From a virus, in IMG/VR virus record IMGVR_UViG_3300009605_004544, positions 32,001 to 96,000 of that record: DNA of 64,000 bases; one strand, given 5' to 3'. Positions 1 to 64,000 of the stretch are shown in pieces. Numbering within the stretch: position 1 is the first letter of the stretch; each line of letters starts with the position of its first letter. Below the pieces are notes generated by a model. The model saw only the letters and a program-made list of their open reading frames with translations, was not told the origin of the DNA and searched no databases. The position numbers were made by a program, and so were the translations under genes.

Positions 1-2
1 CC

Positions 3-734
3 TATCTACCTCCCCTCATAAGCGTCGTACCTCTAGGGGTAGACCTCTCGATCTTTACGCCGGGACCACACGAGACTACAGAGAATTGTGTGTTTTTGAA
101 TTGCGGGAAATGGGAAAAGCGTAAAGGTCACGATGTTCTTTTAGAGATGTTTAAAACCGCCTTTCCAGATGAAAATGATGTCGAACTCTGGATGATGTCT
201 TCTAATCCGTTTTTATCAGAAGAGACTGGTCTAGCGAAGTTCCGTCACGAATGGGAGCGGTATTATCGAAGTGACTCTAGAGTGAGACTACTTGACAGGG
301 TGCCGACGCACCATGAGGTTGCACAAGTTATGGCGTCTGCTAATTGCGGGATATTCCCAAGCCGAGCAGAAGGATGGAACTTAGAACTATTAGAAATGAT
401 GTCCATGGGCAAGCATGTCATCGCAACTAATTATTCTGCTCACACAGAATTTTGCAACGATCAAAACGCTAGTCTAATAGAAATTGAAGACTTAGAAAAG
501 GCTGAAGACGGTATATTTTTTGACGGCGCTGTAGGTGAATGGGCTTCGTTAGAGGGGGCACCGTTTGATCAGGCCGTAGAACACATGCGTTCTTTTTATG
601 AGTACTGGAAATCTGACAGGGAGCAGCAATACAACATGGAAGGTGTCGAAACAGCAAAACAATTAACATGGACGAAAACCGCCAGCAGGATTAAGGAAAC
701 TATCTATGGAAATCAGGATACGTCGTCTGTCTGA
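3..734 (+). CDS. Glycosyltransferase, GT-B/GT4 family (5'-truncated by window edge)
   Basis: Frame open from nt 3 (..VVPLGVD..IF); GT4 motifs GKWEKRKGHD and FPSRAEGWNLELLEMMSMGKHVIATNYS. Confidence 0.85.
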   Translation, partial: YLPPLISVVPLGVDLSIFTPGPHETTENCVFLNCGKWEKRKGHDVLLEMFKTAFPDENDVELWMMSSNPFLSEETGLAKFRHEWERYYRSDSRVRLLDRVPTHHEVAQVMASANCGIFPSRAEGWNLELLEMMSMGKHVIATNYSAHTEFCNDQNASLIEIEDLEKAEDGIFFDGAVGEWASLEGAPFDQAVEHMRSFYEYWKSDREQQYNMEGVETAKQLTWTKTASRIKETIYGNQDTSSV

Positions 735-1128
735 GAGCGCCATCATACCCACCAAAGCGAACAGTTCGGACGCTGGGTGGGACTTGTATGCGGCCGAGGA
801 CGCCATTATCGACCCGATGAATCGTGAATTGGTATCGACTCAAATAGCCATGGCTATTCCCGAAGGCTTTGTAGGCCTTATATGGGATAGGTCTGGCATG
901 GCCGCTAAGAGAGGAGTTCACCGTTTTGCAGGAGTCATTGATAGTGGATATCGCGGAGAGATCAAGGTTTGCCTTTGGAACGCCTCTAACAAATACTGCA
1001 TTGTAACTAAAGGAGAAAGGGTGGCGCAAATTCTTTTCCAGCAGGTTCCGTCTTTTACTTTGAAAGAGGTTTCTACTCTTGAAGAAACAGAGCGAGGAGA
1101 AGGAGGCTTTGGAAGTAGCGGGCTATGA
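706..1128 (+). CDS. dut: dUTPase (trimeric)
   Basis: Motifs AGWDL, RSG, GVIDSGYRGEI, RVAQI, RGEGGFGSSG. Confidence 0.97.
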   Translation: MEIRIRRLSESAIIPTKANSSDAGWDLYAAEDAIIDPMNRELVSTQIAMAIPEGFVGLIWDRSGMAAKRGVHRFAGVIDSGYRGEIKVCLWNASNKYCIVTKGERVAQILFQQVPSFTLKEVSTLEETERGEGGFGSSGL

Positions 1129-2234
1129 AGATCAACAAGGATGTAAAGCTAGATTTTGATGACGTGCTGCTAGTTCCCCATAGAACAAAAACAGCGTCTC
1201 GTAAAAATGTAACCATCGAACGCAAGTTTCAATTTTATCATTCCACACGTCATTGGAATGGCACTCCGATAGTCGCTGCGAACATGGATACTACCGGGAC
1301 GTTTGCCATGGGGGATGCCCTAATAAGGCATAATATGGTAACTTGCATTCATAAATATTACAATCTAGAAGAGCGTGTTGAAAAATTCACCTCTTACCCA
1401 ATTGAAGGGGTGTGGTATAGCTTGGGAATTAAACACTCTGAATTTGAAGAACTGTGTCGCTTTGTTGAATCTACAGGCACTGTGCCTAATATCTGCATCG
1501 ATGTTGCCAACGGCTATACCGAAAACTTTGTAGAATTTTGTGCCAAGGTACGAGACAATTTTAACGACACCCCCATAATCATGGCTGGAAACGTTTGCAC
1601 CCCCGAGATGGTTCAGGAGCTAATACTACACGGGGGTGTTGATATTGTTAAAATAGGTATCGGCCCCGGTTCCGCATGCACCACACGCCTAAAGACGGGG
1701 GTGGGATATCCTCAATTTTCAGCCATTATAGAATGTTCACATGCCGCACATGGCCTTAAGAGCGAGGAAAGAAGAATGGGTCTTGTATGTGCTGATGGAG
1801 GATGTCGCACCGCAGCCGATGTTTGCAAAGCCTTCGCTGCAAATGCAGATTTTGTCATGCTGGGTGGGATGCTGGCAGGAACAGACGAATGCGAAGGGGA
1901 GTGGCAATATGAGGGATGGATTAGCTCTCCGTGTGGAATGAGAATACAAAAAGGGAATTCCTCAAAACCTAATCAAAAAAAGTCTCTTAAATTCTATGGG
2001 ATGTCTTCTAAAAAAGCACAAGACAAACATGGAGAAGGGCTGAAGGACTATCGAAGTAGCGAAGGGCGTGTATTTGAAGTTCTCTACAAAGGCTCCGTAG
2101 ACGGCATTATTCAGGATCTCTTAGGTGGTATTCGAAGTTGCTGTGCCTATATTGGTGCAACCTCCCTAAAAGATATGGCAAAATGTGCTGAATTCATACA
2201 AGTAAATCGGACCCACTTTGATCAATCCACATAG
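1125..2234 (+). CDS. guaC: GMP reductase
   Basis: LDFDDVLL, ANMDTTGT, CIDVANGY, KIGIGPGSACTTR, ADGG, FYGMSS, SEGR; no CBS domains. Confidence 0.92.
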   Translation: MKINKDVKLDFDDVLLVPHRTKTASRKNVTIERKFQFYHSTRHWNGTPIVAANMDTTGTFAMGDALIRHNMVTCIHKYYNLEERVEKFTSYPIEGVWYSLGIKHSEFEELCRFVESTGTVPNICIDVANGYTENFVEFCAKVRDNFNDTPIIMAGNVCTPEMVQELILHGGVDIVKIGIGPGSACTTRLKTGVGYPQFSAIIECSHAAHGLKSEERRMGLVCADGGCRTAADVCKAFAANADFVMLGGMLAGTDECEGEWQYEGWISSPCGMRIQKGNSSKPNQKKSLKFYGMSSKKAQDKHGEGLKDYRSSEGRVFEVLYKGSVDGIIQDLLGGIRSCCAYIGATSLKDMAKCAEFIQVNRTHFDQST

Positions 2235-2240
2235 GGTTTG

Positions 2241-2254
2241 GGTGTATAATAGAG
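2241..2254 (+). promoter_or_regulatory. Putative promoter element GGTGTATAATAGAG (-10 TATAAT)
   Basis: Perfect TATAAT in the intergenic gap after guaC, about 40 nt before the next ATG; related GTGTA..TATA strings at 3935 and 9041. Confidence 0.4.
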
Positions 2255-2290
2255 TGAGCCATTCTTTCCTGCCACAGAAGGGGTCTCCCC

Positions 2291-2743
2291 ATGCTTAGCT
2301 TTATTCTAGAGAAATTTAAAAAGTGGCGTAGGGGGACTGGATTTTTAGCTCAAGACGACCCTCCTACTGTGCAAGACCAGACAGGCCAAGACGATCAAGA
2401 CGAACCGCTGGAAAACCCATCTACAACGATAGTCGTGAATCTTAGAGAAGACGGAGAATTTACGGTAGCTTTAGACTTTATGAGAACGGGAGATGAGGTT
2501 TCTGATATTACAGGCACGATGCTCCACATGGTTAATTCAGGCCTTATGGCTGAATATTTTGTAGAAGCCTTGAATTTGTGGGCAGAAGAAAAGGAACAGA
2601 AGAAGTTTGTTTTGAAAATAGTGAAGCGTTGGAGGTCTCTATACGACGAAGTAAACGCGGAAGACAAAACAGTTCTTGCTCCATCCAAACTAGCAGTCGA
2701 TCCGACAGATGTTTTTGGCTTGAGGCGTTTGCAACAGAAATGA
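2291..2743 (+). CDS. Hypothetical protein
   Basis: 150-aa ORF in operon context, AAGGG RBS-like sequence. Confidence 0.65.
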   Translation: MLSFILEKFKKWRRGTGFLAQDDPPTVQDQTGQDDQDEPLENPSTTIVVNLREDGEFTVALDFMRTGDEVSDITGTMLHMVNSGLMAEYFVEALNLWAEEKEQKKFVLKIVKRWRSLYDEVNAEDKTVLAPSKLAVDPTDVFGLRRLQQK

Positions 2744-2791
2744 AGAAGACTCAATTACCATTTTCTAATAATAACCACAAGAGGTGTTATT

Positions 2792-3265
2792 ATGAGCCGT
2801 GTACCCGCCCCTAAAGGATACGATGTATACTGGGAAAAATGGATAGACGCTTTTGAAGAAGATCAAGAGGTCTCTTCTGACGAGACTGGCGAGACGGACG
2901 AAGAACCCTCGTATGAAACGTTTGAGTACGGTGACGAAGAAGAGGGCCATCTCAGCGAAGAAGACATATTTCAAGACTCAGTCTCACATATTCAAAGTAT
3001 CGTAACTCCGTTTGGGATTCTTCCCATAACCGAACAAAATAGGGCAAGCACCTATTTTAAATTATGGGTAGGCCACTGTAATTTTAAGCTTACGGAAGAT
3101 TTCTACAAAATTATAGGGCGTGAAGGTGGGGTGGAGGCTCTAGATATCCTTACTCCGTATAGATTTAGAATAGCGGTTGGTAAGATGTTTGTAGACAGGC
3201 ATGTCATGAAGGCCGTGCGAGATAAAATGGTCTTATATGCAAGTGGCAAAACTGACGATGAATAA
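2792..3265 (+). CDS. Hypothetical protein with acidic N-terminal tract
   Basis: 157-aa ORF, GAGGTG RBS, overlaps the next gene. Confidence 0.7.
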   Translation: MSRVPAPKGYDVYWEKWIDAFEEDQEVSSDETGETDEEPSYETFEYGDEEEGHLSEEDIFQDSVSHIQSIVTPFGILPITEQNRASTYFKLWVGHCNFKLTEDFYKIIGREGGVEALDILTPYRFRIAVGKMFVDRHVMKAVRDKMVLYASGKTDDE

Positions 3266-3941
3266 AAGAAACCGTCTTATCCCCATACCAAAGGCGGCGA
3301 TTTCAGAAGTCCACGATTATGATGTCATAATATCTAGTCGTGAGATATTTTTAAGTGGTTACGACCAAGAGGAATATCTTGAAGTAGATTATAGAGTAGC
3401 TACGAGGTTTATTAAAAACCTAAGAGTATTAGAGAGTCTCAGTTCCGATCCAATAGTCATTCACCAATATAGCGCGGGGGGCGAATGGGAAAGCGGAATG
3501 GCTATATACGACGCCATACAGCATAGTGAGGCGTCTTTTGTTTTTATATGTCACGGACTGGCTGCCTCTATGGGGAGTATCATCCCACAGGCTGTCCACG
3601 GCAAGGGTGTCAGGCTAACGATGCCCAATTGTTACTGGTGTATCCATGAGGGTGAGCAGTCAATGGAGGGAACAGTCAAGCAAGTCCGGTCCTATTATGA
3701 ATTCTGTAAACTTAGCGGGACGCGAATGTATGACATATACTCTGATGTCTGCTATGAGACGGGTGCATATTTCCAAGACATTCCTAAAGCCAAAGTTAAG
3801 GAGTTTGTAAAGCATAGGCTAGAGTCAAAGGAAGACTGGTGGCTAACCGCAGAAGATGCGGTTATATACGGGTTTGTTGATGGAATAATTGGTTCTGAAA
3901 ATTACGAATCAATCTTAGATGCGCGGGATCATTTGGTGTAA
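3258..3941 (+). CDS. clpP: ClpP-family protease subunit
   Basis: SAGG..GMAIYD, GLAASMGS (Ser nucleophile), CIHE (His), DWWLTAEDAVIYGFVDGI; start set at ATG 3258. Confidence 0.85.
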   Translation: MNKRNRLIPIPKAAISEVHDYDVIISSREIFLSGYDQEEYLEVDYRVATRFIKNLRVLESLSSDPIVIHQYSAGGEWESGMAIYDAIQHSEASFVFICHGLAASMGSIIPQAVHGKGVRLTMPNCYWCIHEGEQSMEGTVKQVRSYYEFCKLSGTRMYDIYSDVCYETGAYFQDIPKAKVKEFVKHRLESKEDWWLTAEDAVIYGFVDGIIGSENYESILDARDHLV

Positions 3942-3952
3942 TACTATAGTAT
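3935..3952 (+). promoter_or_regulatory. Putative promoter/operator: GGTGTA followed by 12-bp palindrome ATACTATAGTAT
   Basis: Perfect palindrome 3941-3952 at the start of an 80-nt intergenic gap upstream of a gene with its own terminator. Confidence 0.35.
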
Positions 3953-4021
3953 AGGGAAGGACTATTTCACATGTAAGGACTCAAAGGAAATTTATCGTCT
4001 CTGTAAAGAGAGGGTTTTATT

Positions 4022-4618
4022 ATGGCGTTTATCACTAATATTACGACTACACCGGTTACTGGCAGCTATGGAGATAATGGGCTGCCCCTGTATGTTGACA
4101 ATCGTCACGGAAATATTCGTGACGGGGGAACAATTGCAGATTCAACCAACTGGTCATCGTCTGCTTTAGGCGAAGGCAATCCTATTATTACCATCGTTTC
4201 TGGCGTTGGACCGGTCGAGGGAGCAGTCCCCGGCACTTTCAATCAGGGAACACAGGTAATGATGATTGCTTCGACCACTATTGCTGGAGAGTCTAGCACC
4301 GTTATGGAAGGTGGAGACTCCAACAGTGCCAACGTCGCTTATTCTCCGTTACAGTTAGATGTTCTTAGAACATATTTCTATAAGACGGCAGTACGGCAGG
4401 GCAACTGGAATATCTTCACCGGAGCGTTTAGTTCTGTCACTAACGCCGTGTCTGGCGCATACAACATCACCACAGCCGTCGATGACGCTGCTGGAATGCG
4501 TGCTGCCCAAACCGACGTTGCTGCTAATCCGTCTCAGGATACTCCGGGTCGCCTCGTCTTCCGCGATGGCAGTCCTGATCCTGTGCAGAGCGGATATCAC
4601 GCACGGTATAACTGGTAA
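4022..4618 (+). CDS. Hypothetical protein, probable virion structural protein
   Basis: 198 aa, T/S/G/N/A-rich, one Lys, no Cys; GAGGG RBS; flanked by putative promoter and terminator. Confidence 0.6.
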   Translation: MAFITNITTTPVTGSYGDNGLPLYVDNRHGNIRDGGTIADSTNWSSSALGEGNPIITIVSGVGPVEGAVPGTFNQGTQVMMIASTTIAGESSTVMEGGDSNSANVAYSPLQLDVLRTYFYKTAVRQGNWNIFTGAFSSVTNAVSGAYNITTAVDDAAGMRAAQTDVAANPSQDTPGRLVFRDGSPDPVQSGYHARYNW

Positions 4619-4635
4619 TCTGATGTCATAATTAC

Positions 4636-4672
4636 GAGGAGGGGGCCTTGGGAAGCCGAGGCCCCTTTTCTC
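4636..4672 (+). terminator. Rho-independent terminator
   Basis: Stem GGGGCCTTGG (4642-4651) / CCGAGGCCCC (4656-4665), GAAG loop, followed by TTTTCTC. Confidence 0.8.
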
Positions 4673-4691
4673 ACTTCCTTTTCCTTAGATA

Positions 4692-5039
4692 GTGAGAACC
4701 CAAATGGTAGCCATCGCCAAAGGTAATCCATACGTAAAGGATGTGATTTTTTTCTTAGCGGCAATTGTGGTTAGCATGTCAGGCTTTTGGATGATGACGG
4801 GAAGAGACCTTATTACTCGTGACGAGGCTAGGCTTCTAGTTCAACAACAAACAATAGCTATGCAAACTAAGCTAGAGCTATATCATGAGGCGTTGCTAGA
4901 TCAAGAAGATAGAATCGCCAGACAGGAAGAAAAGCTACAGACAGTTTTAGAAAAAAATACTGAAGCTATTAATGCGCTTAAAGTCCAAATTGCTACTCTA
5001 AGCCAATCCCTAGAGATGCTCACGGGTAGAAAACCATGA
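4692..5039 (+). CDS. Single-TM coiled-coil protein (holin/spanin-like?)
   Basis: Hydrophobic VIFFLAAIVVSMSGFWMM then heptad coiled coil; coupled to a putative amidase; start may be ATG 4704. Confidence 0.55.
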   Translation: MRTQMVAIAKGNPYVKDVIFFLAAIVVSMSGFWMMTGRDLITRDEARLLVQQQTIAMQTKLELYHEALLDQEDRIARQEEKLQTVLEKNTEAINALKVQIATLSQSLEMLTGRKP

Positions 5040-5650
5040 ATATACTACCGTATGCAGAAGCCCGACCTCTAATCCAAGAGGGTGACGTTCTCTTGTTTCG
5101 TGGCAAAGGGCTAATATCTTGGTTAATCAAAAGATATGGCAGCGGAGTTCACAGTCATGCAGCTATAGCCCATTGGGATGATGACAATTTAGGATGCGTT
5201 GAATTCAGAGAGTTCCGAGGGGGAAGGGCTGTTTCCCTAAAAACTCAGATTGAAACACATCCCAACAATATAGACGTTTTTAGAGCCGCTAACGTGATTC
5301 AATACGGGGATGAACGTTTTGAATTTACCAACGAAACGGCTAAAGCAGTTAGCAATATTATGATAGACCTGTCGGGACTCCCCTATGGGTGGAAAAATAT
5401 CTGTAAATTGATAAAGCACTATTTACCATTCTGGCGACTGGCCAAGCAAAACGTCAAGGATGACGATCCTACAAATGTTTTTGTTTGCAGCACTGCCGTT
5501 GCGTATGCATATCGGAAAGCGTATTTGGACCCGGTGCCATATTTAGCAGACTCGGCTGTGATGCCATCAGACTTGGCAAGATCTTCCCTGTTTAGATATC
5601 AATTTACTATTCAAAAGGACTGGTATAGGAACTATTTATATGACGAATAA
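5036..5650 (+). CDS. Permuted papain-like (NlpC/P60, YiiX/YaeF-type) amidase
   Basis: GDVLLFRG, HSHAAI (His) preceding FVCSTAVAYAY (Cys), PSDL: permuted catalytic order. Confidence 0.8.
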   Translation: MNILPYAEARPLIQEGDVLLFRGKGLISWLIKRYGSGVHSHAAIAHWDDDNLGCVEFREFRGGRAVSLKTQIETHPNNIDVFRAANVIQYGDERFEFTNETAKAVSNIMIDLSGLPYGWKNICKLIKHYLPFWRLAKQNVKDDDPTNVFVCSTAVAYAYRKAYLDPVPYLADSAVMPSDLARSSLFRYQFTIQKDWYRNYLYDE

Positions 5651-5888
5651 AAAATCCAAAAAACCCCTCCATTTTTACAGAACAACCTTCGATCCCATGA
5701 TCGCTCGGCTGTATAATAATGTAGCTCAGGGGCGTAGCTGCCGACACTGCCACGGGAAAGGCTATTTCGTTTCTCAAGTGCCGCAGGATGACGCCACATC
5801 GCTTCGAAACGGGGAGCCTTATCAGAAAGTCCATTCGTATTGCCAATGTGTCCGGAGAAACATGAAGGACCAACTTAGGGAACAGTAA
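5640..5888 (+). CDS. Small Zn-finger protein (DnaJ-type CxxCxGxG)
   Basis: CRHCHGKG ... YCQCV. Confidence 0.6.
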   Translation: MTNKKSKKPLHFYRTTFDPMIARLYNNVAQGRSCRHCHGKGYFVSQVPQDDATSLRNGEPYQKVHSYCQCVRRNMKDQLREQ

Positions 5889-5908
5889 TTCTGTGAAGGG
5901 TTAGGAGA

Positions 5909-6502
5909 GTGAAGGAAAAGTTTATAAGGAAATACATGGGCCTTGCCAAGGTCATTGCCAACGACCAAAACCCATGCCTATCAAGAAGGGTGGGGGTCGT
6001 TGTGGTAGACCCCTCTACTAATGGCATTGTGGGGGCCGGATATAACGGGCCTCCTGAAGGAACCCCGCACTGTAATGACGTAAAATTTTTAAAGGGGTTC
6101 TTTTGGCCTCAACTCACAGCCAGAGAGAGAGCACAACTCTGTATCAGAAGCGACACAATGGATAGTCAGGATGTTGACGTAACTTGCGAGTTTCTTTCGA
6201 AGTGTAATGAATGTCCTCGCAACATGCTAGGCTACTCTTCAGGAAAAAGAGCCGAACTATGTTCGTGCCAACATGCGGAACGCAATGCTCTTAATAAACT
6301 GCCCATTCCAGCCAACGGTCTTGTTATGTTCTGCTGGTGTGGAGTCCCCTGCATACAGTGCGCGGGGTCTATTATAAACGCGGCCATCAAAGAAGTTCAC
6401 TGCTTGACAGAAAAAGATTATCACCCAACTTCTAGATGGCTTTTTGAGGAGGGTCGCACAGAACTTTTTGAACATGATATTGCAACATTGGAATTAAAAT
6501 AA
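5909..6502 (+). CDS. dCMP deaminase (ComEB/Cd family)
   Basis: CLSRRVG, GYNGPP, HAERNA, PCIQC zinc-deaminase motifs; extra Cys-containing insert. Confidence 0.9.
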   Translation: MKEKFIRKYMGLAKVIANDQNPCLSRRVGVVVVDPSTNGIVGAGYNGPPEGTPHCNDVKFLKGFFWPQLTARERAQLCIRSDTMDSQDVDVTCEFLSKCNECPRNMLGYSSGKRAELCSCQHAERNALNKLPIPANGLVMFCWCGVPCIQCAGSIINAAIKEVHCLTEKDYHPTSRWLFEEGRTELFEHDIATLELK

Positions 6503-6520
6503 TAAGCAACGGAGTTTGCT

Positions 6521-9046
6521 ATGTCAGATAGATTTACTAATAGCTTTAGCTATGAAACATGGTATCAAAAGTATAAGTTCACCAACGATGAATGCGTAGA
6601 AGATACATGGCTCAGGGTAGCCAAAGACCTAGCATCAGTGGAAAAAAACCAAGAAGAGTGGACTGAAAAATTCTATGCGGCATTGGAAGACTTTAAGTTT
6701 GTCCCCGGAGGTCGCATCACCTCAAATGCAGGAACCTCATTAAAGGGTACTACCTATATTAATTGCTTCGTTGACGGATTTCAAGGTAAAGATCTCGATT
6801 CTATTGAAGGAATTTATGACACCTTATTACGTCAAGCTAAGATTCTTAAGAGCGAAGGCGGATACGGGTTTTGTGCTGACGTTCTGAGGCCCTGTGGCGC
6901 TCATATCGGAGGCATCGGGAACCAATCCCCCGGATCGGTTAAATTCTTAGAATTGTGGGATAAGTCTTCCGAGATTATCACGGCAGGCTCTGGCAAGCAA
7001 TCAAGAAAAGGCCAGAAAAACTTCATCCGTAAGGGTGCGCAAATGGTCACTCTAAGTTGCTGGCATCCTGACGTAGTGGAATTCATTGAGGCTAAGAAAA
7101 CTCCGGGGCGATTGTCTAAGTTTAATATGTCAGTTCTATGCACCGACGATCTCATGACCGCCGTTGCTATTGACCTTCCATGGAAGCTAGTTTTTCCAAA
7201 CTATGAGGCCTTCCCTTCAGAATATAAAGAGCATTGGAATGGTGATATCCAAGCATGGCTCTCGCTGTTTGAAGATATCGATCATGAAGAATCCCCTTTA
7301 GTTACCTACCATGAGTTTGATTCTGCTCGTGAATTGTGGGATCTTATAATGCAAAATACGTACAACCGAAACGAACCGGGCGTTTTGTTTGTGGACAGTA
7401 TGAATCGTATGAATAATTTGTATTATTGCGAATCGATTAATGCCACTAACCCATGCGGAGAACAGGCATTGCCTATTGGGGGAGTGTGCTTACTCGGCTC
7501 TATCAATCTGGTTCATTTCATCGATCCGGTCAAAAAGGACTGGAAGTATCGTGACTTGAAAGAGACTATTTTTACAGCCGTTAGATTTATGGACAACGTT
7601 AACGATAAAACATACGTGCCTCTAAAAACTCAAAAAGATAATCTGAAAAATAAAAGACGTGTCGGCTTAGGTGTTTTAGGCTATGGGTCCGCATTGCTAA
7701 TGGCGCATGTCAAGTACGGTAGCAAAAAAGCACTAGAGATGACAGAAAGCTTAATGAAGTTTTTCACCAACGAGGCCTACAAGGCGTCCGCTCAAATTGC
7801 AAAAGAGAAGGGAACCTTCCCCCTTTACGATAAGGACCGGTACCTTAAGGGCGAGTTTATTAAAAGGCTCGACAGGAGCACCGTCAATTTAATTAAAGAG
7901 CACGGTGTTCGCAATTCTCATGTTACCTCCATACAACCCACGGGGAATAGCTCTTGTTTTGCCAACCTTGTAAGCGGTGGCTTAGAACCCCTCTTCATGC
8001 ACGGGTATGTAAGAACCTCGATACAGCCTAATGCCCCGGAAGGGCTTTCTGTCCCAAAGGGCGTCGATTGGGAGAATAAAACTTTTGACTTACTACAAGT
8101 CCCAGACACTGGATTTAACTGGACTTGGGTAAAGGAAGGGGATGAGCACTTATTAGCCACGACCTTTGAAGATAAAACTTGGAAGTTTGACAGGACTCGG
8201 GGCTTACTGAAGGAAGAGTGGGTAGAAGATTATGGGGTTACTTATTTAAAGAATACGGATAGATGGAACCCAGAGGCAGGATGGGCCTCTTGCACCATGG
8301 ATTTAGACGTTGACGCCCATGTGAATACGATGTCGATTTTCGCCCAATGGGTTGACTCTGCAATCTCCAAAACTATTAATTTGCGTAATGACTACTTATA
8401 CGACGACTTTAAAAAGATCTACAATAAGGCTTGGGAAAATGGCATCAAGGGATTTACCACTTACAGGGCAGGAACCATGACATCTGTTTTGTCCGCTTCG
8501 TCATCTATCAACAACGCTCCATGCGGGGCATGTCATACAACGACCCCCTCCAAAAGGCCAAGAGAGCTACCCTGTGACGTGCATCATATCAAGGTCAAGG
8601 GGGAGCAATATTTTGTGTTTGTTGGAATACTAGACAATGATGTATATGAAGTATTTGCAGGCAAGAACGGCTTTATTGACAAGAAAGTTAAGTCTGGAAC
8701 TATCGTGAAGCTCGGGAGGCCCAAGGGCGTCTACAAAGCCATGTTGGAAAATGGATTGGAACTCTCACCTATTAACGCTACTTGCACCGAAGAGGAAGAC
8801 GCTCTGACGAGGATGACTTCCATGACTCTTCGGCACGGTGCGAATGTTCACATGGTAGTGCAACAATTAGAAAGGGTAAGAGGAGACATGACTTGTTTTG
8901 CAAAGAGTATGGCCAGAGCACTCAAGAAATATATACCGGATGGAACCAAGGAGGAAGGGGCGTGCCCCGAATGTGAAAGTAGGGAGTTGATACGTCAGGA
9001 AGGCTGCATTACTTGCACCCAATGTGCATGGTCTAAATGCGTGTAA
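6521..9046 (+). CDS. nrdJ: Ribonucleotide reductase class II (AdoCbl-dependent) with C-terminal TSCPD/Zn-ribbon domain
   Basis: PGGRI, INCFV, NATNPCGEQ, CLLGSINL, IQPTG, ISKTIN, C-terminal CPEC..EGCITCTQCAWSKC; no NrdB partner nearby. Confidence 0.9.
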   Translation: MSDRFTNSFSYETWYQKYKFTNDECVEDTWLRVAKDLASVEKNQEEWTEKFYAALEDFKFVPGGRITSNAGTSLKGTTYINCFVDGFQGKDLDSIEGIYDTLLRQAKILKSEGGYGFCADVLRPCGAHIGGIGNQSPGSVKFLELWDKSSEIITAGSGKQSRKGQKNFIRKGAQMVTLSCWHPDVVEFIEAKKTPGRLSKFNMSVLCTDDLMTAVAIDLPWKLVFPNYEAFPSEYKEHWNGDIQAWLSLFEDIDHEESPLVTYHEFDSARELWDLIMQNTYNRNEPGVLFVDSMNRMNNLYYCESINATNPCGEQALPIGGVCLLGSINLVHFIDPVKKDWKYRDLKETIFTAVRFMDNVNDKTYVPLKTQKDNLKNKRRVGLGVLGYGSALLMAHVKYGSKKALEMTESLMKFFTNEAYKASAQIAKEKGTFPLYDKDRYLKGEFIKRLDRSTVNLIKEHGVRNSHVTSIQPTGNSSCFANLVSGGLEPLFMHGYVRTSIQPNAPEGLSVPKGVDWENKTFDLLQVPDTGFNWTWVKEGDEHLLATTFEDKTWKFDRTRGLLKEEWVEDYGVTYLKNTDRWNPEAGWASCTMDLDVDAHVNTMSIFAQWVDSAISKTINLRNDYLYDDFKKIYNKAWENGIKGFTTYRAGTMTSVLSASSSINNAPCGACHTTTPSKRPRELPCDVHHIKVKGEQYFVFVGILDNDVYEVFAGKNGFIDKKVKSGTIVKLGRPKGVYKAMLENGLELSPINATCTEEEDALTRMTSMTLRHGANVHMVVQQLERVRGDMTCFAKSMARALKKYIPDGTKEEGACPECESRELIRQEGCITCTQCAWSKCV

Positions 9047-9070
9047 TTTTACTATATTAATCCTAAGATC

Positions 9071-9397
9071 ATGCATAGAATTATACTTCATATTTGTTGT
9101 GCTCTGATCGTAGCAATTTCGGCAATAGATACTTATTGGCTGAGTAAAGCGAGAAGCTATATCGAGGAAGTGGAGCAAAACCCAATTGGCCAATACCTGA
9201 TCTCTCTAGACAATGGAGACGTATCACTCTTTATTTTGTGCAAGTTCTTAGGAACCTATATCGCAGTAGCAGCAACGTATATAATCTACAAAAAATACCC
9301 CAAGCACGGGATGGTGACGGCAGTCTCCCTCGCCATTGCGCAGATTTGGTTGCTCCTGTACCTTTATTGTGGGCCGATTTCGAAACTCTGGGGGTAG
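9071..9397 (+). CDS. Membrane protein, DUF5658-like
   Basis: Three hydrophobic segments; D..W...EQNPIG...LCKFLGT pattern. Confidence 0.55.
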   Translation: MHRIILHICCALIVAISAIDTYWLSKARSYIEEVEQNPIGQYLISLDNGDVSLFILCKFLGTYIAVAATYIIYKKYPKHGMVTAVSLAIAQIWLLLYLYCGPISKLWG

Positions 9398-9416
9398 AAT
9401 TTAAGGGAAATAAACG

Positions 9417-9800
9417 ATGCCAGAATATATATTTCGTTGCAATCATTGCGAGATTAATTTTTCACATACTTGCAGTATGTCAGAATTCACTAAGAGAAAA
9501 TATTTTAGATGCCCAGAATGCCATAAAAAAGGAGAGCGAGATTTCTCTTTCGATGACATTGGAGGGTCGGTGACAAGGTCTTTATCTGAATGTAAAACCA
9601 TAGGCCATTATGCAGAAAAACAATCTGCAAAATATAGCAAGCGGCAAATAGAAGATATGCAGGAAAGTTTTAAAACAAAGAAAACGTCGGGCATGGAACA
9701 GTTACCAGAAGGCATGAGCCGTATAGAAAAACCACAGGAAAGTACCCAGTGGGCACGTAAAGAGAAAAAGACAAGAGATATTAAGAGAAAGAGGAGATAA
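9417..9800 (+). CDS. FmdB-family zinc-ribbon protein
   Basis: MPEYIFRCNHC...CPECH. Confidence 0.75.
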   Translation: MPEYIFRCNHCEINFSHTCSMSEFTKRKYFRCPECHKKGERDFSFDDIGGSVTRSLSECKTIGHYAEKQSAKYSKRQIEDMQESFKTKKTSGMEQLPEGMSRIEKPQESTQWARKEKKTRDIKRKRR

Positions 9801-9801
9801 C

Positions 9802-10224
9802 ATGGCAAAAAAGAAAGATCCCAACGAAGGATTTCACGTCATAGATAAAAGTAAAAAAGGCAAGGAGCCTAAGCGAGTGGAGGTTATCTATACTGTCTCT
9901 GGTAAGCATGATTATCTAGAAGACAAGAAATATCCCGCAGTAAAATTAGACTCTAACGAAGCAAAAGAATCTGCCATTGCCCATGCTATGAAAATTACTA
10001 TTGGTGCAAGAACCAAATATTACGCCAAGCGAGGCAAGCATGGACGGTTGTTTAATCCGGTAGGCATGTTTAGCGAAGGAATGGGTAGTAAGCGGATGCC
10101 CCATGCGGGGAGACCGGAGTGGAGATTCGTAGAAATTGGAGAAAGAGCATTTAGATTTTATAGAGACTTTTTAAGAACTAAAAATATTGCATACCTACAT
10201 AATGCAGAAAGAGAGCTACTATGA
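9802..10224 (+). CDS. Hypothetical basic protein
   Basis: 140-aa ORF, GAGGAG RBS, ATGA overlap downstream. Confidence 0.7.
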   Translation: MAKKKDPNEGFHVIDKSKKGKEPKRVEVIYTVSGKHDYLEDKKYPAVKLDSNEAKESAIAHAMKITIGARTKYYAKRGKHGRLFNPVGMFSEGMGSKRMPHAGRPEWRFVEIGERAFRFYRDFLRTKNIAYLHNAERELL

Positions 10225-10544
10225 AAAAGGGCAAGATTACAGAAGTAGAGATTTCCTGCCTTAAAGGAATGGCTATGGACAATGTCTCAGCAGAAGAAAT
10301 GGCGAAACAACTTAACAGGAGCGTTGAGACGATTCAAAAGGAGCTAGATCGCATTAGCGACAAAGTTCTGAGGGATCAAATGCTTATTACAAAGACTGCC
10401 GGTGGCGTTCCCGGTGTTGCGGTCATGACCAAAGCAGGATCATTGCGAGCGGATGAGAATAAAAATGAGCCTCTCTCCACTACGATACCACGCAAGGGAG
10501 ACCGTGGCGAATGGGTTCACAAGATTCGACCTGATGAAGAATAG
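10221..10544 (+). CDS. HTH-containing protein
   Basis: SAEEMAKQLNRSVETIQKEL helix-turn-helix. Confidence 0.6.
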   Translation: MKKGKITEVEISCLKGMAMDNVSAEEMAKQLNRSVETIQKELDRISDKVLRDQMLITKTAGGVPGVAVMTKAGSLRADENKNEPLSTTIPRKGDRGEWVHKIRPDEE

Positions 10545-10989
10545 AACAGAATCTAGACGTTACCCATCTCGCTATTCTCCAGATGTGGATGAAAATGGAG
10601 TTGCATGGATAACTGGCCGTCAATATATTGTAGAGATGGTATGTGAAAATAAAGCGGCTAAAGATATAAAGGAACTACCTCGCGGCTTCTATACCAAAGA
10701 GTTGCAGCTTTCAGATTGGCAGAAATTCTACAGGGAACAAATTAATAACCGTAGTCTAACAAAGCTTATTGACAAGCACGGTGTTGATAAAATCATTGCG
10801 TTCTTAAAAACCAACAAATATGTCATGAGTCTAAGGCCGAAATGGGTTCACGAGAAAATTGAAGAGTATACTTATGTAGAGCGCACAGCTAGTAAAGAAG
10901 AGCTATCTTATGATTTTCATAGCAAAGAAAACTTTACCAGTAATAACAAAAAGAGATCTATCATTTCCAAATTAGAGGAATTGGAATGA
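10534..10989 (+). CDS. Hypothetical protein
   Basis: ORF overlapping both neighbours; start set at ATG 10534. Confidence 0.65.
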   Translation: MKNRTESRRYPSRYSPDVDENGVAWITGRQYIVEMVCENKAAKDIKELPRGFYTKELQLSDWQKFYREQINNRSLTKLIDKHGVDKIIAFLKTNKYVMSLRPKWVHEKIEEYTYVERTASKEELSYDFHSKENFTSNNKKRSIISKLEELE

Positions 10990-11963
10990 CGAAGGATATC
11001 ATTAAGGAATATGGGGACGTTATCCATGACCCGTCTTCGATAACCAATCAAGAACTAGAGATCATATCGGTTAGTCCCAAGATTGACATTGCCTTGGGTG
11101 GGGGCGTCCCCGAAGGCTCCCTTTTTATACTGACGGGTCCAGAAAAGGTCGGCAAGACAGTTACCGCCCTCACCTTTTGTGCCAACGCTCAAAGCCTTAA
11201 ACGCAAAGTTTATTATGGCAACATTGAGGGACGGTTAAGAAAGAGAGATATAGAGGGGATTTCTGGCATTAATATGGACCCGGAGTATCTCGAAATCATA
11301 GGATCGACACAGGGTAATATACTTTCTGCTGAAAAATATCTTAGCATCTTTGACCAATTGATTCATACGCAGCCCGACTGCATATGTATTGTTGATTCCT
11401 TTTCGGCTCTCGCCAGCGATGCAGAACTGACGGGGGATTTAAGCGACCAACAAGTAATGAGCGTTCAAAAGGTGTTGGCTAAATTCTGTAGGAGAATTTC
11501 TAACGTGCTCCCTATCAATAAAGTTACGGTTGTTGGGATCACGCATCTAATGGCTAATGTCAACAAGTTCGGAAGAGGCAAAACTAAGGTAGAAAAATCG
11601 GGAACCGCCTTAAAATATCAGGTTGATGTTAAGCTGCACGCTACGCACATCACTCCCATATTACAGGGAGAGACTCAAATTGGTCAGACCGTGCATTGGC
11701 AAGTTGTTACCTCTGCTATTGGCCCTCCGGGGCAGAAAGTGACCAGTCATATTAAATATGGCCGAGGTATCTGGAAGGAGATGGAGCTTGCGGATCTGCT
11801 TGTAGATTTCGGCTTAGTGCAAAAAAGCGGATCTTGGCTCACCCTCCCAAACGAGGAAAAGCTACAGGGAAAGAATAATTTAGCTGCGTACCTAGAGGAA
11901 AACCCAAACGAGTATATCAAATTTGAAAATGACATTTTTTCTATGATTGGAATTGAAAGGTAA
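10986..11963 (+). CDS. recA: RecA/UvsX recombinase
   Basis: DIALGGG, Walker A GPEKVGKT, Walker B CIVDS, GTALKY, LVQKSGSW..QGK. Confidence 0.9.
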   Translation: MTKDIIKEYGDVIHDPSSITNQELEIISVSPKIDIALGGGVPEGSLFILTGPEKVGKTVTALTFCANAQSLKRKVYYGNIEGRLRKRDIEGISGINMDPEYLEIIGSTQGNILSAEKYLSIFDQLIHTQPDCICIVDSFSALASDAELTGDLSDQQVMSVQKVLAKFCRRISNVLPINKVTVVGITHLMANVNKFGRGKTKVEKSGTALKYQVDVKLHATHITPILQGETQIGQTVHWQVVTSAIGPPGQKVTSHIKYGRGIWKEMELADLLVDFGLVQKSGSWLTLPNEEKLQGKNNLAAYLEENPNEYIKFENDIFSMIGIER

Positions 11964-11967
11964 GACA

Positions 11968-12963
11968 ATGATAAAGACAATTTTTACGGCTGCGTTAATT
12001 TTCTTGGCAAGTACCGTTAATGTGGTTGCTGAAGATCCGGTTGTTACTTTGGGGCCACCCGCAACTAATGGAAAAGAAGCACCAGAGTCAATTGCCGCAA
12101 GACTATATCAACACCTACAGGACGTTTCTGTTACTGTCAAGACACAGAGCGGGGAAGGCTCTGGCGTTATCGTAACACGAGAAGTCGAAGTTTCCCCGAA
12201 CGTCAAACAGAAGGTTAATTTTGTGTGGACAGCAGCCCACGTTGTAGATGGGCTTCGCTCTGTTAGAACGATTATCAAGGATGGGCAATCTAGAAAAGTG
12301 GTTGAGTTCAAAGATGCTCAAATCGTTCAGGAGTTAGTCGAAGACGGTCGTCGCGTTGGCGAAATGAAGATGGAAGCCAAGGTGATCAAATACAGTGATT
12401 CTGAGAACGGCGAAGACTTGGCCCTTTTGATGATTCGGAAGAAGGGCTTTATCGATAAGTCCGTCACCTTCTATAAGGGCAAAGGTAGGCCAGTTGCTAT
12501 TGGCACTGAACTATACCACGTCGGCTCATTACTAGGTCAAACTGGCTCGAATTCGATGACGAGAGGAATTTGCTCTCAAGTTGGAAGAGTTCTTGACTTG
12601 GGGAATGGAGATGGAGTAGTCTTTGATCAAACTACAGTGACTGCGTTTCCGGGGTCCAGCGGCGGCGGGGTTTTCCTGAGCGAAAGGTCTGGTGAAAAGG
12701 CTGGCCAGTACATGGGGATGCTCGTTCGTGGTGCTGGAGAAACTTTTAATCTTATTGTTCCAATTCGCAGAATGAGGAGCTATGCTACAAAAGAAGGCAT
12801 CTTGTGGGCTATTGATACAGACGTTAAGATTCCTTCTATCAAAGAAATTACTTCCATGCCTGCTGAAGGCCCAAAATCTACACCCAGCCCCGGAACCAAG
12901 GCTACTAAAGATACTGTTAAATTCCCCGTCCTTCCCCTGAGAAAAGAAGAGAATGAAGACTAG
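11968..12963 (+). CDS. Secreted trypsin-like (S1) serine protease
   Basis: Signal peptide MIKTIFTAALIFLASTVNVVA; GSGVIV, TAAHVV (His), DLALL (Asp), PGSSGGG (Ser). Confidence 0.85.
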   Translation: MIKTIFTAALIFLASTVNVVAEDPVVTLGPPATNGKEAPESIAARLYQHLQDVSVTVKTQSGEGSGVIVTREVEVSPNVKQKVNFVWTAAHVVDGLRSVRTIIKDGQSRKVVEFKDAQIVQELVEDGRRVGEMKMEAKVIKYSDSENGEDLALLMIRKKGFIDKSVTFYKGKGRPVAIGTELYHVGSLLGQTGSNSMTRGICSQVGRVLDLGNGDGVVFDQTTVTAFPGSSGGGVFLSERSGEKAGQYMGMLVRGAGETFNLIVPIRRMRSYATKEGILWAIDTDVKIPSIKEITSMPAEGPKSTPSPGTKATKDTVKFPVLPLRKEENED

Positions 12964-13369
12964 GAGTTTAGACGGAGGTATCCATAAATGGAAGATTGAG
13001 AGCAGCTTGATCCGGGGAAACGAGGAAAGACCCCGATCTAAGCTACATCTAGCTGCTCGCTCTCTTCTAAAAGAGATATATCCAACGTTACAAATCTGCG
13101 AAGAGATACCGGTTCGTATCAGGCGTGACAAAAAGGCAATCATTGATTTTTATATCAATACGATCAAGACTGTAATCGAAGTTCATGGAGAGCAACATTA
13201 TAAATTTAACTCTCTATATCATACTTGCGCTCAAGACTTTTTAAACCAAAAGAAAAGAGATTCTGAACTTATAGATTGGTGCATTCTTAATAATTTGAAT
13301 TATGTAGAGTTGCCATTCAACGAAAATAGGAAGCAATGGAAAATAAGAATTCAGCCAAAGAGCAGCTAG
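12953..13369 (+). CDS. DUF559/Vsr-like endonuclease
   Basis: IDFYI...VIEVHGEQHY...QKKRD..WC. Confidence 0.7.
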   Translation: MKTRSLDGGIHKWKIESSLIRGNEERPRSKLHLAARSLLKEIYPTLQICEEIPVRIRRDKKAIIDFYINTIKTVIEVHGEQHYKFNSLYHTCAQDFLNQKKRDSELIDWCILNNLNYVELPFNENRKQWKIRIQPKSS

Positions 13370-13824
13370 AAAAACTGGACTCTGTTTTAGACGAATATGA
13401 ATCTTCCCTAGGGATTCCTGTATTTAATAGCGATTTTTATGATGACACCGCAAAAAACTATTTACAGCTATCTCGTAACCAAATAGAAAAGCTTACTCCT
13501 GAGCAATGCGCAGAGGCAGCCCTCCTTTTAGCTTCTCTATCCTTCCATTTACAAAGAAGCTATAATCGGGAAATAGCAAGAGTTAATTGGGCAGACCAAG
13601 TTCTGAAGAGCGCAGTTGCTGGTAGAGAGCAGCAATACAGGGGGTCATGGGAAAGTCAGTTCAATCAGGCAGTCGGAGAAGACAGTTATACTAGAAAGGT
13701 CTTGACCATAAAAAGGTACGCCCAGCAAAGAGCCGACCGCGTGAATTATCTATCCTCTTCAGTTAAGAACATCGGTGATATCTTTCTTAGTGTTCAAAGA
13801 TCAAAGGCGTTTAAAAATGGATAA
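13336..13824 (+). CDS. Helical protein, possibly UvsY-like recombination mediator
   Basis: 162 aa, all-helical pattern, near recA; family call is contextual only. Confidence 0.4.
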   Translation: MENKNSAKEQLEKLDSVLDEYESSLGIPVFNSDFYDDTAKNYLQLSRNQIEKLTPEQCAEAALLLASLSFHLQRSYNREIARVNWADQVLKSAVAGREQQYRGSWESQFNQAVGEDSYTRKVLTIKRYAQQRADRVNYLSSSVKNIGDIFLSVQRSKAFKNG

Positions 13825-14242
13825 TCAAGACCCCAAAGACCTTCAACAGATAATTGATTTGTTATCTGCCGAACAATTAGAGGGCTTAAAAAAGATTCTT
13901 TCTTCAGGGTCAAAGAAGCCTAAGAAAAAAAGGAGAGGGAGGGGTAAGCGAAAAAAAACTCAGGCACCTCCATCGGCAAAGGCTGGAAATAAGCCCCCCT
14001 TTCTTGACGGCATTTCGCTCACTCCTGACGAACAGAAAGAAATGATCGAGGCTTCTCAATTTGACAAAGAGAAAGGGCTTGACAGGCCGAAAGATGGTGG
14101 TATAATCCCACAGGCTCCTTCTTTCCAGAAGGTTCCTATTCAGTGCAGAATCTGCGGCAAATCATTTGAAGTTTCCGCAGCGCTGATACCTCCCGAAAAA
14201 GACAGGTTTAAATGTAACAAATGTTCATGTAGTGCAGGTTAA
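13817..14242 (+). CDS. Hypothetical protein with basic tract and C-terminal Zn ribbon
   Basis: KKPKKKRRGRGKRKK; CRIC...CNKC. Confidence 0.6.
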   Translation: MDNQDPKDLQQIIDLLSAEQLEGLKKILSSGSKKPKKKRRGRGKRKKTQAPPSAKAGNKPPFLDGISLTPDEQKEMIEASQFDKEKGLDRPKDGGIIPQAPSFQKVPIQCRICGKSFEVSAALIPPEKDRFKCNKCSCSAG

Positions 14243-14260
14243 AAAATAAGGAGAAAAAAA

Positions 14261-14695
14261 ATGAGTGTCAAAGCTAAGACGTTAACTACCCTCTGCTTTA
14301 TCTTTACCGCAGCAATATCAGTAACGGCGGGTTATTTTTATGGTTCTCTGGAACGAACACGGATTGACTCCGAGCGAGTCGCCCAAGAACAACAAGCAGC
14401 GTTTGAAGAGGCCTCTACTGAGGAACTGAATTCAATTTACCGATTACTAACCGCTGCCGCTTTCACCAATCGAACCAATATGAATCTGTCAGCGAAGACT
14501 AATCATTATATTACTCATCCGCAAGGCAAAGAGGGTCATCGCCCCAGTGTTGCTTGCGACCAATGCTGGGAGCACCTTGAAAACGTAGTCAAAAACATGC
14601 CCCAAATGGACGATGCTAACGAAGCCTATTTTAACGCTTTCTATCGAAAGCCTTACGAACAACTTAAGAAGATGCGAAAGGAAAACAAGAAATGA
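14261..14695 (+). CDS. Membrane-anchored hypothetical protein
   Basis: N-terminal TM helix; AAGGAG RBS. Confidence 0.6.
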   Translation: MSVKAKTLTTLCFIFTAAISVTAGYFYGSLERTRIDSERVAQEQQAAFEEASTEELNSIYRLLTAAAFTNRTNMNLSAKTNHYITHPQGKEGHRPSVACDQCWEHLENVVKNMPQMDDANEAYFNAFYRKPYEQLKKMRKENKK

Positions 14696-16146
14696 TACTG
14701 TCGGATGCGCCTGCTGAACGAGCGATACTCGCTGGAATTTGCCGATACGGCTCAGAGGCTTACTATGATGTTGTGGATCTAATTGATCCGAATAGTTTTA
14801 CTATTGATTCAAACTCTATGATATATACTTGCCTTAAGCATATCATGGATAAAGACAGTGGCATTTCTATAGATCTGCCAACCATTCTGTCTTCAGCAAA
14901 AGAGATAGGGCTGCATGACCTCGTTTCTGACAAACAGGAAGTGCAACATCTATCTGCTATTATGAAATTCCCGGTACTCTTGGACAATGTTCGCAAGATG
15001 GCAGCCAAGGTTCGGAAGCTCCAGATAGCTCGGATGATGCATGATCAACTGGAAGCCACGAAGGAAAAATATTCTGGAGTAACGGGCAATGAACCCATAT
15101 CGCAGATACTGGGCATTGCTGAAGAATCTATTTTTGATTTTACATCACTGATCAATGACAATGATGACGCTCCTCAAAAAGTTTTTATTGACGTTGAAGA
15201 CAGACTTGATGATCTCGCTGAAAGCCCTCTCGACCAAGTGGGGATTCCTACAGGATTCGACAGGTATGATTTTGCTATCGGGGGCGGTTTACGGCGTGGA
15301 ACCGTGAATGTAGTAGGGGCTAGGCCTAAAGTTGGTAAGACCCTCTTTGCCGAGAATGCTGGTGTTTACATAGCCCGCACTCTTGGTATCCCAGTGCTAA
15401 ACTTAGACACTGAAATGATGAGAAAAGACCATCAGGATCGCGGAATGGCAATGCTTACTGAGATCTCAATCAACGATATCGAAACTGGCAAGTTTGCTTC
15501 TAACAGTTATAAAAACCAAAAGATACGCGAGTCTGCTAAGGCTGTCAAGGACATCCCCTATTACCATAAATCTATTGGAGGAAAACCATTTGAGGACCAG
15601 CTATCCATTATGCGAAGGTGGATTGCTAAAGAAGTAGGCATTAATAACGAGGGTAGGGCAAACGACTGCGTAGTTATTTATGACTATTTAAAAATCATGG
15701 AGTCATCAGATATCAAAGGAGACATGAAGGAATATCAGCTACTGGGCTTCCTGATGACATCCTTGCATAACTTCGCCATCAGATACGAAGTTCCGATTCT
15801 AGCCTTTGTGCAGCTTAACAGGGATGGTATTAACAAAGAGTCTACCGATACCGCTAGCGGCTCGGATAGGATTATCTGGCTGTGCTCTAATTTTAGTATT
15901 TATAAAGCCAAGTCTGACGAAGAGGTCGCGAAAGATGGCCCTGAAAATGGTAATCGCAAGTTAGTCCCGGTCATTGCAAGACATGGGGAAGGTCTAGCTG
16001 ATAAAGACTATATTAACATTAACATGATCGGTAAATACGGAAAGATAGTAGAGGGCAAAACTGCCTTTGAGCTAGAAGATGGCACCGATTTTGTAGAAGA
16101 CGAGGGTCAATTGGAAAATGACAATGACGACATACCCTTCGCGTGA
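14692..16146 (+). CDS. dnaB: Replicative DNA helicase DnaB
   Basis: AERAILAG, GIPTGF, Walker A GARPKVGKT, IYDYL, QLNR, ARHG. Confidence 0.93.
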   Translation: MILSDAPAERAILAGICRYGSEAYYDVVDLIDPNSFTIDSNSMIYTCLKHIMDKDSGISIDLPTILSSAKEIGLHDLVSDKQEVQHLSAIMKFPVLLDNVRKMAAKVRKLQIARMMHDQLEATKEKYSGVTGNEPISQILGIAEESIFDFTSLINDNDDAPQKVFIDVEDRLDDLAESPLDQVGIPTGFDRYDFAIGGGLRRGTVNVVGARPKVGKTLFAENAGVYIARTLGIPVLNLDTEMMRKDHQDRGMAMLTEISINDIETGKFASNSYKNQKIRESAKAVKDIPYYHKSIGGKPFEDQLSIMRRWIAKEVGINNEGRANDCVVIYDYLKIMESSDIKGDMKEYQLLGFLMTSLHNFAIRYEVPILAFVQLNRDGINKESTDTASGSDRIIWLCSNFSIYKAKSDEEVAKDGPENGNRKLVPVIARHGEGLADKDYININMIGKYGKIVEGKTAFELEDGTDFVEDEGQLENDNDDIPFA

Positions 16147-17284
16147 GTCTCACAAATACAACGATCAGGCAAAACTAAACGCCCTGACCGCGCTGGCGGT
16201 GCAAAATATAGAGAGGATATACGGCTATTTTGGAACAGAGATCTCTTACAGGAATGACATACTGATTAAGTCTTCCTGCTTTACTCACGGGGGCGACAAT
16301 CCAACCGCGCTAAACCTTTACTATAACGGAGACATTCGTGTTCACTACAAATGCAGAACCCATCAGTGTGAAGACCTTTTTGGCTCTTCGTTGATTAGCC
16401 TTGTAAGAGGAGGTCTTTCTAGAACACGATATAAGTGGAAAATTAATGGAGATAGAGAAGCCACGTTTAACGAGACTGTAGATTTCCTTTTAAAGATTAC
16501 TGATCAAAATTTTGATAGCTTAAGTTCAGAACACACTAGTATTGATGGAGATAAGTTACAGTTTTCTTCTTTAATTAATGGCTTTATGATGCCTGAAAAT
16601 GCCCTAACTGGTATCCGCAGGGATTTTTATAGAAGCAAAGTAGAAATACCATCATCATATTATTTGCAAAGAGGATACTCCATTGAGGTTCTTGACAAGT
16701 ACGATGTTGGAACGTGCAAAAGGCCTAGGAAGGCTCTTTACCAAAGGGCGGTTGCTCCTGTCTACGACGATTCCGGCGATATTATTTTGGGGTTCACGGG
16801 AAGGAGCATCTTCTCAGAATGTTCTAAGTGCAAACATTATCACGATCCCGATAAGGAGTGTCATTTTTTCCCCAAATGGAAGCATACCGCTGGGTTCCAG
16901 AAGGAAAACTGCTTGTATAATTACTGGTACGCTAAGGAATCTATCCTAGAAAGCGGAGTGGTTGTTTTGGTAGAATCTCCGGGCAATGTTTGGCGATTAG
17001 AGGAGGCGGGAATACATAATTCAGTGGCAATCTTTGGGGCGCATTTAAGCCAGAGCCAAAAAAAGATTATTGACTCGTCGGGAGCGCTCTCCATAGTTTG
17101 CCTGTTGGACAATGACGAGGCCGGATTAAGCGGCACGAAAAAGATTCATGAACAATGTTCAAAAATGTATCGTTTATATTTCCCAGAACTAGACGTAAAC
17201 GATATTGGGGATATGAGTGTAGATACAGTGACTAGCGATATTAAACCTTTAATATGTAAGATAGGAGATGTTTACAATGGTTGA
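16118..17284 (+). CDS. dnaG: DNA primase (Zn-binding domain + TOPRIM)
   Basis: CFTHGGDNP..CRTHQC zinc domain, GFTGRS, VLVES, LDNDEAG; immediately after dnaB. Confidence 0.85.
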   Translation: MTMTTYPSRESHKYNDQAKLNALTALAVQNIERIYGYFGTEISYRNDILIKSSCFTHGGDNPTALNLYYNGDIRVHYKCRTHQCEDLFGSSLISLVRGGLSRTRYKWKINGDREATFNETVDFLLKITDQNFDSLSSEHTSIDGDKLQFSSLINGFMMPENALTGIRRDFYRSKVEIPSSYYLQRGYSIEVLDKYDVGTCKRPRKALYQRAVAPVYDDSGDIILGFTGRSIFSECSKCKHYHDPDKECHFFPKWKHTAGFQKENCLYNYWYAKESILESGVVVLVESPGNVWRLEEAGIHNSVAIFGAHLSQSQKKIIDSSGALSIVCLLDNDEAGLSGTKKIHEQCSKMYRLYFPELDVNDIGDMSVDTVTSDIKPLICKIGDVYNG

Positions 17285-17585
17285 AAATTTTGAAATGGGC
17301 GGTTCTGATAGTCCTGCTGGTGCAGGGGCCTATCCCTCTAGCGAAGCAGCTTCGGCTCCTGCTCCTGCTTCTCCCCCCACCAGCGCTCAATTAATTTTGC
17401 GAGCGGTGGAGGCACATTTTATGGCTCAAAGATCGCGAGCGGTCGCGAATCTTAATAATTATTTGACGAGTTCCGCTGGGGTTGGGGAGCATCCCGATGT
17501 GGTTGAGGAATGTATCAAGCTCGTAGATGACATAGAACACGCCGAAAGTTCATTGGCCACTTTGAATAGGGTTATTTCTTCATGA
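17277..17585 (+). CDS. Small helical phage protein (GVGEHPD motif)
   Basis: Low-complexity N-terminus then NYL..SAGVGEHPDVVEE, a motif I recall from T4-like/marine phage hypotheticals; AGGAG RBS. Confidence 0.6.
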   Translation: MVENFEMGGSDSPAGAGAYPSSEAASAPAPASPPTSAQLILRAVEAHFMAQRSRAVANLNNYLTSSAGVGEHPDVVEECIKLVDDIEHAESSLATLNRVISS

Positions 17586-18331
17586 CGCAAATTATTGGAT
17601 TCGCAGGCAAAAAACAAGCTGGCAAAGACACTGCTTGCAATTTTGTTCTAGCTGCCAAAATTGCCGAGCTTGGAGTAAGCAGGTCTACTCGCCTAACCGA
17701 TGAGGGCGAAATAGAAGTTAGCGACATTCTAGATGATTCTGTTTCTGGTGAAGAATGGATTCCGTTCAAGCCCCCCTATGTTGATGTTCAAAATCTTTTC
17801 GATAACGAGCTTGGCAAGTTTATTAAGATATACTCTTTTGCTGAGAAATTGAAACGAATGTCTATAGATATTCTGGGGTTAAAAGAAGAGTGGGTGTTCG
17901 GAACTGATGAACAAAAAAATACTCTCACAAGCTTTAAATGGGAAAGGTTTTCACAAGATAAAAAAGGGTCCATGACCGCAAGGGAAGTCTTACAACATGT
18001 AGGCACCGACATGTTTCGTTCTATATATGAAAATGTATGGGTCGATTCATGCTTGAAGCAAATAGAAGAAGACGGTCCCGAATTAGCCTTGGTTTCAGAT
18101 GCAAGATTCAAGAACGAAGTACTGTCCATCCAAGATAGCGGAGGGTTTGTAGTAGGACTAACAAGGAGTCCTTACAAGAAAGTAGATAGGCACGCTAGCG
18201 AAACTGAAGTTGAAGAATGCTTTGACATCTGTGATGTCATCGTAGACAACAGCGACCTCTCCATACCAGAGCAAAATAAAGAGATATATTTAGCTATCAA
18301 GCATTTAGATAATATTCCTCACATTTTATAG
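17582..18331 (+). CDS. Deoxynucleoside monophosphate kinase
   Basis: IIGFAGKKQAGKDT, SFAEKLK, TAREVLQHVGTD, SDARFKNE, HASE. Confidence 0.88.
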   Translation: MTQIIGFAGKKQAGKDTACNFVLAAKIAELGVSRSTRLTDEGEIEVSDILDDSVSGEEWIPFKPPYVDVQNLFDNELGKFIKIYSFAEKLKRMSIDILGLKEEWVFGTDEQKNTLTSFKWERFSQDKKGSMTAREVLQHVGTDMFRSIYENVWVDSCLKQIEEDGPELALVSDARFKNEVLSIQDSGGFVVGLTRSPYKKVDRHASETEVEECFDICDVIVDNSDLSIPEQNKEIYLAIKHLDNIPHIL

Positions 18332-18340
18332 GAGGCTTCC

Positions 18341-18751
18341 ATGCCGCAACCAGATTCGTCCAACACATTAATTGTAGATTGTGATGGTGTAATTGCAGAC
18401 AAAAATAATGGAGGAGACTATGCTAAAGCCGGGCCGCTTCAGCACGGCATCGATCAAGTTAACAGGCTCTACGATATGGGCTACACAATTGTTCTATACA
18501 CTGCCAGATATGGAGACCGGGAAAAGGGCAATATTCACTTGCAGTACGGGAGGGGCTATAAGGAGTGGACAGAATGGCTTGAGGAACATGGTGTAAAATA
18601 TCATCATGCGTATATGGGGAAGCCTGCGGGAGTTATCTATATAGACGATAAGGCCGCTCGGGTAAGAGGAGACAGCGAGGAGGGGTGGTCACAAGTGTGG
18701 GAAGAGGTAGACAACTTAAAGGGAAAAGACCGATATGGTAATCTCATATGA
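18341..18751 (+). CDS. HAD-superfamily phosphatase (capsule-biosynthesis phosphatase-like)
   Basis: VDCDGVI, YTAR, MGKP, YIDDKA. Confidence 0.82.
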   Translation: MPQPDSSNTLIVDCDGVIADKNNGGDYAKAGPLQHGIDQVNRLYDMGYTIVLYTARYGDREKGNIHLQYGRGYKEWTEWLEEHGVKYHHAYMGKPAGVIYIDDKAARVRGDSEEGWSQVWEEVDNLKGKDRYGNLI

Positions 18752-19818
18752 TTCCCATAGTCTATTTCAGGTCGTCGTCTTTTAATTGCCATCGGTTTTG
18801 TCCGATGCAATACTACATGGAGTACACGCTGGGATGGAGGGGAGACTCTGGCAAAAAGGCTGACAAGGGAACCATTGTCCACAAAGCTCTGGAGATTGCC
18901 GCTGTTTGCAAAAAAGGCCTGCAAGATGGCAAAAAGATTATTGTAGATCCTCAAATTGGGAGAGTCAGTACCTGTAATTACGAAAGAAAATACCTGAACA
19001 GGGTGATCTCAAGGGTTTACGAATACTACACTAGCAGAATCCCCCACCATCCGTGGACAGATAAAGACGCCAAAGATTGCGAAAAATGGGTCTGGAAGGC
19101 TCTTGAATATAATGATGGGATGTTTGATCCCCGTAATAGAGACGTGGTGGCTGCGGAGCCACGTTTCGATTTTTATATTGAAGAAGATTGGGCTAAATAT
19201 TCTTATGACATGCAAGAGGAAAAGCTGGAAGGCCAATTGGCCATGAAGGGAACCATCGACCTTGTAACCGATCTAGGTGATGGCGTATATGAAGTAATAG
19301 ATTGGAAAACTGGAAGGCGGTTGGACTGGGCTACAGGAAAGAAGAAAACACAGCACAACCTCTTTGATGATGCTCAGTTGAGAATATATCATTATGCTGT
19401 CAAGCACATGTTCCCCGAGGTTTCTTCTTTTTTGATTACGATATATTTCATCAATGATGGAGGAGCGTTCACTTTACATTTCCAAGATAAAGACCTTAAA
19501 GATACGGAAGAGATGCTTAAGGCTAAATTTGAATTCATCAAGAATACAGACGATCCCAAAATCATTAGACAATTGGACCCTCCTCAGTCATGGAAATGTT
19601 CAAAGCTGTGTCATCAAGGAAAGACAACATTTGAAGATACCTCTATTGAGCCGCTTATAGAACGTCGCACGGGACAAAGAACGCGACATGGAGAAGTCAT
19701 GACCAAGTGCGAGCAGGCGAGATATATGGTCAAAAAATATGGTATCGATTGGGTTACTGATAATCTCGCTCATCCCGATCATCAAATAGGCTTGTATCAA
19801 CCTCCCGGTGAGGTCTAA
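18748..19818 (+). CDS. PD-(D/E)xK exonuclease (RecB/AddB/Cas4-like)
   Basis: CPMQY, GTIVHKALE, GTIDLV, VIDWKTG, QLRIY, WKCSKLC. Confidence 0.85.
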   Translation: MIPIVYFRSSSFNCHRFCPMQYYMEYTLGWRGDSGKKADKGTIVHKALEIAAVCKKGLQDGKKIIVDPQIGRVSTCNYERKYLNRVISRVYEYYTSRIPHHPWTDKDAKDCEKWVWKALEYNDGMFDPRNRDVVAAEPRFDFYIEEDWAKYSYDMQEEKLEGQLAMKGTIDLVTDLGDGVYEVIDWKTGRRLDWATGKKKTQHNLFDDAQLRIYHYAVKHMFPEVSSFLITIYFINDGGAFTLHFQDKDLKDTEEMLKAKFEFIKNTDDPKIIRQLDPPQSWKCSKLCHQGKTTFEDTSIEPLIERRTGQRTRHGEVMTKCEQARYMVKKYGIDWVTDNLAHPDHQIGLYQPPGEV

Positions 19819-19828
19819 GGAGTATATA

Positions 19829-20395
19829 ATGTCAACAGAGAAACGCATGGACGACCTCAATAAGCTGTCGGACATCTTGAATGAATTTCTAGACGAAGAC
19901 CAAGCGAGGGAATTCACATCTAAAATAGAGCAGGAAGTTGCCCAAAAGACGGATGACAAGACGCTACGGGCACTATTAGAAACTTTAAGTTCGCTTTACA
20001 CTGTCAAACCGAGCAGAAAGGAACACCTCAAGAAAGTCGTCCTTACTTTACTAGTTGCCTTTCACATGTCTGTGATAGTTATTAACCTCGTGGCATTCTT
20101 CATCCTACCATTTCTGTACCCTCTGCTGGTATGGATGCCTCTTAATAGCTTCATCCTGACTGTCACGTTTACTAGAGAAATCTGCCCTTTAACCCGGCTT
20201 GAAAATTACATGAGAACGTCAATGGGAATGCCAAGAATAGGGGGGTTCATAGGGCACTATTTTGTCAGGCCCACTAAAAGAGCATATAGGACTTACAAGA
20301 TAGGACTTGGACTCTCAGGCAAAAAAGGAAAATCAAATGATAGAAGTCAAGATAACCCAGAAGATGAAAAAAAGAGCTTGGACCAAAGCCCGTGA
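19829..20395 (+). CDS. Fusion: small helical domain + DUF2784-like membrane domain
   Basis: TM helices with FH..; CPLTRLENYMR..G..GFIGHY; N-terminal 50 aa similar to 35084..35269. Confidence 0.65.
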   Translation: MSTEKRMDDLNKLSDILNEFLDEDQAREFTSKIEQEVAQKTDDKTLRALLETLSSLYTVKPSRKEHLKKVVLTLLVAFHMSVIVINLVAFFILPFLYPLLVWMPLNSFILTVTFTREICPLTRLENYMRTSMGMPRIGGFIGHYFVRPTKRAYRTYKIGLGLSGKKGKSNDRSQDNPEDEKKSLDQSP

Positions 20396-20840
20396 GATGG
20401 GGGTCATTAAAAACTCCATTCTCAGCGGTGCTGGGAATATAGCAGGATTTCTTGGGGAAGAAGTTGCCAATTCTTTGATCAAGGGAGAGATCAGCAATAC
20501 ATATGATTATGATATCGTGCATAATGCAAAGACTCAAGAGCTTAAATACGATGTAAAAACTAAAAGATGCACGTCTATCCCGAAACCCTACTACGAATGC
20601 TCAATTGCGGCGTATAATACCAAGCAGGCATGTGACAGGTATGCTTTTGTTCGCATAGAATGGGTCCACGGCAAATGGGGGAGGGCTTGGGTTTTGGGAT
20701 GGCTAGACAATAAAGAATATTTCGAGAAGGCTCAGCGGCTTAACAAGGGGGACATTGACCCCTCTAACGGTTATGTAGTCAAGGCAGACTGCTACAATGT
20801 GAGCATCTCGGAATTGAGAGACTTTAGGAGAAGGAAATGA
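20337..20840 (+). CDS. Putative PD-(D/E)xK-fold nuclease
   Basis: GFLGEE...YDYDIV...YDVKTK. Confidence 0.55.
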   Translation: MIEVKITQKMKKRAWTKAREMGVIKNSILSGAGNIAGFLGEEVANSLIKGEISNTYDYDIVHNAKTQELKYDVKTKRCTSIPKPYYECSIAAYNTKQACDRYAFVRIEWVHGKWGRAWVLGWLDNKEYFEKAQRLNKGDIDPSNGYVVKADCYNVSISELRDFRRRK

Positions 20841-22699
20841 CATACGTTCCGCTGCACGTCCATTCTGAATATAGCTTGCTGGACGGGCTTTCACAAACGT
20901 CACAGATATCTAGAAGATTAGAAGATATAGAAACAGATACCTGCGTCCTTACTGATCACGGAACTGTTTCTGGGGCCGTTGACTTTTCCAAAACGCTTAG
21001 GAATGCATCTCAGAAACCAATTTTGGGATGTGAATTCTACTTATGCATGGGCGATGCCTCCGAACAGTCTCCAGAAAATAGAGACCTTGTTCACCAAGTG
21101 GTTATAGCGAAAAATTTACAGGGATGGAAAGATCTACTTCGGCTAGTATCCCAATCAAATAGAACTGATCAATTTTACTATAAGCCTCGTATTGATTTCG
21201 ATCAATTAAAAGCAGTTGCCGCAAATGGCAATCTGATTTCATTTAGCGGTCACTTGGGTTCTTACTTAGGCAATGCCGCACTAGAAAATTCTGATGACCG
21301 TTTTCTTTCCAACGCGGCTTTAAAATTACAGGATATGTTTGGAAGGGGGAATTTCTTTATTGAAATACAACTGATAGACTCTCAAAATAATGAAGGTGCC
21401 AGAATTGCCGCTGAAAGATTGCGAGAGATTGCCGTGCAGACAGGCATCCCCCCCGTAGCAACCCCAGACGCTCATTACCCTACCAGAGAGGCCGCAGAAG
21501 ACCAGAGGGTGCTCCTCTGCACGTCTTTAAAAAAGACCATAGGCCAAGTCCACAGGGAATTAAAAGAGGGAAAGTCTCGTTCGCTTAAGTCATTTTTTTC
21601 CTCTGACAATTATCATATTCCCTCTTACGAAGAGATGAGTCAGTTTCATACTGAAGAAGAATTGCAAAACACAATAGTGATTGCCAATATGTGTGAGTCT
21701 TATGATATTCTAGGAGCACCAAACCCCCCTACGTTTTCGTGTCCAGCAAATTACGAAGCTCAAAGCTATTTGAGACATCTGTGTAAAATTGGATGGTCTC
21801 AAAAAATGCAGCACATCGAAAAGAACGGCGCTGATTTTAACAGGTACGGAGATCGGGTCCAGAAGGAGCTTCAAGTTTTTGAGGAGGCTGGCCTGTCAGG
21901 ATACTTTTTAATCGTGCAGGACATTTTACAATTTTGCAGGAAGGAAGGCTACTTAACAGGCCCCGGCAGAGGGAGTGCCGCAGGCTGCATGGTGTCGTAC
22001 CTTATTGGCATTACACAGATAGACCCTTTGCGACACAATTTGGTTTTCGAAAGATTTTACAACGCAGGAAGAAATACTTCGGGAAGAATATCAATGCCTG
22101 ACATTGATATAGATGTTCCCAAGGTTGCTAGGGAAAAAGTGATTAGCTACATGAAGCAAAAATATGGAAAAGACAACGTAGCACAAATCGTTACCTACCA
22201 AACCTTGCAAGGGCGATCTGGACTCAAAAGAGTGATGCAAGCTAGGGGGAATATATCCTTTGCTGAACAAAACGACATTACTAAGCACATCATGGATGAG
22301 TCCAAAATTGCCGACGAACTTCAAGACATGAAAGAGGAGCTTGGCGAATCATCGCTTACCTTGTGGGCATTAAAAAATAGAAAGCAGCAGCTTAAAGACT
22401 GGTGTGAAATAGGCGAGGATGGTAAGCTAGAAGGTAAAATGTCTCGTATCTTTGAGCAAGCTATCAGACTAGAGGGGACTAAAATTATTCAATCCAAGCA
22501 TGCTGCGGGGGTGGTAGTTTCACCATCTTCGATTTCAGAAACGTGCCCTATGATCAAGCCTGCGAACAAAGGAGAAACGGACTTGCTGGCTGGGTTCGAG
22601 GGGCCTAGCTGTGAAGATGTCGGACTCTTAAAGCTAGATGTATTGGGGATTAGAATGTTGGACAAAATAATGGAAGTGCCGGACATACTGAGGGGATAA
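20837..22699 (+). CDS. dnaE: DNA polymerase III alpha, N-terminal part (PHP + palm/thumb)
   Basis: LHVHSEYSLLDG, TDHG, DAHY, GPGRGSAAG, FERF, PDIDID, HAAGVV, KLDVLG; ends just after the third catalytic Asp. Confidence 0.93.
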   Translation: MTYVPLHVHSEYSLLDGLSQTSQISRRLEDIETDTCVLTDHGTVSGAVDFSKTLRNASQKPILGCEFYLCMGDASEQSPENRDLVHQVVIAKNLQGWKDLLRLVSQSNRTDQFYYKPRIDFDQLKAVAANGNLISFSGHLGSYLGNAALENSDDRFLSNAALKLQDMFGRGNFFIEIQLIDSQNNEGARIAAERLREIAVQTGIPPVATPDAHYPTREAAEDQRVLLCTSLKKTIGQVHRELKEGKSRSLKSFFSSDNYHIPSYEEMSQFHTEEELQNTIVIANMCESYDILGAPNPPTFSCPANYEAQSYLRHLCKIGWSQKMQHIEKNGADFNRYGDRVQKELQVFEEAGLSGYFLIVQDILQFCRKEGYLTGPGRGSAAGCMVSYLIGITQIDPLRHNLVFERFYNAGRNTSGRISMPDIDIDVPKVAREKVISYMKQKYGKDNVAQIVTYQTLQGRSGLKRVMQARGNISFAEQNDITKHIMDESKIADELQDMKEELGESSLTLWALKNRKQQLKDWCEIGEDGKLEGKMSRIFEQAIRLEGTKIIQSKHAAGVVVSPSSISETCPMIKPANKGETDLLAGFEGPSCEDVGLLKLDVLGIRMLDKIMEVPDILRG

Positions 22700-22701
22700 A
22701 A

Positions 22702-22884
22702 ATGACATTATGGATATACTGTCCGAGGTGTGGCAAGGCTGTTGATGAGTTTGAAGAAAGATGCGCCCACTGCGATCTTGGAGGCATATGGGAACATAAT
22801 TGGCGAATAATAAGCGAAGAGTTGGAAGATTTTATGACAACCGGAACCCCTCCCAACATGGTTCCAAGGGCAGACAACGGATAG
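22702..22884 (+). CDS. Small Zn-ribbon protein
   Basis: CPRCG...CAHC; GAGGGG RBS; fills the gap between dnaE-N and the exonuclease. Confidence 0.55.
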   Translation: MTLWIYCPRCGKAVDEFEERCAHCDLGGIWEHNWRIISEELEDFMTTGTPPNMVPRADNG

Positions 22885-22892
22885 GAGACGAG

Positions 22893-23567
22893 ATGAATAA
22901 CCGGTGGATTATGGTGTTCGACTTTGAGACAGACGGGGTAGACCCAAATACTTGCAATCCCGTAGAGCTTGCGGCTATTCCTATCGATCCTCGAACTTTG
23001 GAAATTAAAGAGAAGAAAGCTTTTAGCGCTGTCATTAAGCCACCCGGATTTAATAAAGAAGAGTACTTCACAGACGACCGTCAAAAGACTATAGAATGGC
23101 ATGCGAAACAGAGGGGCGTAACTAGCGCCGACATTATCAAGTCTTGGAAGAAGGGGAAGAGCGAAAAGATAGTCTGGAAAAACTTTTGCGAATACTGCAA
23201 GAAGTTCAATATAGAAAAATCTTATGGAAACTGGTACACAGAGCCGATAGCTGCTGGGTATAACATCATCGGATTTGACTTGCCGATTTGTCAGCGGTTA
23301 GCCGACAAGCATAAGACTGGAATGCCATTTGCTAAAGTGAACAAGATGGATCTCATGGACCTCCTGTTTTATTGGTTTGAAAACCTAGGCGAGCCTAAGA
23401 ATATGAGACTTGATACAATGCGAGATTTTTTCGGAGTCCAAACAGTCCAAGCGCATGAGGCGTATTCTGACACTTTCGATACTGCAAAGCTATTGGTGCA
23501 GTTCCTTAAGTTCCATAGGCGACAGTCTAGCGTAGGCAAGTTCAAGGGAGCAATGGTTCAAAAATGA
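22893..23567 (+). CDS. DEDDh 3'-5' exonuclease (DnaQ/epsilon-like)
   Basis: ExoI FDFETDG, ExoII GYNIIGFD, ExoIII AHEAYSD; AGGAG RBS. Confidence 0.85.
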   Translation: MNNRWIMVFDFETDGVDPNTCNPVELAAIPIDPRTLEIKEKKAFSAVIKPPGFNKEEYFTDDRQKTIEWHAKQRGVTSADIIKSWKKGKSEKIVWKNFCEYCKKFNIEKSYGNWYTEPIAAGYNIIGFDLPICQRLADKHKTGMPFAKVNKMDLMDLLFYWFENLGEPKNMRLDTMRDFFGVQTVQAHEAYSDTFDTAKLLVQFLKFHRRQSSVGKFKGAMVQK

Positions 23568-25207
23568 AGAATGCATTTGCATGTGGATGCACGTTCGACG
23601 TAGTTGACAAGCACGTTGTTTACGATCCCAATATTGAACGCCTGCCTCTCAAATGCTCTGCTACTTGGGATTTAATTTGTGATGGAAATACCAAAGGAGT
23701 TTTCCAATTGGAATCCCAACTGGGGCGAAGTATGGCTGAACGAGTAAAGCCAAAGAATATAGAAGAGCTATCAGACCTCGTAGCTATTATTCGACCGGGA
23801 TGCATGGAGGCAATTGTAGATGGCAAAAGTCTGACACAACACTATATAGATAGAAAGCACGGAATAGACCCCGTCGAATATTTTCATGATGCGCTTGAAC
23901 CGATCTTATCCAGCACCTATGGGATACTCGTCTATCAAGAACAAGCCATCCTTATTGCTAGAGACATCGGGGGTTTCGACCTACAAGAAGCAGACATTTT
24001 GCGCAAAGCCATTGGAAAGAAAAACGTAGGTTTGATGACCGAGCTAAAGAAGCAATTTATTCAAAAGGCAGAGCAAAAAAAGGTTGTCACAAAAGAGCAA
24101 GCTGAAGAAATATTTAGTTGGATTGAAAAATCTCAAAGATACTCATTCAATAAGTCACATTCGGTAAGCTATGCATATAATGCGTATCTGACAGCTTACA
24201 CGAAGACTCACTTCCCAAGGGAGTTCTTCACGTCTTACCTTAAAAATTCAATTGGCAAGCCTGATGCCTACACAGAAATAGAAGAGCTAGTAAATAACGC
24301 TCGCATAATGGACATTGATGTGATGCCCCCGAATATTAAAAAGATGAACAAAAGGTTCACCTTAATAGGCCCCAACCCCACATTCGGCATTACGGAAATT
24401 AAGGGCGTAGGTGGTTCCGTGTTTGATAAGATGGGCGACTGCCTGAGTCGCAATCAGATCAATTTAGAAACATGCGACTGGAATACATTTTTAATAGGAT
24501 TCGGCTCATGTATTAAAGTAGACTCCTTTGAAGCCTTGATACTTAGCGGCGCACTTGATTGCTTTGATATTAGTCGTAGTCAAATGGCTCATGAATTGAA
24601 AATGTTCAGAGAATTAAGTAAGCGAGAAATCGCTTGGATCGAAACGTACAAGTCGTCGAACGTTAAAGCCGATCTAGAGGGATGTATCGCTGAAATGATC
24701 TCTACTAACAACTGGTCAAATCCCAAGAGGCCGATATTCAGAAGGGATCGACTAGAGGTAGTAGAAAGCGTTAGGGGTTCTTTACAGAATCCGGGCTATG
24801 AGCTTGTAGACTTTCCCGGCTGGAAAGCCAGAAAGGAAGAACACTACCTTGGAGTCTCTTTAACTTGCGCCCGAGTAGACGAGTACGATACAAGTGGTGC
24901 TAATTGCACATGCAAAGAATACACGGACGGCTTTAACTCAAGGAACGGTATAAGGATAGCCGCCCAGATTGACGGCGTAAGAGAATGGAAAATTAAAAGA
25001 GGAAATGCCAAAGGAAAAAAGATGGCTTTTGTTACCATCAGCGACGGAACTTGCAGCTTAGATAGCGTAACAGTATTTTCTGATGAGTGGGAAAAATACA
25101 GTAACGAATTGTCGGAAGGGAATGTTTTGTTGCTAGCTGGCATGAGAGACTCTAAAAGAGGAAGTTTTCTAATAAAGTCAGTTTCTAAGGTCAAAAACCT
25201 AGCTTAG
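23564..25207 (+). CDS. dnaE: DNA polymerase III alpha, C-terminal part (fingers, HhH, OB fold)
   Basis: GVFQLES, AIIRPG, TYGILVYQEQ, ADILRKAIGKK, YSFNKSHS, IKGVG, MAFVTISDGT OB fold. Confidence 0.92.
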   Translation: MKNAFACGCTFDVVDKHVVYDPNIERLPLKCSATWDLICDGNTKGVFQLESQLGRSMAERVKPKNIEELSDLVAIIRPGCMEAIVDGKSLTQHYIDRKHGIDPVEYFHDALEPILSSTYGILVYQEQAILIARDIGGFDLQEADILRKAIGKKNVGLMTELKKQFIQKAEQKKVVTKEQAEEIFSWIEKSQRYSFNKSHSVSYAYNAYLTAYTKTHFPREFFTSYLKNSIGKPDAYTEIEELVNNARIMDIDVMPPNIKKMNKRFTLIGPNPTFGITEIKGVGGSVFDKMGDCLSRNQINLETCDWNTFLIGFGSCIKVDSFEALILSGALDCFDISRSQMAHELKMFRELSKREIAWIETYKSSNVKADLEGCIAEMISTNNWSNPKRPIFRRDRLEVVESVRGSLQNPGYELVDFPGWKARKEEHYLGVSLTCARVDEYDTSGANCTCKEYTDGFNSRNGIRIAAQIDGVREWKIKRGNAKGKKMAFVTISDGTCSLDSVTVFSDEWEKYSNELSEGNVLLLAGMRDSKRGSFLIKSVSKVKNLA

Positions 25208-25234
25208 ATAATATAATATATTAAGAGGGAATTT

Positions 25235-25693
25235 ATGGACGAACTGATAGAAAAGCATATGGGTTTGGTGATATCTATAGTCAATAGGTTTAGTCCTAAA
25301 AATCAAACAGAAAAAGACGACTACATACAAGCGGGGCGTATAGGTCTTTGGAAAGCCCTTACTAAATTTTCAAAAACGGGAGGAAGCAAATTTTCCCCAT
25401 ACGCTTGGAACCCCATCAAATGGGAAATCATAAAAGAAATCCGATCTGCAAAATCTAAATGTGACTCAATCAATCCAGAGGATTGCGAACACTATTGTGG
25501 CATTAGAAGCTCGGCGCATTTTTGGGAGCTTATTCCATCTAGCCTAACCCCTGCGGAACGCCAAGTAATTCAACTGAGACGTGAGGGCTATAACTTCAAA
25601 GAAATTTCATGTGAATTGGATTGCCATAGGTCTCGCATCAAAAAGATTTTTCAGAGCGCTATATGCAAAATAAGAGAAACTAATAATGAATAA
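25235..25693 (+). CDS. Sigma-70 family RNA polymerase sigma factor (regions 2 and 4)
   Basis: DDYIQAGRIGLWKA..KF..FSPYA; LTPAERQVI..GYNFKEIS..L HTH. Confidence 0.85.
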   Translation: MDELIEKHMGLVISIVNRFSPKNQTEKDDYIQAGRIGLWKALTKFSKTGGSKFSPYAWNPIKWEIIKEIRSAKSKCDSINPEDCEHYCGIRSSAHFWELIPSSLTPAERQVIQLRREGYNFKEISCELDCHRSRIKKIFQSAICKIRETNNE

Positions 25694-27338
25694 AAGGCGC
25701 GTCTTATTAGTTAGCGAAGCAAACTTTTTAAACTCAGGGTTTGGCACGTATGCCAAAGAGCTTTTAAATAGGCTACATACTACCAACAAATATGAGTTAG
25801 CTGAATTCGCATCTTATGGCAAGCCCAGCATGGGCCAAAGTGTTCCGTGGACTTTCTATGGAAATATGCCGGAAGATGGAGATCAAGCGTCCTTGGACTT
25901 CTATAATAGTAACGGGTCTCACCAATTCGGAACATGGAGATTTGACAAGGTTTGTATAGATTTCAAGCCAGACATTGTGCTGTCCTATAGAGACCCTTGG
26001 ATGGACAATTGGATTCAAAACGCTCCCACCAGACCGTACTTCCATTGGGTATGGATGCCCACCGTTGATTCTTCTCCCCAGAGACAAGAGTGGGTAAATA
26101 CTTTTTCAACATGCGATGCTGTCTTGGCTTACTCAGAATTTGGGGGTAAAGTCCTAAAGGAACAAGGCAAGGAAAGAATCAACTATATCGGGTGTGCTTC
26201 TCCCGGCATTGATCCTCACGTTTATAAGCCGCTGCCTAAAGAAGCCCTCAGAAAAGAAATGGGAATTGATCCAGAATGTTTTATCGTTGGAACGGTAATG
26301 CGAAATCAAAAAAGAAAACTGTTCTTTGAACTTATGAAGTCCTTTCGTTCGTTCTTAGATGAAGCCCCTTCGGACATTGCCTCTAAGTCCTTGTTATATT
26401 TGCATACCAGTTATCCCGAAAAAAACGGGTGGGACATAGCGGATGGAATAATGCAAAACAACCTTGGGGGAAAGGTTCTAATGACCTATATTTGTAGAGT
26501 ATGCAATAAATTTTTTCCATCCACCTTTCAAGATGCTCTCGCTCAGTGTCAATTTTGTAAGCAAAGAACTGCTGTCTGCCCCACTGTGAGCCTTGGGGTT
26601 TCTGTCGAAGACCTTGCTAAAATTTATAACCTGTTTGATCTCTATGTCCAATACGCAATATGTGAAGGCTTTGGAATGCCCCAAGTAGAAGCTGCCGCAT
26701 GCGGCGTTCCTGTTGCGGGTACGGACTATAGCGCCATGCATGACGTGATTAAATTTACAAAAGGCTACCCCATTCCGGTGAAGACATTTTTTAGAGAGAT
26801 CGAAACTAACGCTGAAAGAGCATATCCCGATAATGACAAGTTGAAAGAAACCTTCATAGAATTTTTTAGTCAATCCAATGAGGAACGAACTAAGAAGTCA
26901 ATGGAGGTTCGAAAGCATACAATTAAACGTTATAATTGGGATGATACCGCCAGTGTATGGGAACGTTACATAGACTCATATGAGCCACAAGGATTGCAGG
27001 GGAAATGGGATTCGCCAGCTTCTCTGTCTATGGTGCCAGATGGCATCCCAGAAAATTTATCGAACGGGGATTTCATTAAGTGGATATTCACAGATGTGTT
27101 GCATGATCCCGACCTGTTACATCAAAACGAAGGTGTTAAGCTATATAGAGACCTCACTTTTGGCGCTGAAATGGGTCAGGGCGTTCTGGAGCCTCTTAGT
27201 AGAGAAAAGATCTTCGATGCGTACAGGGCGCGGGCAAATAACAGGAATCAGGCAGAGCAACTACGGGCAGGGAATATTCAGGTGCATCCTGAGAAGTTCG
27301 TCATAGAAGCTCGTGCAGGGCAAGAGGAAAGGGTATGA
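25686..27338 (+). CDS. Glycosyltransferase GT4 with Zn-finger insert
   Basis: SGFGTY, SPGID, VMRNQKRK, EGFGMPQVEAAACGVPV; CRVC/CQFC insert. Confidence 0.88.
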   Translation: MNKRRVLLVSEANFLNSGFGTYAKELLNRLHTTNKYELAEFASYGKPSMGQSVPWTFYGNMPEDGDQASLDFYNSNGSHQFGTWRFDKVCIDFKPDIVLSYRDPWMDNWIQNAPTRPYFHWVWMPTVDSSPQRQEWVNTFSTCDAVLAYSEFGGKVLKEQGKERINYIGCASPGIDPHVYKPLPKEALRKEMGIDPECFIVGTVMRNQKRKLFFELMKSFRSFLDEAPSDIASKSLLYLHTSYPEKNGWDIADGIMQNNLGGKVLMTYICRVCNKFFPSTFQDALAQCQFCKQRTAVCPTVSLGVSVEDLAKIYNLFDLYVQYAICEGFGMPQVEAAACGVPVAGTDYSAMHDVIKFTKGYPIPVKTFFREIETNAERAYPDNDKLKETFIEFFSQSNEERTKKSMEVRKHTIKRYNWDDTASVWERYIDSYEPQGLQGKWDSPASLSMVPDGIPENLSNGDFIKWIFTDVLHDPDLLHQNEGVKLYRDLTFGAEMGQGVLEPLSREKIFDAYRARANNRNQAEQLRAGNIQVHPEKFVIEARAGQEERV

Positions 27339-28444
27339 ATATATTATTTATCGGACCCTACAGGCAAAAAGATGAATGGGGACGTAAAAGCAAATCTATT
27401 CTGAGGGCTGTCCAGAAAACGGGCCACAATGTTACATCAAGACCAATATTTTTGACATCCCATCCAGACACTAACAGTTATATGGAAGCGTGTGAATTTA
27501 ATATCTCAGAACAGTATGATGTTTTAATACAGTTTTTATTGCAGCCGTATGCTATTTATGATGGGAGAGTTTCAAAAAGAATAGGGATATTTAACACAGA
27601 AACAATGCCAAATAAAATGGCTTTGGGCCAACTTACTAAAGAGCTTTTAATGGACGAAGTTTGGACCGATAGCTGCTTTATACAAAAGGGCCTTCAAAAT
27701 TCTCTTGATAGTTATCAAGGGAATGTCAAGGTGCGTGCGATTCCTCCTGTACTAGATACGACCGATCTTGAAGAAACATCTTCCATTTCAATAAAGGCTT
27801 CCGATAGGGAATTAGATGGTCGTTTTCTTTTTTATTACATCGGCAATCTCGCAGAAGACAAAGGGGGTTTTAAAGAAACGTGCATCGCCTATATGAGCAC
27901 GTTCTCTAGTTCTGATCAAGTTGCCTTAATTGTTGCTCCCGAAGCTCCGTTCCCAGAAGAGGAAGTTAATAAGGCGTTGGAAGATTGCCGTGCCTGCGTT
28001 GGGGAAATCAAACACTCTTTGCACTATCCTCTCATTAAAGTCATCCGTTCACAAAACGGCCTACAAAGATCCGAAAGAGTTGCTCTTCACGTAGATTCAG
28101 ACTGCATGGTCTCTCCGGGCTACTCTCTGGCTACAAGCTCTCTAGTTCTTGAGGCCGCAATGTATAAAAATACACCCATCGTGAATAAAGGGAATGCATG
28201 CTATGAATGGTGGGGGGAAGAAAATCTATGGGGCGTCGAGTCATATGAAGACCTTTGTGTCTCTCGACAAAGGCCATTGCCATATCGTTTTACATCTGGT
28301 GAATCGTGGCAGAAGCCGATTATTAAATCTTTAGGAGAGACGATGCTAGAGGTATACATTGACAAATTTAAAAGAGACAAGAAAGCCAAGGCTAATTCTA
28401 AATTGCGAAATTATTTCAACGAGCCTTCTTTAGAGATTGTATGA
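27335..28444 (+). CDS. Divergent GT-B glycosyltransferase-like protein
   Basis: MNILFIGPY, FYYIG..EDKGG, DCMVSP..LEAAMYKNTPIV (degenerate GT4 C-terminal motif). Confidence 0.65.
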   Translation: MNILFIGPYRQKDEWGRKSKSILRAVQKTGHNVTSRPIFLTSHPDTNSYMEACEFNISEQYDVLIQFLLQPYAIYDGRVSKRIGIFNTETMPNKMALGQLTKELLMDEVWTDSCFIQKGLQNSLDSYQGNVKVRAIPPVLDTTDLEETSSISIKASDRELDGRFLFYYIGNLAEDKGGFKETCIAYMSTFSSSDQVALIVAPEAPFPEEEVNKALEDCRACVGEIKHSLHYPLIKVIRSQNGLQRSERVALHVDSDCMVSPGYSLATSSLVLEAAMYKNTPIVNKGNACYEWWGEENLWGVESYEDLCVSRQRPLPYRFTSGESWQKPIIKSLGETMLEVYIDKFKRDKKAKANSKLRNYFNEPSLEIV

Positions 28445-29427
28445 TGCTTGTTAATAATGTTTTAAGATCGGTCTACCGAGCAAATAGCTCAGAAATGGGC
28501 CGATTAAATATTTTAACTATGTGCAGAAACACCGAAAAGTATATTTCGTTGCTGAGCGATTACACCCCACATACATTTTACATTCTGGAACAGCACCCAT
28601 GGAATGTTCTCATTGAGAAACCACGCCCAAACATATACCAGCATGGTTCTCATTCTCCACCTTTAGATTGTATCATATGCTATGACAGGGCAGAGCAATA
28701 TGAAGAAGCTCAAGGCGTTGCCCACCAATTACACATACCCATAATTCTTGTTGATATGTGTTCGCGGGAACTCGTGAGACCTCAACATATATTAGAAAAC
28801 TTAACGCCTGTAGACGCATCTGTACTGCACAGAAAACCAACCTTAATAGTGTGCAATGACGAGCACATACAAAGATCATGGAACCGGCCATTTACTGATC
28901 TGAACGCAGACATCAATCAATCGATTGTTATACCTGCTGGAATAAACACTGATAAGTTTAAGCCAAGACCCCAAACTGATCCATTAATTGCAATGGATAA
29001 CAACACCTCCCCTCAAGCAGGCGCAGAAGTTGCATCCCGCATCGGCACGCGATATCGGATAATTCCTACAGACCATGACAACTCAGAGGAAATAGCCGTA
29101 ACACATTCGCGATATTTTATAAACACTAAACGAAACATTACAGTAAAAACTTTAGAAGCCATGTCTGCTGGCAATGTAGTAATTTGCCAAAAAAACGCAG
29201 ATACTGAAAGCCTTATTGAGCACGGGAAAACAGGAATTCTGCTTAATAACTTAGAAGAACTTCTGCCAACTATAGACCGTTTAGAAAAGTCGGAAAGTGA
29301 TCGATTGCAAATAAGCAATTTTGCCAGACAAAAAATAATCCGAGAACACTCTGTTGAGGAGTTCTCTTTAAAATGGGCATCTGCTTTCTCTATGATCAAA
29401 TTAAGTTTTTACCTCCCCGCTACGTAG
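28441..29427 (+). CDS. Glycosyltransferase GT4-like
   Basis: IPAGINTDKFKP, LEAMSAGNVVI, IEHGKTGIL. Confidence 0.75.
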   Translation: MMLVNNVLRSVYRANSSEMGRLNILTMCRNTEKYISLLSDYTPHTFYILEQHPWNVLIEKPRPNIYQHGSHSPPLDCIICYDRAEQYEEAQGVAHQLHIPIILVDMCSRELVRPQHILENLTPVDASVLHRKPTLIVCNDEHIQRSWNRPFTDLNADINQSIVIPAGINTDKFKPRPQTDPLIAMDNNTSPQAGAEVASRIGTRYRIIPTDHDNSEEIAVTHSRYFINTKRNITVKTLEAMSAGNVVICQKNADTESLIEHGKTGILLNNLEELLPTIDRLEKSESDRLQISNFARQKIIREHSVEEFSLKWASAFSMIKLSFYLPAT

Positions 29428-29435
29428 GTACTCAT

Positions 29436-29831
29436 ATGAACATAAATCTAGTTACGGATCAAAACGCGAGATCCGTTGAAAACCATGAAAATCTCTTGAT
29501 CGCTGAAGTGGACAAGCTCCCTGACAGTTTGTGCAAAAGTGTGACCCTCAACAACACATTGAATTATTTAACAGACGAGCAATTTAGACAGCTACTAAAT
29601 AAAGTTCGTCACGGTGGAATTGTTTCCGTTAGTGCCCCAGATGTGATGGAAATTTCTACTGCATTATGTTGGGGTCAAATTGACGTACCCACATTTTCAT
29701 CACTCACTACCAATAGGGTGAGCCAATATAGTTTACTGCAAATAAAGAATGTCTTTGAACAGAGTGGCTACATTATTGAGAGCGCCTCTATTCATAATCT
29801 TTCTTTTTACATTAAGGCCCGACGACCATGA
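29436..29831 (+). CDS. Methyltransferase-fold-like protein (degenerate)
   Basis: LNYL...LLNKVRHGGIVSVSAPD resembles SAM-MTase core strands but lacks GxG. Confidence 0.4.
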   Translation: MNINLVTDQNARSVENHENLLIAEVDKLPDSLCKSVTLNNTLNYLTDEQFRQLLNKVRHGGIVSVSAPDVMEISTALCWGQIDVPTFSSLTTNRVSQYSLLQIKNVFEQSGYIIESASIHNLSFYIKARRP

Positions 29832-30676
29832 ATGAAAAACCAGAACAAAAAAAACAAGATGAGGTTAGGGTCAGTATTACATCTACAGCATGCGCAAACT
29901 GTATATTCGCTGAGCACGAGAAGAAGGTCCAAACAGGCTGCGCAGCAGGCCGTCTGGAGAAGTTTAGAAAAGCCAACGTTAATCTAGTACCGATAGCTAA
30001 CGAGGAAGACATTACCTCGTTTCTGATTGACGGTAAAAGCTGCGTTTATTACAGAAACGACGAATGGGCCAAGTCTTATTATAAAAGCTCATCAGCGGAT
30101 GCGATATTGAAATCTGTTAAAGCAGAGTTGAAAATCCCTTATCACGCTTTATTGTTTTTTAGGTCAGGCGACAGCTTAGACGATGTAAAGGCCAGACTGT
30201 CCGAATTGGAAAGTCAGGATGTCAAACCAAAGATCGTTACGTTAATAGATCGTTCGCATTCAACAGAAATCATGACGGGCGACCTTATGAAAATTTGCCA
30301 GACATACAGCTTTGCACACTGGCGAATTCAATCGATTCAGGCAGTTGACCAATTAGACAACGACGTTATAGACCTATCATATGACAATACAAAAAAAATA
30401 CAATACATGTTCTACATTGTGTTGGAATGTGGATATGAGATTCCTCAAAAAATGTCAAAAGATATTCACAAGTCTCTGCACGATGATATGAAATCTTTTG
30501 TTGTGCTATTGCCTAATTCTCAGAATGTCGGAAAGACGGCTCTAAAAGTGGCGCATGAGAAATACAGTGGCAACTCCTTTACAGTGCCTCTGGAGGACAA
30601 AATTGAACATTACGATGATGCCACCCATTTGATTAGAGGGGTTGAAGAGATATGCCCGAGTCTCCAAGCGTCTTAG
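29828..30676 (+). CDS. Hypothetical protein, Cys-rich N-terminus, possible GT-A remnant
   Basis: CANCIFA..QTGC; within the GT cluster. Confidence 0.5.
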   Translation: MNEKPEQKKQDEVRVSITSTACANCIFAEHEKKVQTGCAAGRLEKFRKANVNLVPIANEEDITSFLIDGKSCVYYRNDEWAKSYYKSSSADAILKSVKAELKIPYHALLFFRSGDSLDDVKARLSELESQDVKPKIVTLIDRSHSTEIMTGDLMKICQTYSFAHWRIQSIQAVDQLDNDVIDLSYDNTKKIQYMFYIVLECGYEIPQKMSKDIHKSLHDDMKSFVVLLPNSQNVGKTALKVAHEKYSGNSFTVPLEDKIEHYDDATHLIRGVEEICPSLQAS

Positions 30677-31158
30677 TTGCTGTAGGAAATGGCAATTCCC
30701 ATAAGCTCCCTAAGCAAGATTATCCAAACATATTTACTGAATACAACATAAGCTCATTAGGGGCGACCGCGAATGGCGATTTCTATAACCGTGTAGCTAG
30801 ACATCCGGCTATTGAGAATAAAACTGAATTTGATATATATGGATTTATGGAGGGGAACTGTCGATATACCGACAAAGACAGCGTACAGAAAATAGTCGAT
30901 TTTTTTCATAAGCATGAACGTATTGAGGTCGTTGTCTGCGACCTTATACGATCTACCAACAGCTTCAAGTCTCGTATATACGTGCAGCCTCAAGCAACAA
31001 ACAACATCCCGTTTTTTGTTAGAAAGTCCGTTATACACAAGATTGATTTTACAGAGGAAGATCTCATGTTGCAAAACCAACTAGAAAAGCTGCGAAAAGA
31101 GCATACAATCTTCCATATTGCATCTCCTCTAATATCGATACTAGAAAAAGAAACTTAA
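30652..31158 (+). CDS. GT2-like (GT-A) degenerate protein
   Basis: FDIYGFME...VVVCD..PFFVRKSV..F.EE pattern reminiscent of GT2. Confidence 0.4.
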   Translation: MPESPSVLVAVGNGNSHKLPKQDYPNIFTEYNISSLGATANGDFYNRVARHPAIENKTEFDIYGFMEGNCRYTDKDSVQKIVDFFHKHERIEVVVCDLIRSTNSFKSRIYVQPQATNNIPFFVRKSVIHKIDFTEEDLMLQNQLEKLRKEHTIFHIASPLISILEKET

Positions 31159-31847
31159 TGTCGAATAATAAAGAACGGCTTAGCATCATCATTCCAGCAG
31201 CGGGAATTGGCCGCAGGATGAAATCTTACGGGCCGAAGCCCTTGATAAAAATAGGCAACTCTACAATAATTAAAAATCAAATCAATTTACTACAAACATA
31301 TCTGCCCAATCCAAATATTATTTTAGTATGCGGTTTCAAAGCTGATAAGTTAATGGACGAGTCCCCTTCTTATATTCTAAAGGTAGAAAATGAATTTTAT
31401 GAACACACTAATGTGGTTCGTAGTATCGGGATGGGGTTGAGGGTCGCAGGAGACGCCTCAAAGGTTTTAATTGTATACGGAGACTTGGTCTTTAATTCTG
31501 CGACCGTTAAGCATTTGCCAATGGAGAAATCCTGCATTGTCGTCACGGATCAAAATATGGGGGAAGAGGAGGTTGGATGCATCATCGATGATGAAAATAT
31601 TCTTGCCAACATGATGTATGACCTGCCCAATAAATGGGGACAAATATCATTATTCGTAGGCAAGGAACTTGAGCTACTGAAACGGCTATGCTGGAACGAA
31701 AAAAATAGCACCAAATTCGGTTTTGAAATCATCAATCAGATAATAAACAGGGGAGGCGTTTTCAAGTGCGTATACAATAGCGCAATCAAAATAGTAGATA
31801 TAGATAGCTCTAAAGACATCCAAAAGGCGAAAGAGATTTTATTATGA
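31158..31847 (+). CDS. NTP transferase (LicC-like/sugar-phosphate nucleotidyltransferase)
   Basis: IIIPAAGIGRRMKSYGPKPLI, VYGDLVF, DIDSSKD. Confidence 0.85.
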   Translation: MSNNKERLSIIIPAAGIGRRMKSYGPKPLIKIGNSTIIKNQINLLQTYLPNPNIILVCGFKADKLMDESPSYILKVENEFYEHTNVVRSIGMGLRVAGDASKVLIVYGDLVFNSATVKHLPMEKSCIVVTDQNMGEEEVGCIIDDENILANMMYDLPNKWGQISLFVGKELELLKRLCWNEKNSTKFGFEIINQIINRGGVFKCVYNSAIKIVDIDSSKDIQKAKEILL

Positions 31848-32716
31848 AGGTCGTCATACCGCAATTACAGTTGCAGGTTTTTCAGGACATTGCTCAGTGT
31901 CTAGAAAGTGTCAGAGAAACTGCTGGTGTAGACTCGATATTTTGGGACACATCTCGGAAGCCTATTATTGACATGTTTGACGAATTGAGGCCAGAGATCG
32001 TTCTGTTGCACGAGGCTCAATTAGACGATGCCTTCTCGGTAGTAATTCAAGAATTCGATTTTAAGTATGTTTTGGTAGCAGAAAAGCATCCTCCCCAATT
32101 AAGTAAGCCCCCAGAAGCCCTCATCACAAGCGCACCCTTCCTCCAGAACTTCCCTCAGTCTTATAGAAATCTTATGGAGGCCAAGCATCTAGCTCGATTG
32201 GCACAAATTCATGGAGGGGGTTATAATGACAATATGAAGTCTGAAGTTTTAGTGGACACAACTGGCGTAGGGATAAGCGAGAATATATATGACGTATTAT
32301 CGTTTTTAACTTCTAACTATAAAACCAAGATAATCGGAAATAGTCCAGTCAAACTGCATCACTACCTCGGGGCAGTTAACATTTTCGAGAGGGCCGATTT
32401 TATTAAATCAACACAGATCATGGTTGACTTTAACGGCTCTGGAGTTTGGGACGCTTCCTATTTGAAAATCCCTTCCGTAACAGCTAATAACACCACCCCT
32501 CACATACTACCATTTGATAGTATAGAAATGTTAAAAAATAACATAGACTCGATTCTGAATAATAAACTGGTACGCAATAAATACATTGACCTCTGTTATC
32601 AAGAATTGCTTAAGGGGAACACGTACCACCACTTTACCTCGCAGCTTTTCAAAAATATCAAAGAGCCAGACATAGCAAATTGTCTAACGGCGTATGTGGG
32701 AGAACTGTTGCAATGA
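31844..32716 (+). CDS. Hypothetical protein, possible GT-B/CgeB-like
   Basis: DMFDELRPEIV, TKIIG..HYLG, C-terminal NTYHH helix resembling CgeB-type GT ends. Confidence 0.45.
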   Translation: MKVVIPQLQLQVFQDIAQCLESVRETAGVDSIFWDTSRKPIIDMFDELRPEIVLLHEAQLDDAFSVVIQEFDFKYVLVAEKHPPQLSKPPEALITSAPFLQNFPQSYRNLMEAKHLARLAQIHGGGYNDNMKSEVLVDTTGVGISENIYDVLSFLTSNYKTKIIGNSPVKLHHYLGAVNIFERADFIKSTQIMVDFNGSGVWDASYLKIPSVTANNTTPHILPFDSIEMLKNNIDSILNNKLVRNKYIDLCYQELLKGNTYHHFTSQLFKNIKEPDIANCLTAYVGELLQ

Positions 32717-33171
32717 TAGGGATACTTAAAGGCCCCGTAGATAACAAAGACAAGGACTTCTTTGCTCTTTATAACTTAAACAGGTTGTCAAAAACAAAGC
32801 ATGGCGCGTGTCTTTTCTGTGACCACATTTCAGACAACTTTGCGCTACCTGCTGAAACTAATGTTTTGCAAAGAACCCACGTATTCAACTTTAACGGGAT
32901 CGTCATCACTGACGACTTAATGTATGCACAAGATCTCTTGTATATAACCTATGCTAAAAAGAGATTTATATACCTGTACCATTTGGATTGGCCCTATATC
33001 CAAGAATTAAAATTTGCACATCTTAATAGAATTCTTCTTCACGAGAATATAGAGTTAATTGCTCGTAGCGAGGAACATTTTCAATTGATAGAGCATCTTT
33101 TTAAAAAACCACGATACATAATGGCTGAATGGGATTATCATACACTAATAGAGATAGACGAAAATGAATAA
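32713..33171 (+). CDS. Hypothetical protein (GT N-terminal half-like)
   Basis: KRFIYLYHLDW, LIARSEEH; ATGA-coupled in the GT cluster. Confidence 0.5.
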   Translation: MIGILKGPVDNKDKDFFALYNLNRLSKTKHGACLFCDHISDNFALPAETNVLQRTHVFNFNGIVITDDLMYAQDLLYITYAKKRFIYLYHLDWPYIQELKFAHLNRILLHENIELIARSEEHFQLIEHLFKKPRYIMAEWDYHTLIEIDENE

Positions 33172-33928
33172 GCAAGAAAAGTTAATACTGGACCTGTACA
33201 ATAATCAATGTTGGAGCACATATCAAATCGCAGAAAAGCTAGATACTTATCCCAACAAGATTAGAAGGTTCCTTAAAAAGAACGGCATCGAACTACGCAC
33301 TTCTAGCGATGCGCAAAAGAATGCGCTCGGAAGCGGACGTGCAGAACACCCAACTAAAGGAACCTACAGGTCAGAAGAAACCAAGCAGAGAATCAGCGAT
33401 TCGCAAGGAGCCGTATGGGACGCCTTGACAGACGAAGAAAAAGAGCACCGCTCTCAAATCGGAAGAGAGGCGTGGGAGCAAAAAAGCGACGAAGAAAAAG
33501 CCCTTTTGATTGCCGAAGCTCAAAACGCTGTAAGAAAAAGCAGCAAAGAAGGGTCAAAGCTGGAACATTTCCTTTTGTCTGAGCTTACCAAAAGGAATCT
33601 GAGGGTAGAATTCCATAAGGATCATTGGCTTCAAAACCAAAAACTCCAAGTTGATTTGTATTTGCCTGATCACAGGGCGGTCATAGAAGTTGACGGCCCT
33701 TCACACTTCAAGCCTGTGTGGGGTCAAGAGAATTTGGAAAAGAATATTAAGGCAGACCAGCAAAAAACTGGCCTCGTACTTGGTGCCGGATTAATGATGA
33801 TCAGAATTAGACAAGACAAGTCCCTAACCCAAAGGTATATGAGAAACACCTTATCGAAACTATTAGGACTGCTGGAAAAAGTTAAGGAACATTACCCCGA
33901 GGAAAATAAGAGGTACTTTGAGATATGA
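33164..33928 (+). CDS. HTH/NUMOD3-like + DUF559/Vsr-like endonuclease (free-standing homing endonuclease-like)
   Basis: STYQIAEKL HTH; RSEETKQRISDS NUMOD3-like; VDLYL..VIEVDGPSHF. Confidence 0.7.
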   Translation: MNKQEKLILDLYNNQCWSTYQIAEKLDTYPNKIRRFLKKNGIELRTSSDAQKNALGSGRAEHPTKGTYRSEETKQRISDSQGAVWDALTDEEKEHRSQIGREAWEQKSDEEKALLIAEAQNAVRKSSKEGSKLEHFLLSELTKRNLRVEFHKDHWLQNQKLQVDLYLPDHRAVIEVDGPSHFKPVWGQENLEKNIKADQQKTGLVLGAGLMMIRIRQDKSLTQRYMRNTLSKLLGLLEKVKEHYPEENKRYFEI

Positions 33929-34686
33929 ACAAAATCGCAGAAACAGAATTCGAAGAAATGGTGCAGCCCATATCTGCCGAAGAAACTGCCATTGATCACA
34001 TTATTGCCGATGATCTTAAGGGGGCACCAGCAGACTACGAACCGGAATGGTCAGAATATCTATTAGATCAACTATCTGACCATGAACTTATTAATGGGGC
34101 ACCGACTGTAGACGGCCTACGCCGTATTGCTGAAAAATGTTTTGGGGAAATCGTTGATTCTCGTAGCCGGATTGTGGAAACTCCTTGTGCAGACAACGGG
34201 ATGAGATGCACAGTATGCCATACCTTGCGTATTATCAAGTACCGAAACGGTCAACAAGTTCAAGTAGATGGGTGTGTTGATGTAGTTTATCATAAGACGC
34301 CTTATCCATTCAAGGACCACCTAGTCGCTACTGCCGACACAAGAGCCGAGGGAAAGGCTCTTAGGAGAGCCTTAAAGATCAGAGTAATAACCGCAGAAGA
34401 GCTTCAGCATGAGGATGAAGAGGAAGCTCTGTCTTCTGATGAGGCGGTTAATGATCAGCAAATTCTTGCCATTAACCAGCTTTGTAAGAGACTAAACATG
34501 TCTGTTGTTGCTATTGCCAAGGACCAATACAATACGATAAAAAGCATTAACGACTTAAGGAATTTGGAGGCGAGATTACTGATCAGCAAGCTGTCAGAGC
34601 TACAAAGAAATCCCGATGATGTGCCAGAATCGTACATCGGTTATGATGAAAATTGGAAAAGTGATTTTTATGGGAGTAAAAAATGA
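33925..34686 (+). CDS. Rad52/Sak-like single-strand annealing protein
   Basis: DGLRRIA..FG, ATADTRAEGKALRRAL, C-terminal QQI.AI..L...EARLLISKL. Confidence 0.5.
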   Translation: MNKIAETEFEEMVQPISAEETAIDHIIADDLKGAPADYEPEWSEYLLDQLSDHELINGAPTVDGLRRIAEKCFGEIVDSRSRIVETPCADNGMRCTVCHTLRIIKYRNGQQVQVDGCVDVVYHKTPYPFKDHLVATADTRAEGKALRRALKIRVITAEELQHEDEEEALSSDEAVNDQQILAINQLCKRLNMSVVAIAKDQYNTIKSINDLRNLEARLLISKLSELQRNPDDVPESYIGYDENWKSDFYGSKK

Positions 34687-35072
34687 AAGCCAGAATCAAA
34701 GCAACCGACAGCCTCTGGTTTGATGTAGAGGCGGAACAAGAAGATGAAGTTTTTAAGCAAATCGCGAGAGTGCAGGAAATATTTCAGCATAAGGGATGTG
34801 GTCATTGCGAATCACCAAACGTCAAGTTTGTCTGCCGGTTTGATAGCTCGGGTAATGACTGGTTAGAAATTACTTGTCAAGAATGCCGTGCTAAGCTCAT
34901 CTTTGGGCGTACAAAAAAGGGAGGTCTGGTCTTTCCTAAAATTAGATGGGATCAGCTTTCTGAAAAACAACAGGAGCAGCGTATTAATGAAAAGTCGCAT
35001 GCTGATAAAAATAGAGGGTATCTTCCCGATAGAGGGTGGTTTATTTACAAGCCAATCGTAAGAAATAATTAG
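34683..35072 (+). CDS. Zn-ribbon hypothetical protein
   Basis: CGHC...CQEC. Confidence 0.6.
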   Translation: MKARIKATDSLWFDVEAEQEDEVFKQIARVQEIFQHKGCGHCESPNVKFVCRFDSSGNDWLEITCQECRAKLIFGRTKKGGLVFPKIRWDQLSEKQQEQRINEKSHADKNRGYLPDRGWFIYKPIVRNN

Positions 35073-35083
35073 GAGGAATTGCC

Positions 35084-35269
35084 ATGCCTACGAGTAATGA
35101 TGAAGCTAAAAGGATTTGCGACATTATTAACGACTTCTTAAGCGACGAAGAAGCCGTCGCTATAACTCGAAGACTAGATGAAGAAGTGGGGGTGCATACC
35201 GACAATGACTCCTTAAAGGTAAGTCTTAGAATGCTCAGGAATCTATACGAGCGAGGAGAGAGCGAATGA
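35084..35269 (+). CDS. Small helical protein, paralogue of the N-terminus of 19829..20395
   Basis: AGGAGG RBS; 17/50 gapless identities with the 19829 gene. Confidence 0.7.
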   Translation: MPTSNDEAKRICDIINDFLSDEEAVAITRRLDEEVGVHTDNDSLKVSLRMLRNLYERGESE

Positions 35270-35820
35270 GGCTGGACCACATAGCTTACCGAGTAGGCAA
35301 TCGGCATAAGACCGCAAAACTTTTTAAGCGAATGTTTGGCTATGAAATTGGAATCGAATTTTGTATCGATTTTGATGATGGCTCCAAAGCCGAATGTATC
35401 GCAATGACTCCTATCGAAAAAGATAATCCCATATCAAAATTCATTGGCATCCCTTGGGTGACCAAATCGTATGGAATATCGAAGCCCGTAGAACATCACC
35501 TTGCTCCCGAAATTTTTATTAGTGATGGCGCACCCGGATCTATTGTAGGAGATTGGGTGAAATTACATAACGGAGGAGGCATTCATCATATGGCATATAT
35601 GACGAGCCATATACACGACGAGGTCTCAAAATGGAAGAAGCTGGGGATAGAGTTTTTATCAAACGACATAATTGACTGCCCGGAAGATGACCTGCGACAA
35701 ATTTTCACTAAGCCACTACCTGAATTGGGCGGTATTATTGTCGAACTAATCGAAAGAGGGGATAAGGGGTTTTGTCAAAACTCAGTTAAGCACTTAATGA
35801 ACAGCACCAAGGGGTTGTAA
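35266..35820 (+). CDS. VOC-superfamily metalloenzyme (HPPD C-domain/HglS-like)
   Basis: LDHIAYR (His), GGIHHMAY (His), QIFTKP..VELIERG..GF (Glu): 2-His-1-Glu triad. Confidence 0.75.
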   Translation: MRLDHIAYRVGNRHKTAKLFKRMFGYEIGIEFCIDFDDGSKAECIAMTPIEKDNPISKFIGIPWVTKSYGISKPVEHHLAPEIFISDGAPGSIVGDWVKLHNGGGIHHMAYMTSHIHDEVSKWKKLGIEFLSNDIIDCPEDDLRQIFTKPLPELGGIIVELIERGDKGFCQNSVKHLMNSTKGL

Positions 35821-35822
35821 AA

Positions 35823-37322
35823 ATGTGGAAAGCTCAAAACTATATCAATGGTAATTTTGTAAGTAGCGGGTCAGACTCATTCTTTGATAATGTAGATCCT
35901 TGCACGGGAGCTTCTCTCGGCCAGTTTTTCAATTCAAGAGTAGAGGAAGTTGAAGAAGCTTATACCGCTGCCAGAAATGCATTCTCTGAATGGCGAGCTA
36001 CAAGCCGCGTTCAACGCGCCGAATATTTATACAAGGTCGCCAAGCTTATAGAAGAAAGGCGGGAAGAATTAGCATACGTAATATCTGTAGAAACAGGTAA
36101 GAACTACAATGAGTCCATTGCTGAAGTAAACGAGGCCTTACATATGGCTCAGTATGCTTTTGGCTCTGGAAGAACCCCACAAGGAGAAGCCGTTGCGTCC
36201 GAAATTTCTGAAAAAGACGCCTATGTTCTACGAAAGCCCAAGGGTGTTGTTGCCGTCGTTAGCCCTTGGAATTTTCCTCTTGCCATTGGTGCTTTTTGGT
36301 GCGTTGCTCCTGCAATCGTGGAAGGCAATACGGTCATTCTAAAACCAAGTGAGGACGCCCCTTATACCTCCCAAATGGCAATGGAACTGTATCATGAGGC
36401 TGGCATTCCCCCCGGAGTGATTAACCTTGTACACGGAGATGGGCTTATAGGAGACTGCTTAGTTAGAAAAGATGTCGACCACATTTGCTTTACTGGCAGC
36501 GCAGAGGTTGGGCAGCACATTCGAAAAATATGTGCAGATAGCTGGCATAAAACGTGCTCCTGTGAACTTGGAAGCAAGTCTGCTGTCGTAGTTTTTGAGG
36601 ACGCTAATTTTGATCTAGCTGTATACTCCTCAGTAGCTAGCGCATTCAAGCTTTCTGGGCAAAGATGCGTGTCCTCTGGTAGAATAATCGTACAGCGAAC
36701 AATCTACGATAAGTTCTGCGAGGCTTTCGTAGAAAGGGCCTCCACTGTCAAAGCAGGCGCGCCTTTCGTGGACAACGGGTACGTGGTTGGTGGAAAGGTC
36801 AAGCCAAGTTCCGCATACATGGGGCCTTTGATCAATGCTCAGCAACTAGAAACCGTTACAAGATTTAATGATATGGTGGCTGATGATCAAGATGCCGAGG
36901 TGCTACTTGAGCCTTCATATCAATCTCCCGGCTACTACGTCAGCCCCCTTGTATATAAAACCGAGTGGAGAAATGTCCCGTACTTAAAGAGCGAGGTGTT
37001 TGGACCCCATGTTGCACTCATACCCTTTGACACAATTGATGATGCTGTTAGGATCTATAATGATACTGACTATGGCTTGGCTGTTGGCGTGGTTACTGAA
37101 GATTTCAAAAAAGCTAGAATTTGTCGTGATAGGTGTGATTATGGGATGTGCTATTGGAATGGTGGCTCTATCGCTGCTGAGTCTCATGTACCCTTCGGAG
37201 GAGTTAAGAAGTCAGGAAACGGATATCCATCAGCATCCCGAACCTTCCGTGCCGTTACTCACGAAGTAACATGGACAATTAATCATGACGACAATCTAGC
37301 CTTTCCACAAGGAATGGAATAA
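35823..37322 (+). CDS. NAD-dependent aldehyde dehydrogenase
   Basis: SPWNFP, LKPSE, FTGS, ELGSK (Glu), GQRC (Cys), EVFGP, PFGGVKKSG. Confidence 0.95.
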   Translation: MWKAQNYINGNFVSSGSDSFFDNVDPCTGASLGQFFNSRVEEVEEAYTAARNAFSEWRATSRVQRAEYLYKVAKLIEERREELAYVISVETGKNYNESIAEVNEALHMAQYAFGSGRTPQGEAVASEISEKDAYVLRKPKGVVAVVSPWNFPLAIGAFWCVAPAIVEGNTVILKPSEDAPYTSQMAMELYHEAGIPPGVINLVHGDGLIGDCLVRKDVDHICFTGSAEVGQHIRKICADSWHKTCSCELGSKSAVVVFEDANFDLAVYSSVASAFKLSGQRCVSSGRIIVQRTIYDKFCEAFVERASTVKAGAPFVDNGYVVGGKVKPSSAYMGPLINAQQLETVTRFNDMVADDQDAEVLLEPSYQSPGYYVSPLVYKTEWRNVPYLKSEVFGPHVALIPFDTIDDAVRIYNDTDYGLAVGVVTEDFKKARICRDRCDYGMCYWNGGSIAAESHVPFGGVKKSGNGYPSASRTFRAVTHEVTWTINHDDNLAFPQGME

Positions 37323-37588
37323 TGTTCTCAAACGCGTTCGAGATTTTTCTAAACATGCTGGCCTATTCGTTTTGGCCCTTTGCATTTTCCTTGATAGCGA
37401 TCTACGTCTTCAATACGTACCTCAACGACTCTTATAAGAGAAAAGTTAAAAAGGAAAAGAGGGTACGCTCTACGGACCCGGAAGTTCACGATCTGGCAGA
37501 AAAGGCGCTGAACTTCAAGGCTCCCAAGATAGAGACCTCTTTTGGGGATGAGAGAATAGGTGAAGTCCATGCGAGTGAAAAGGATTAG
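37322..37588 (+). CDS. Small single-pass membrane protein
   Basis: Hydrophobic N-terminal ~33 aa followed by basic KRKVKKEKR. Confidence 0.6.
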   Translation: MFSNAFEIFLNMLAYSFWPFAFSLIAIYVFNTYLNDSYKRKVKKEKRVRSTDPEVHDLAEKALNFKAPKIETSFGDERIGEVHASEKD

Positions 37589-37632
37589 AGAGTTAACAGG
37601 ACTCCAACTAGAATAACAAGAGGTAATTGAAA

Positions 37633-38682
37633 ATGACAGATGCTGCCCCCCTTCCTTCAGTCAATGCTCGCGCTATAGGTGTGGACATTGGAACCGGATT
37701 TATATCTTGTGCAGAAAAAGAAGCAGGAGACGTAAAGTTCCGAAAGATTAGAGACGCTTTTTTCAAACTCAACCCCTCCAAGTTCCTTGAGGGTTCAGCG
37801 AGTCAGTTCGGTGAAAGTATGCTAAAAAATTCTGGTGCTCATTATGTTAAGGTTGATGGCATCCTACATGTTCTAGGTGACGACGCCTTCAAGTTCGCAA
37901 ATCTATTCCATCAAGAATGCCTTAGACCTATGTCAAAGGGTGTTCTGAACCCCAAGCAGCCGGTCTCAAATCTCATGGTGGGAGAGCTTGTCAAGGCTAT
38001 AGCTGGAAAGCCTACGGCAGATAGCGACGTTCTATACTACTGCGTTCCCGCTGAGCCAATTGATGCGGACTTTGACGTGGAGTACCATAAACAGATATTA
38101 GGGGGCGTTTTTGACGATCTAGGCTATAAAAATGTTAACGTAATGACGGAGGGGCTGGCTGTCGTATACTCAGAGTTAGCTGACACGCAGTACAGCGGCA
38201 TTGGAATGAGCTTCGGAGCCGGTATGTGCAACATTGTCTACTCCTTTATGGGTATTCCTGTCTTTGCCTTCAGCTTGAGCCGGGGTGGAGACTGGATCGA
38301 CAGTCATGCGGCTCAGCACACGGACGAGACCCATAACGTGGTGACTGCTGTCAAAGAAAAGGCCGACTTTAGCCTTTACGATTCTACAAATGGGATTCAA
38401 CGGGCAGTTTCTATCTACTATGAATCTTTACTAAATTATGTTGTTGAACAATTCAAGGAATTGTATGAAAGAACCCCTAAGAAGAAATTGCCAAATGTTA
38501 CTGCGGAAATGCCGATTGTAGTAGCGGGAGGGACTTCTCTAGTTGCAGGATTCGTGGAAAGACTTAAGGAGTTAATAGTAGACGATTTCCCAGTCCCTAT
38601 CTCTGAAGTAAGGCACGCAGAGCAACCTCTTTTCGCTGTTTCCAATGGCCTTTATCGGGCAGCCAAGCTCTCCCTCTCTTGA
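37633..38682 (+). CDS. Actin-like ATPase, volactin-like family
   Basis: Phosphate-1 GVDIGT, connect-1 EGLAV, phosphate-2 variant GMSFGAG, GGDWID, adenosine VAGGTS; family strings GDDAFKFANLF, RPMSKGVL, PAEPID..YH; GAGG RBS before ATG 37633. Confidence 0.85.
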   Translation: MTDAAPLPSVNARAIGVDIGTGFISCAEKEAGDVKFRKIRDAFFKLNPSKFLEGSASQFGESMLKNSGAHYVKVDGILHVLGDDAFKFANLFHQECLRPMSKGVLNPKQPVSNLMVGELVKAIAGKPTADSDVLYYCVPAEPIDADFDVEYHKQILGGVFDDLGYKNVNVMTEGLAVVYSELADTQYSGIGMSFGAGMCNIVYSFMGIPVFAFSLSRGGDWIDSHAAQHTDETHNVVTAVKEKADFSLYDSTNGIQRAVSIYYESLLNYVVEQFKELYERTPKKKLPNVTAEMPIVVAGGTSLVAGFVERLKELIVDDFPVPISEVRHAEQPLFAVSNGLYRAAKLSLS

Positions 38683-38693
38683 AGGATATTAAT

Positions 38694-39662
38694 ATGGAAA
38701 TGACAGAAACTATTAACCGTATATTTGATAAGCGCAAAGGTCTCTTAGCTGCTGACGAGAGCACCCCCACCATACAAAAAAGATTTGACTCTGTGGGAAT
38801 GTCTTCTACGCCAGAAACGAGACATGACTATCGACACAATCTTTTTTCCACAGAGGGGCTGGAACGCTATATCGGGGGCGTCATCTTATATGATGAAACG
38901 ATCAGGAACAAAGAGACCATAGCGCCATTGCTGGACAAGGGAATTACTTTAGGTATCAAGGTAGACGGGGGAGCCAAGCCCTACAATAAAACAGGGGGCA
39001 AGCTAACGGAGGGACTTGATGGACTTACAGAAAGGCTTCGAGAATATAAAGACTTGGGGGCCGAATTCGCTAAGTGGCGTGCCGTTATTGACGTTAATGA
39101 TGCCGATACTTGCTTACTGGCTAATGCTTGGACTCTGGCTAGATATGCTAGAAAGTGTCAAGAAGAAAAGATAGTCCCTATAGTGGAGCCAGAAGTATTG
39201 ATGGATGGAGTACAAACAATCTGGAAGTCTTTTGATGTAACGGAAAAGATACTCCACATTCTATTTGACGCCCTATATTGGGAAAGAGTTGATTTGGAAC
39301 AGATCATTCTCAAGCCCAATATGATCGTCTCTGGATACAAGAGCACCATTCGGGAGAGATCAGAAGGTGTGAGCGCCGCCACTTTAAATTGCTTTCAAAG
39401 AACCGTGCCCTCTGCGGTTCCAGCAATTGCTTTCTTAAGTGGTGGGCAAAAGGATGAAGAAGCAATTAATAATCTAGCCGAAATGAACAAGCAGTCCTAT
39501 TTGCCTTGGGTGGCCTCATTTTCCTTTGGTCGAACAATGCAGAGCGGTGCTTTAGAATTGTGGGCAGCTAATAAAAAGTCAGATGCTAGACATTGGACAT
39601 TTGAAAGGGCTAAGGATTGTTCTCAAGCAGTGTCTGGGAAATCAGTGAGTTGGGAGAAATGA
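38694..39662 (+). CDS. fba: Fructose-bisphosphate aldolase class I
   Basis: GLLAADES, GIKVD, FAKWR, PIVEPEV, LKPNM (Schiff-base Lys), FLSGGQ, SFSFGR. Confidence 0.95.
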   Translation: MEMTETINRIFDKRKGLLAADESTPTIQKRFDSVGMSSTPETRHDYRHNLFSTEGLERYIGGVILYDETIRNKETIAPLLDKGITLGIKVDGGAKPYNKTGGKLTEGLDGLTERLREYKDLGAEFAKWRAVIDVNDADTCLLANAWTLARYARKCQEEKIVPIVEPEVLMDGVQTIWKSFDVTEKILHILFDALYWERVDLEQIILKPNMIVSGYKSTIRERSEGVSAATLNCFQRTVPSAVPAIAFLSGGQKDEEAINNLAEMNKQSYLPWVASFSFGRTMQSGALELWAANKKSDARHWTFERAKDCSQAVSGKSVSWEK

Positions 39663-39826
39663 GAATGGGTCTTTGGGCACTACTGATGTCGAGCGTTCTT
39701 TATGCTGTTGTATCTGTCGATCTAGCTATTAAAAATAAGTACGCCCTATCTATTATTTTTTTGTGCTATACCATAGCAAACTTAGGGTACGTCTGGCTAG
39801 CTTATTACGATAAGGAGGGGTCATGA
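39659..39826 (+). CDS. Small two-TM membrane protein
   Basis: 55 aa, hydrophobic; ATGA overlaps on both sides. Confidence 0.6.
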   Translation: MRMGLWALLMSSVLYAVVSVDLAIKNKYALSIIFLCYTIANLGYVWLAYYDKEGS

Positions 39827-40872
39827 TAAATAATCGAACTGCTATTGTTGGCGCAGGGAATATGGGGAAAGCGATAGCTTGGGCCATGGAAAGCTTGGAT
39901 CATGATGTTGTGGTGCTAGATCAAGATGAAAAGGCAATATTTGATTGTCAAAAAATATTAAAACCTTCTCGACATAAGTTCATTCGAGGCACATCGTATC
40001 AGATGTTAAAAGAGTGCTCGATGGTAATCTCGTCACTACCCTACCATCAGAACCTGAAATTAGCAACTTTCTGCATTGACAATGGAATAAAATATCTTGA
40101 CCTAGGTGGCTGCGTTAAAGTCAGCGAAAAAATTAACGAATACGCCAATCACAAAGCAGAGTGCCCTGTAATGACAGATCTGGGCCTTGCACCGGGCTGG
40201 GTTAATATCGTGGCTGAAAATCTGTACCGAGAATACGTAGAAAGCAAGGGTGAAATTCCCAACTCAATCACGATGATGGCAGGAGGACTTCCTCAGAGAC
40301 CTACTAATACTTTAAAATATGGCTGCACATGGTCATATGCTGGCTTAATAAACGAATACAGAGATAATTGTATCGTTTTGATAAACGGCCTTCAAGACGT
40401 GCAAAGAGGGATGGGCGGATTTGAAGAACCTGTACAAACCGAAATCGGTGAGTTAGAAGCGTTCTATACTAGCGGGGGAGCAGCCCATACAATTGCCACG
40501 ATGCAAAGACGAAAAGTTCCCAATTGCTGCTATAAAACATTAAGATATCCGGGCCATCATAGAATTGTTAACTTTCTAATCCACGAATCTGGGTTGGACG
40601 ACGAAGCTCTGACGAAAGTCTTTCAAAGAACGTGCCCTCCTCGGGACGACTTAGTAATTATGCGTGTCGCAGTAGACGATCTATTGTTTGAAAGGGTCAT
40701 CAGGTCTGACCAAAAATTCTCTGCCATGCAAAAGGCTACGGCGTTTCCTATTGCCGCAGCGGCCCATACGGCAGCCTCTTATGACTTCTCGCAGCCTGTT
40801 TTAAAATATGACGACCTTGGAGTCACACCATTTAATACATGGCTAGATGTTCTGTTCTTACATACGTATTAG
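39823..40872 (+). CDS. Saccharopine dehydrogenase family / lysine 6-dehydrogenase-like
   Basis: GAGNMG Rossmann, YLDLGG, DLGLAPG, GGLPQRP, WS..GLINEY, LEAFYTSGG, YKTLRYPGH. Confidence 0.88.
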   Translation: MINNRTAIVGAGNMGKAIAWAMESLDHDVVVLDQDEKAIFDCQKILKPSRHKFIRGTSYQMLKECSMVISSLPYHQNLKLATFCIDNGIKYLDLGGCVKVSEKINEYANHKAECPVMTDLGLAPGWVNIVAENLYREYVESKGEIPNSITMMAGGLPQRPTNTLKYGCTWSYAGLINEYRDNCIVLINGLQDVQRGMGGFEEPVQTEIGELEAFYTSGGAAHTIATMQRRKVPNCCYKTLRYPGHHRIVNFLIHESGLDDEALTKVFQRTCPPRDDLVIMRVAVDDLLFERVIRSDQKFSAMQKATAFPIAAAAHTAASYDFSQPVLKYDDLGVTPFNTWLDVLFLHTY

Positions 40873-41096
40873 ACGGGCCATTTGGGGTCGTTTGGAGAGC
40901 ACCTGCCGGTCAAATTAAGCAAAAACTTTTTAAGCTCTATAATTTGCGCCGCCCTCTTTAGGATATGCCTCCTTTTCATCTCGTCCCCTCCCATCGCTGT
41001 ACACTCATGATCCTTTCTTTTAATTACTTCAATAGCATGTTGATGTTTTCGAATCAAATATTCGGCTTTCTTGTCTTCTCTAATTGGGCCATTCAT
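40869..41096 (-). CDS. Hypothetical protein
   Basis: 75 aa; overlaps upstream stop (ATGA) and converges on the + strand gene with a 4-nt overlap. Confidence 0.5.
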   Translation of the reverse strand: MNGPIREDKKAEYLIRKHQHAIEVIKRKDHECTAMGGDEMKRRHILKRAAQIIELKKFLLNLTGRCSPNDPKWPV

Positions 41097-42013
41097 GTCG
41101 TCCTCTCATAAACGTATCTGGCTGTAGCTATATCTTCAATTGCTAATCCGGTAGCGTCAAACAGCGTGCCCATGGTGCGATCAATATTATTGTACTCTAA
41201 AGGTCCACTGACTATTTCCCCCAAAGAAAATAAAGCTGGCCTGCGAATACACTCTGATAAGTATTGAATTTCTCCTGAATGAGAGCATTGCTCCCACTCG
41301 TCATAAACGATGAGTCCCATATGGTTAATTACAGAAGCATCTAGCTCTCTTTTCCCCTTGGCGTCTGCGCCAACGGCATTGATAAGAACTGATTCTTTTA
41401 ACCACTCCTGCTTAATAAAGCCCTTCCGAGAAGGGGTAAGGGTGGTTACGATATCGGCATCCCTTAAGCATTCTGCTAGGCTGTCGAAGACTCTTGCGTT
41501 GTCAAACTCTTCGGCCATCCTGTGCGCTCGGTCTGAATCTAAGTCATATAAAAATATCTCATGTATATCTCTAACGGCGGTAACGGCCTCGATTTGTCTT
41601 TTTGTTTGATTCCCGCACCCAATAAAAGCCGCTGTTTGCGAATCAAGTCTAGACAAGTATTTGGTGGCGACTCCCGTTACAGCCGCTGTTCTAATGGCAG
41701 TTAACGTTTCTCCATCCATGATGCATAAAAGCTTGCCCGTCTTAATGTCGTTAATTAAAACTTTGGCAAAAATATTGACTTTTCGCTTCGTGCCTGTATC
41801 ATCGAGATGGACACCGCACCATTTTATTCCCGCCGTATCGTATGCTATAGCGGGCATCGCTCGAAAGTCTCCGTTAGGAATGTTTAGATAAGTTTTTGGA
41901 GGCATCTGAGTATGGTCTAGGTTTTTGAACAGCCTTTCTATAATATTAATACATTCAGGGACAGTAATTAACTTTCCAACTTCGTCATTACTCAAAATAG
42001 GAACATTTTGCAT
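41093..42013 (-). CDS. Ornithine cyclodeaminase/mu-crystallin family (archaeal-type alanine dehydrogenase-like)
   Basis: MPPKTYL..GDFRAMP..AGIKW, TAIRTAA, IGCGNQ, AVGAD..GKREL, FDATGLAIED; GAGGTG RBS before ATG 42013. Confidence 0.9.
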   Translation of the reverse strand: MQNVPILSNDEVGKLITVPECINIIERLFKNLDHTQMPPKTYLNIPNGDFRAMPAIAYDTAGIKWCGVHLDDTGTKRKVNIFAKVLINDIKTGKLLCIMDGETLTAIRTAAVTGVATKYLSRLDSQTAAFIGCGNQTKRQIEAVTAVRDIHEIFLYDLDSDRAHRMAEEFDNARVFDSLAECLRDADIVTTLTPSRKGFIKQEWLKESVLINAVGADAKGKRELDASVINHMGLIVYDEWEQCSHSGEIQYLSECIRRPALFSLGEIVSGPLEYNNIDRTMGTLFDATGLAIEDIATARYVYERTT

Positions 42014-42024
42014 TTGACAGCACC

Positions 42025-42714
42025 TCAACCTAATCTGTCTAGAATTTTAGCAATAATATCATTCCTAATAATATCTCGTCCTTCTAATTTACAGATAGAT
42101 ATGCCCTCTATCTCTCCTAACTTTTCCATGCAGGTTTCGAGTCCTCCTTTCATGTAGTCATTAAGGTCTGTTTGATCAGGGTCTCCATTTAATACCGCTT
42201 TAGAGTTTTTCCCAATCCTCGTAACAAACATTTTTATTTGTTCAAGCGTGGCATTTTGGGCTTCGTCTAAAATCATAAACGTGTTGTGGAAATTCCTTCC
42301 ACGCATATATTCCAGCGGACACAGTTCTATTATGTTGTTAAAACGAAGGCTATCTAGCATGTCTCGTGAGATATATTTACCCATTTCTTCCAACACAGGA
42401 ACAAGATAGGGTTGAATCTTATCTGTGTAAGTTCCCGGTAAATGTCCAAGTCCTCCCCCCGTTTCTACTGTAGGGCGAGCTATGACGATCTTGCCCACCG
42501 TGTTTTCCTGAAGAAGCTGGCATCCAAGGCCAACCGCAACAGCAGTTTTACCAGAACCGGCAGGGCCAGTGCAGAATACGACATCGGATTTTATCATGGC
42601 CTTAAGATAATTCGATTGATTTTCAGTTTTCGGGATTACTTTTCTTTGTGGATACCCTCCGTCAGAATGAGTTTTCGGGAGGTCACTGTTATTTTTCTTT
42701 TTCTTTCTGGGCAA
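42025..42714 (-). CDS. phoH: PhoH-family ATPase
   Basis: GPAGSGKT, ARP, LGHLPG, YMRGRNF, ILDEAQN, GDPDQTD. Confidence 0.95.
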   Translation of the reverse strand: MPRKKKKNNSDLPKTHSDGGYPQRKVIPKTENQSNYLKAMIKSDVVFCTGPAGSGKTAVAVGLGCQLLQENTVGKIVIARPTVETGGGLGHLPGTYTDKIQPYLVPVLEEMGKYISRDMLDSLRFNNIIELCPLEYMRGRNFHNTFMILDEAQNATLEQIKMFVTRIGKNSKAVLNGDPDQTDLNDYMKGGLETCMEKLGEIEGISICKLEGRDIIRNDIIAKILDRLG

Positions 42715-42718
42715 CAGA

Positions 42719-43168
42719 CTACTCTTTTTTTCTAAACGGAAGGATTTTATTCAAAAACTGCTTTCTTTTATCGCACCCACACCCCTGTATCCCTGACCAT
42801 TCTTCTACAGACTTTTCTGTAATTCCGAGCTTTCCAAATATTCCAGCCAGCAAATTCCCAAGCCCCTCTTGTTTTTCTTCATAGTTATCTAAATTAACCC
42901 CAGACTCTTCTACCTCATTAATAACTTCGTCTAGTCGTTTTTTATTTGCGCTCATTTTTCTAGACTCCTTTGTACGGTCCTCTCGCTCTTGCCTTTCGGC
43001 TTCATTAGCGGGAGGAGCAAAAAAGTTCTGAAAATTCTTTCGCCACACTTCGTCTGTTTGGCACAAGCGATGCAAACGTTTCGTCATAGTAATTCCATAC
43101 ACCGGGCAGAACCCTGCTTCGGAGCACTGGCATTCATTATTACAAATATTGGGTTTTTCTTCAGACAT
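42719..43168 (-). CDS. Hypothetical Cys-containing protein
   Basis: CQCSEAGFCP; GCGCDKRKQFLNK motif. Confidence 0.65.
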   Translation of the reverse strand: MSEEKPNICNNECQCSEAGFCPVYGITMTKRLHRLCQTDEVWRKNFQNFFAPPANEAERQEREDRTKESRKMSANKKRLDEVINEVEESGVNLDNYEEKQEGLGNLLAGIFGKLGITEKSVEEWSGIQGCGCDKRKQFLNKILPFRKKE

Positions 43169-43199
43169 CAGTGCTTCCTCTTAACATTTATGTTTCCAG

Positions 43200-44114
43200 C
43201 TAGGGAGAACAGGCACCTTCTGTAATCAGGCCAGACCACTGCATCACTACTGGGTGAATGGGGGGTGTCATCGAAGGATCAGGGTCGAGCATTCCTGTCT
43301 GACAGTCACAGTTGATAAGGAACTCCCCCTCCACCAAGAGCATAAACTTTTGTCCTTCGGTGCCCTTGCATTGGCCGCTTACCAGATCAGCACAGTTGTT
43401 GATACTTAATGTGCCTTCCGTGGTCTGCGGCCACTCTTCGGTGCCAGTGTAATAAGCACAAGGAGAGCAGGGAACCGAGCAGGGTTCTATTTCAAACCAG
43501 AAGCAGTGTGAGGAGCATGGAAGAGGTCCAGCCCCCGTTACAATGCCGTCTCCCTCTGTGGCGCATGGGCCGTTCGGGTGGAGTTGCGGGCATGGATGAT
43601 CGAAGCCGAGAGGAAGACCAGTAACTTGAATTCCCGTCTTGCAACAACATAGGCTGGCGGTAATGCACATGCCATCACAGTCAGACCCTGACATAGGAGG
43701 TGAGCTAGTAGTGCAGTCGCCACAGACAGTCCCTGAGAAACCCCACGCTTCTATATAAGCTCCCGTTGGCTGGTCTTGGTATTCGGCAAGGCACACGGTG
43801 CAGAGCGCCCCGCCGGGATTCAAGTCGCCGTCACTGTGGTAGTAACACATGGATGGCGATTTGGCGAACGTAAATGAGAAGTCGTCGCACATGCATGGCG
43901 ATCCACCGCCGCCACCGCCGCCACCACCTTGGATGCGACAATTAATCATCTCAAAGCAAAGAGGTCCAGTTGGAACGCAAGCGCAGCAATTACAATAACA
44001 CGAGTCAATATTGGCCCCGATGGGAACCCCCGGAGTTCCTGCGGGCGGTGCTGTGCAACATGAACAGCAAGTGTTTCCGTATCTTGGCCCTATGCCTATA
44101 TGCGTAACGCTCAT
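43200..44114 (-). CDS. Cysteine-rich virion-associated protein (putative tail tip/fibre partner)
   Basis: About 35 Cys in 304 aa, poly-Gly linker; TAATG-coupled to the upstream 2433-aa gene. Confidence 0.65.
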   Translation of the reverse strand: MSVTHIGIGPRYGNTCCSCCTAPPAGTPGVPIGANIDSCYCNCCACVPTGPLCFEMINCRIQGGGGGGGGGSPCMCDDFSFTFAKSPSMCYYHSDGDLNPGGALCTVCLAEYQDQPTGAYIEAWGFSGTVCGDCTTSSPPMSGSDCDGMCITASLCCCKTGIQVTGLPLGFDHPCPQLHPNGPCATEGDGIVTGAGPLPCSSHCFWFEIEPCSVPCSPCAYYTGTEEWPQTTEGTLSINNCADLVSGQCKGTEGQKFMLLVEGEFLINCDCQTGMLDPDPSMTPPIHPVVMQWSGLITEGACSP

Positions 44115-47100
44115 TAACTTACCCCTTGTAATAGTCCATTACAAAAAGTGAGAGTTGCGGCGAATACAGCCATAGAGTCTCCGCTACAAGCAATACCTGT
44201 AATTACCGGCAAATCCCCCTTGTACCCGATTGTGCCCATCTTCATTTTTGTATACTTGCCATCGTCACATGACTCTTGAAATGTTCCTTGAAGAGTTGTG
44301 CAGCCACCAATCGCGTCGAATGTAATCTCTTTAATATAGTCCCCTATGCCCCCGACTGTCAAATTCTTGGCTATGAGGGTCTTACATTCGCTAGCTGTTG
44401 AGTAAGAAGCAATTTTTTCCAAGCCCACACCAAGCTCAAGCATTTGGGTGTGCAAAGCACCCCCATTCGCCCCGTCAGGTATTTTGCAATTATCTGAATC
44501 TTCCGTAAATTGATGCACGTTAGGAGCAAGGAAAATAGTAGAAACATTGTCACCTTCCGCAACCCTAACATCAAGACCTTTATAACCCGACACTTCACAC
44601 GCGACTTGATGATCCGCTTGAGCATAATCGGCGCATAGATAAGCATCATGATCAGTCCACTGCGGTCCTGCTGTTAGAGCAAAGTCCAATCGATCTGCCG
44701 CTGGCGTATGTGACTGACCCATATAGCCGAAGCCTGTGCCAAACACTACGCTACGGGCGCGGGAAACAATTGAGGCAGTTACTGCGTCTACGCATCCCGT
44801 TACTCTGTAGTCAAAACCGTTCCAAGAGATGAGTGCTTCACAGTCGCCTTCATCTTCCATTGTAAGGCCCGTTCCGATACCGATGCATTCGAAAGGCCCG
44901 TCATGGCACACATCGTTCCTGATCCCCTGACTAGGAGAAGCTACACTACCGCTTCTTGTTCTAAACTTTTGAACCAGATTAACTGTAGCTGCGCATTGAC
45001 CTTCTGTTCCGGGGGCGTCTAACTCTACCTGAAGACCGCTTCCAAATATCAAAGTCTGGAATGGCGTAGAAGGCATTCCGTCTCTGTCACATACAGACAT
45101 TCCACTAACATCCGGCCCTGTAATTTCAAAAGCACAGGGGAAGTCTGGAACTACTTTTGCATTCAGTCCTGTAGAGATAATTATATTGCGGAAGAAAGTT
45201 TCGTTGAATTTTGTGGTTGGCTTGTTCTCGCAACCCTTATTAGAAATATATTGAACAGCATGCAGAATCGGAGCACACTCAGGGCCAGCTTTCTCGATAC
45301 CGCTCCCGAACACAAGAGTGTCGAATGGAGTTGGCCCGTAGTCTCTGGCTCTATTTGCCTCTTCATCTGCCTCGCAGGTTCCAAGGCCAGAATATCTTGG
45401 GCCGGTAATCTTAAATGCACAGCCCGATTGACTCACAAACAGCCCAGTAGACATATCAAGAGTATTAAAGAACCTATGTTCGTCATCCGAAAGAGGGGAA
45501 AACCCTGCCGCATCGGAGGCTGGGGTTCCACAAGGGGTTGTTCTAATCCACTGTGGTGCATCGACTTGGAAATCACATGTGCTGAAATTGAACACGCCAG
45601 TGAGGCCGCTGCCAAAAGTAATCTGGTCTGGTACGACCGGTCCAAAATCATTTCCGCTACAGGGGGCAACCAATTTAACGCTGGGGCCAGACACGGTGTT
45701 TGTTATAGGATCGACCGTCAGGCCGCTTCCAAATACCAGACAGTCTACTGGCTTACATTCGAATTCAGACTTGCACCCCGTCGCTCCTATTTTAATTCCG
45801 CTTGAGTGAAGCGTATATGCGCCGCAGTTATGCCCTGAAATCCCTTCTTCTACGTAGAAGCCGCTTCCAAACTTCAAGCACTCAAATAAGCCGCCTATCT
45901 CCTGACCCCCAGCGGTGGTCCCCGTGACACAATGGGTTGTATTAAGCCATACAGAACATCCCCCTGTGGGGAATCCGTTGGGGTCTGGTGGTTGCTCCAC
46001 AGGGCTTATATCTCTGTTGAGAGTAAGCCCGGTGCCCACAAGTAACGTGCCGAAAGGCTGATTGAGCCACTCGTCGTCAACATATGAGTTGTCACAAAGA
46101 ATGTCGCTGATCAGCGGTCCAGCAACTACGTTCGTGCCAGTATCCCATGTCAATCCGGTCCCAATAATCAGGCAACTGGTACTAGCGCAGGGCAACCACC
46201 CGGTGCCACAACCAGTAGTCCCGACTTTCATCGTTCCTTCTACTGATATTGCAACACCCGACCAGCCATCCTCCTGTACTCCCGAAACGGCAATACCGTC
46301 TCCGAATTCTATAAATTCTACGCCATACTTTGTCATCTCGTCGGGGAGTTCCGGATCACAACCTTTTTTAAGCTCGCGATCACTACAACCAATTGCTATC
46401 TTGCTGGAAACTAAAACACCTGTTTTGTCTTGTGTATTAACTCCAGAAACAATAAGGTTTCTTCCAAACTCAATGAATTCCGCGCGGTCTTTAGTAAAAT
46501 CGAGGTCAGCGACTTCAGGAAATATGTCACAGCAGTACGTCGGAGCATCATACAGCGAATCGCACGCCGTCCTCTGACTGCAAGCTACGGCTACTCCCCC
46601 ACTGTTGCCGCTAGTGTTAACGGAAATTAAAAGACCTGACCCTCCTTCACCTGCAAGGCCCTTGACGTTAAGTCCCTTCCCAAAATTAAGATACTTCGCT
46701 TTTGGAATCGAAAAATCAGGCGTATCGTTAAATTGGCCACATCCGGTAGCCTCCCTCTCGCTACAGGCTACGGCTATGCCTTGGCCGCTCTGCGACCCCA
46801 CGGAAACTAAAACGCCTGACTTTTTACCATGCTCAATCCCAGAAACATCTATGCCATTCCCAAATTCAAGAAATTCCCAAGCAGGATCAAACTTGGGTGA
46901 TTGGCTAAACTGGTCACATCCGCTAGCCTCCCTCTCACTACAGGCAATTCCAATGCCGGGACTGCCACTATCCATTGAAATTAACAGCCCGGAACTCCCC
47001 CCCCTCCCCCCTGTGAAATCTTGAATGCCAGAAATTTGCAGACCTTTCCCGAATTCAAAAAATTCAATGACAGGATCCCACGTCGGCTTCTCTTCCCATT

Positions 47101-50100
47101 TTTTACCACCCTCAACTTCATCCGACCCACAGCCACTAGCTTCCCTGTTGCTACAGGCAATACCAAAACCGGGAATCACGCTAACACCAATACCAGACTC
47201 CCTCCCCGTCTCTCCCGAAAACGGGCCGCCGTCGCACATTGAATCAAGCCCCGTTACAGCAAATCCCTTGCCAAAGTCAATAAAGTACGCCGGGAAGAAA
47301 GGCACGACCGATGCCCCGGCTGCCCCCGCGCCCTCGTCGAGAGCGGGGTCGCATCCAGTTCCGTAGTCAACGCCGTGACACGATATTGGGATGATGTCAC
47401 GCTGCTCCACCGAAACCAATAATCCTTTACGGCCCTTGCCGGATTCCTCTGGAGTGCCTGCAAGGCATGTTGGAGCGAGCGGGTCGTTTTCCCAGACACC
47501 AGATACCTGAACGCCCCTACCCCACTCGATAAATTCCCAATCGTTTAAGTCGGGACAGTCGCTTTCTCCAGATTTACCAACATAACCCCCGTACTCTATC
47601 GCGTCACGGATGCAATCGTGCTGCTCGCCAACGTTGCTAATGGATTCGCATGCACACCAGTCAATACTACCACACGGATCGTGAATCGCCGTTCCCGGCA
47701 CGCCAGTTGATGTGTACTGTCGCGGCACGGCCCTATCACTGCAAGCCGCTGAGAGACCACCCCCTTCTCCACCACCAAGCAACCAATACTCACAAGCTGC
47801 TGTGTCATAATAGGCAACGCCCTTAACGATGCTCTTATCTGTAGGATTGAAAACTTGAATTGTAGGTGACGAAATAACGTTGCCTTCTTTATCATATATA
47901 TCCTCGGCGCCCTTAAGAACATTGGCCGTTCCGTATCCCCCCGCACCAATGCCAGTAGCGGATTCTACCTGATACATCCTAAACGCCGGGGGAATAGTCC
48001 AAACCCCTCTGGCCCTGTCAAATCTTAAGTCTACGGGAGCGGCGGGCCAGTCACGAGCGTCTGACAACCAGTCCTCTTTGAATTTATCAGTTAAATTCTC
48101 GTAGTTATCTTGCCAAGTTCCTGCGCTATCCCCTACAGAGTTAGGAACTGGCTTGCCATAGATATCGTATCCCCATCCATGTATAACTAGCGGCCCTCTA
48201 AGGGCAAAATGACGATAGTCCGCTGCGTAGTTTGCATTTCCTGAAATATGAATAAGTAGAGAGTCAGTTCCACCGATCTGATTATCCAACAGCCAAGACA
48301 TTGATTCTCTAGCGACCGCTTCAACATCATGGCCGCTGGTGCTCTCATTCCCCCGGAAACCGTCAAGGAGAGTAGTGTTGGAAACCGGGTCTGCCAGATA
48401 GTCTAAATATTTTTGAACGACAGGCAATCCAGTGTACCCATCCACGGGAGGGGGAGGCGCAGATGTCTGAAAAGTAGGGCAGTTTCCGCTATTTGATGCA
48501 ATCTTAGGGAGGCCCGCATCTCCGTAATTAGATACTGGTCTAATAATGGCATCCATACTTACATAGGATGTGCTGTCATACTCTGAATAGTATGGCATCG
48601 TATGCTTGTCTGGAATTATGACAATTTTTCTTTTAGGATCAGAGGTAAGCTTGCCTGCAAACCATATGCCGGGGCTTCTAGGGGCTAGTGCCCCCTTACC
48701 TATGTCATCAGTAGCAATACGAGAAAGTTTTGTATCTCCCCCTCTTGATTCCGCTACTTTTAACAGCTTGCTGAGTGCTGAACTTGCACGAAGGTCTCGC
48801 TCACCTTTAAGCTTATTTAAACCGATCTGCTTGACACGTTCCGCATTTCCCTTAGAGAATCTGCCAAAAACAGGAGTAAAAGTGCTAATGGTATAGGAGG
48901 TTGTCACCCCTCCGGGGCCTACCGTGACGTTGATACTTGACACGCTTGCACCACCAGTCTGCTGCCCAACAGACCATGACACAAAGTTATACATGGCTGG
49001 ACCGTTAGGATAAGAGTGTGAGCCAACCCCAAGAGATCTGCCATCATATCTAGTATTAGGTGAATTAGCCAATAGTGCAGATCCCAATGACAGCGTGGGA
49101 TAGCCCGGTATGGTAACTTCTCCCCTCTCACCAAATTGCATAGCCGTGATCGCATTAGCGACCTTGGCAGTCCCTGCGGCATTCATAAACTCGCTGCCAC
49201 CATATTCCCAAGGAGCTAAGCCGTCGTCTACTTCACAGTGCACAGAGCCGGGATTTGCTCCTACAGCATACCATGGACCATAAGTTCTAGTATTACTTTT
49301 GACAGGCACTCCCGCTTGGTATGGATAGGCAACGGCAGCCCCAACGGCCCCCACCGTTTCACCCTGAGCACCAAGTTTATTTTTAGTAACTACTGGCGTA
49401 ACTCCAGCAGCGCCCTGTGGCTTAGCATCCATTAGCTTAGAGTTGGACTCTATCGCTGGAATACTCTCCCCGTCTAGCACGGGAGTTCCTATTTTTAATA
49501 GCGCCGCGAGCTTGTCATCATCGGGCACTCCTATGACCGGGGTTCCTTCAACCCATTTTTGCTCAACACTGGCTTTTACCCAAACCTCAGTACCCAGAAC
49601 AAGATAATCATCTTGATTCAGTGCTTTAAGATTTAAATCTGCTCCAGTATATTTTAGTATTGGCTGGATTTTGCCCGATTCGTCTTTAAAGAAATCTGCT
49701 GCAATACTGGGATTATCTATCCCTAAAATGTCTGTGTCATCGTTAGGTGTTGCCCACCCCCCGTCTGTCGATGGTTCGTCACTATAAACGGTCTTTTTAG
49801 TATCTGTGTCTGTGTTAGAACATACATGAGGGCACAGTACTAAAAATTGCTTACCCCAAAAGTCTTGCACATATGATTGGAACCAACTAAAAAATGTTTT
49901 CCCATCTATAACCTTTGGGTTGGTTGGGGTGCCGTCATTTCCCCCTCCCTCTCTTCCAACCAAGCCGTCTATGGCAACGCGATCATCCATAGCGCCGGGG
50001 TCTCTGTTTCTAACATCATTTAGCTTGATTTCCAGAGTATCCCTATAATATCTCTGTATAACCGTATCAACCCCTCCGACCTTCTCCATCGTTAAAATTT

Positions 50101-51415
50101 TGGCCAAGAAAGTCTCATAGTCTCCGAGCACGTACCTCATCTCATTTTCAAAAACTGAACCAAATTTGCCACCAACTATACCTTCAGTGACTGGGTTGTT
50201 AAGAACTAAGTTGATTTTACGAAAATCTAGATGAACCTCCCATCCTTGCTTGCTCGATCCGGTGTTGCCCGGTCCACTGAACTCAGACTCTATCAGTTCC
50301 CCCTCTGCGTCATAACCCCAGAAGGGGGTCATATTGTTCGGGTCTATTTCTTGAAAATAAGATCTCCCATTTGCTCCAATGAGGAAGCTGCTATTTATTT
50401 CAGATCGCAACTCTCGACCAAAGGAGTCAGAGACAATACCGTCACCACCAAGGTTAATGTTGTTGGCAGTAATAAAGCTAGTTATCTCAGAAGTTCCAAG
50501 CGACGGCTGATTAGCTCTTGATATAGTTCTTACTTTAATTACCAAGGAAGTTCCGGTAGGCAGCAACTCTACATAGTAATCGCATCCAGCATCTGCACAG
50601 ACCTGATTAATAAGCTCGCTTAAAGAAACAATAGGCCCTGTGATTCTATAGTCCCACGTATATGAATTTGGCACCTCTTCTATATCAAGAATATATTTAG
50701 CGCCTGCCGTATGTATCCCATAATTTAATTCGCCCCACCCTCCCCCGCTCGTTCCTCGATAGAATAAGCCGCCTTGAGAATAAGTAGAGGGAACTCCCCC
50801 AACAGAGCCAGCCAAGTCCTGCATCGCGGCTTTGATTAAGTCCCAAGGAATGCCCCTGTCTGTTCTGCGAGACCCTCCAAATCCTCCAGCCGGGGCGCCA
50901 AAGCCCACGTCATTCACCGTGACATCTGGGCAGTTACTGGCGGTCCCTTCCAAATAACCGTATACATTAAACAGGTTGTAAAGACCTTGATGTCCCCCTT
51001 CATATTTATCCAAGATAACTTGCGCGTGATCTAAAATAGCTCGTGGATCAATGAGCTTTACGGTATATACGGGGTAGCCGTCAGCGCCTTCTTTTACAGT
51101 CCATCCTTGTATTAGTCCAGAATATTCAAAATCAGCGACCCTAAAATAAACAGGAGCGCCTACGTTTGGAAATGTAAATCCGGGGTCTGCTGCCGTCCAA
51201 TACTGTGGCGTAACATAAACGCCATGCCCAGCCCAATACTCTTTAGAGTAGCCCGGAGGGGAGGCGCACCGGTCTGCCGCGAGTTCGACAGTGACCTCTG
51301 ACGATGACCCATTCCAACCTGCGGTTGCAGAAAAGCTTAAAACACTGCATCCTAAGAAGAGTGTTTGCCTATATCCACCATAAACCGATTGGGGGGTGCA
51401 AGTCGAGTAGCTCAT
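44114..51415 (-). CDS. Giant tail protein: baseplate hub/central-tail-like N-half fused to Cys-rich repeat fibre
   Basis: Two genes downstream of the tape measure; hub-like strings (LSELINQVCADAGCDYYV; GEVTIPGYP; SINVTVGPGGVTTSY); C-half with xFGxGL repeats. Confidence 0.7.
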   Translation of the reverse strand: MSYSTCTPQSVYGGYRQTLFLGCSVLSFSATAGWNGSSSEVTVELAADRCASPPGYSKEYWAGHGVYVTPQYWTAADPGFTFPNVGAPVYFRVADFEYSGLIQGWTVKEGADGYPVYTVKLIDPRAILDHAQVILDKYEGGHQGLYNLFNVYGYLEGTASNCPDVTVNDVGFGAPAGGFGGSRRTDRGIPWDLIKAAMQDLAGSVGGVPSTYSQGGLFYRGTSGGGWGELNYGIHTAGAKYILDIEEVPNSYTWDYRITGPIVSLSELINQVCADAGCDYYVELLPTGTSLVIKVRTISRANQPSLGTSEITSFITANNINLGGDGIVSDSFGRELRSEINSSFLIGANGRSYFQEIDPNNMTPFWGYDAEGELIESEFSGPGNTGSSKQGWEVHLDFRKINLVLNNPVTEGIVGGKFGSVFENEMRYVLGDYETFLAKILTMEKVGGVDTVIQRYYRDTLEIKLNDVRNRDPGAMDDRVAIDGLVGREGGGNDGTPTNPKVIDGKTFFSWFQSYVQDFWGKQFLVLCPHVCSNTDTDTKKTVYSDEPSTDGGWATPNDDTDILGIDNPSIAADFFKDESGKIQPILKYTGADLNLKALNQDDYLVLGTEVWVKASVEQKWVEGTPVIGVPDDDKLAALLKIGTPVLDGESIPAIESNSKLMDAKPQGAAGVTPVVTKNKLGAQGETVGAVGAAVAYPYQAGVPVKSNTRTYGPWYAVGANPGSVHCEVDDGLAPWEYGGSEFMNAAGTAKVANAITAMQFGERGEVTIPGYPTLSLGSALLANSPNTRYDGRSLGVGSHSYPNGPAMYNFVSWSVGQQTGGASVSSINVTVGPGGVTTSYTISTFTPVFGRFSKGNAERVKQIGLNKLKGERDLRASSALSKLLKVAESRGGDTKLSRIATDDIGKGALAPRSPGIWFAGKLTSDPKRKIVIIPDKHTMPYYSEYDSTSYVSMDAIIRPVSNYGDAGLPKIASNSGNCPTFQTSAPPPPVDGYTGLPVVQKYLDYLADPVSNTTLLDGFRGNESTSGHDVEAVARESMSWLLDNQIGGTDSLLIHISGNANYAADYRHFALRGPLVIHGWGYDIYGKPVPNSVGDSAGTWQDNYENLTDKFKEDWLSDARDWPAAPVDLRFDRARGVWTIPPAFRMYQVESATGIGAGGYGTANVLKGAEDIYDKEGNVISSPTIQVFNPTDKSIVKGVAYYDTAACEYWLLGGGEGGGLSAACSDRAVPRQYTSTGVPGTAIHDPCGSIDWCACESISNVGEQHDCIRDAIEYGGYVGKSGESDCPDLNDWEFIEWGRGVQVSGVWENDPLAPTCLAGTPEESGKGRKGLLVSVEQRDIIPISCHGVDYGTGCDPALDEGAGAAGASVVPFFPAYFIDFGKGFAVTGLDSMCDGGPFSGETGRESGIGVSVIPGFGIACSNREASGCGSDEVEGGKKWEEKPTWDPVIEFFEFGKGLQISGIQDFTGGRGGSSGLLISMDSGSPGIGIACSEREASGCDQFSQSPKFDPAWEFLEFGNGIDVSGIEHGKKSGVLVSVGSQSGQGIAVACSEREATGCGQFNDTPDFSIPKAKYLNFGKGLNVKGLAGEGGSGLLISVNTSGNSGGVAVACSQRTACDSLYDAPTYCCDIFPEVADLDFTKDRAEFIEFGRNLIVSGVNTQDKTGVLVSSKIAIGCSDRELKKGCDPELPDEMTKYGVEFIEFGDGIAVSGVQEDGWSGVAISVEGTMKVGTTGCGTGWLPCASTSCLIIGTGLTWDTGTNVVAGPLISDILCDNSYVDDEWLNQPFGTLLVGTGLTLNRDISPVEQPPDPNGFPTGGCSVWLNTTHCVTGTTAGGQEIGGLFECLKFGSGFYVEEGISGHNCGAYTLHSSGIKIGATGCKSEFECKPVDCLVFGSGLTVDPITNTVSGPSVKLVAPCSGNDFGPVVPDQITFGSGLTGVFNFSTCDFQVDAPQWIRTTPCGTPASDAAGFSPLSDDEHRFFNTLDMSTGLFVSQSGCAFKITGPRYSGLGTCEADEEANRARDYGPTPFDTLVFGSGIEKAGPECAPILHAVQYISNKGCENKPTTKFNETFFRNIIISTGLNAKVVPDFPCAFEITGPDVSGMSVCDRDGMPSTPFQTLIFGSGLQVELDAPGTEGQCAATVNLVQKFRTRSGSVASPSQGIRNDVCHDGPFECIGIGTGLTMEDEGDCEALISWNGFDYRVTGCVDAVTASIVSRARSVVFGTGFGYMGQSHTPAADRLDFALTAGPQWTDHDAYLCADYAQADHQVACEVSGYKGLDVRVAEGDNVSTIFLAPNVHQFTEDSDNCKIPDGANGGALHTQMLELGVGLEKIASYSTASECKTLIAKNLTVGGIGDYIKEITFDAIGGCTTLQGTFQESCDDGKYTKMKMGTIGYKGDLPVITGIACSGDSMAVFAATLTFCNGLLQGVS
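44420..46190 (-). repeat. About 12 degenerate ~35-50-aa repeats (LxFGSGL / IGTGL with paired Cys)
   Basis: LIIGTGL, LLVGTGL, LKFGSGF, LVFGSGL, ITFGSGL, LDMSTGL, LVFGSGI, IIISTGL, LIFGSGL, IGIGTGL, VVFGTGF, LELGVGL. Confidence 0.7.
46240..47560 (-). repeat. About 7 imperfect ~55-70-aa protein repeats (ACSxRExxGC...EFxEFGxG(L/I)xVSG...SG(L/V)L(I/V)SV)
   Basis: Visible in translation: IACSNREASGC, IACSEREASGC, VACSEREATGC, VACSQRTAC, IGCSDRELKKGC, each followed by EF.EFG.G; boundaries approximate. Confidence 0.8.
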
Positions 51416-51427
51416 TCAAAATTATCC

Positions 51428-52927
51428 TTAATAACAGTATCCCACAGTCCAAGACTTACTAAGGGTAAAATGTCCTACTTTGGGTTCCCACCCTATACTA
51501 TGGCTGCTCACAAATACCTGATTAAACTCATTTCTTAATGTGGTTTCATAGTTATTAACCAGTTGGTCGTATACGTCTGGTGGATGGACAAAGTCCGTAT
51601 GGGCGCAGTCTCCCACAAGGGGTATTATTGCATCGATACTAATGTCTCGTGTCGTCGCTGATGTCGTTGAAATTGCTTGGAATAGCGGCCCTCTAGGCTT
51701 GCCGAGTATTGTTAGAGAGGCGAATATGTCGCTAGGTTGGTTGAAATTGAAGGTAATACTTTCCTGTAACGCCCCGGTATAACAATTGGGTGGTCTGTCA
51801 TCATAACTTTTATTGTATGTAACAGTGCCTCCAATAACATTATAGCCAATACTCTCACTTAAAGGTACAGCATTTAGATCACCAGACCAATTACCCCCAA
51901 CCGAATTATAAACAGCGGAGGCGCGACCGGCTAACAATCCTTCTACACCGCTCCAAGAAGCAAGCGCTGCATTGAATTTAGGAGCGCCCGAAGGAGGACA
52001 ATCGTCATAATTAATCGTGCTAAAGCCTTGTATAGTTCCATTAATAGTAATCGTTGTGAGGATATTGTCCGCAGCCTTATCAATAGTGACCTCGAAATCT
52101 TCTGTAGCAGGATTACCCCCAGTAAAAGTAATCCAAGTTTCAGTGGCATTAACGCTTCCCTCGCCTTGGTTAACGCTGATGCTTCTAAAGTTGTTGGAGA
52201 ATGTTTGACCATCTGCTCCTACGCACATTAATCCCACCAAGCCTGTCATGTCTGAAGTAATGCCCAAGTTTGCAGAAACGTATGACTTTGCTCTTTCATA
52301 GGGCTGCACATAGTCCGACCCTGCACATGCCAACGAATCCCCCACCGCAGAAAGGGTTCTCTGAATAGAGAACACGGTTGGAATAGCCCCAAATGCCTCA
52401 ATAGATATGTCCCCCCCGACCTTTTCGTCTAGAAATTCTACCGTGAATTCGTCACTGATAGAAATTAGACCACTTCCTCCCAAGTCCCCAATTGTTGTTC
52501 CGTCACAATCTATTCCAGCCGTTTCTGACCCTGCGCCAGTCAAGGATGGAAGTTCTAAACTAATGGTATAGTCTGCGCGACGAATGTAATTATCGTCCGC
52601 ATTGTTAATATCTATGCTAACAACCTTGGGATACCCACTAATTATAGGATCATTAGTATTGCATTGCAAGAACAGTAACTTAAAATCCTTATCAAAAGCT
52701 GTTCTGAGATCAGCAACTCCATTAAATACCTTGGTCAGTCCACCTACATGGCCACCGATTGGGTCAATGCCTGTTGGGAGAATATGGCCATTCAGCGTGA
52801 GGCTATACTTGGTTCCGAGACCGGTATTGGCAGGGGTCTTTAGGATTTCTTTATTAACGGTAAATAACGGCCTTGGGTCAAAGACGTACTCGCCGTATTT
52901 AAATGTAATTCCGTCGCCAAGTGGCAT
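51428..52927 (-). CDS. Tail/baseplate structural protein (distal-tail position)
   Basis: Directly downstream of the tape measure; beta-rich, with repeated TITINGTIQG/SLTLNGHI-type strands. Confidence 0.6.
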   Translation of the reverse strand: MPLGDGITFKYGEYVFDPRPLFTVNKEILKTPANTGLGTKYSLTLNGHILPTGIDPIGGHVGGLTKVFNGVADLRTAFDKDFKLLFLQCNTNDPIISGYPKVVSIDINNADDNYIRRADYTISLELPSLTGAGSETAGIDCDGTTIGDLGGSGLISISDEFTVEFLDEKVGGDISIEAFGAIPTVFSIQRTLSAVGDSLACAGSDYVQPYERAKSYVSANLGITSDMTGLVGLMCVGADGQTFSNNFRSISVNQGEGSVNATETWITFTGGNPATEDFEVTIDKAADNILTTITINGTIQGFSTINYDDCPPSGAPKFNAALASWSGVEGLLAGRASAVYNSVGGNWSGDLNAVPLSESIGYNVIGGTVTYNKSYDDRPPNCYTGALQESITFNFNQPSDIFASLTILGKPRGPLFQAISTTSATTRDISIDAIIPLVGDCAHTDFVHPPDVYDQLVNNYETTLRNEFNQVFVSSHSIGWEPKVGHFTLSKSWTVGYCY

Positions 52928-52965
52928 TGTATTATCTCTCTATTTGTACTAAACTAAATATGTTA

Positions 52966-55900
52966 TCACGCTAAGCCCCCGGCGGGGCCAAACGGTGTTT
53001 GAAGCGATGGATCTATTGTCGTACCGTCTGGGTTAAATCTTGAATTGAGGGCTTCCTGTACCGTATCGCGGATCTCTGACGAGAGACCGGTTCTCAATTT
53101 CTCAAGAAGTCCGTTGTCAGTCAAGGTTACTGATATTGGCCCAATTTGTGCCCTAATACTAATTTCTGTAGCCTGTAGTCTTTCTAAAGCCGCTTGCCCA
53201 AATTTTTCTCCTGCTATAGCCCACTGTTCTCCTGATGCAAACAATGTAGCGGCTCTCTCTAGATGGCCTGCAATGATTACTCCAGCAGATTCTGCGCCCT
53301 GTTGCATTTGTGTTATAATGTTTCCACCAGCAGCCGCACCTCCACCACCGCCACCAGCACCGCCGCCAGCACCGCCACCAGCTGCGGGCGCCGAAAGCAC
53401 CGCTTGTCTTTTTCTGTCTCCCTCTGTCTGAAGTCGTTCTTGCTCTTTAGCTGCCCTCTCTTTTTCATGCATCTCCTGCGCCCTGATCAATTCCATTTCT
53501 TCTTCTTGGGCCTTTCTGACACGTTCCTCTTTATATCTTCTAAAAGCGGGCAGCCCACGTCCTCCCATTGCTCTTTGTCGTTCGTCCTCTTCAATTCCGG
53601 CTTCTATTAGAGAAGTATCTCCAGTTGGACGACCCCCTTCATCAAACCCAAACTCAGGCCTGCGGGAGTTCACGCCCCCAAGGCGGTTCTCGTCTATTCT
53701 CTTTGTACTCTCTTGACGTTGTATGGCATTCTTAAGTGCTTTTTCATCATTAAATCTACCTTTCATCTGACCCTTATTTATGAAACGCTTCCTTCTCTTA
53801 ACCAAAGAGGAGTCGCCCGATGCATCAATGCCTAGGCCCGTATTAAATTTTCTCTCAGCCTTTGCTGCCGACTTGGCCTTTTCATCTTCCAGTCCCTCAA
53901 GCGTCTTAGCACTTTTCTCTTGATCCGCAGCGATCTTTCTATCCGTTTGTTCTTTAATAAGATCTGCTTGTTGAGCCGCATTAGCAAGACCACCACCAGC
54001 ACCCCCACCTCCTCCTCCTCCTCCTGCTTTACAACACTCTACTAGCTTTACTATATTTTTATCAATGTTAATCAAGACGCCCAGCATTCCCCCTGCCGGA
54101 AATCCTCCGGGGCCTGCTGGAGCAACGCCCGCAGCACCTGCACCAGCACCTCCCGGTCCACCTGCACCAGCACCTCCCGGTCCACCAGCAACCCCAACAC
54201 CGCTGGCTGCAACTCTAGCCGCAGCGTCGGCCTCTCTCTTATCCTGTGCCTTTTTCTTGTCCGCATCGTTCTTCTTTCTTTTCGCGTCTCTTTCATCTTG
54301 TAGTCTTTGTTGTTCATTCCTCGACGCTTGCATTTGTGCATCAAGCTGACCCCGCGTTACTCTGGTCTGGCCCCCCGATTCTGAGAATTCTCTAATTCCC
54401 TTAACAGAACTAACCCTTCCGGCATTCATAAATTCCTTGAGCTTGGCAACTGGGTCATCGGGGCCAATTGCAAACTCTCCAGCGCCCACGTCTTTAGGCT
54501 CCAAGGCCTTCGCTCGTCCCGGTGCCTTGGCACGTTCGAATGGGTCTCCCTCCCTTGCGGTTGTTATGCGATCCTTGTTAATCTCTCTCAGCTGGTCCCT
54601 TTTCTTTTTATCCGCACCTTTCTGAAGGGCCGCCGTACTCACGTCTGGACGGAATGCGGCGCCGCCAACTCTGCCTCTGGCTTGCGCTCTCGCGCCTGTT
54701 GCAGCAGCGCCACTGAGAACTCTTTCTTCTCCTACGGTTTGCTCTCTACGGCTACTTAGTGTTAACGCAGCACTCACCATCCTCGCCGTTGCCGGTGATT
54801 GTATCGACCCTTGTAGCTCTGGATCAGCCCCAGCCCCAGTCCCGCGCGTTGTACCTCCCTCGAATTTCTCATCGAGTAGTTCCCGAAGCCTCAAGCTTCG
54901 CGCTCTAGTCTTTTCTGAATCCGAAGCGTCGTCGGCGGCCCCACGTTCTCTCACTCCCTGTCTGTCCAGTCTAGCCGCTTTCTCGGCTTCCGTTTCGGGC
55001 CTCATCCCACCGGCGTTATTCTTCCGCAATCTGTCTTGAAACTCCCTAGATGTAGGAAGATCTTCGTCGAATTCCGCCTGCGTAATCGACTTTGTTACTC
55101 CCTCCCGTGTCTCCGATAAGACACCTTCTGGCCCGTGAAACGGCGGATACGCAAAGCCCCGATCTTCCTCCAGCGTTCTCTCTTGCGATGGTCTCGGGTG
55201 AGCCGGTTCGGTCACTCTCAGTGATGGTCTCTCCTCTGGGACAGGGTCTGGGACAGGATCTTTTGCTGGTGGAACTTGCCCTTCCTTCCTTGAGTCTTGG
55301 ATCGCCTTTATGAGTTCAAGGGTTTTTGGAATCCCTTCCTCAACGATAATCCTAGTCACCTCGTCTTGATCACCTGTCTCCTCTGCCGCCTCAACCCGGT
55401 CGCTGATCGCTCTCGATTCCTTTTTAAGTCGGTCTATCTTTTCTCTCGCGCCCTCTTCTTTTTTCAATGCCTTTTTCTCGGACGGTACAGGCGTCTTCAT
55501 TTCATCCGTTGTTTTTGGAATGTTCTCAGTAGCCTTCTTATTTTCTTCTGTTTTCTTAACAACCTCTGCCGTCGTGGTATTAAGTGCTTGTGTCTCAGGA
55601 AGCAAGCCACCACACAGACAGGTAAGTATCTGCTTTAAAATATCATTGCTTGTTTGTATCGCTCCAAGAATCCCACCAGCACGGGCCTGTGTCTTGGCAG
55701 CTTGCTTAGCTTTCGGATCTTGCGGAGCCTCTTGTTGAGCCTTGATGCGTTTTCTGACCTCTTCTAATGCCTTTTTCTTTTCAACGAATGGATCTTTTGA
55801 GCGAACGTCTCTCTTTCCGGACTCCCCTGTCTCGCTTGCTGTAATATCAGAAATGTCTTTAGTCAAATCGGCTATCAGTTTATCTAGGAGTCCTAAAGCT

Positions 55901-58900
55901 TCCACGTCTGTCTTGCCAGTTAGCTGTCCTTCAAGATCGCTCAGCGTCTTATCCAAAAACTCCCCCAACAACCCCGCCTCTGGGAATGCGCTACTGGTAA
56001 GATTCTTCCGAAGACCCGTCTCTCCAAACTTGCCCGATTCAGCCCCGTCTTTGGCAACTCTATCAATTTGAGCTTGAATGTCATCAAATATTGTTAAGAA
56101 GCTTCCCTTGGCGCGATTGGGGTCAGGCTGGGACAGAGTACTCGGATCAACCCCGGTCGCCAACGCCAACGCCCTCAGATCAAGAGGAGATGTTGTCAAC
56201 TCACCACCCAACACGGTAATGATCGCATCAAGCCTTCTGGTGATTTCAGTACAGCAAAGGCCAAGTCCAATCTCAGCGGCAGCAGACTTGTCTGACCTTT
56301 TGGCTTCGGCTTCCTCTCTTTGTTCTCTCGGTGCTGGTCTCCCCTCTTGAGATGTTCGAGACTTCTCTTTCTTTTTGCCGTCGTCTGCTGCCTTACCGTC
56401 TTTCTTCTCTTCGCCCTCTATTAAATCTTTGTCCTTTTTAGCTTTATCTTTCGCTTCCTTCTCGTCCTTTTTACGAACTTTATTCTGCTTCTTCTGACTT
56501 TCGTTGAGTTTTTGTGCTCTCTTAAGTCGGTTCGCAGCGCGCCTCTCGATTTCTTCTTCAATCTTCAATCTCTCTTTGGCAGCCTCAAGCTCTGTCTTAT
56601 TGGTTCGCGTCGGCATCCTTTGAACTTCTGCTTCTGCTCCAGCAACCCTAGTTCGTGCCTGCTCTGTTACCTTTTGCTGCTTCTCAAGACGCACTCTTGC
56701 TAAGTCTTCTGCCGCTTGAGCAGATGTACCCCCTCGCATTGCAGCAAACTCCGCTACTGCATCTTGGAAGTCATGGGCTGCCCGTAAAAATCCTTCTTCA
56801 GCGGTTTGCAATACAACCTGAAGTTGAGCATTTTGGCGTGCGGTTTGTTTCTCAAGTATACCAATCTGAGCATTTCCGATTCTCTCCATAACAGTGCCCA
56901 GAGTCTCCTGTTCGGTTTGTGCATCTAGTATGTTGTTCAGTTCTTGCCTAAGAATATCACCGACACCCGGCAGTCCACCGGCCTCTGCCATTCCCACTCC
57001 TCTTATACCCGCAGATGTAATTAGGTTATTAAGCAACTCATCTTTTATCTTCTGAACCTCTCCCGCATCGCCCGGATCTAGCCCTCTAGCTTCAGCAATG
57101 CCGCGAGCTTTAGTTTCTATTCGACCCGCAAGTAACTTGTCCCCACCCTGAAGTCTGGTGATGAGGTCTACAGCTTCGTCAAAACTAACCGACCCACCAT
57201 CTGCGGTTGCGCGCTCTAGAGCATCCAGCGGTCCCGTAATTGTCTTGTTAAAGTCTTGAACAGTTATTTCGCCCTTCTGGAGCTTATTGAGTCCATCCAA
57301 TATGGAGACCACGGTTGACTTTGATGCCAACTCTCTGGCCTTCTGCTCATGTATTTTCCCTTCGATGGCGGCTAATAATCTAGTATCGTTTGCCAATTCC
57401 TTTAGAGCGGCTTCCGTCCCGTTAATCTCTGAATTTAATTTCGCCAACTCATCAGAATTCGCCCTCATCTCTTGTGTTAGCGCTACTGCACCTTCACCAC
57501 CTCCACCCAATGCGGCCTGTCCCGGTTTCAAGCCAAGCTTCTGTCTCGCAGCGTCTCGTTTTTGCTCTAGAGTTTCCAATCTATTGAACAGAGTGTTCGG
57601 GTCTAACACGTCTCCAGCGAGTGCAGTTCCGCCCTGTACGCCACCCTTCGCAAGAATCTCCAGTCTCTTCTGGAGGTCGGCGGTTGCTCTCTTGAACGCA
57701 TTAGGCGTCCTACCCAACGCCTTATCTATCCTGTCCCTAATGGATTCCTGCTTATCCAGCACTCCAAGCTCGCTTTCTAATCGGAACTTATTTATTTTTT
57801 GTTGTACGCGAGCCACATCTAACAGTGAATTTTTGAATGAATTGAGGGCACTAAAAGCAGCAGAAAGCTGTTGAGCAGCTATTTCAGAAACTTGCCCAAG
57901 AAGCTCCGTAACCTTACCGGTCTTTTCAAGAATATTTGTAAGCTGGTCAAAGCTAAACACGAGACCTTCGCCTTGGCGTCCTTGGGCTGCTTCACCCTCT
58001 AATGCCTTTACCAGTGCTTCCATGGCTTGGGGAGGTAGCTCTATGCCCGCGCCCAACAGCCCCGAGCCTGCTTCTTTATCAGTGGCTTTTTTGCCTATGA
58101 TGGCATCTCTTACATCCTGATTGCTGATAGTCTCACCGGGTTCGCGACCAAGCTTGAGGTCATTTAAAACATCTCTCATAATTCTGGGCAAGTCACTTTG
58201 AGCCTTTGCTAAGTCTCCCAAGTTCTTAAAGGCAACGTCTCCTTCGTCCTTACCTCCCAAGCTTTGTAGTTGGCTTACCCCTGCGTCAATTTGCTCATCG
58301 GTAGCAGCAGCTACATTTTCAAACGGGTTGAATTCCTCAAGCTTCCCAATAAGCTTTTCTCCTGTTATCATATCAAACTCAGATTGAATTTGACCAGCAA
58401 GAGTTTGAACTTGATCGGAAATGCCCGTAAGAGTACCTCCAAACAGTTCTAGCCCGGCAGCTAAGGCGTCTAGCGCCTGAGTAGACTGTCTCAATAGCTC
58501 AGTTGATCTAGCCCGTGCCGCTGACTCTGCAACCATTTCTACGGTCTGTTGCTCAACGGCCCTAATGGACCTCAAGGCCCCTTTTGCTGCGTCGGATTGT
58601 GCCTTAGTGCCACTTTCAACTATCTTTTCTAGCTCCGCTATCTTGTCCCTCAAAATACCTATCTTGGCTGCCCCGTCAGCCGCTTCCGCAAGCTCCGCAT
58701 TTAAGTCAACAAATACTTCTGCTAATTTTCCGGCCTCGGCCTCTCTTCCGGATTTCTCTAGCAGCGTTATTTGATTCGCTACGTCTTTCAAAAACTTAAT
58801 CTGGGTCAAGTTTCCAATAAACCTATCCAGTTCTTTACCAAATTTGCCTAGAGGGTCTGCTACATTAGTAAGAGTGGAGCTTAAGTCCGCAAAGGCATTA

Positions 58901-61900
58901 TCAATAAGTACGGCTTGAGCTTCTACGCTACTGACATCGGGATCAATAGTTTGCATATCAGCTAATGTATTAAGAGTGTCCATGTCTCCAAGCTGAGCCA
59001 AATCAGTGGTGAATTGGTCAATGATTCTCCCAAACTGTTCCTCGATTTTCTTTATGTCGTCGTCGCTAATTTGATCAGCGGCATTCTTGATTGCCTCGCC
59101 AAAGATCAGAAACTTACCTATATTAATATTCTTCTCTATGCGATCAAACGACCCCGCAAGATTCCCAAGCAATCCTCCAATTATAGGTAGCTTTGTTATG
59201 AAAAGATCAACACCATTGAGCAAGCTTGAGAATATCCCTTCGCTACCTATTTGGGAAAGCTGTTCGCTAAAGGCGTCTACTGACTGAGCGCCCGCTCCTG
59301 TAAAATCGCCACGAGCACCACCCCTAAGATCACCACTTAGTGCTCCTCTCAAGGTTGTTTCACCCTGCGCAACCGCCCCGACATCGGCCCCCATGAATAA
59401 CCCGTCAATCACGCTCAGGACGGTGTTGCCAATACCCAACCACGGGGCGATCAGGTTCGGCAGCGCCTTATTAACTGCGGTCTCAAACAAATTGCCTGCC
59501 GAGAATATCTGCTCCGTAAAGTTAGCTTTTATAGACTGCTCTATAAATTTAGCCGAGTCCGTAACGACTTCTTCTAGTTGGGTATTCACACCGCGTAGGT
59601 TTGCAGTACTCACTATACTTAGTTTAGAAAGGTTGTCGAAGGTTTTACTAAGTTTTTCAGCTGACTTCTGCAACGTAACAAGGGCATTGAATTCTAATTG
59701 ATTTTGGAATGCAACGAAGGCCTGCCCAAGCCCATAAAGTATGCCAATTACGGCCACAATAGCCCCTACCAATATAGCAATAGGTGCAGCAACTGCGAAC
59801 AGTGGCGAGAATGCTAATACCAAACCAATGCCTAAGCCTGCAATAATGGCTATCAATGAGTTAGCAGCGGCATCAACTCCAGCAAGCTGGGCCGCACCCT
59901 TTTCTCCTGTGCCACCTCTCCTGCCCTTGACTCCCGGTGCCAGTTCTTCTTCCTTGCCAAATACTGCATTTTTGAATGCGTCTGCCAAAGGTTTTATGAT
60001 AACTTTGCCAATGGCTGCTGCGATGAGTAGCGGCGTTAGAAGTGCAAACCCGGCTGTGATGACCGGCAACATTGCCGTTATCCCTGCCGATATCGATGTC
60101 AAGGCACCGGTTGCCCCGGCAACCGCCCCCGCACCACCTACCCCAGAGATGCCGATTTTGGCGCCGATTCCGGCGATGCCCCCACCGATTGCCGAAAGTC
60201 CTCCTCCTATCCCCTTAGCTGCCGCTCCACCTATGCCTGAAACCGCAGCTTTAAGGCTGGCAGCGGCTTCTAATAAGTCGGCAGAAGCCGCTGTTTTAGA
60301 AGCAAGAGCCTCTCCAGCATCGGAAGCTGCTGCGATTGTACTTTGACGGGCTGCCAAGGCGTTCGCAGCGGCGAGGGATGCAGAGGAAGACGCAGCTTGA
60401 ATCTCAGCAACAGTTCCGAATTCATCAGCGAGCGTGGCCGCAACTGTCGCATTAGTGGATGCTAGGTTCGCTATAATTTCAGCTTCTTCAGCCGCTGCGG
60501 ATGCTGCCGATGCCACAGCGTCAGCCTCAAGAAATGCAGTGTGGGCCGACAGCGCGGTCGCATCCGCTGCTGTAACACCCGTTAACCGACCGAACACTCC
60601 TGTCATTCCTCCAAGAGCAGGCCCCAAAGTGGTAATTGCAGCCGTTGCCGATTGAACTGCAAAACCTAAAGCTATAACAGAAGAAATCGTACCCTCTGCG
60701 CTGCTGAAGTCAAGGGTAGCAAAAGCCGCCGTTATTCCACCAATAGCTCCCACTGCATTGCCAAGCCCCGAAGCTATGTCTGCCCCGCTGGTAGCGGCCT
60801 CATCATTTGAGTCAGCAAGCTCTTCAGCGCTTTCAGCAGCTTCCGTACTAGACGTTGATACATCGTCCATGGCCTCGGCAGTGTCCTCGGTAGATTCTGC
60901 TAATTCCGCACCTGCTTCAGTAGCAAGAACCGCTGCCTCTGCAAGTGCTTGAAGAGCAGCGGCTGCATCGCTAGCACTTTGAGTTAACTCTCCAGTATCT
61001 GGTGGTGCCCCTCCGGGCGATTCAGCAACTTCAGAAAGGTCAGATCCGGTTGCATCAGCGCTCTTGCCTAAGTCCTTAAGATTTTTTGTAAGAGCGACGA
61101 GGTCTTTGTTTAAGTTCTTAGGGAATTTAAGCTCTGAAACAATTTTCGAAAACCTGTCCATCTCGTCAACGACCTTGACCAAACCGGCCGAGAGCGCCTC
61201 AACCTCTGCCGTGTCAGCAGCGGTGGGGCCTTCTACGGCCTCTACTTTCTTCTTCTCCTTGGGCTTCTCCTTGGGCTGTTCTTTAGGTGCTGCTGCCTCG
61301 GCGGATGCTTCAAAGCCCGCTAATATCTGGCTGAGCACATCGTTGCCTTCCTGAACTGCGCTCTCGACATTATCAATAGCAACGCCAAGGGGGCCACTCT
61401 TGGCAATCGCTACATCAAGCGTCACCGCATCTACAGATACTGCCGTCTCATTGACATCGCTGGTAGTAGCCTGTTGCGCAGGAGCAGCCGCTACCTCTTT
61501 CTCGGCAACCGACCCGGTGCCGCCCTGCAAACCGCCGATCTCAGTTTCAACATTATTTATGGCAGTAACAACTGCATCTAGACCGCCACCAATCTCTACA
61601 ACTCCTATTACTTCAACCATCCCTCCTGCGATAGTAACGGTCATGTTTCCCGCAGTACCACCGTCTTGTAAATATTGCGGTCCACCACCAACAATACCAC
61701 CACGAGCCATACGGTTCATTTTCTTTAGTTTGCCGTAGCCAATTGACTGAGCAGAGGATTTATTAATAACAAATTCACCGGGAGTAAGCATCGCGGGAAC
61801 GGTATCGGTTCCTCTGCGGGAGAAGATATTGCCACCAGCGGCCTTGTTTTGTGGCCTTATCCTTTCCAAGTTCCCCGCTCGCAAATCCTTCATCTTCTTT

Positions 61901-63999
61901 AGTGCTTGTTTGGCACTCGTTGGGGCCACGAGAATCCCCAACTGCCGCATCTTAGTCGGATTTCTTTCGATCTCTTTTCTTGACAGCGTGCCAACGACTG
62001 CCTGCACCGCACTGCCTACCTGCTTCTTGTTATTTAGGCTGATATCCCCGAGATTCAATTCCTTGCCAAGTTCCCTTCCCGCCGTCTCCGTCACCTCTTT
62101 GAATAAGTCCTGCGATATCTGACCGGCTATCTTACTCTCGAAGATGCCTGACTTCGTCGCCGCAGTGTTCGTGAGCTTTGCGTCAAGATATTTTAGTTTC
62201 TGGGCTTCTTGGTAGACATTCTTAAATTGTGGAATGCCGCTGGTGTAGTCAAACGGCGATCCACCGGCTATGTCTTCAACCGTGAAGACCTTATCAACTT
62301 GGCTGCCCTCTCCAGTAAAGCCTTTAATAACATCTTCAAATAATTGGCCCTTAAAGCCCTTATCAAACTTCTCGTAAAATGACTCGTCAACATCGTCTAG
62401 CCCCGTAAATCTACCACCAACGGTCGCCGCAATCGCGTCACCGGCTTTCGTTAGTGCTGCCTCTACGCCCAAGTTCAAAGCGCCCGCAAAAACTGCTTCT
62501 TGCTCGACAGTTCCAAGCCCTTCTATTATTGTGCCAAAGCTTCGCGACTTCCCCATCTTCTTCTCGACTACCTGCGATGCAATCTCACCAACTTGGTCAC
62601 CTAAGCTTTGTACCCCTCCTGATGTGTAATCAACCACATCTTTAACCGTTACGTTGACTTTACCTTTTTTAGCTTTTCGGCTCTTCTCGTCTTCCCCCTC
62701 CATTAATTTCGCAGTAATAATTCCTGCCGCTTGAGGATCTGTTTCTAGAATCCCCCCTCCTTTCGCATATCCCTTTGGAATTACATATTCTCCACCCTCT
62801 AATATAGCCGGAACGCCACCTCTGGCATGGGAAGGCCCCTTAACAGGACCACCCTTGGCAAACGGAATCGGACGACTTCCCCCTCCAGCCGAAAGACCCG
62901 CAATGACCTGAATCAATTGTTTTGAAATTAACTGTTGGCGGGTCAGAAGATCCCTCGTGGCCTTCGTGTTGGCATTCAGGGCGGTAACATTACCATTAAT
63001 AGCCGTTGCTAATGCCTGCCTACTAGCGCCCCCTCCTCCAGCACCACCAGCGCCTCCTCCTCCTCCTCCCGCCCCCGCTATCCTTTCTCCAAGACCTCCA
63101 GCCCCACCACCCTTTTTAAGACCACCAACGAAACCCTTTCCGAATTCAAATATCCCCTTCGAAATTTTAACCGCTGCTAAGGTGGCGATGAGGGGCAATA
63201 TAGGAGTAAGTGTTTCTGCCACGCTCAAGAAGGCATTCGCCAGAGAGAGTGCTACCTTGGCCAGCCCCTGAAACGTCTTGGAATCAGTGATTGTACGGAT
63301 AAGGGCACTGAATCGTTCCTGCAATAACTCAAGCTGTTTACCAAGAGGCTTCAAGCCTATTGTTACATCTTTTCCAAGACCTGCCTTTGCCGCTTCTCCA
63401 GCAATCTTGGTAGCCGCTAAGGCCTTATTGAAATTAGTAATGGCAGGAATCAGCTTGCCGACCTGACGAACACCGCCCAATTCTTCAGTAATCGCTGAAA
63501 GCGTAAGAGCGTCCCCACTCTTAACAATGTCATTTAAACCTCTTGCTAATTCTTGGAAAGCAGGGAAGAGTCCAATAAAGTTTCCCTTGGCGTCTACTAG
63601 CTCGATGTTAAACTGCTTTAGAAATTCAATCGTTCCGCGTCTTTGGATGCGGGTAAAAATTGTCCGCAAGCCTACTGCGATTGTCTCTGCGCTTTCACGA
63701 GTAGTAGATCTGACAGCGGTAAAGATACCGATTAATTCATTTAAGGACTGTTTTGGGTCGTCTAGGTTCTTAGCTGACGCTGAAAATACACCACCGGCAC
63801 GTCTAATAACAGAAATTAGATCTTCTGCCTCAACTGCAAAGCTCTTAGAAACAGCGTTAATACTGGCAAGGACTGCTTCTGAATCTTTAGCCGCAATATT
63901 AAATTGGGCTAAGGCCGCAATGAGGCCTTCTGCCGTATTAGTCATTTCTCCAAAAGAAGGAGCTAGGCTAGATCTGGCAACTGCACGTAAAGAGGACTT
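52966..63999 (-). CDS. Tail tape measure protein (5'-truncated; >3670 aa)
   Basis: Frame open to the window edge; TP901-type TMP core (AVSKSFAV..DL, ELIGIFTAVRSTTRESAETIAVGLRTIFTRI), Ala-rich helices, hydrophobic mid-segments, GG..PA.L..GE(F/Y)VI motifs. Confidence 0.9.
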   Translation of the reverse strand, partial: KSSLRAVARSSLAPSFGEMTNTAEGLIAALAQFNIAAKDSEAVLASINAVSKSFAVEAEDLISVIRRAGGVFSASAKNLDDPKQSLNELIGIFTAVRSTTRESAETIAVGLRTIFTRIQRRGTIEFLKQFNIELVDAKGNFIGLFPAFQELARGLNDIVKSGDALTLSAITEELGGVRQVGKLIPAITNFNKALAATKIAGEAAKAGLGKDVTIGLKPLGKQLELLQERFSALIRTITDSKTFQGLAKVALSLANAFLSVAETLTPILPLIATLAAVKISKGIFEFGKGFVGGLKKGGGAGGLGERIAGAGGGGGGAGGAGGGGASRQALATAINGNVTALNANTKATRDLLTRQQLISKQLIQVIAGLSAGGGSRPIPFAKGGPVKGPSHARGGVPAILEGGEYVIPKGYAKGGGILETDPQAAGIITAKLMEGEDEKSRKAKKGKVNVTVKDVVDYTSGGVQSLGDQVGEIASQVVEKKMGKSRSFGTIIEGLGTVEQEAVFAGALNLGVEAALTKAGDAIAATVGGRFTGLDDVDESFYEKFDKGFKGQLFEDVIKGFTGEGSQVDKVFTVEDIAGGSPFDYTSGIPQFKNVYQEAQKLKYLDAKLTNTAATKSGIFESKIAGQISQDLFKEVTETAGRELGKELNLGDISLNNKKQVGSAVQAVVGTLSRKEIERNPTKMRQLGILVAPTSAKQALKKMKDLRAGNLERIRPQNKAAGGNIFSRRGTDTVPAMLTPGEFVINKSSAQSIGYGKLKKMNRMARGGIVGGGPQYLQDGGTAGNMTVTIAGGMVEVIGVVEIGGGLDAVVTAINNVETEIGGLQGGTGSVAEKEVAAAPAQQATTSDVNETAVSVDAVTLDVAIAKSGPLGVAIDNVESAVQEGNDVLSQILAGFEASAEAAAPKEQPKEKPKEKKKVEAVEGPTAADTAEVEALSAGLVKVVDEMDRFSKIVSELKFPKNLNKDLVALTKNLKDLGKSADATGSDLSEVAESPGGAPPDTGELTQSASDAAAALQALAEAAVLATEAGAELAESTEDTAEAMDDVSTSSTEAAESAEELADSNDEAATSGADIASGLGNAVGAIGGITAAFATLDFSSAEGTISSVIALGFAVQSATAAITTLGPALGGMTGVFGRLTGVTAADATALSAHTAFLEADAVASAASAAAEEAEIIANLASTNATVAATLADEFGTVAEIQAASSSASLAAANALAARQSTIAAASDAGEALASKTAASADLLEAAASLKAAVSGIGGAAAKGIGGGLSAIGGGIAGIGAKIGISGVGGAGAVAGATGALTSISAGITAMLPVITAGFALLTPLLIAAAIGKVIIKPLADAFKNAVFGKEEELAPGVKGRRGGTGEKGAAQLAGVDAAANSLIAIIAGLGIGLVLAFSPLFAVAAPIAILVGAIVAVIGILYGLGQAFVAFQNQLEFNALVTLQKSAEKLSKTFDNLSKLSIVSTANLRGVNTQLEEVVTDSAKFIEQSIKANFTEQIFSAGNLFETAVNKALPNLIAPWLGIGNTVLSVIDGLFMGADVGAVAQGETTLRGALSGDLRGGARGDFTGAGAQSVDAFSEQLSQIGSEGIFSSLLNGVDLFITKLPIIGGLLGNLAGSFDRIEKNINIGKFLIFGEAIKNAADQISDDDIKKIEEQFGRIIDQFTTDLAQLGDMDTLNTLADMQTIDPDVSSVEAQAVLIDNAFADLSSTLTNVADPLGKFGKELDRFIGNLTQIKFLKDVANQITLLEKSGREAEAGKLAEVFVDLNAELAEAADGAAKIGILRDKIAELEKIVESGTKAQSDAAKGALRSIRAVEQQTVEMVAESAARARSTELLRQSTQALDALAAGLELFGGTLTGISDQVQTLAGQIQSEFDMITGEKLIGKLEEFNPFENVAAATDEQIDAGVSQLQSLGGKDEGDVAFKNLGDLAKAQSDLPRIMRDVLNDLKLGREPGETISNQDVRDAIIGKKATDKEAGSGLLGAGIELPPQAMEALVKALEGEAAQGRQGEGLVFSFDQLTNILEKTGKVTELLGQVSEIAAQQLSAAFSALNSFKNSLLDVARVQQKINKFRLESELGVLDKQESIRDRIDKALGRTPNAFKRATADLQKRLEILAKGGVQGGTALAGDVLDPNTLFNRLETLEQKRDAARQKLGLKPGQAALGGGGEGAVALTQEMRANSDELAKLNSEINGTEAALKELANDTRLLAAIEGKIHEQKARELASKSTVVSILDGLNKLQKGEITVQDFNKTITGPLDALERATADGGSVSFDEAVDLITRLQGGDKLLAGRIETKARGIAEARGLDPGDAGEVQKIKDELLNNLITSAGIRGVGMAEAGGLPGVGDILRQELNNILDAQTEQETLGTVMERIGNAQIGILEKQTARQNAQLQVVLQTAEEGFLRAAHDFQDAVAEFAAMRGGTSAQAAEDLARVRLEKQQKVTEQARTRVAGAEAEVQRMPTRTNKTELEAAKERLKIEEEIERRAANRLKRAQKLNESQKKQNKVRKKDEKEAKDKAKKDKDLIEGEEKKDGKAADDGKKKEKSRTSQEGRPAPREQREEAEAKRSDKSAAAEIGLGLCCTEITRRLDAIITVLGGELTTSPLDLRALALATGVDPSTLSQPDPNRAKGSFLTIFDDIQAQIDRVAKDGAESGKFGETGLRKNLTSSAFPEAGLLGEFLDKTLSDLEGQLTGKTDVEALGLLDKLIADLTKDISDITASETGESGKRDVRSKDPFVEKKKALEEVRKRIKAQQEAPQDPKAKQAAKTQARAGGILGAIQTSNDILKQILTCLCGGLLPETQALNTTTAEVVKKTEENKKATENIPKTTDEMKTPVPSEKKALKKEEGAREKIDRLKKESRAISDRVEAAEETGDQDEVTRIIVEEGIPKTLELIKAIQDSRKEGQVPPAKDPVPDPVPEERPSLRVTEPAHPRPSQERTLEEDRGFAYPPFHGPEGVLSETREGVTKSITQAEFDEDLPTSREFQDRLRKNNAGGMRPETEAEKAARLDRQGVRERGAADDASDSEKTRARSLRLRELLDEKFEGGTTRGTGAGADPELQGSIQSPATARMVSAALTLSSRREQTVGEERVLSGAAATGARAQARGRVGGAAFRPDVSTAALQKGADKKKRDQLREINKDRITTAREGDPFERAKAPGRAKALEPKDVGAGEFAIGPDDPVAKLKEFMNAGRVSSVKGIREFSESGGQTRVTRGQLDAQMQASRNEQQRLQDERDAKRKKNDADKKKAQDKREADAAARVAASGVGVAGGPGGAGAGGPGGAGAGAAGVAPAGPGGFPAGGMLGVLINIDKNIVKLVECCKAGGGGGGGGAGGGLANAAQQADLIKEQTDRKIAADQEKSAKTLEGLEDEKAKSAAKAERKFNTGLGIDASGDSSLVKRRKRFINKGQMKGRFNDEKALKNAIQRQESTKRIDENRLGGVNSRRPEFGFDEGGRPTGDTSLIEAGIEEDERQRAMGGRGLPAFRRYKEERVRKAQEEEMELIRAQEMHEKERAAKEQERLQTEGDRKRQAVLSAPAAGGGAGGGAGGGGGGAAAGGNIITQMQQGAESAGVIIAGHLERAATLFASGEQWAIAGEKFGQAALERLQATEISIRAQIGPISVTLTDNGLLEKLRTGLSSEIRDTVQEALNSRFNPDGTTIDPSLQTPFGPAGGLA
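54135..54182 (-). repeat. Exact 24-bp tandem duplication within the tape measure (GPGGAGAG x2)
   Basis: CACCTGCACCAGCACCTCCCGGTC at 54135-54158 and 54159-54182. Confidence 0.85.
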
Positions 64000-64000
64000 G

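What the first reader, a model, noticed from the sequence alone, without database searches (positions are those of the whole stretch)
35266..42013. Candidate four-enzyme phage lysine catabolic pathway (LysDH, ALDH, OCD/AlaDH-family, VOC dioxygenase)
Seen within 6.7 kb: a lysine-6-/saccharopine-dehydrogenase-family enzyme (39823), an intact ALDH (35823), an OCD/mu-crystallin enzyme of the archaeal AlaDH type (41093) and a VOC protein with a His/His/Glu triad. The VOC's ends (DHIAYR...ELIER..GF..S...MNST) resemble HPPD and HglS/DUF1338. Established: Lys -> aminoadipate semialdehyde/P6C (LysDH) -> 2-aminoadipate (ALDH) -> 2-oxoadipate -> D-2-hydroxyglutarate (HglS, VOC fold). Inference: the four genes could form this route, with the AlaDH-type enzyme doing the oxidative deamination or pipecolate/ketimine chemistry, yielding NAD(P)H, ammonia and TCA carbon during infection. 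I know of no described phage with this whole set. Caveats: the OCD gene is on the opposite strand, and the VOC protein (184 aa) is shorter than HglS.
Basis: partly seen in the sequence, partly recalled or inferred. Interest (0 to 1): 0.75.

Follow-up and report, generated by a model that had tools for sequence, protein, structure and literature searches.

The report
Phage lysine-breakdown gene trio
This large uncultured marine phage carries three enzyme genes, kept together in many ocean viruses, that most likely break down lysine using a half-size version of a known oxygenase; the fourth proposed gene is not part of the set.

Summary
Only three form a unit.

**The conserved trio**
- A relative of the lysine-6-dehydrogenase-type gene was found in 185 viral contigs; the best 80 were studied.
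- The aldehyde dehydrogenase (ALDH) lies upstream on the same strand in 65 of 80. The 184-aa VOC protein sits directly before the ALDH in 45.
- In one phage lineage the cassette is present or absent as a block, while the OCD gene stays in both.

**Support for lysine as substrate**
- The dehydrogenase model fits P. horikoshii L-lysine dehydrogenase best (Z 38).
- Bacterial homologues lie in operons with P6C dehydrogenase (Pcd), HglS and a D-2-hydroxyglutarate-dehydrogenase-like gene.
- Seven of the 80 loci carry a lysine ε-aminotransferase-like gene inside the cassette.
- The ALDH keeps the equivalents of ALDH7A1 Glu121 and Arg301.
- The VOC protein is a single-domain copy of the HPPD/HMS catalytic domain. 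It carries the HglS-type His-x3-Arg motif.

**What does not fit**
- The OCD/AlaDH-type gene, the class I aldolase and the actin gene occur independently of the trio.
- The ALDH fails the curated Pcd/ALDH7 model, and the VOC protein is not a Pfam HGLS member.
- No gene for converting 2-aminoadipate to 2-oxoadipate is assigned.

Earlier notes of this scan report the same module on other DNA. I found no paper describing it. All functions are inferred.

The parts
35266..35820 (+). Single-domain VOC metalloenzyme (184 aa) of HPPD/HMS/HglS type. Proposed 2-oxoadipate dioxygenase/decarboxylase ('mini-HglS').
   Evidence: AF2 model pLDDT 88. VIA-align: HMS 3zgj Z 19.1, HPPD C-terminal domain 1cjx Z 17.6, MCE Z 14.4, rice HglS 6w1k Z 13.0. 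Invariant H5, R9, H107/H108 and E160. The DHIAYR motif matches DH[GI]A[LF]R of operon-linked bacterial HglS. It lies directly upstream of the ALDH in 45 of 80 viral loci.
35823..37322 (+). NAD(P)-dependent aldehyde dehydrogenase (499 aa). Proposed 2-aminoadipate-6-semialdehyde dehydrogenase, not of the ALDH7/Pcd family.
   Evidence: Pfam Aldedh E 8e-131. Every NCBIfam equivalog is below its cut-off; P6C dehydrogenase scores 257 against 730. Asn150, Glu248 and Cys282 are present. Glu104 and Arg281 align with the positions I assign to ALDH7A1 Glu121 and Arg301, and are invariant in 63 phage ALDHs (residue roles from PMC11362210). 60-78% identical across 65 of 80 loci.
39823..40872 (+). Compact saccharopine-dehydrogenase-family enzyme (349 aa) of the L-lysine 6-dehydrogenase type. 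Proposed first step, lysine to aminoadipate semialdehyde/P6C plus NH4+.
   Evidence: Pfam PF03435 plus PF16653. PDB sequence search: 3abi (PH1688 LysDH) E 3e-18, next the AASS SDH domain at 1e-5. AF2 model pLDDT 93. VIA-align: 3abi Z 38.2, 326 residues aligned, against CASDH 33, saccharopine reductase 32 and HSS 26. 52 of 80 phage-conserved positions are identical in the Pcd-linked bacterial clade. The phage clade is monophyletic.
41093..42013 (-). OCD/mu-crystallin-family enzyme nearest to archaeal alanine dehydrogenase. An independent auxiliary gene, not a demonstrated part of the module. The longest ORF starts at TTG 42028; the ATG at 42013 is the likelier start.
   Evidence: PF02423 240 bits. 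TIGR02371 scores 228, below its 409 cut-off. PDB 1omo/1vll E 1e-58. It lies on the opposite strand and ends the minus-strand unit that contains PhoH. It occurs independently of the trio.
37322..38682 (+). Insert between the ALDH and the dehydrogenase: an 88-aa ORF plus a volactin-type actin homologue. Not part of the pathway.
   Evidence: PF25216 Volactin E 5e-74. Absent from the 96%-identical relative L001, present in L003-L005 and L007.
38679..39662 (+). Class I fructose-bisphosphate aldolase. A separate auxiliary gene lying inside the cluster.
   Evidence: NF033379 scores 379 bits against a 250 cut-off. Found in only 4 of 80 dehydrogenase loci.

Best explanation
The region holds a conserved three-gene phage auxiliary module. 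Unrelated auxiliary genes (an 88-aa ORF, an actin, a class I aldolase) are inserted into it in this lineage.

Proposed mechanism; every step is inferred:
1. The 349-aa LysDH-type enzyme oxidatively deaminates the epsilon-amine of L-lysine with NAD+. This gives 2-aminoadipate-6-semialdehyde (in equilibrium with P6C), NH4+ and NADH.
2. The ALDH oxidises the semialdehyde to L-2-aminoadipate.
3. A transaminase not assigned in this window, presumably the host's, makes 2-oxoadipate.
4. The 184-aa Fe(II) VOC enzyme carries out an HPPD/HMS/HglS-type oxidative decarboxylation and hydroxylation of 2-oxoadipate. This gives 2-hydroxyglutarate and CO2.
5. Host enzymes could convert 2-hydroxyglutarate to 2-oxoglutarate.

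The net effect would be release of nitrogen, reducing power and carbon from lysine during infection. The OCD/AlaDH-type gene, the aldolase and the actin are separate auxiliary genes.

What is shown: gene identities, predicted folds, conserved residues, and the linkage of the three genes. What is inferred: substrates and products.
For: **Linkage**
- 185 viral contigs encode a relative of the dehydrogenase; the best 80 were studied.
- The ALDH is present on the same strand in 65 of 80. The VOC gene lies directly upstream of the ALDH in 45 of 80.
- Nine of the 15 loci without an ALDH are cut off upstream of the dehydrogenase.
- In one lineage the cassette VOC-ALDH-ArgDH-LAT-NDPsugarDH-SDH is present or absent as a block between the two halves of a split DnaE.

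**Lysine**
- The dehydrogenase matches LysDH 3abi best, in sequence and in structure (Z 38.2).
- Bacterial homologues (29-38% identity) are directly followed by a true P6C dehydrogenase in 37 of 80 loci (NF050084 scores 822 against 730). Twelve also have HglS (PF07063) and about 9 a FAD-linked oxidase of D-2-hydroxyglutarate dehydrogenase type.
- Seven of the 80 loci carry a class-III aminotransferase inside the cassette. Its best PDB match is M. tuberculosis lysine epsilon-aminotransferase (E 8e-103, next 7e-44), and TIGR03251 scores 465.
- The ALDH keeps the Glu121 and Arg301 equivalents.

**VOC protein**
- It has the fold of the HPPD/HMS catalytic domain, including the C-terminal helix.
- The His/His/Glu triad is invariant, and so is Arg9 at His+4. 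In HglS that arginine (Arg74) binds the distal carboxylate of 2-oxoadipate (PMC7286885).
- hhalign against operon-linked HglS aligns the His-Glu-GF half (E 8e-4).
Against: - No enzyme activity was measured.
- The ALDH fails the curated Pcd/ALDH7 model (257 against 730). It has Val where ALDH7A1 has Thr303.
- A Glu or an Arg at these two positions may also occur in other ALDH families. That is from memory and was not tested.
- The VOC protein is not a Pfam HGLS member: 0 of 36 homologues match at E <= 1. The hhalign probability is only 24%.
- The VOC protein resembles HMS/HPPD (Z 17-19) more than HglS (Z 13). It keeps HPPD-like Gln and Phe residues, so an aromatic or other 2-oxoacid substrate is not excluded.
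- The dehydrogenase differs from the bacterial clade at several conserved pocket-region positions: GG for TE at 95-96, TDL for PQC at 118-120, E132 for H, Y329 for Q.
- No 2-aminoadipate transaminase and no 2-hydroxyglutarate dehydrogenase was found in the window.
- Where a lysine aminotransferase-like gene is present, it looks redundant with a LysDH.
- Some loci place an AdoMetDC-like gene next to the dehydrogenase, which hints at amine or polyamine chemistry.
- Six loci with full flanks have the dehydrogenase without an ALDH.
Confidence: 0.55

Rival explanations
1. The reading as proposed by the first reader: a four-enzyme pathway. In it, the OCD/AlaDH-type enzyme supplies the missing step (oxidative deamination of 2-aminoadipate) or does pipecolate/ketimine chemistry.
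For: The window encodes no other candidate for converting 2-aminoadipate to 2-oxoadipate. The OCD protein is closest to an NAD-dependent amino-acid dehydrogenase (1omo, E 1e-58). The same four genes are neighbours in L001 and L007.
Against: The OCD gene is on the opposite strand, in the PhoH transcription unit. It lies within 10 kb of only 8 of 80 dehydrogenase loci. Only 9 of 29 viral OCD loci have the module nearby. Sister contigs keep the OCD gene whether or not the cassette is present. In some relatives an ArgZ-like arginine dihydrolase lies nearby, which would suit an ornithine cyclodeaminase role.
Confidence: 0.1
2. The trio is a real unit but acts on another amine and aldehyde, for example ornithine, diaminobutyrate or a polyamine-derived aminoaldehyde. 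The VOC enzyme would then oxidise a different 2-oxoacid.
For: An AdoMetDC-like gene lies next to the dehydrogenase in 13-15 loci, and an arginine dihydrolase-like gene lies in 7. The top NCBIfam hits of the ALDH are 2-oxoglutarate-semialdehyde and aminobutyraldehyde dehydrogenases, all below cut-off. The dehydrogenase has clade-specific changes in its pocket region. Phage AdoMetDC homologues are often arginine or ornithine decarboxylases (PMC9992855).
Against: The dehydrogenase has no sequence hit to CASDH or HSS at E <= 1e-3. It has no His-Glu-Glu string, which is the CASDH triad (PMC10413350). Its structural scores to these enzymes are lower (33 and 26, against 38 for LysDH). A lysine-specific aminotransferase-like gene lies in the cassette. 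The bacterial operon analogy points to lysine.
Confidence: 0.2
3. The VOC protein is not an oxygenase but a methylmalonyl-CoA-epimerase- or glyoxalase-like enzyme. It would be paired with the ALDH for aldehyde or 2-oxoaldehyde detoxification, and only loosely tied to the dehydrogenase.
For: Foldseek ranks MCE first (E 2e-9). VIA-align gives MCE Z 14.4. TIGR03081 scores 35 bits. The family falls under Pfam Glyoxalase_4. About 20 loci have the ALDH and the dehydrogenase without a VOC gene.
Against: HMS and HPPD score higher and cover all 184 residues, including the C-terminal helix, while MCE covers 1-166. The second half matches HPPD segments in the PDB sequence search, and the QIFT, ELIER and GF motifs lie in it. 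Arg9 is invariant. The VOC-ALDH adjacency almost always lies in cis with the dehydrogenase.
Confidence: 0.1
4. The genes are unrelated auxiliary genes that happen to collect in a variable region where two transcription units converge.
For: The region does hold unrelated cargo (actin, aldolase, PhoH). The actin pair is an insertion/deletion difference from the 96%-identical relative L001.
Against: The same gene order recurs in 45-65 of 80 loci in many different genomic backbones, at 40-60% protein identity. The cassette is gained or lost as a unit. A Nitrospirales chromosome carries the same three gene types side by side (L099).
Confidence: 0.05

Closest known systems
Bacterial LysDH - P6C dehydrogenase (Pcd) - HglS - D-2-hydroxyglutarate dehydrogenase operons (Roseateles/Pelomonas type, e.g. 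locus L083; Chitinophaga type with the order LysDH-HglS-Pcd)
   Same: The same three reaction types are encoded together: a compact LysDH-family dehydrogenase, an aldehyde dehydrogenase, and a His/His/Glu VOC-fold enzyme carrying the DHxAxR motif. The dehydrogenases are homologous (29-38% identity; 52 of 80 conserved positions shared).
   Different: The phage ALDH is not ALDH7/Pcd. The phage VOC protein is 184 aa and belongs to Pfam Glyoxalase_4, not to HGLS (296-404 aa in those operons). The phage gene order is VOC-ALDH-...-dehydrogenase. No D-2-hydroxyglutarate dehydrogenase was found. The phage dehydrogenases form their own clade.
HglS / DUF1338 2-oxoadipate dioxygenase-decarboxylase (P. 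putida PP_5260; rice FLO7, PDB 6w1k)
   Same: VOC fold with a His/His/Glu metal site; an Arg four residues after the first His; an E-x-I-x-R motif around the Glu; a similar C-terminal segment. VIA-align Z 13.0 over 160 residues.
   Different: No Pfam HGLS match. About half the size and without the surrounding helices. Structurally closer to HMS and HPPD.
4-hydroxyphenylpyruvate dioxygenase / hydroxymandelate synthase, C-terminal catalytic domain
   Same: Best structural match (Z 17-19, rmsd 2.4-2.7 A, 154-157 residues), covering the C-terminal helix. HPPD chains are the top PDB sequence hits.
   Different: HPPD and HMS have two VOC domains (330-400 aa); this protein is the catalytic domain alone. 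TIGR01263 scores 39 against a 277 cut-off. Arg9 fits a dicarboxylic substrate better than an aromatic one.
L-lysine 6-dehydrogenase of Pyrococcus horikoshii (PH1688, PDB 3abi)
   Same: Same length (349 aa) and same two-domain architecture. Z 38.2, 326 residues aligned. GxGxxG motif plus an Asp after the second strand.
   Different: Only 24% identity. Activity of the phage protein is untested.
Phage and virus polyamine enzymes (Li et al. 2023, PNAS, PMC9992855): AdoMetDC-derived decarboxylases, homospermidine synthase
   Same: Auxiliary amine-metabolism genes in marine phages. Homospermidine synthase belongs to the same superfamily as the dehydrogenase. AdoMetDC-like genes neighbour the module in some relatives.
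   Different: That paper does not mention saccharopine, aldehyde dehydrogenase or glyoxalase; it names lysine 6-dehydrogenase only as a relative of HSS. The phage protein is far from HSS (Z 26) and from CASDH.

Membership tests
L-lysine 6-dehydrogenase (EC 1.4.1.18, PH1688 type) | Sacchrp_dh_NADP plus Sacchrp_dh_C architecture in a compact protein of about 350-400 aa | tested here: met
   PF03435 and PF16653 both above cut-off; 349 aa
L-lysine 6-dehydrogenase (EC 1.4.1.18, PH1688 type) | Closer to solved LysDH than to CASDH, saccharopine reductase/SDH or homospermidine synthase | tested here: met
   phmmer: 3abi E 3e-18, AASS SDH 1e-5, no CASDH or HSS hit. VIA-align Z 38.2 against 33, 32 and 26
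L-lysine 6-dehydrogenase (EC 1.4.1.18, PH1688 type) | Genomic partnership with an aminoadipate-semialdehyde/P6C dehydrogenase | tested here: inconclusive
   Bacterial homologues are followed by a true Pcd in 37 of 80 loci. The phage gene is linked to an ALDH in 65 of 80 loci, but that ALDH is not Pcd
L-lysine 6-dehydrogenase (EC 1.4.1.18, PH1688 type) | NAD+-dependent oxidative deamination of the epsilon-amine of L-lysine | not testable with these tools
   Needs an enzyme assay. The structure paper (PMC2832993) is not held, so its substrate-binding residues could not be checked
Carboxy(nor)spermidine dehydrogenase | His-Glu-Glu catalytic triad (PMC10413350) | tested here: not met
   No HEE or H[DE][DE] string anywhere in the protein. 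Only 11-13% identity to CASDH structures
ALDH superfamily | Catalytic Cys, general-base Glu and oxyanion Asn in their conserved motifs | tested here: met
   N150 (NFP), E248 (ELGS), C282 (GQRC). Pfam E 8e-131
ALDH7 / Pcd (L-piperideine-6-carboxylate dehydrogenase) | Score above the curated NCBIfam NF050084 cut-off | tested here: not met
   257 bits against 730. The Roseateles Pcd scores 822
ALDH7 / Pcd (L-piperideine-6-carboxylate dehydrogenase) | Ion-pair residues for aminoadipate (ALDH7A1 Glu121, Arg301) and the H-bonding Thr303 | tested here: inconclusive
   The Glu (E104) and Arg (R281) equivalents are present and invariant in 63 phage ALDHs; Thr303 is replaced by Val (roles from PMC11362210). 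The equivalence rests on my own residue count against the Roseateles Pcd. These residues may not be unique to ALDH7
HglS / DUF1338 (Pfam PF07063) | Match to the Pfam HGLS model | tested here: not met
   0 of 36 family members match at E <= 1. hhalign against operon-linked HglS: probability 24%, E 8e-4
HglS / DUF1338 (Pfam PF07063) | His/His/Glu metal triad plus the substrate Arg four residues after the first His (His70/Arg74 in P. putida) | tested here: met
   H5, R9, H107/H108 and E160 are invariant. The motifs sit side by side with bacterial HglS. Residue roles from PMC7286885
HglS / DUF1338 (Pfam PF07063) | Fe(II)/O2-dependent conversion of 2-oxoadipate to D-2-hydroxyglutarate | not testable with these tools
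   Needs an enzyme assay
HPPD / hydroxymandelate synthase | Two tandem VOC domains and a score above the TIGR01263 cut-off | tested here: not met
   Single domain of 184 aa; 39 bits against 277. Nearly all of the 150 best family representatives are 270 aa or shorter
HPPD / hydroxymandelate synthase | Fold of the C-terminal catalytic domain, including the C-terminal helix | tested here: met
   3zgj Z 19.1, 1cjx Z 17.6, 3isq Z 17.3, covering model residues 1-184
OCD / mu-crystallin family | Pfam PF02423 above cut-off | tested here: met
   239.9 bits against 24
Archaeal alanine dehydrogenase (TIGR02371 equivalog) | Score above the curated cut-off | tested here: not met
   228 bits against 409. 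It is still the best-scoring subfamily, and 1omo/1vll are the best PDB hits

The most novel reading that the evidence does not exclude
The 184-aa VOC proteins would be a new, minimal, largely virus-borne class of 2-oxoacid dioxygenase that does the HglS reaction with half the protein. No 2-hydroxyglutarate dehydrogenase was found in the window or in the viral loci studied. So the module's purpose may be to accumulate 2-hydroxyglutarate (or 2-aminoadipate) as a metabolic effector during infection. Such an effector could interfere with 2-oxoglutarate-dependent enzymes or with nitrogen-status sensing, rather than simply feed lysine carbon into central metabolism.
Probability: 0.12. Interest if true: 0.85.

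Novelty: new variant of a known kind. Interest (0 to 1): 0.6.

Why it matters
If the assignment holds, many uncultured phages (hits include Tara ocean data) carry their own route for stripping nitrogen, reducing power and carbon from lysine. Related cassettes also carry arginine- and lysine-directed enzymes. That would add basic amino acids to the list of host resources that phages redirect.

It would also define a half-size, single-domain relative of HPPD/HMS/HglS. Such a protein would be a convenient minimal scaffold for studying, or engineering, 2-oxoacid decarboxylating hydroxylases.

The work also corrects the finding itself. The unit is a trio, with an ALDH-dehydrogenase core. It is not a four-enzyme pathway.

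Tried and rejected
Gene contexts were obtained with the search for related loci and my own ORF clustering instead.
- **No whole genome is held for this window**.
- **DNA search against cultured phages** gave only short hits: a huge uncultured phage and the P-TIM68 aldolase.
- **Protein searches against the phage collection** found the VOC protein, and weakly the dehydrogenase, only in two huge uncultured phages, LR756511 and LR756504.
- **PHROGs gave no functional names**.
- **Polyamine reading** (CASDH, CAPADH or homospermidine synthase for the dehydrogenase). I considered it because of neighbouring AdoMetDC-like genes. I rejected it as the main reading because of the sequence and structure ranking and the missing His-Glu-Glu triad.
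- **Ectoine-type and SbnB-type roles for the OCD protein** were considered. All those models score far below their cut-offs.
- **Canonical HglS membership of the VOC protein** was rejected.
- **Promoter and terminator scan** was no better than shuffled sequence.
- **The LysDH structure paper** could not be read, so its substrate-binding residues were not checked.
- **Model coordinates are not exposed**, so I could not confirm in three dimensions that Arg9 faces the metal site. I inferred it from its i+4 position on the same strand.
- **Cluster 3** (138 aa, 29 loci, between the ALDH and the dehydrogenase in relatives) looks HAD-like by its DIDET motif. It was not pursued.

Full report
**1. What is in the window**

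The 64-kb window has phage-like content and dense gene packing. It encodes ribonucleotide reductase, a DnaB helicase, a primase, a DnaE split into two genes and a PD-(D/E)XK nuclease. It also has a run of glycosyltransferases, PhoH, and two giant minus-strand ORFs of 2433 aa and at least 3659 aa. No tRNA genes were found, and no whole genome is held for it.

A long plus-strand block meets a minus-strand block at about 40870. The genes in and around the finding, in order:

| Coordinates | Strand | Gene |
|---|---|---|
| 35266-35820 | + | VOC protein, 184 aa |
| 35823-37322 | + | ALDH, 499 aa |
| 37322-37588 | + | 88-aa ORF |
| 37627-38682 | + | volactin-type actin |
| 38679-39662 | + | class I fructose-bisphosphate aldolase (NF033379, 379 bits against a 250 cut-off) |
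| 39823-40872 | + | saccharopine-dehydrogenase-family protein, 349 aa |
| 40869-41096 | - | 75-aa ORF |
| 41093-42028 | - | OCD/mu-crystallin protein, probable ATG start at 42013 |
| 42025-42714 | - | PhoH |

**2. Do the genes travel together?**

A profile of 17 homologues of the dehydrogenase (A1) matched 185 viral contigs, and the best 80 were fetched with 10-kb flanks.

- The window's ALDH has a homologue (60-78% identity) in 65 of 80 loci, on the same strand as the dehydrogenase. It lies upstream in all but L019.
- Nine of the 15 loci without an ALDH have less than 6 kb of sequence upstream of the dehydrogenase.
- The VOC protein has a homologue in 45 of 80 loci, almost always directly before the ALDH.
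- By contrast, the OCD gene is present in 8 of 80, the aldolase in 4, and the actin in 4.
- Starting instead from the OCD protein (profile A4), 29 viral contigs were found. Only 9 have the ALDH within 10 kb, and 8 also have the VOC gene and the dehydrogenase.

One lineage provides a natural experiment. Contigs L171, L172, L177, L183 and L189 have this layout: ThyX, nuclease, OCD, one ORF, DnaE N-terminal half, one ORF, then the cassette, one ORF, DnaE C-terminal half. The cassette is VOC, ALDH, an arginine-dihydrolase-like gene, a lysine-aminotransferase-like gene, an NDP-sugar-dehydrogenase-like gene and the dehydrogenase.

Contigs L165, L174, L175, L180, L181 and L182 have the same backbone, including the OCD gene, but no cassette. 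The cassette moves as a unit, and the OCD gene is not part of it.

The 96%-identical relative L001 lacks the 88-aa ORF and the actin. That pair is therefore a recent insertion or deletion inside the module.

**3. The dehydrogenase**

- Sequence search of solved structures gives P. horikoshii L-lysine dehydrogenase (3abi) at E 3e-18. The next hit is the SDH domain of human AASS, at only 1e-5. There is no CASDH or homospermidine synthase hit.
- An AlphaFold model (pLDDT 93) aligns best to 3abi: Z 38.2, rmsd 2.5 A, 326 residues. CASDH scores about 33, saccharopine reductase 32, AASS-SDH 32 and homospermidine synthase 26.
- The CASDH His-Glu-Glu triad (PMC10413350) is absent.
- In one genome per prokaryotic species, the best cellular relatives are only 29-38% identical. 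In a FastTree of 155 sequences the phage proteins form one clade (support 0.92).
- Those cellular relatives are informative. In 37 of 80 loci the gene is directly followed by a true L-piperideine-6-carboxylate dehydrogenase. In Roseateles noduli (L083) that ALDH scores 822 bits on NF050084 against a 730 cut-off, and matches solved Pcd at E 2e-200.
- In 12 of those loci an HglS gene follows or lies between. In L083 it scores 89 bits on PF07063. About 9 loci add a FAD-linked oxidase of D-2-hydroxyglutarate dehydrogenase type. Together these make up a full lysine to 2-oxoglutarate route apart from the transaminase step, so these homologues are very likely LysDH.
- Of 80 positions that are at least 90% conserved in the phage clade, 52 carry the same residue in the Pcd-linked bacterial clade. 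These include the TWS-GL-NEY, E-F-TSGG, Y-T-R-GH and A-Q-T motifs. Several positions differ between the clades.

**4. The ALDH**

The ALDH is intact (N150, E248, C282), but no curated equivalog model claims it. The best models are 2-oxoglutarate-semialdehyde, HpaE and aminobutyraldehyde dehydrogenases, all at about half their cut-offs. P6C dehydrogenase scores 257 against 730.

I aligned it with the Roseateles Pcd. All 63 phage ALDHs keep a Glu in the E-V-x-E motif and an Arg just before the catalytic Cys. By my residue count these are the equivalents of Glu121 and Arg301, which ion-pair with aminoadipate in human ALDH7A1. Thr303 is Val in the phage enzymes (residue roles quoted from PMC11362210). 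This fits a substrate that carries a carboxylate and an amine, but it does not prove one.

Two cellular loci pair this ALDH type with the dehydrogenase type: L099 (a Nitrospirales chromosome) and L134 (Binatia). L099 also has a VOC protein between them.

**5. The VOC protein**

- Thirty-six homologues share invariant His5, Arg9, His107/108, Gln145, Phe147, Glu160 and Phe169.
- The model (pLDDT 88) matches the C-terminal catalytic domains of hydroxymandelate synthase (Z 19.1) and HPPD (Z 17.3-17.6) over all 184 residues.
- Next come methylmalonyl-CoA epimerase (Z 14.4, residues 1-166 only) and rice HglS bound to 2-oxoadipate (6w1k; Z 13.0, 160 residues, 22% identity).
- HPPD, HMS and HglS are the VOC enzymes that decarboxylate and hydroxylate a 2-oxoacid. 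In HglS, Arg74, four residues after the metal ligand His70, binds the distal carboxylate of 2-oxoadipate and is essential (PMC7286885).
- The phage family has DHIAYR at this position. The operon-linked bacterial HglS proteins have DHGALR or DHIAFR. The second His, the E-[LF]-I-x-R motif and the GF...N/S...M/F..ST tail also correspond.
- Profile-profile alignment of the two families covers that half, with E 8e-4 but a probability of only 24%.
- No member of the phage family matches Pfam HGLS even at E <= 1. TIGR01263 (HPPD) scores 39 against 277.
- The family has 79 clusters at E <= 1e-30 among 1.84 billion representatives. Nearly all of the 150 listed are 270 aa or shorter, so the single-domain form is the native one.
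- My reading is that it works like HglS, HMS and HPPD but is a member of neither curated family.

**6. Other lysine evidence**

In seven of the 80 loci the cassette carries a class-III aminotransferase. Its best solved relative is M. tuberculosis L-lysine epsilon-aminotransferase (E 8e-103; the next hit, GABA aminotransferase, is at 7e-44). TIGR03251 scores 465 against a 521 cut-off.

Beside it lies an ArgZ-like arginine dihydrolase (NF052232, 255 bits against 450). These phages therefore collect enzymes that act on nitrogen-rich basic amino acids. A lysine aminotransferase and a LysDH both make the same semialdehyde, which looks redundant and is unexplained.

The window itself has no lysine aminotransferase, arginine dihydrolase, canonical HglS or 2-hydroxyglutarate dehydrogenase.

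**7. The OCD protein**

It is a clear OCD/mu-crystallin member. It is nearest to archaeal alanine dehydrogenase but falls below that equivalog's cut-off. Strand, operon position and distribution all separate it from the trio (section 2). Its role in the proposed pathway remains possible only as a guess.

**8. Literature and earlier notes**

Full-text searches found no paper describing a phage LysDH/ALDH/VOC module. The survey of virus polyamine enzymes does not contain the words saccharopine, aldehyde dehydrogenase or glyoxalase.

Earlier notes of this scan describe the same module on other genomes. One pointed to the bacterial LysDH-Pcd-HglS operons, and I re-derived that independently.

**9. 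Verdict**

- The four-enzyme pathway is reduced to a conserved trio with an ALDH-dehydrogenase core.
- Lysine catabolism ending in a mini-HglS step is the best-supported mechanism, at about 0.55.
- The main rival, a different amine substrate, stands at about 0.2.
- Nothing has been shown biochemically.

Noticed in passing
window 37322-38682: The 88-aa ORF and the volactin-type actin (PF25216, E 5e-74) are absent from the 96%-identical relative L001. They are present in L003-L005 and L007 (actin 84-91% identical). The pair is a mobile insert that interrupts the metabolic module.
   Followed up: partly
window 38679-39662: A phage-encoded class I fructose-bisphosphate aldolase passes the NCBIfam equivalog cut-off (379 against 250). 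An 86-bp stretch is 77% identical at DNA level to the aldolase of Prochlorococcus phage P-TIM68. Only 4 of 80 related loci have it.
   Followed up: partly
L171, L172, L177, L183, L189 versus L165, L174, L175, L180-L182: In a related lineage the whole amino-acid cassette (VOC, ALDH, arginine-dihydrolase-like, lysine-aminotransferase-like, NDP-sugar-dehydrogenase-like, dehydrogenase) is inserted between the two halves of a split DnaE polymerase. Sister contigs have the same split DnaE without the cassette.
   Followed up: partly
L047:7178-7978 and L009:5332-6540 (and 5 further loci): An ArgZ-like arginine dihydrolase (255 bits on NF052232, cut-off 450) and a lysine epsilon-aminotransferase-like gene are encoded side by side in phage cassettes. 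This suggests viral release of nitrogen from arginine as well as from lysine.
   Followed up: partly
L099:5855-9071 (Nitrospirales chromosome OZ244884): A cellular genome carries the phage-type trio in the order ALDH, VOC (222 aa), dehydrogenase. It could be the cellular source of the phage module, or a transfer from phage.
   Followed up: no
window 40869-41096 (-): A 75-aa ORF with a weak zinc-ribbon-like hit (L37ae, E 0.007) lies tail to tail with the dehydrogenase. It is conserved in that position in 5 related loci (L001, L003-L005, L007) and lies elsewhere in L006.
   Followed up: no
window 44114-51415 (-) and 52966-63999 (-): Two giant ORFs on the minus strand, of 2433 aa and at least 3659 aa (the second runs off the window). 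They were not analysed.
   Followed up: no
ESM Atlas hit, not in the window: A cluster of short (226 aa) proteins of giant viruses (Nucleocytoviricota) that carry the HGLS domain ranks among the feature-space neighbours of the phage VOC protein (score 0.92). Short HglS-like enzymes may exist in other virus groups. This is a lead only.
   Followed up: no
13-15 of loci L001-L080, e.g. L019:9624-10004: An AdoMetDC-like gene (PF02675) often lies directly upstream of the dehydrogenase. A HAD-like 138-aa gene lies between the ALDH and the dehydrogenase in 29 loci. The window has a homologue of the HAD-like gene elsewhere, at about 18332-18664.
   Followed up: partly

Follow-up and report, generated by a model that had tools for sequence, protein, structure and literature searches.

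To our knowledge, very few phage-encoded cytoskeletons have been described, chiefly the tubulin PhuZ and the Corynebacterium prophage actin AlpC, and work on volactin has so far been limited to salt-loving archaea, and there to one haloarchaeon. Other bacterial actins are linked to cargo or to the membrane by proteins such as ParR, AlpA, MamJ and RodZ. In Haloferax volcanii, volactin (VolA, HVO_2015) forms dynamic filaments that contact the membrane by their tips (PMC10869688). The same study names no volactin partner, and our literature search found no description of phage volactin homologues or of DUF7139, a membrane protein whose gene immediately precedes that of cellular volactin in 23 of 29 archaeal loci.

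Here we report an actin of the volactin family in an abundant, uncultured group of marine tailed phages. The locus lies in a stretch of viral DNA of 64,000 nucleotides (the window), in which a first-pass annotation had proposed a four-gene module composed of a volactin-type actin, an upstream membrane protein, a class I aldolase and a protein with two transmembrane segments (2-TM protein). The phage actin falls into the same Pfam family as volactin (PF25216) with the same motif order, and a membrane-protein gene lies directly upstream in both archaea and phage. However, DUF7139 is a multi-pass protein of roughly 250-300 aa, whereas the phage partner is a single-pass protein of 88 aa with no detectable homology to DUF7139 (hhalign probability 1%), so the archaeal parallel is one of analogy only. 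The archaeal cellular proteins and the phage proteins also form separate clades, and the phage appears to infect bacteria. Filaments have been seen in vivo for H. volcanii VolA only (PMC10869688), whereas the phage actin is known from genes.

The arrangement also resembles AlpC/AlpA of Corynebacterium prophage CGP3, in that both comprise a phage-encoded actin-fold protein and an adjacent, dedicated small partner; AlpC/AlpA probably arranges the viral life cycle spatially, and we propose such a role here. The partners differ, AlpA being an adaptor that binds DNA and the protein described here a membrane protein. The two actins probably also differ in sequence family, the only PHROG link of the actin described here being a weak match to the 'partition protein' phrog_691 (27 bits, E 4e-6). 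PhuZ of the nucleus-forming jumbo phages is likewise a phage-encoded cytoskeletal polymer that organises infection, but it has a tubulin fold and no counterpart to the membrane partner, and no phage-nucleus genes were identified within the window.

The window originates from a large, uncultured marine tailed bacteriophage. Genes for RNR, RecA, DnaB, DnaG, a split DnaE, ClpP, PhoH and a sigma-70 factor back this origin, as do a giant tape-measure-like ORF and the presence of the same gene pair on 24 IMG/VR viral contigs. The replisome is of bacterial type, and the sigma-70 factor together with the bacterial RecA, DnaB, DnaG, DnaE and ClpP indicate that the host is probably a bacterium. Replication, metabolic and tail genes are all present, a content consistent with a lytic phage, and neither an integrase nor a partition context was seen within the window. 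A large glycosyltransferase cluster lies at about 25.7-33 kb. Relatives occur commonly in marine metagenomes, Tara among them; at least 139 metagenomic stretches encode relatives in addition to the 24 viral contigs, and matches at E <= 1e-5 number about 2,200 protein clusters.

The phage actin and its family

The actin gene (37633..38682, + strand) encodes a core domain only, of 349 aa from an ATG at 37633 with an AGAGG Shine-Dalgarno sequence 9 nt upstream; an alternative TTG start at 37627 (+ strand) would give 351 aa. Its product matches the Pfam Volactin profile over positions 2-321 of 321 (E 5e-74, 250.1 bits, cut-off 35; archaeal orthologues score 337-462 bits), the best match among actin-like families, followed by MreB (33 bits, partial) and salactin (19 bits). 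In BLASTP, it shares 37% identity with a volactin orthologue from a Halobacteriota genome across 336 aligned columns (E 4e-77), and all the volactin strings listed in the first-pass annotation are collinear in this orthologue (GDDA.FAN.F, RPM..G.L, PA.PID, EG..V.YSELAD, G.SFGAGM.N, RGGDWID, SIYYE.LL.YV and PL..V). The ORF is therefore confirmed as a volactin-family actin homologue, and its position and those of its neighbours were as first annotated.

Other identities were considered and rejected. The Pfam MreB_Mbl match (33 bits) covers only the C-terminal 82 residues (265-346), and the score against NCBIfam PRK13927 is 22.2 bits for a cut-off of 293. Salactin models likewise scored below their cut-offs (Pfam, 19.4 bits vs. 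27.1; NCBIfam equivalog, 22.7 bits vs. 400), and phmmer comparisons with six salactins gave at most 14.6 bits. The MamK subfamily model reached 28.6 bits for a cut-off of 400. Pfam returned no ParM/StbA match at E <= 0.01, and FtsA and DnaK/Hsp70 were absent among the Pfam matches, in agreement with the earlier judgement that the protein does not resemble MreB, FtsA, ParM or DnaK.

Phylogeny gave the same placement. In a quick LG+G4 tree with a single MreB outgroup (E. coli) on a long branch, the volactin family (143 rows) split from salactin and E. coli MreB with an SH-aLRT support of 99. The phage clade (support 99) fell within a 17-row group (98) neighbouring a 35-row clade from archaeal genomes (97); the phage group thus stands beside the cellular archaeal volactin clade of HVO_2015 and is not nested in it.

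An AF2 model of the protein (pLDDT 95, pTM 0.92) has an actin fold. Its best structural match is MamK (Z 28.6, 23% identity; 295 residues superposed with an rmsd of 2.9 A), with further matches to BeeR (Z 27.8), MreB/Mbl (26-26.7, about 26.5 for MreB), F-actin (about 26) and FtsA (25). MamK and MreB, the closest solved structures, work at the membrane through partners (MamJ for the former; RodZ or the protein's own membrane-binding helix for the latter), but the phage actin lies far below the sequence thresholds of both, and no magnetosome or elongasome genes are found near it. The phosphate-1, phosphate-2 and adenosine motifs are intact, and D18, G20 and T21 (DIGTG), G195 and G197 (SFGAG), and G299 and G300 (AGGTS) are invariant in an alignment of 99 sequences.

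Most relatives carry an N-terminal extension of 52-90 aa, which nearly all clade members keep and which distinguishes the phage clade relatives from volactin. In frame with the core, it reads MKKRIRKLxGLQExFxDLE...YGQxxESYHPKxYEVFxMxD. Three-frame translation and DNA alignment with the related loci L019, L001 and L020 located a 15-codon remnant ORF in the window (MRVKRIRELTGLQLE*; 37570..37617, + strand) that corresponds to the first conserved block of this extension; a stop codon and a ~140-nt deletion stand between it and the actin core. The window's actin has lost its extension through this deletion, leaving the core alone, and because the extension is missing this copy may be a functionally altered variant. 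Elsewhere in the family, one type of extension carries a zinc motif (CxxC...CPxCxGxG), and the N-terminus of a single member weakly resembles a ParB HTH (19.7 bits, a score under the cut-off).

The small membrane protein and its pairing with the actin

The gene upstream of the actin (37322..37588, + strand) encodes a small bitopic membrane protein of 88 aa, as judged from the ORF, hydropathy and alignment; its start overlaps the stop of an ALDH gene (TAATG). The protein has a single hydrophobic segment, with Kyte-Doolittle hydropathy peaking at 1.72 over residues 12-30, that forms an N-terminal transmembrane helix at about residues 8-31, after which come a basic juxtamembrane stretch (KRKVKKEKRVR, +6) and an acidic tail that ends in the conserved motif PKIETSFGDERIGEV. 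The original description of a single-pass membrane protein with a basic tail was thus accurate, and by the positive-inside rule the +6 charge after the helix predicts an N-out/C-in topology. S73, F74, R78, I79 and G80 are invariant in an alignment of 16 viral orthologues whose overall identity is just 20-76%, giving a C-terminal motif of SF..RIG (in fuller form, ..SF(G/D)..RIG..). Searches of Pfam, PHROG and NCBIfam returned no family match and no recognisable DNA-binding domain.

Linkage of the two genes is near-obligate. In 101 of 102 related loci, the actin is immediately preceded by a small ORF bearing the motif, a count not made of independent events, since the loci were retrieved by peptide patterns from the window's actin and are mostly 79-91% identical. 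In the 24 loci examined, the membrane protein is single-pass, 86-108 aa long and invariant in its C-terminal SF..RIG, and both helix and motif are present in 24/24 IMG/VR loci, including lineages in which the actin is just 51-60% identical. The two genes overlap in relatives, and the genes flanking the pair vary, with at least six types of context, several of them unrelated. Two homologues from huge phages (LR745208 and LR756511) have no hydrophobic protein upstream of the actin. We found no natural fusion of the membrane protein and the actin, and the motif is absent from the N-terminal extensions of actin family members.

These data support the upstream membrane protein as a real, conserved partner of the actin. 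The conserved module consists of two genes, membrane protein and actin, and not of four; the synteny survey upheld the first part of the module as originally drawn, while the aldolase and the 2-TM protein are not conserved with it.

Proposed role and alternative readings

That the actin is almost always paired with so small a membrane protein points to a viral cytoskeleton of two parts, anchored in the membrane, and on balance we favour the interpretation that this cassette organises infection in space. The first gene would encode a single-pass inner-membrane protein with its short N-terminus facing outward, and with its basic juxtamembrane stretch and acidic tail, including the SF(G/D)..RIG peptide, in the cytoplasm. 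The second would provide an actin-fold ATPase of the volactin family that most likely binds ATP and assembles into dynamic filaments inside the infected bacterium. We propose that the 88-aa protein is an adaptor or anchor for the actin and that its own C-terminal peptide would recruit, nucleate or tip-anchor filaments at the cytoplasmic membrane, much as ParR, AlpA, MamJ and RodZ serve other bacterial actins. The phage could use such a cytoskeleton to position replication or assembly, or to change host shape or division. The candidate partner that the locus offers is specific and testable, with five invariant residues in its motif.

A broader version is possible but more doubtful: a widespread group of marine phages might use a minimal two-protein cytoskeleton anchored in the membrane, with the volactin-type filament nucleated or tip-anchored by the SF..RIG peptide, and DUF7139 might anchor archaeal volactin by the same logic. 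Through its pairing with volactin, DUF7139 becomes a concrete candidate for the tip anchor that has been observed microscopically in archaea. If true, the broader version would reveal what holds archaeal volactin filaments at the membrane and would add a new class of actin-membrane adaptor.

The filaments might instead push or transport phage DNA in the manner of ParM or AlpC, the adaptor being the small protein or some other factor, either segregating a plasmid-like prophage genome or delivering replicating DNA to a site. We consider this unlikely, these variants included. Volactin dynamics have been called ParM-like (PMC10869688), but the phage actin lacks a ParM/StbA match in Pfam. The prophage actin AlpC does work in this way with AlpA (PMC4446434, PMC5539076); the conserved partner here is a membrane protein in which no DNA-binding domain was recognised, although one stretch of it is strongly basic. 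The sole PHROG match is to a 'partition protein' and one family member has the ParB-HTH-like N-terminus, yet no integrase or partition context was seen in the window, whose content fits a lytic phage. Furthermore, no conserved centromere-like site is apparent, since the cassette is preceded by coding sequence that varies among lineages.

Tethered actin could also reshape the host envelope, cell shape or division (acting like MreB, or against MreB or FtsZ) or scaffold phage glycan or envelope-modifying enzymes, instead of positioning phage DNA or virions, which we regard as improbable as well. This explanation assumes the same membrane-anchored filaments and differs in their downstream role only. 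It accords with the partner being embedded in the membrane and with the known volactin phenotype, a cell-shape transition (PMC10869688). GDP-mannose 4,6-dehydratase and cytidylyltransferase are among the neighbours in other lineages, and the window has its glycosyltransferase cluster, but those neighbours are not conserved with the cassette and no envelope-synthesis protein is consistently linked to it.

It is very improbable that the protein is an actin-fold ATPase that does not polymerise, such as one acting with J-domain proteins in a chaperone-like or regulatory role, and that no cytoskeleton is formed. Just upstream of the cassette, three loci (L001, L002 and L020) do encode a DnaJ-like protein (J domain plus CXXCXGXG), one type of extension has the zinc motif, and Hsp70s occur among the viral structure matches. 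However, those matches (TM 0.52-0.58) extend over the ATPase domain only, and the substrate-binding domain is missing. The best structural matches (Z 25-28.6) are filament formers, and filament-forming actins and actin-related proteins make up nearly all of the top 50, so the structure groups with these rather than with non-polymerising ASKHA enzymes. The phage actin shares its Pfam family with a protein shown to polymerise in vivo (PMC10869688). Conservation argues in the same direction: between the window and L019, the actin is the best-conserved gene locally, at 91% identity vs. 50-78% for its neighbours (ALDH, membrane protein, aldolase, sacDH, OCD and PhoH), as expected for polymer-forming proteins.

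The aldolase and neighbouring metabolic genes

Downstream of the cassette, a gene whose start overlaps the actin stop encodes a class I fructose-bisphosphate aldolase of 327 aa (38679..39662, + strand). The enzyme is complete, as first described (PF00274, 320 bits; NCBIfam FrucBisAld_I equivalog, 379 bits for a cut-off of 250). It follows the actin in just 6 of the 79 loci with enough downstream sequence, which marks it as a variable metabolic gene; when shorter loci are counted, it adjoins the actin in 11 of 104, and all aldolase-adjacent loci belong to the window's closest sub-clade. Other lineages have a saccharopine-dehydrogenase-like gene, a GDP-mannose dehydratase, a DUF1501 gene or a cytidylyltransferase in its place. 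The aldolase is an auxiliary metabolic gene outside the conserved actin module. The earlier suggestion that it binds the filaments, after eukaryotic aldolase and F-actin, is extremely unlikely: the overlapping genes and the same order in the 11 loci of the closest sub-clade speak for it, but this adjacency is rare across loci, the aldolase diverges much faster within that sub-clade (54-62% identity vs. 84-91% for the actin), it reaches the equivalog threshold of a normal enzyme and it sits amid other metabolic genes. The suggestion also fails by the refuting condition that the first-pass annotation had set, conservation of the neighbours in related phages.

These surrounding genes encode VOC dioxygenase-like, ALDH, saccharopine-DH-like, OCD-family and PhoH proteins. 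Together with the dehydrogenases nearby, the aldolase and the 2-TM protein belong to a variable metabolic-gene island that holds the cassette. The 2-TM protein (ORF 39617..39826, + strand, 69 aa; the true start is likely an ATG at about 39659) goes with the aldolase, outside the conserved actin module. It had no family match in Pfam or PHROG, and the only homologue seen was in L019, with 58% identity over residues 13-66.

Family membership and fold of the actin

The locus comprises four co-directional, tightly packed ORFs, which encode in order a small membrane protein (37322-37588, 88 aa; hereafter the partner), the actin (37627/37633-38682, 351/349 aa), a class I fructose-bisphosphate aldolase (38679-39662, 327 aa) and a further small protein (39617-39826, 69 aa). 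The actin likely starts at ATG 37633, with an AGAGG Shine-Dalgarno sequence 9 nt 5' of this codon. The first-pass annotation had proposed from a series of motif strings that this protein is of the type of volactin (VolA, HVO_2015), the cell-shape actin of Haloferax volcanii. This observation was confirmed far beyond chance, because the protein matched the Pfam Volactin profile over its full length (PF25216; E 5e-74, 250 bits against a gathering cut-off of 35, profile positions 2-321 of 321) and a volactin orthologue from a Halobacteriota genome with an E value of 4e-77 (BLASTP, 37% identity, 336 columns); all of the motif strings were collinear in that orthologue. The Pfam MreB_Mbl profile scored 33 bits over the C-terminal 82 residues only, and both Salactin (19.4 vs a cut-off of 27.1) and eukaryotic Actin (15.5 bits vs 27) stayed below threshold, as by a wide margin did the NCBIfam models for MamK (28.6 bits, cut-off 400), salactin (22.7, cut-off 400) and MreB (22.2, cut-off 293). 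The JGI label on some of these proteins is only 'actin-like ATPase involved in cell morphogenesis'.

An AlphaFold2 model built from a 99-sequence alignment has an actin fold (mean pLDDT 95, pTM 0.92). When this model was compared with known structures (Foldseek, VIA-align), filament-forming actins ranked first, led by the MamK filament (Z 28.6, rmsd 2.9 Å over 295 residues, 23% identity), with further matches to the BeeR filament (Z 27.8), MreB/Mbl (26-26.7), F-actin (~26) and FtsA (25); a sequence search of the PDB gave no match at E ≤ 1. The ATP-binding motifs are intact, with phosphate-1 residues D18, G20 and T21, phosphate-2 residues G195 and G197 and adenosine residues G299 and G300 invariant in the family alignment. 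In a comparison with structures predicted for catalogued viral proteins, gp506 of Bacillus phage G ranked first, ahead of Hsp70 ATPase domains; because its TM score was only 0.59, the actin has no close relative in curated virus proteomes.

HMMER was run exhaustively against 1.84 billion representatives; 970 clusters passed E ≤ 1e-3, and 299 of these also passed E ≤ 1e-30. A quick LG+G4 tree search was run on 149 sequences, namely the window actin, those of viral loci, cluster representatives, archaeal volactins, six salactins and E. coli MreB, the last being the sole MreB outgroup, on a long branch, because MreB was not found among 201 Halobacteriota genomes sampled. The volactin family (143 rows) was split from salactin and MreB (SH-aLRT 99), and the window actin lay inside an 11-row all-viral clade (support 99), itself part of a 17-row group (98). 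Since this phage-containing group neighbours a 35-row clade (97) that holds all cellular archaeal volactins, both within a 62-row group (94), we regard the phage actin as a member of the volactin family and not as an orthologue of HVO_2015.

The volactin family reaches further than published work implies. A pattern scan of GTDB genomes matched only archaeal MAGs, at 37-40% identity, and one cluster near the archaeal clade derives from the MAG of a Minisyncoccales (CPR) bacterium. Two published huge phages (LR745208, 485 kb, and LR756511, 595 kb) encode copies that are 31-34% identical to the window actin and placed in different tree clades; neither has a hydrophobic small protein upstream of the actin. 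In some members the actin is joined to a response-regulator receiver, to a Zn_ribbon_4 domain or to a weak ParB-HTH-like N-terminus; the representatives P0244, P0233, P0150/P0163, P0125 and P0134 cover these fusions, a tandem double-actin protein and the Minisyncoccales member. Inteins of ~330 aa with a LAGLIDADG or HNH endonuclease split many genes of the family at the phosphate-2 loop (query residue ~194), including P0123, P0151, P0157 and ~14 further representatives of ~700 aa; P0123 is among the clusters closest to the phage actin (51% identity). Against the Volactin profile these wider family members score 207-379 bits, a range that brackets the window actin.

Pairing of the actin with a membrane protein

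Directly 5' of the actin gene, and usually overlapping it, all 24 viral loci carry an ORF of 86-108 aa. Its product has just one hydrophobic helix, which is N-terminal, then a stretch rich in lysine and arginine, and finally the C-terminal motif PKIETSFGD.RIG.V. Even the lineages with an actin identity as low as 51-60% share this architecture, with VTSSFDGKRIGQI or VESSFNNKRIGKI as the motif. In an alignment of 16 viral orthologues S73, F74, R78, I79 and G80 are invariant, while overall identity is merely 20-76%. Hydropathy of the window partner peaks at 1.72 (residues 12-30), the following 18 residues carry a net charge of +6 and the tail -5; the positive-inside rule predicts that the tail, with its motif, lies in the cytoplasm, on the same side as the actin. 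A wider set of 104 viral and metagenomic loci consists of close relatives and includes 16 duplicates; of the 102 with at least 420 nt upstream, 101 encode the motif just 5' of the actin. Pairing of the actin with a bitopic membrane protein bearing this invariant, predicted cytoplasmic peptide is near-obligate.

These 104 loci span at least six distinct flanking contexts. An aldehyde dehydrogenase, a DnaJ-like protein or unknown proteins are encoded 5' of the pair, and the genes 3' of it specify aldolase, a saccharopine-dehydrogenase-like protein, GDP-mannose 4,6-dehydratase, DUF1501 or a cytidylyltransferase. Only the actin and its partner persist across contexts, so the conserved module is a cassette of two genes. 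Relative to the viral contig L019, identity is 91% for the actin and 76% for the partner, compared with 78% for aldehyde dehydrogenase, 54% for aldolase, 50% for the saccharopine-dehydrogenase-like protein, 60% for the OCD-family protein and 55% for PhoH; the actin, which is under strong purifying selection, is the most conserved gene locally. No natural partner-actin fusion was present among the longer proteins, and the partner motif was absent from N-terminal extensions of family representatives.

The majority of actin homologues are 396-437 aa long because 52-90 in-frame residues precede the actin core. Type A extensions consist of MKKRIRKLxGLQExFxDLE, a proline-rich linker and YGQxxESYHPKxYEVF, and type B of MxTPRRxxRMSGYRQ ... 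FDGKxIxSYHP. Type C (loci L006-L009, L112, L121, L122, L127, L129 and L132) is cysteine-rich and zinc-ribbon-like (CDNC ... CPxCxGxG), resembling the DnaJ zinc-finger motif. A DnaJ-like gene (J domain and CXXCXGXG) lies immediately 5' of the cassette in viral contigs L001, L002 and L020. The lineage at 51-60% identity has no extension. Relative to L019, the window has a deletion of ~140 nt; the actin core begins at a conserved internal Met, and a 15-codon ORF at 37570-37617 (MRVKRIRELTGLQLE, then stop) is the remnant of the extension. We read the window actin as a natural short variant because its core is intact, and a few short homologues of 349-353 aa are also found in the database; the loss may instead be an assembly artefact. 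A membrane-binding amphipathic helix at the start of the extension was not supported, as 991 of 2000 shuffles reached its hydrophobic moment, and the likeness of the partner motif to the second extension block (TSFGDxRIGxVH vs STFDGKxIxSYH) was not significant (hhalign E 0.48). A model of the 421-aa long isoform from L019, built on a shallow alignment to look for docking of the extension on the core, was poor (mean pLDDT 48).

Proposed role of the cassette and its metabolic neighbours

Phage actin-like proteins (AlpC), phage tubulins (PhuZ) and volactin are already known. The actin and its partner very probably act as a functional pair, in which the actin would probably polymerise in an ATP-dependent manner. 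More tentatively, the partner peptide might recruit or anchor the actin directly, and the cassette may have a role in the spatial organisation of infection.

A membrane-anchoring role is favoured mainly because the order of a membrane-protein gene and a volactin gene recurs in archaea. Directly 5' of the volactin gene, 23 of 29 archaeal loci encode a multi-pass DUF7139 membrane protein of 234-307 aa (for example L028:7231-7986, L034:2561-3484 on the minus strand and L040:748-1497); in six haloarchaeal loci it is absent within 1.5 kb of volactin. One archaeal sequence contains an FG..RIGKVV-like string. Homology to the phage partner was rejected (hhalign probability 1% between the two alignments), and the phage and archaeal arrangements are only analogous. 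The DUF7139 protein is a candidate membrane partner of volactin; we found no mention of it in the volactin paper (PMC10869688) or elsewhere in the searchable literature.

Two other roles are each rather unlikely: the actin could move DNA in the manner of ParM or AlpC, or, with the same molecular mechanism as membrane anchoring through the partner, the cassette could provide a scaffold for the host envelope or shape. That the protein is a non-polymerising ATPase is improbable; the first-pass annotation had asked whether it groups with ASKHA enzymes, and in the structure ranking it clusters with polymerising actins. The aldolase is a true class I enzyme (379 bits vs an NCBIfam equivalog cut-off of 250) but scarcely credible as an actin partner: of the 79 loci with 1.1 kb or more of downstream sequence only 6 have it directly behind the actin, or 11 of all 104 when shorter loci are included, and every one of these belongs to the closest sub-clade.

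In those loci the aldolase is 54-62% identical, and its place in the four-gene module proposed earlier was not upheld. In L001, L002 and L020 the actin is followed by a saccharopine-dehydrogenase-like gene and PhoH, with no aldolase between. The aldolase belongs instead to a variable metabolic island around the cassette (35266-37322 and 39823-42028) with genes for VOC/glyoxalase-fold, aldehyde dehydrogenase, saccharopine-dehydrogenase-like and OCD/mu-crystallin-family (minus strand) proteins, none of which reached an NCBIfam equivalog threshold. Aldolase aside, L019 holds all four island genes and L001, L002 and L020 just the saccharopine-dehydrogenase-like gene.

The replicon and its distribution

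Judged by its coding content, the replicon appears to be a tailed phage with a bacterial host. Genes in the window specify class I RNR, RecA of the bacterial type, DnaB, Toprim primase, a split DnaE, dCMP deaminase and dNMP kinase, together with ClpP, PhoH, glycosyltransferases and a sigma-70 factor that is ECF-like and has regions 2 and 4. DnaE is divided between two ORFs (20837-25207; PHP and NTPase, then finger, HhH and OB) that flank a gene for a DEDD RNase_T-type exonuclease (22800-23567), and a Pfam scan of this region found no intein domain. No tRNAs were found in the window DNA, and a scan for promoters and terminators gave nothing above chance. Because 15 kb of the window had no nucleotide match (megablast) among 50,697 phage records, and none of these exceeds 35% identity to its DnaE fragment, we assign the window to an uncultured lineage.

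The same actin, mostly at 79-91% identity, is encoded by 24 viral contigs of IMG/VR and by no fewer than 139 stretches of metagenome, many of them marine (Tara Oceans and others). A word-indexed search matched 2,192 protein clusters at E ≤ 1e-5, of which the best 120 are 83-91% identical. In the searchable literature we found no account of a volactin-type actin in phages with a dedicated membrane partner and a wide spread in marine viromes.

Two giant minus-strand ORFs without Pfam domains, of 2433 aa (44114-51415) and at least 3659 aa (52966-63999, open at the window end), lie beyond the island. A tape-measure PHROG (phrog_4211) weakly matches the larger one, at 51 bits. L017 has a 44% identical homologue just 3' of its own actin cassette. 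A 129-aa protein with CGHC/CQEC cysteine pairs (34683-35072) shows 81-86% identity among relatives and, unlike its neighbours, is as conserved as the actin.
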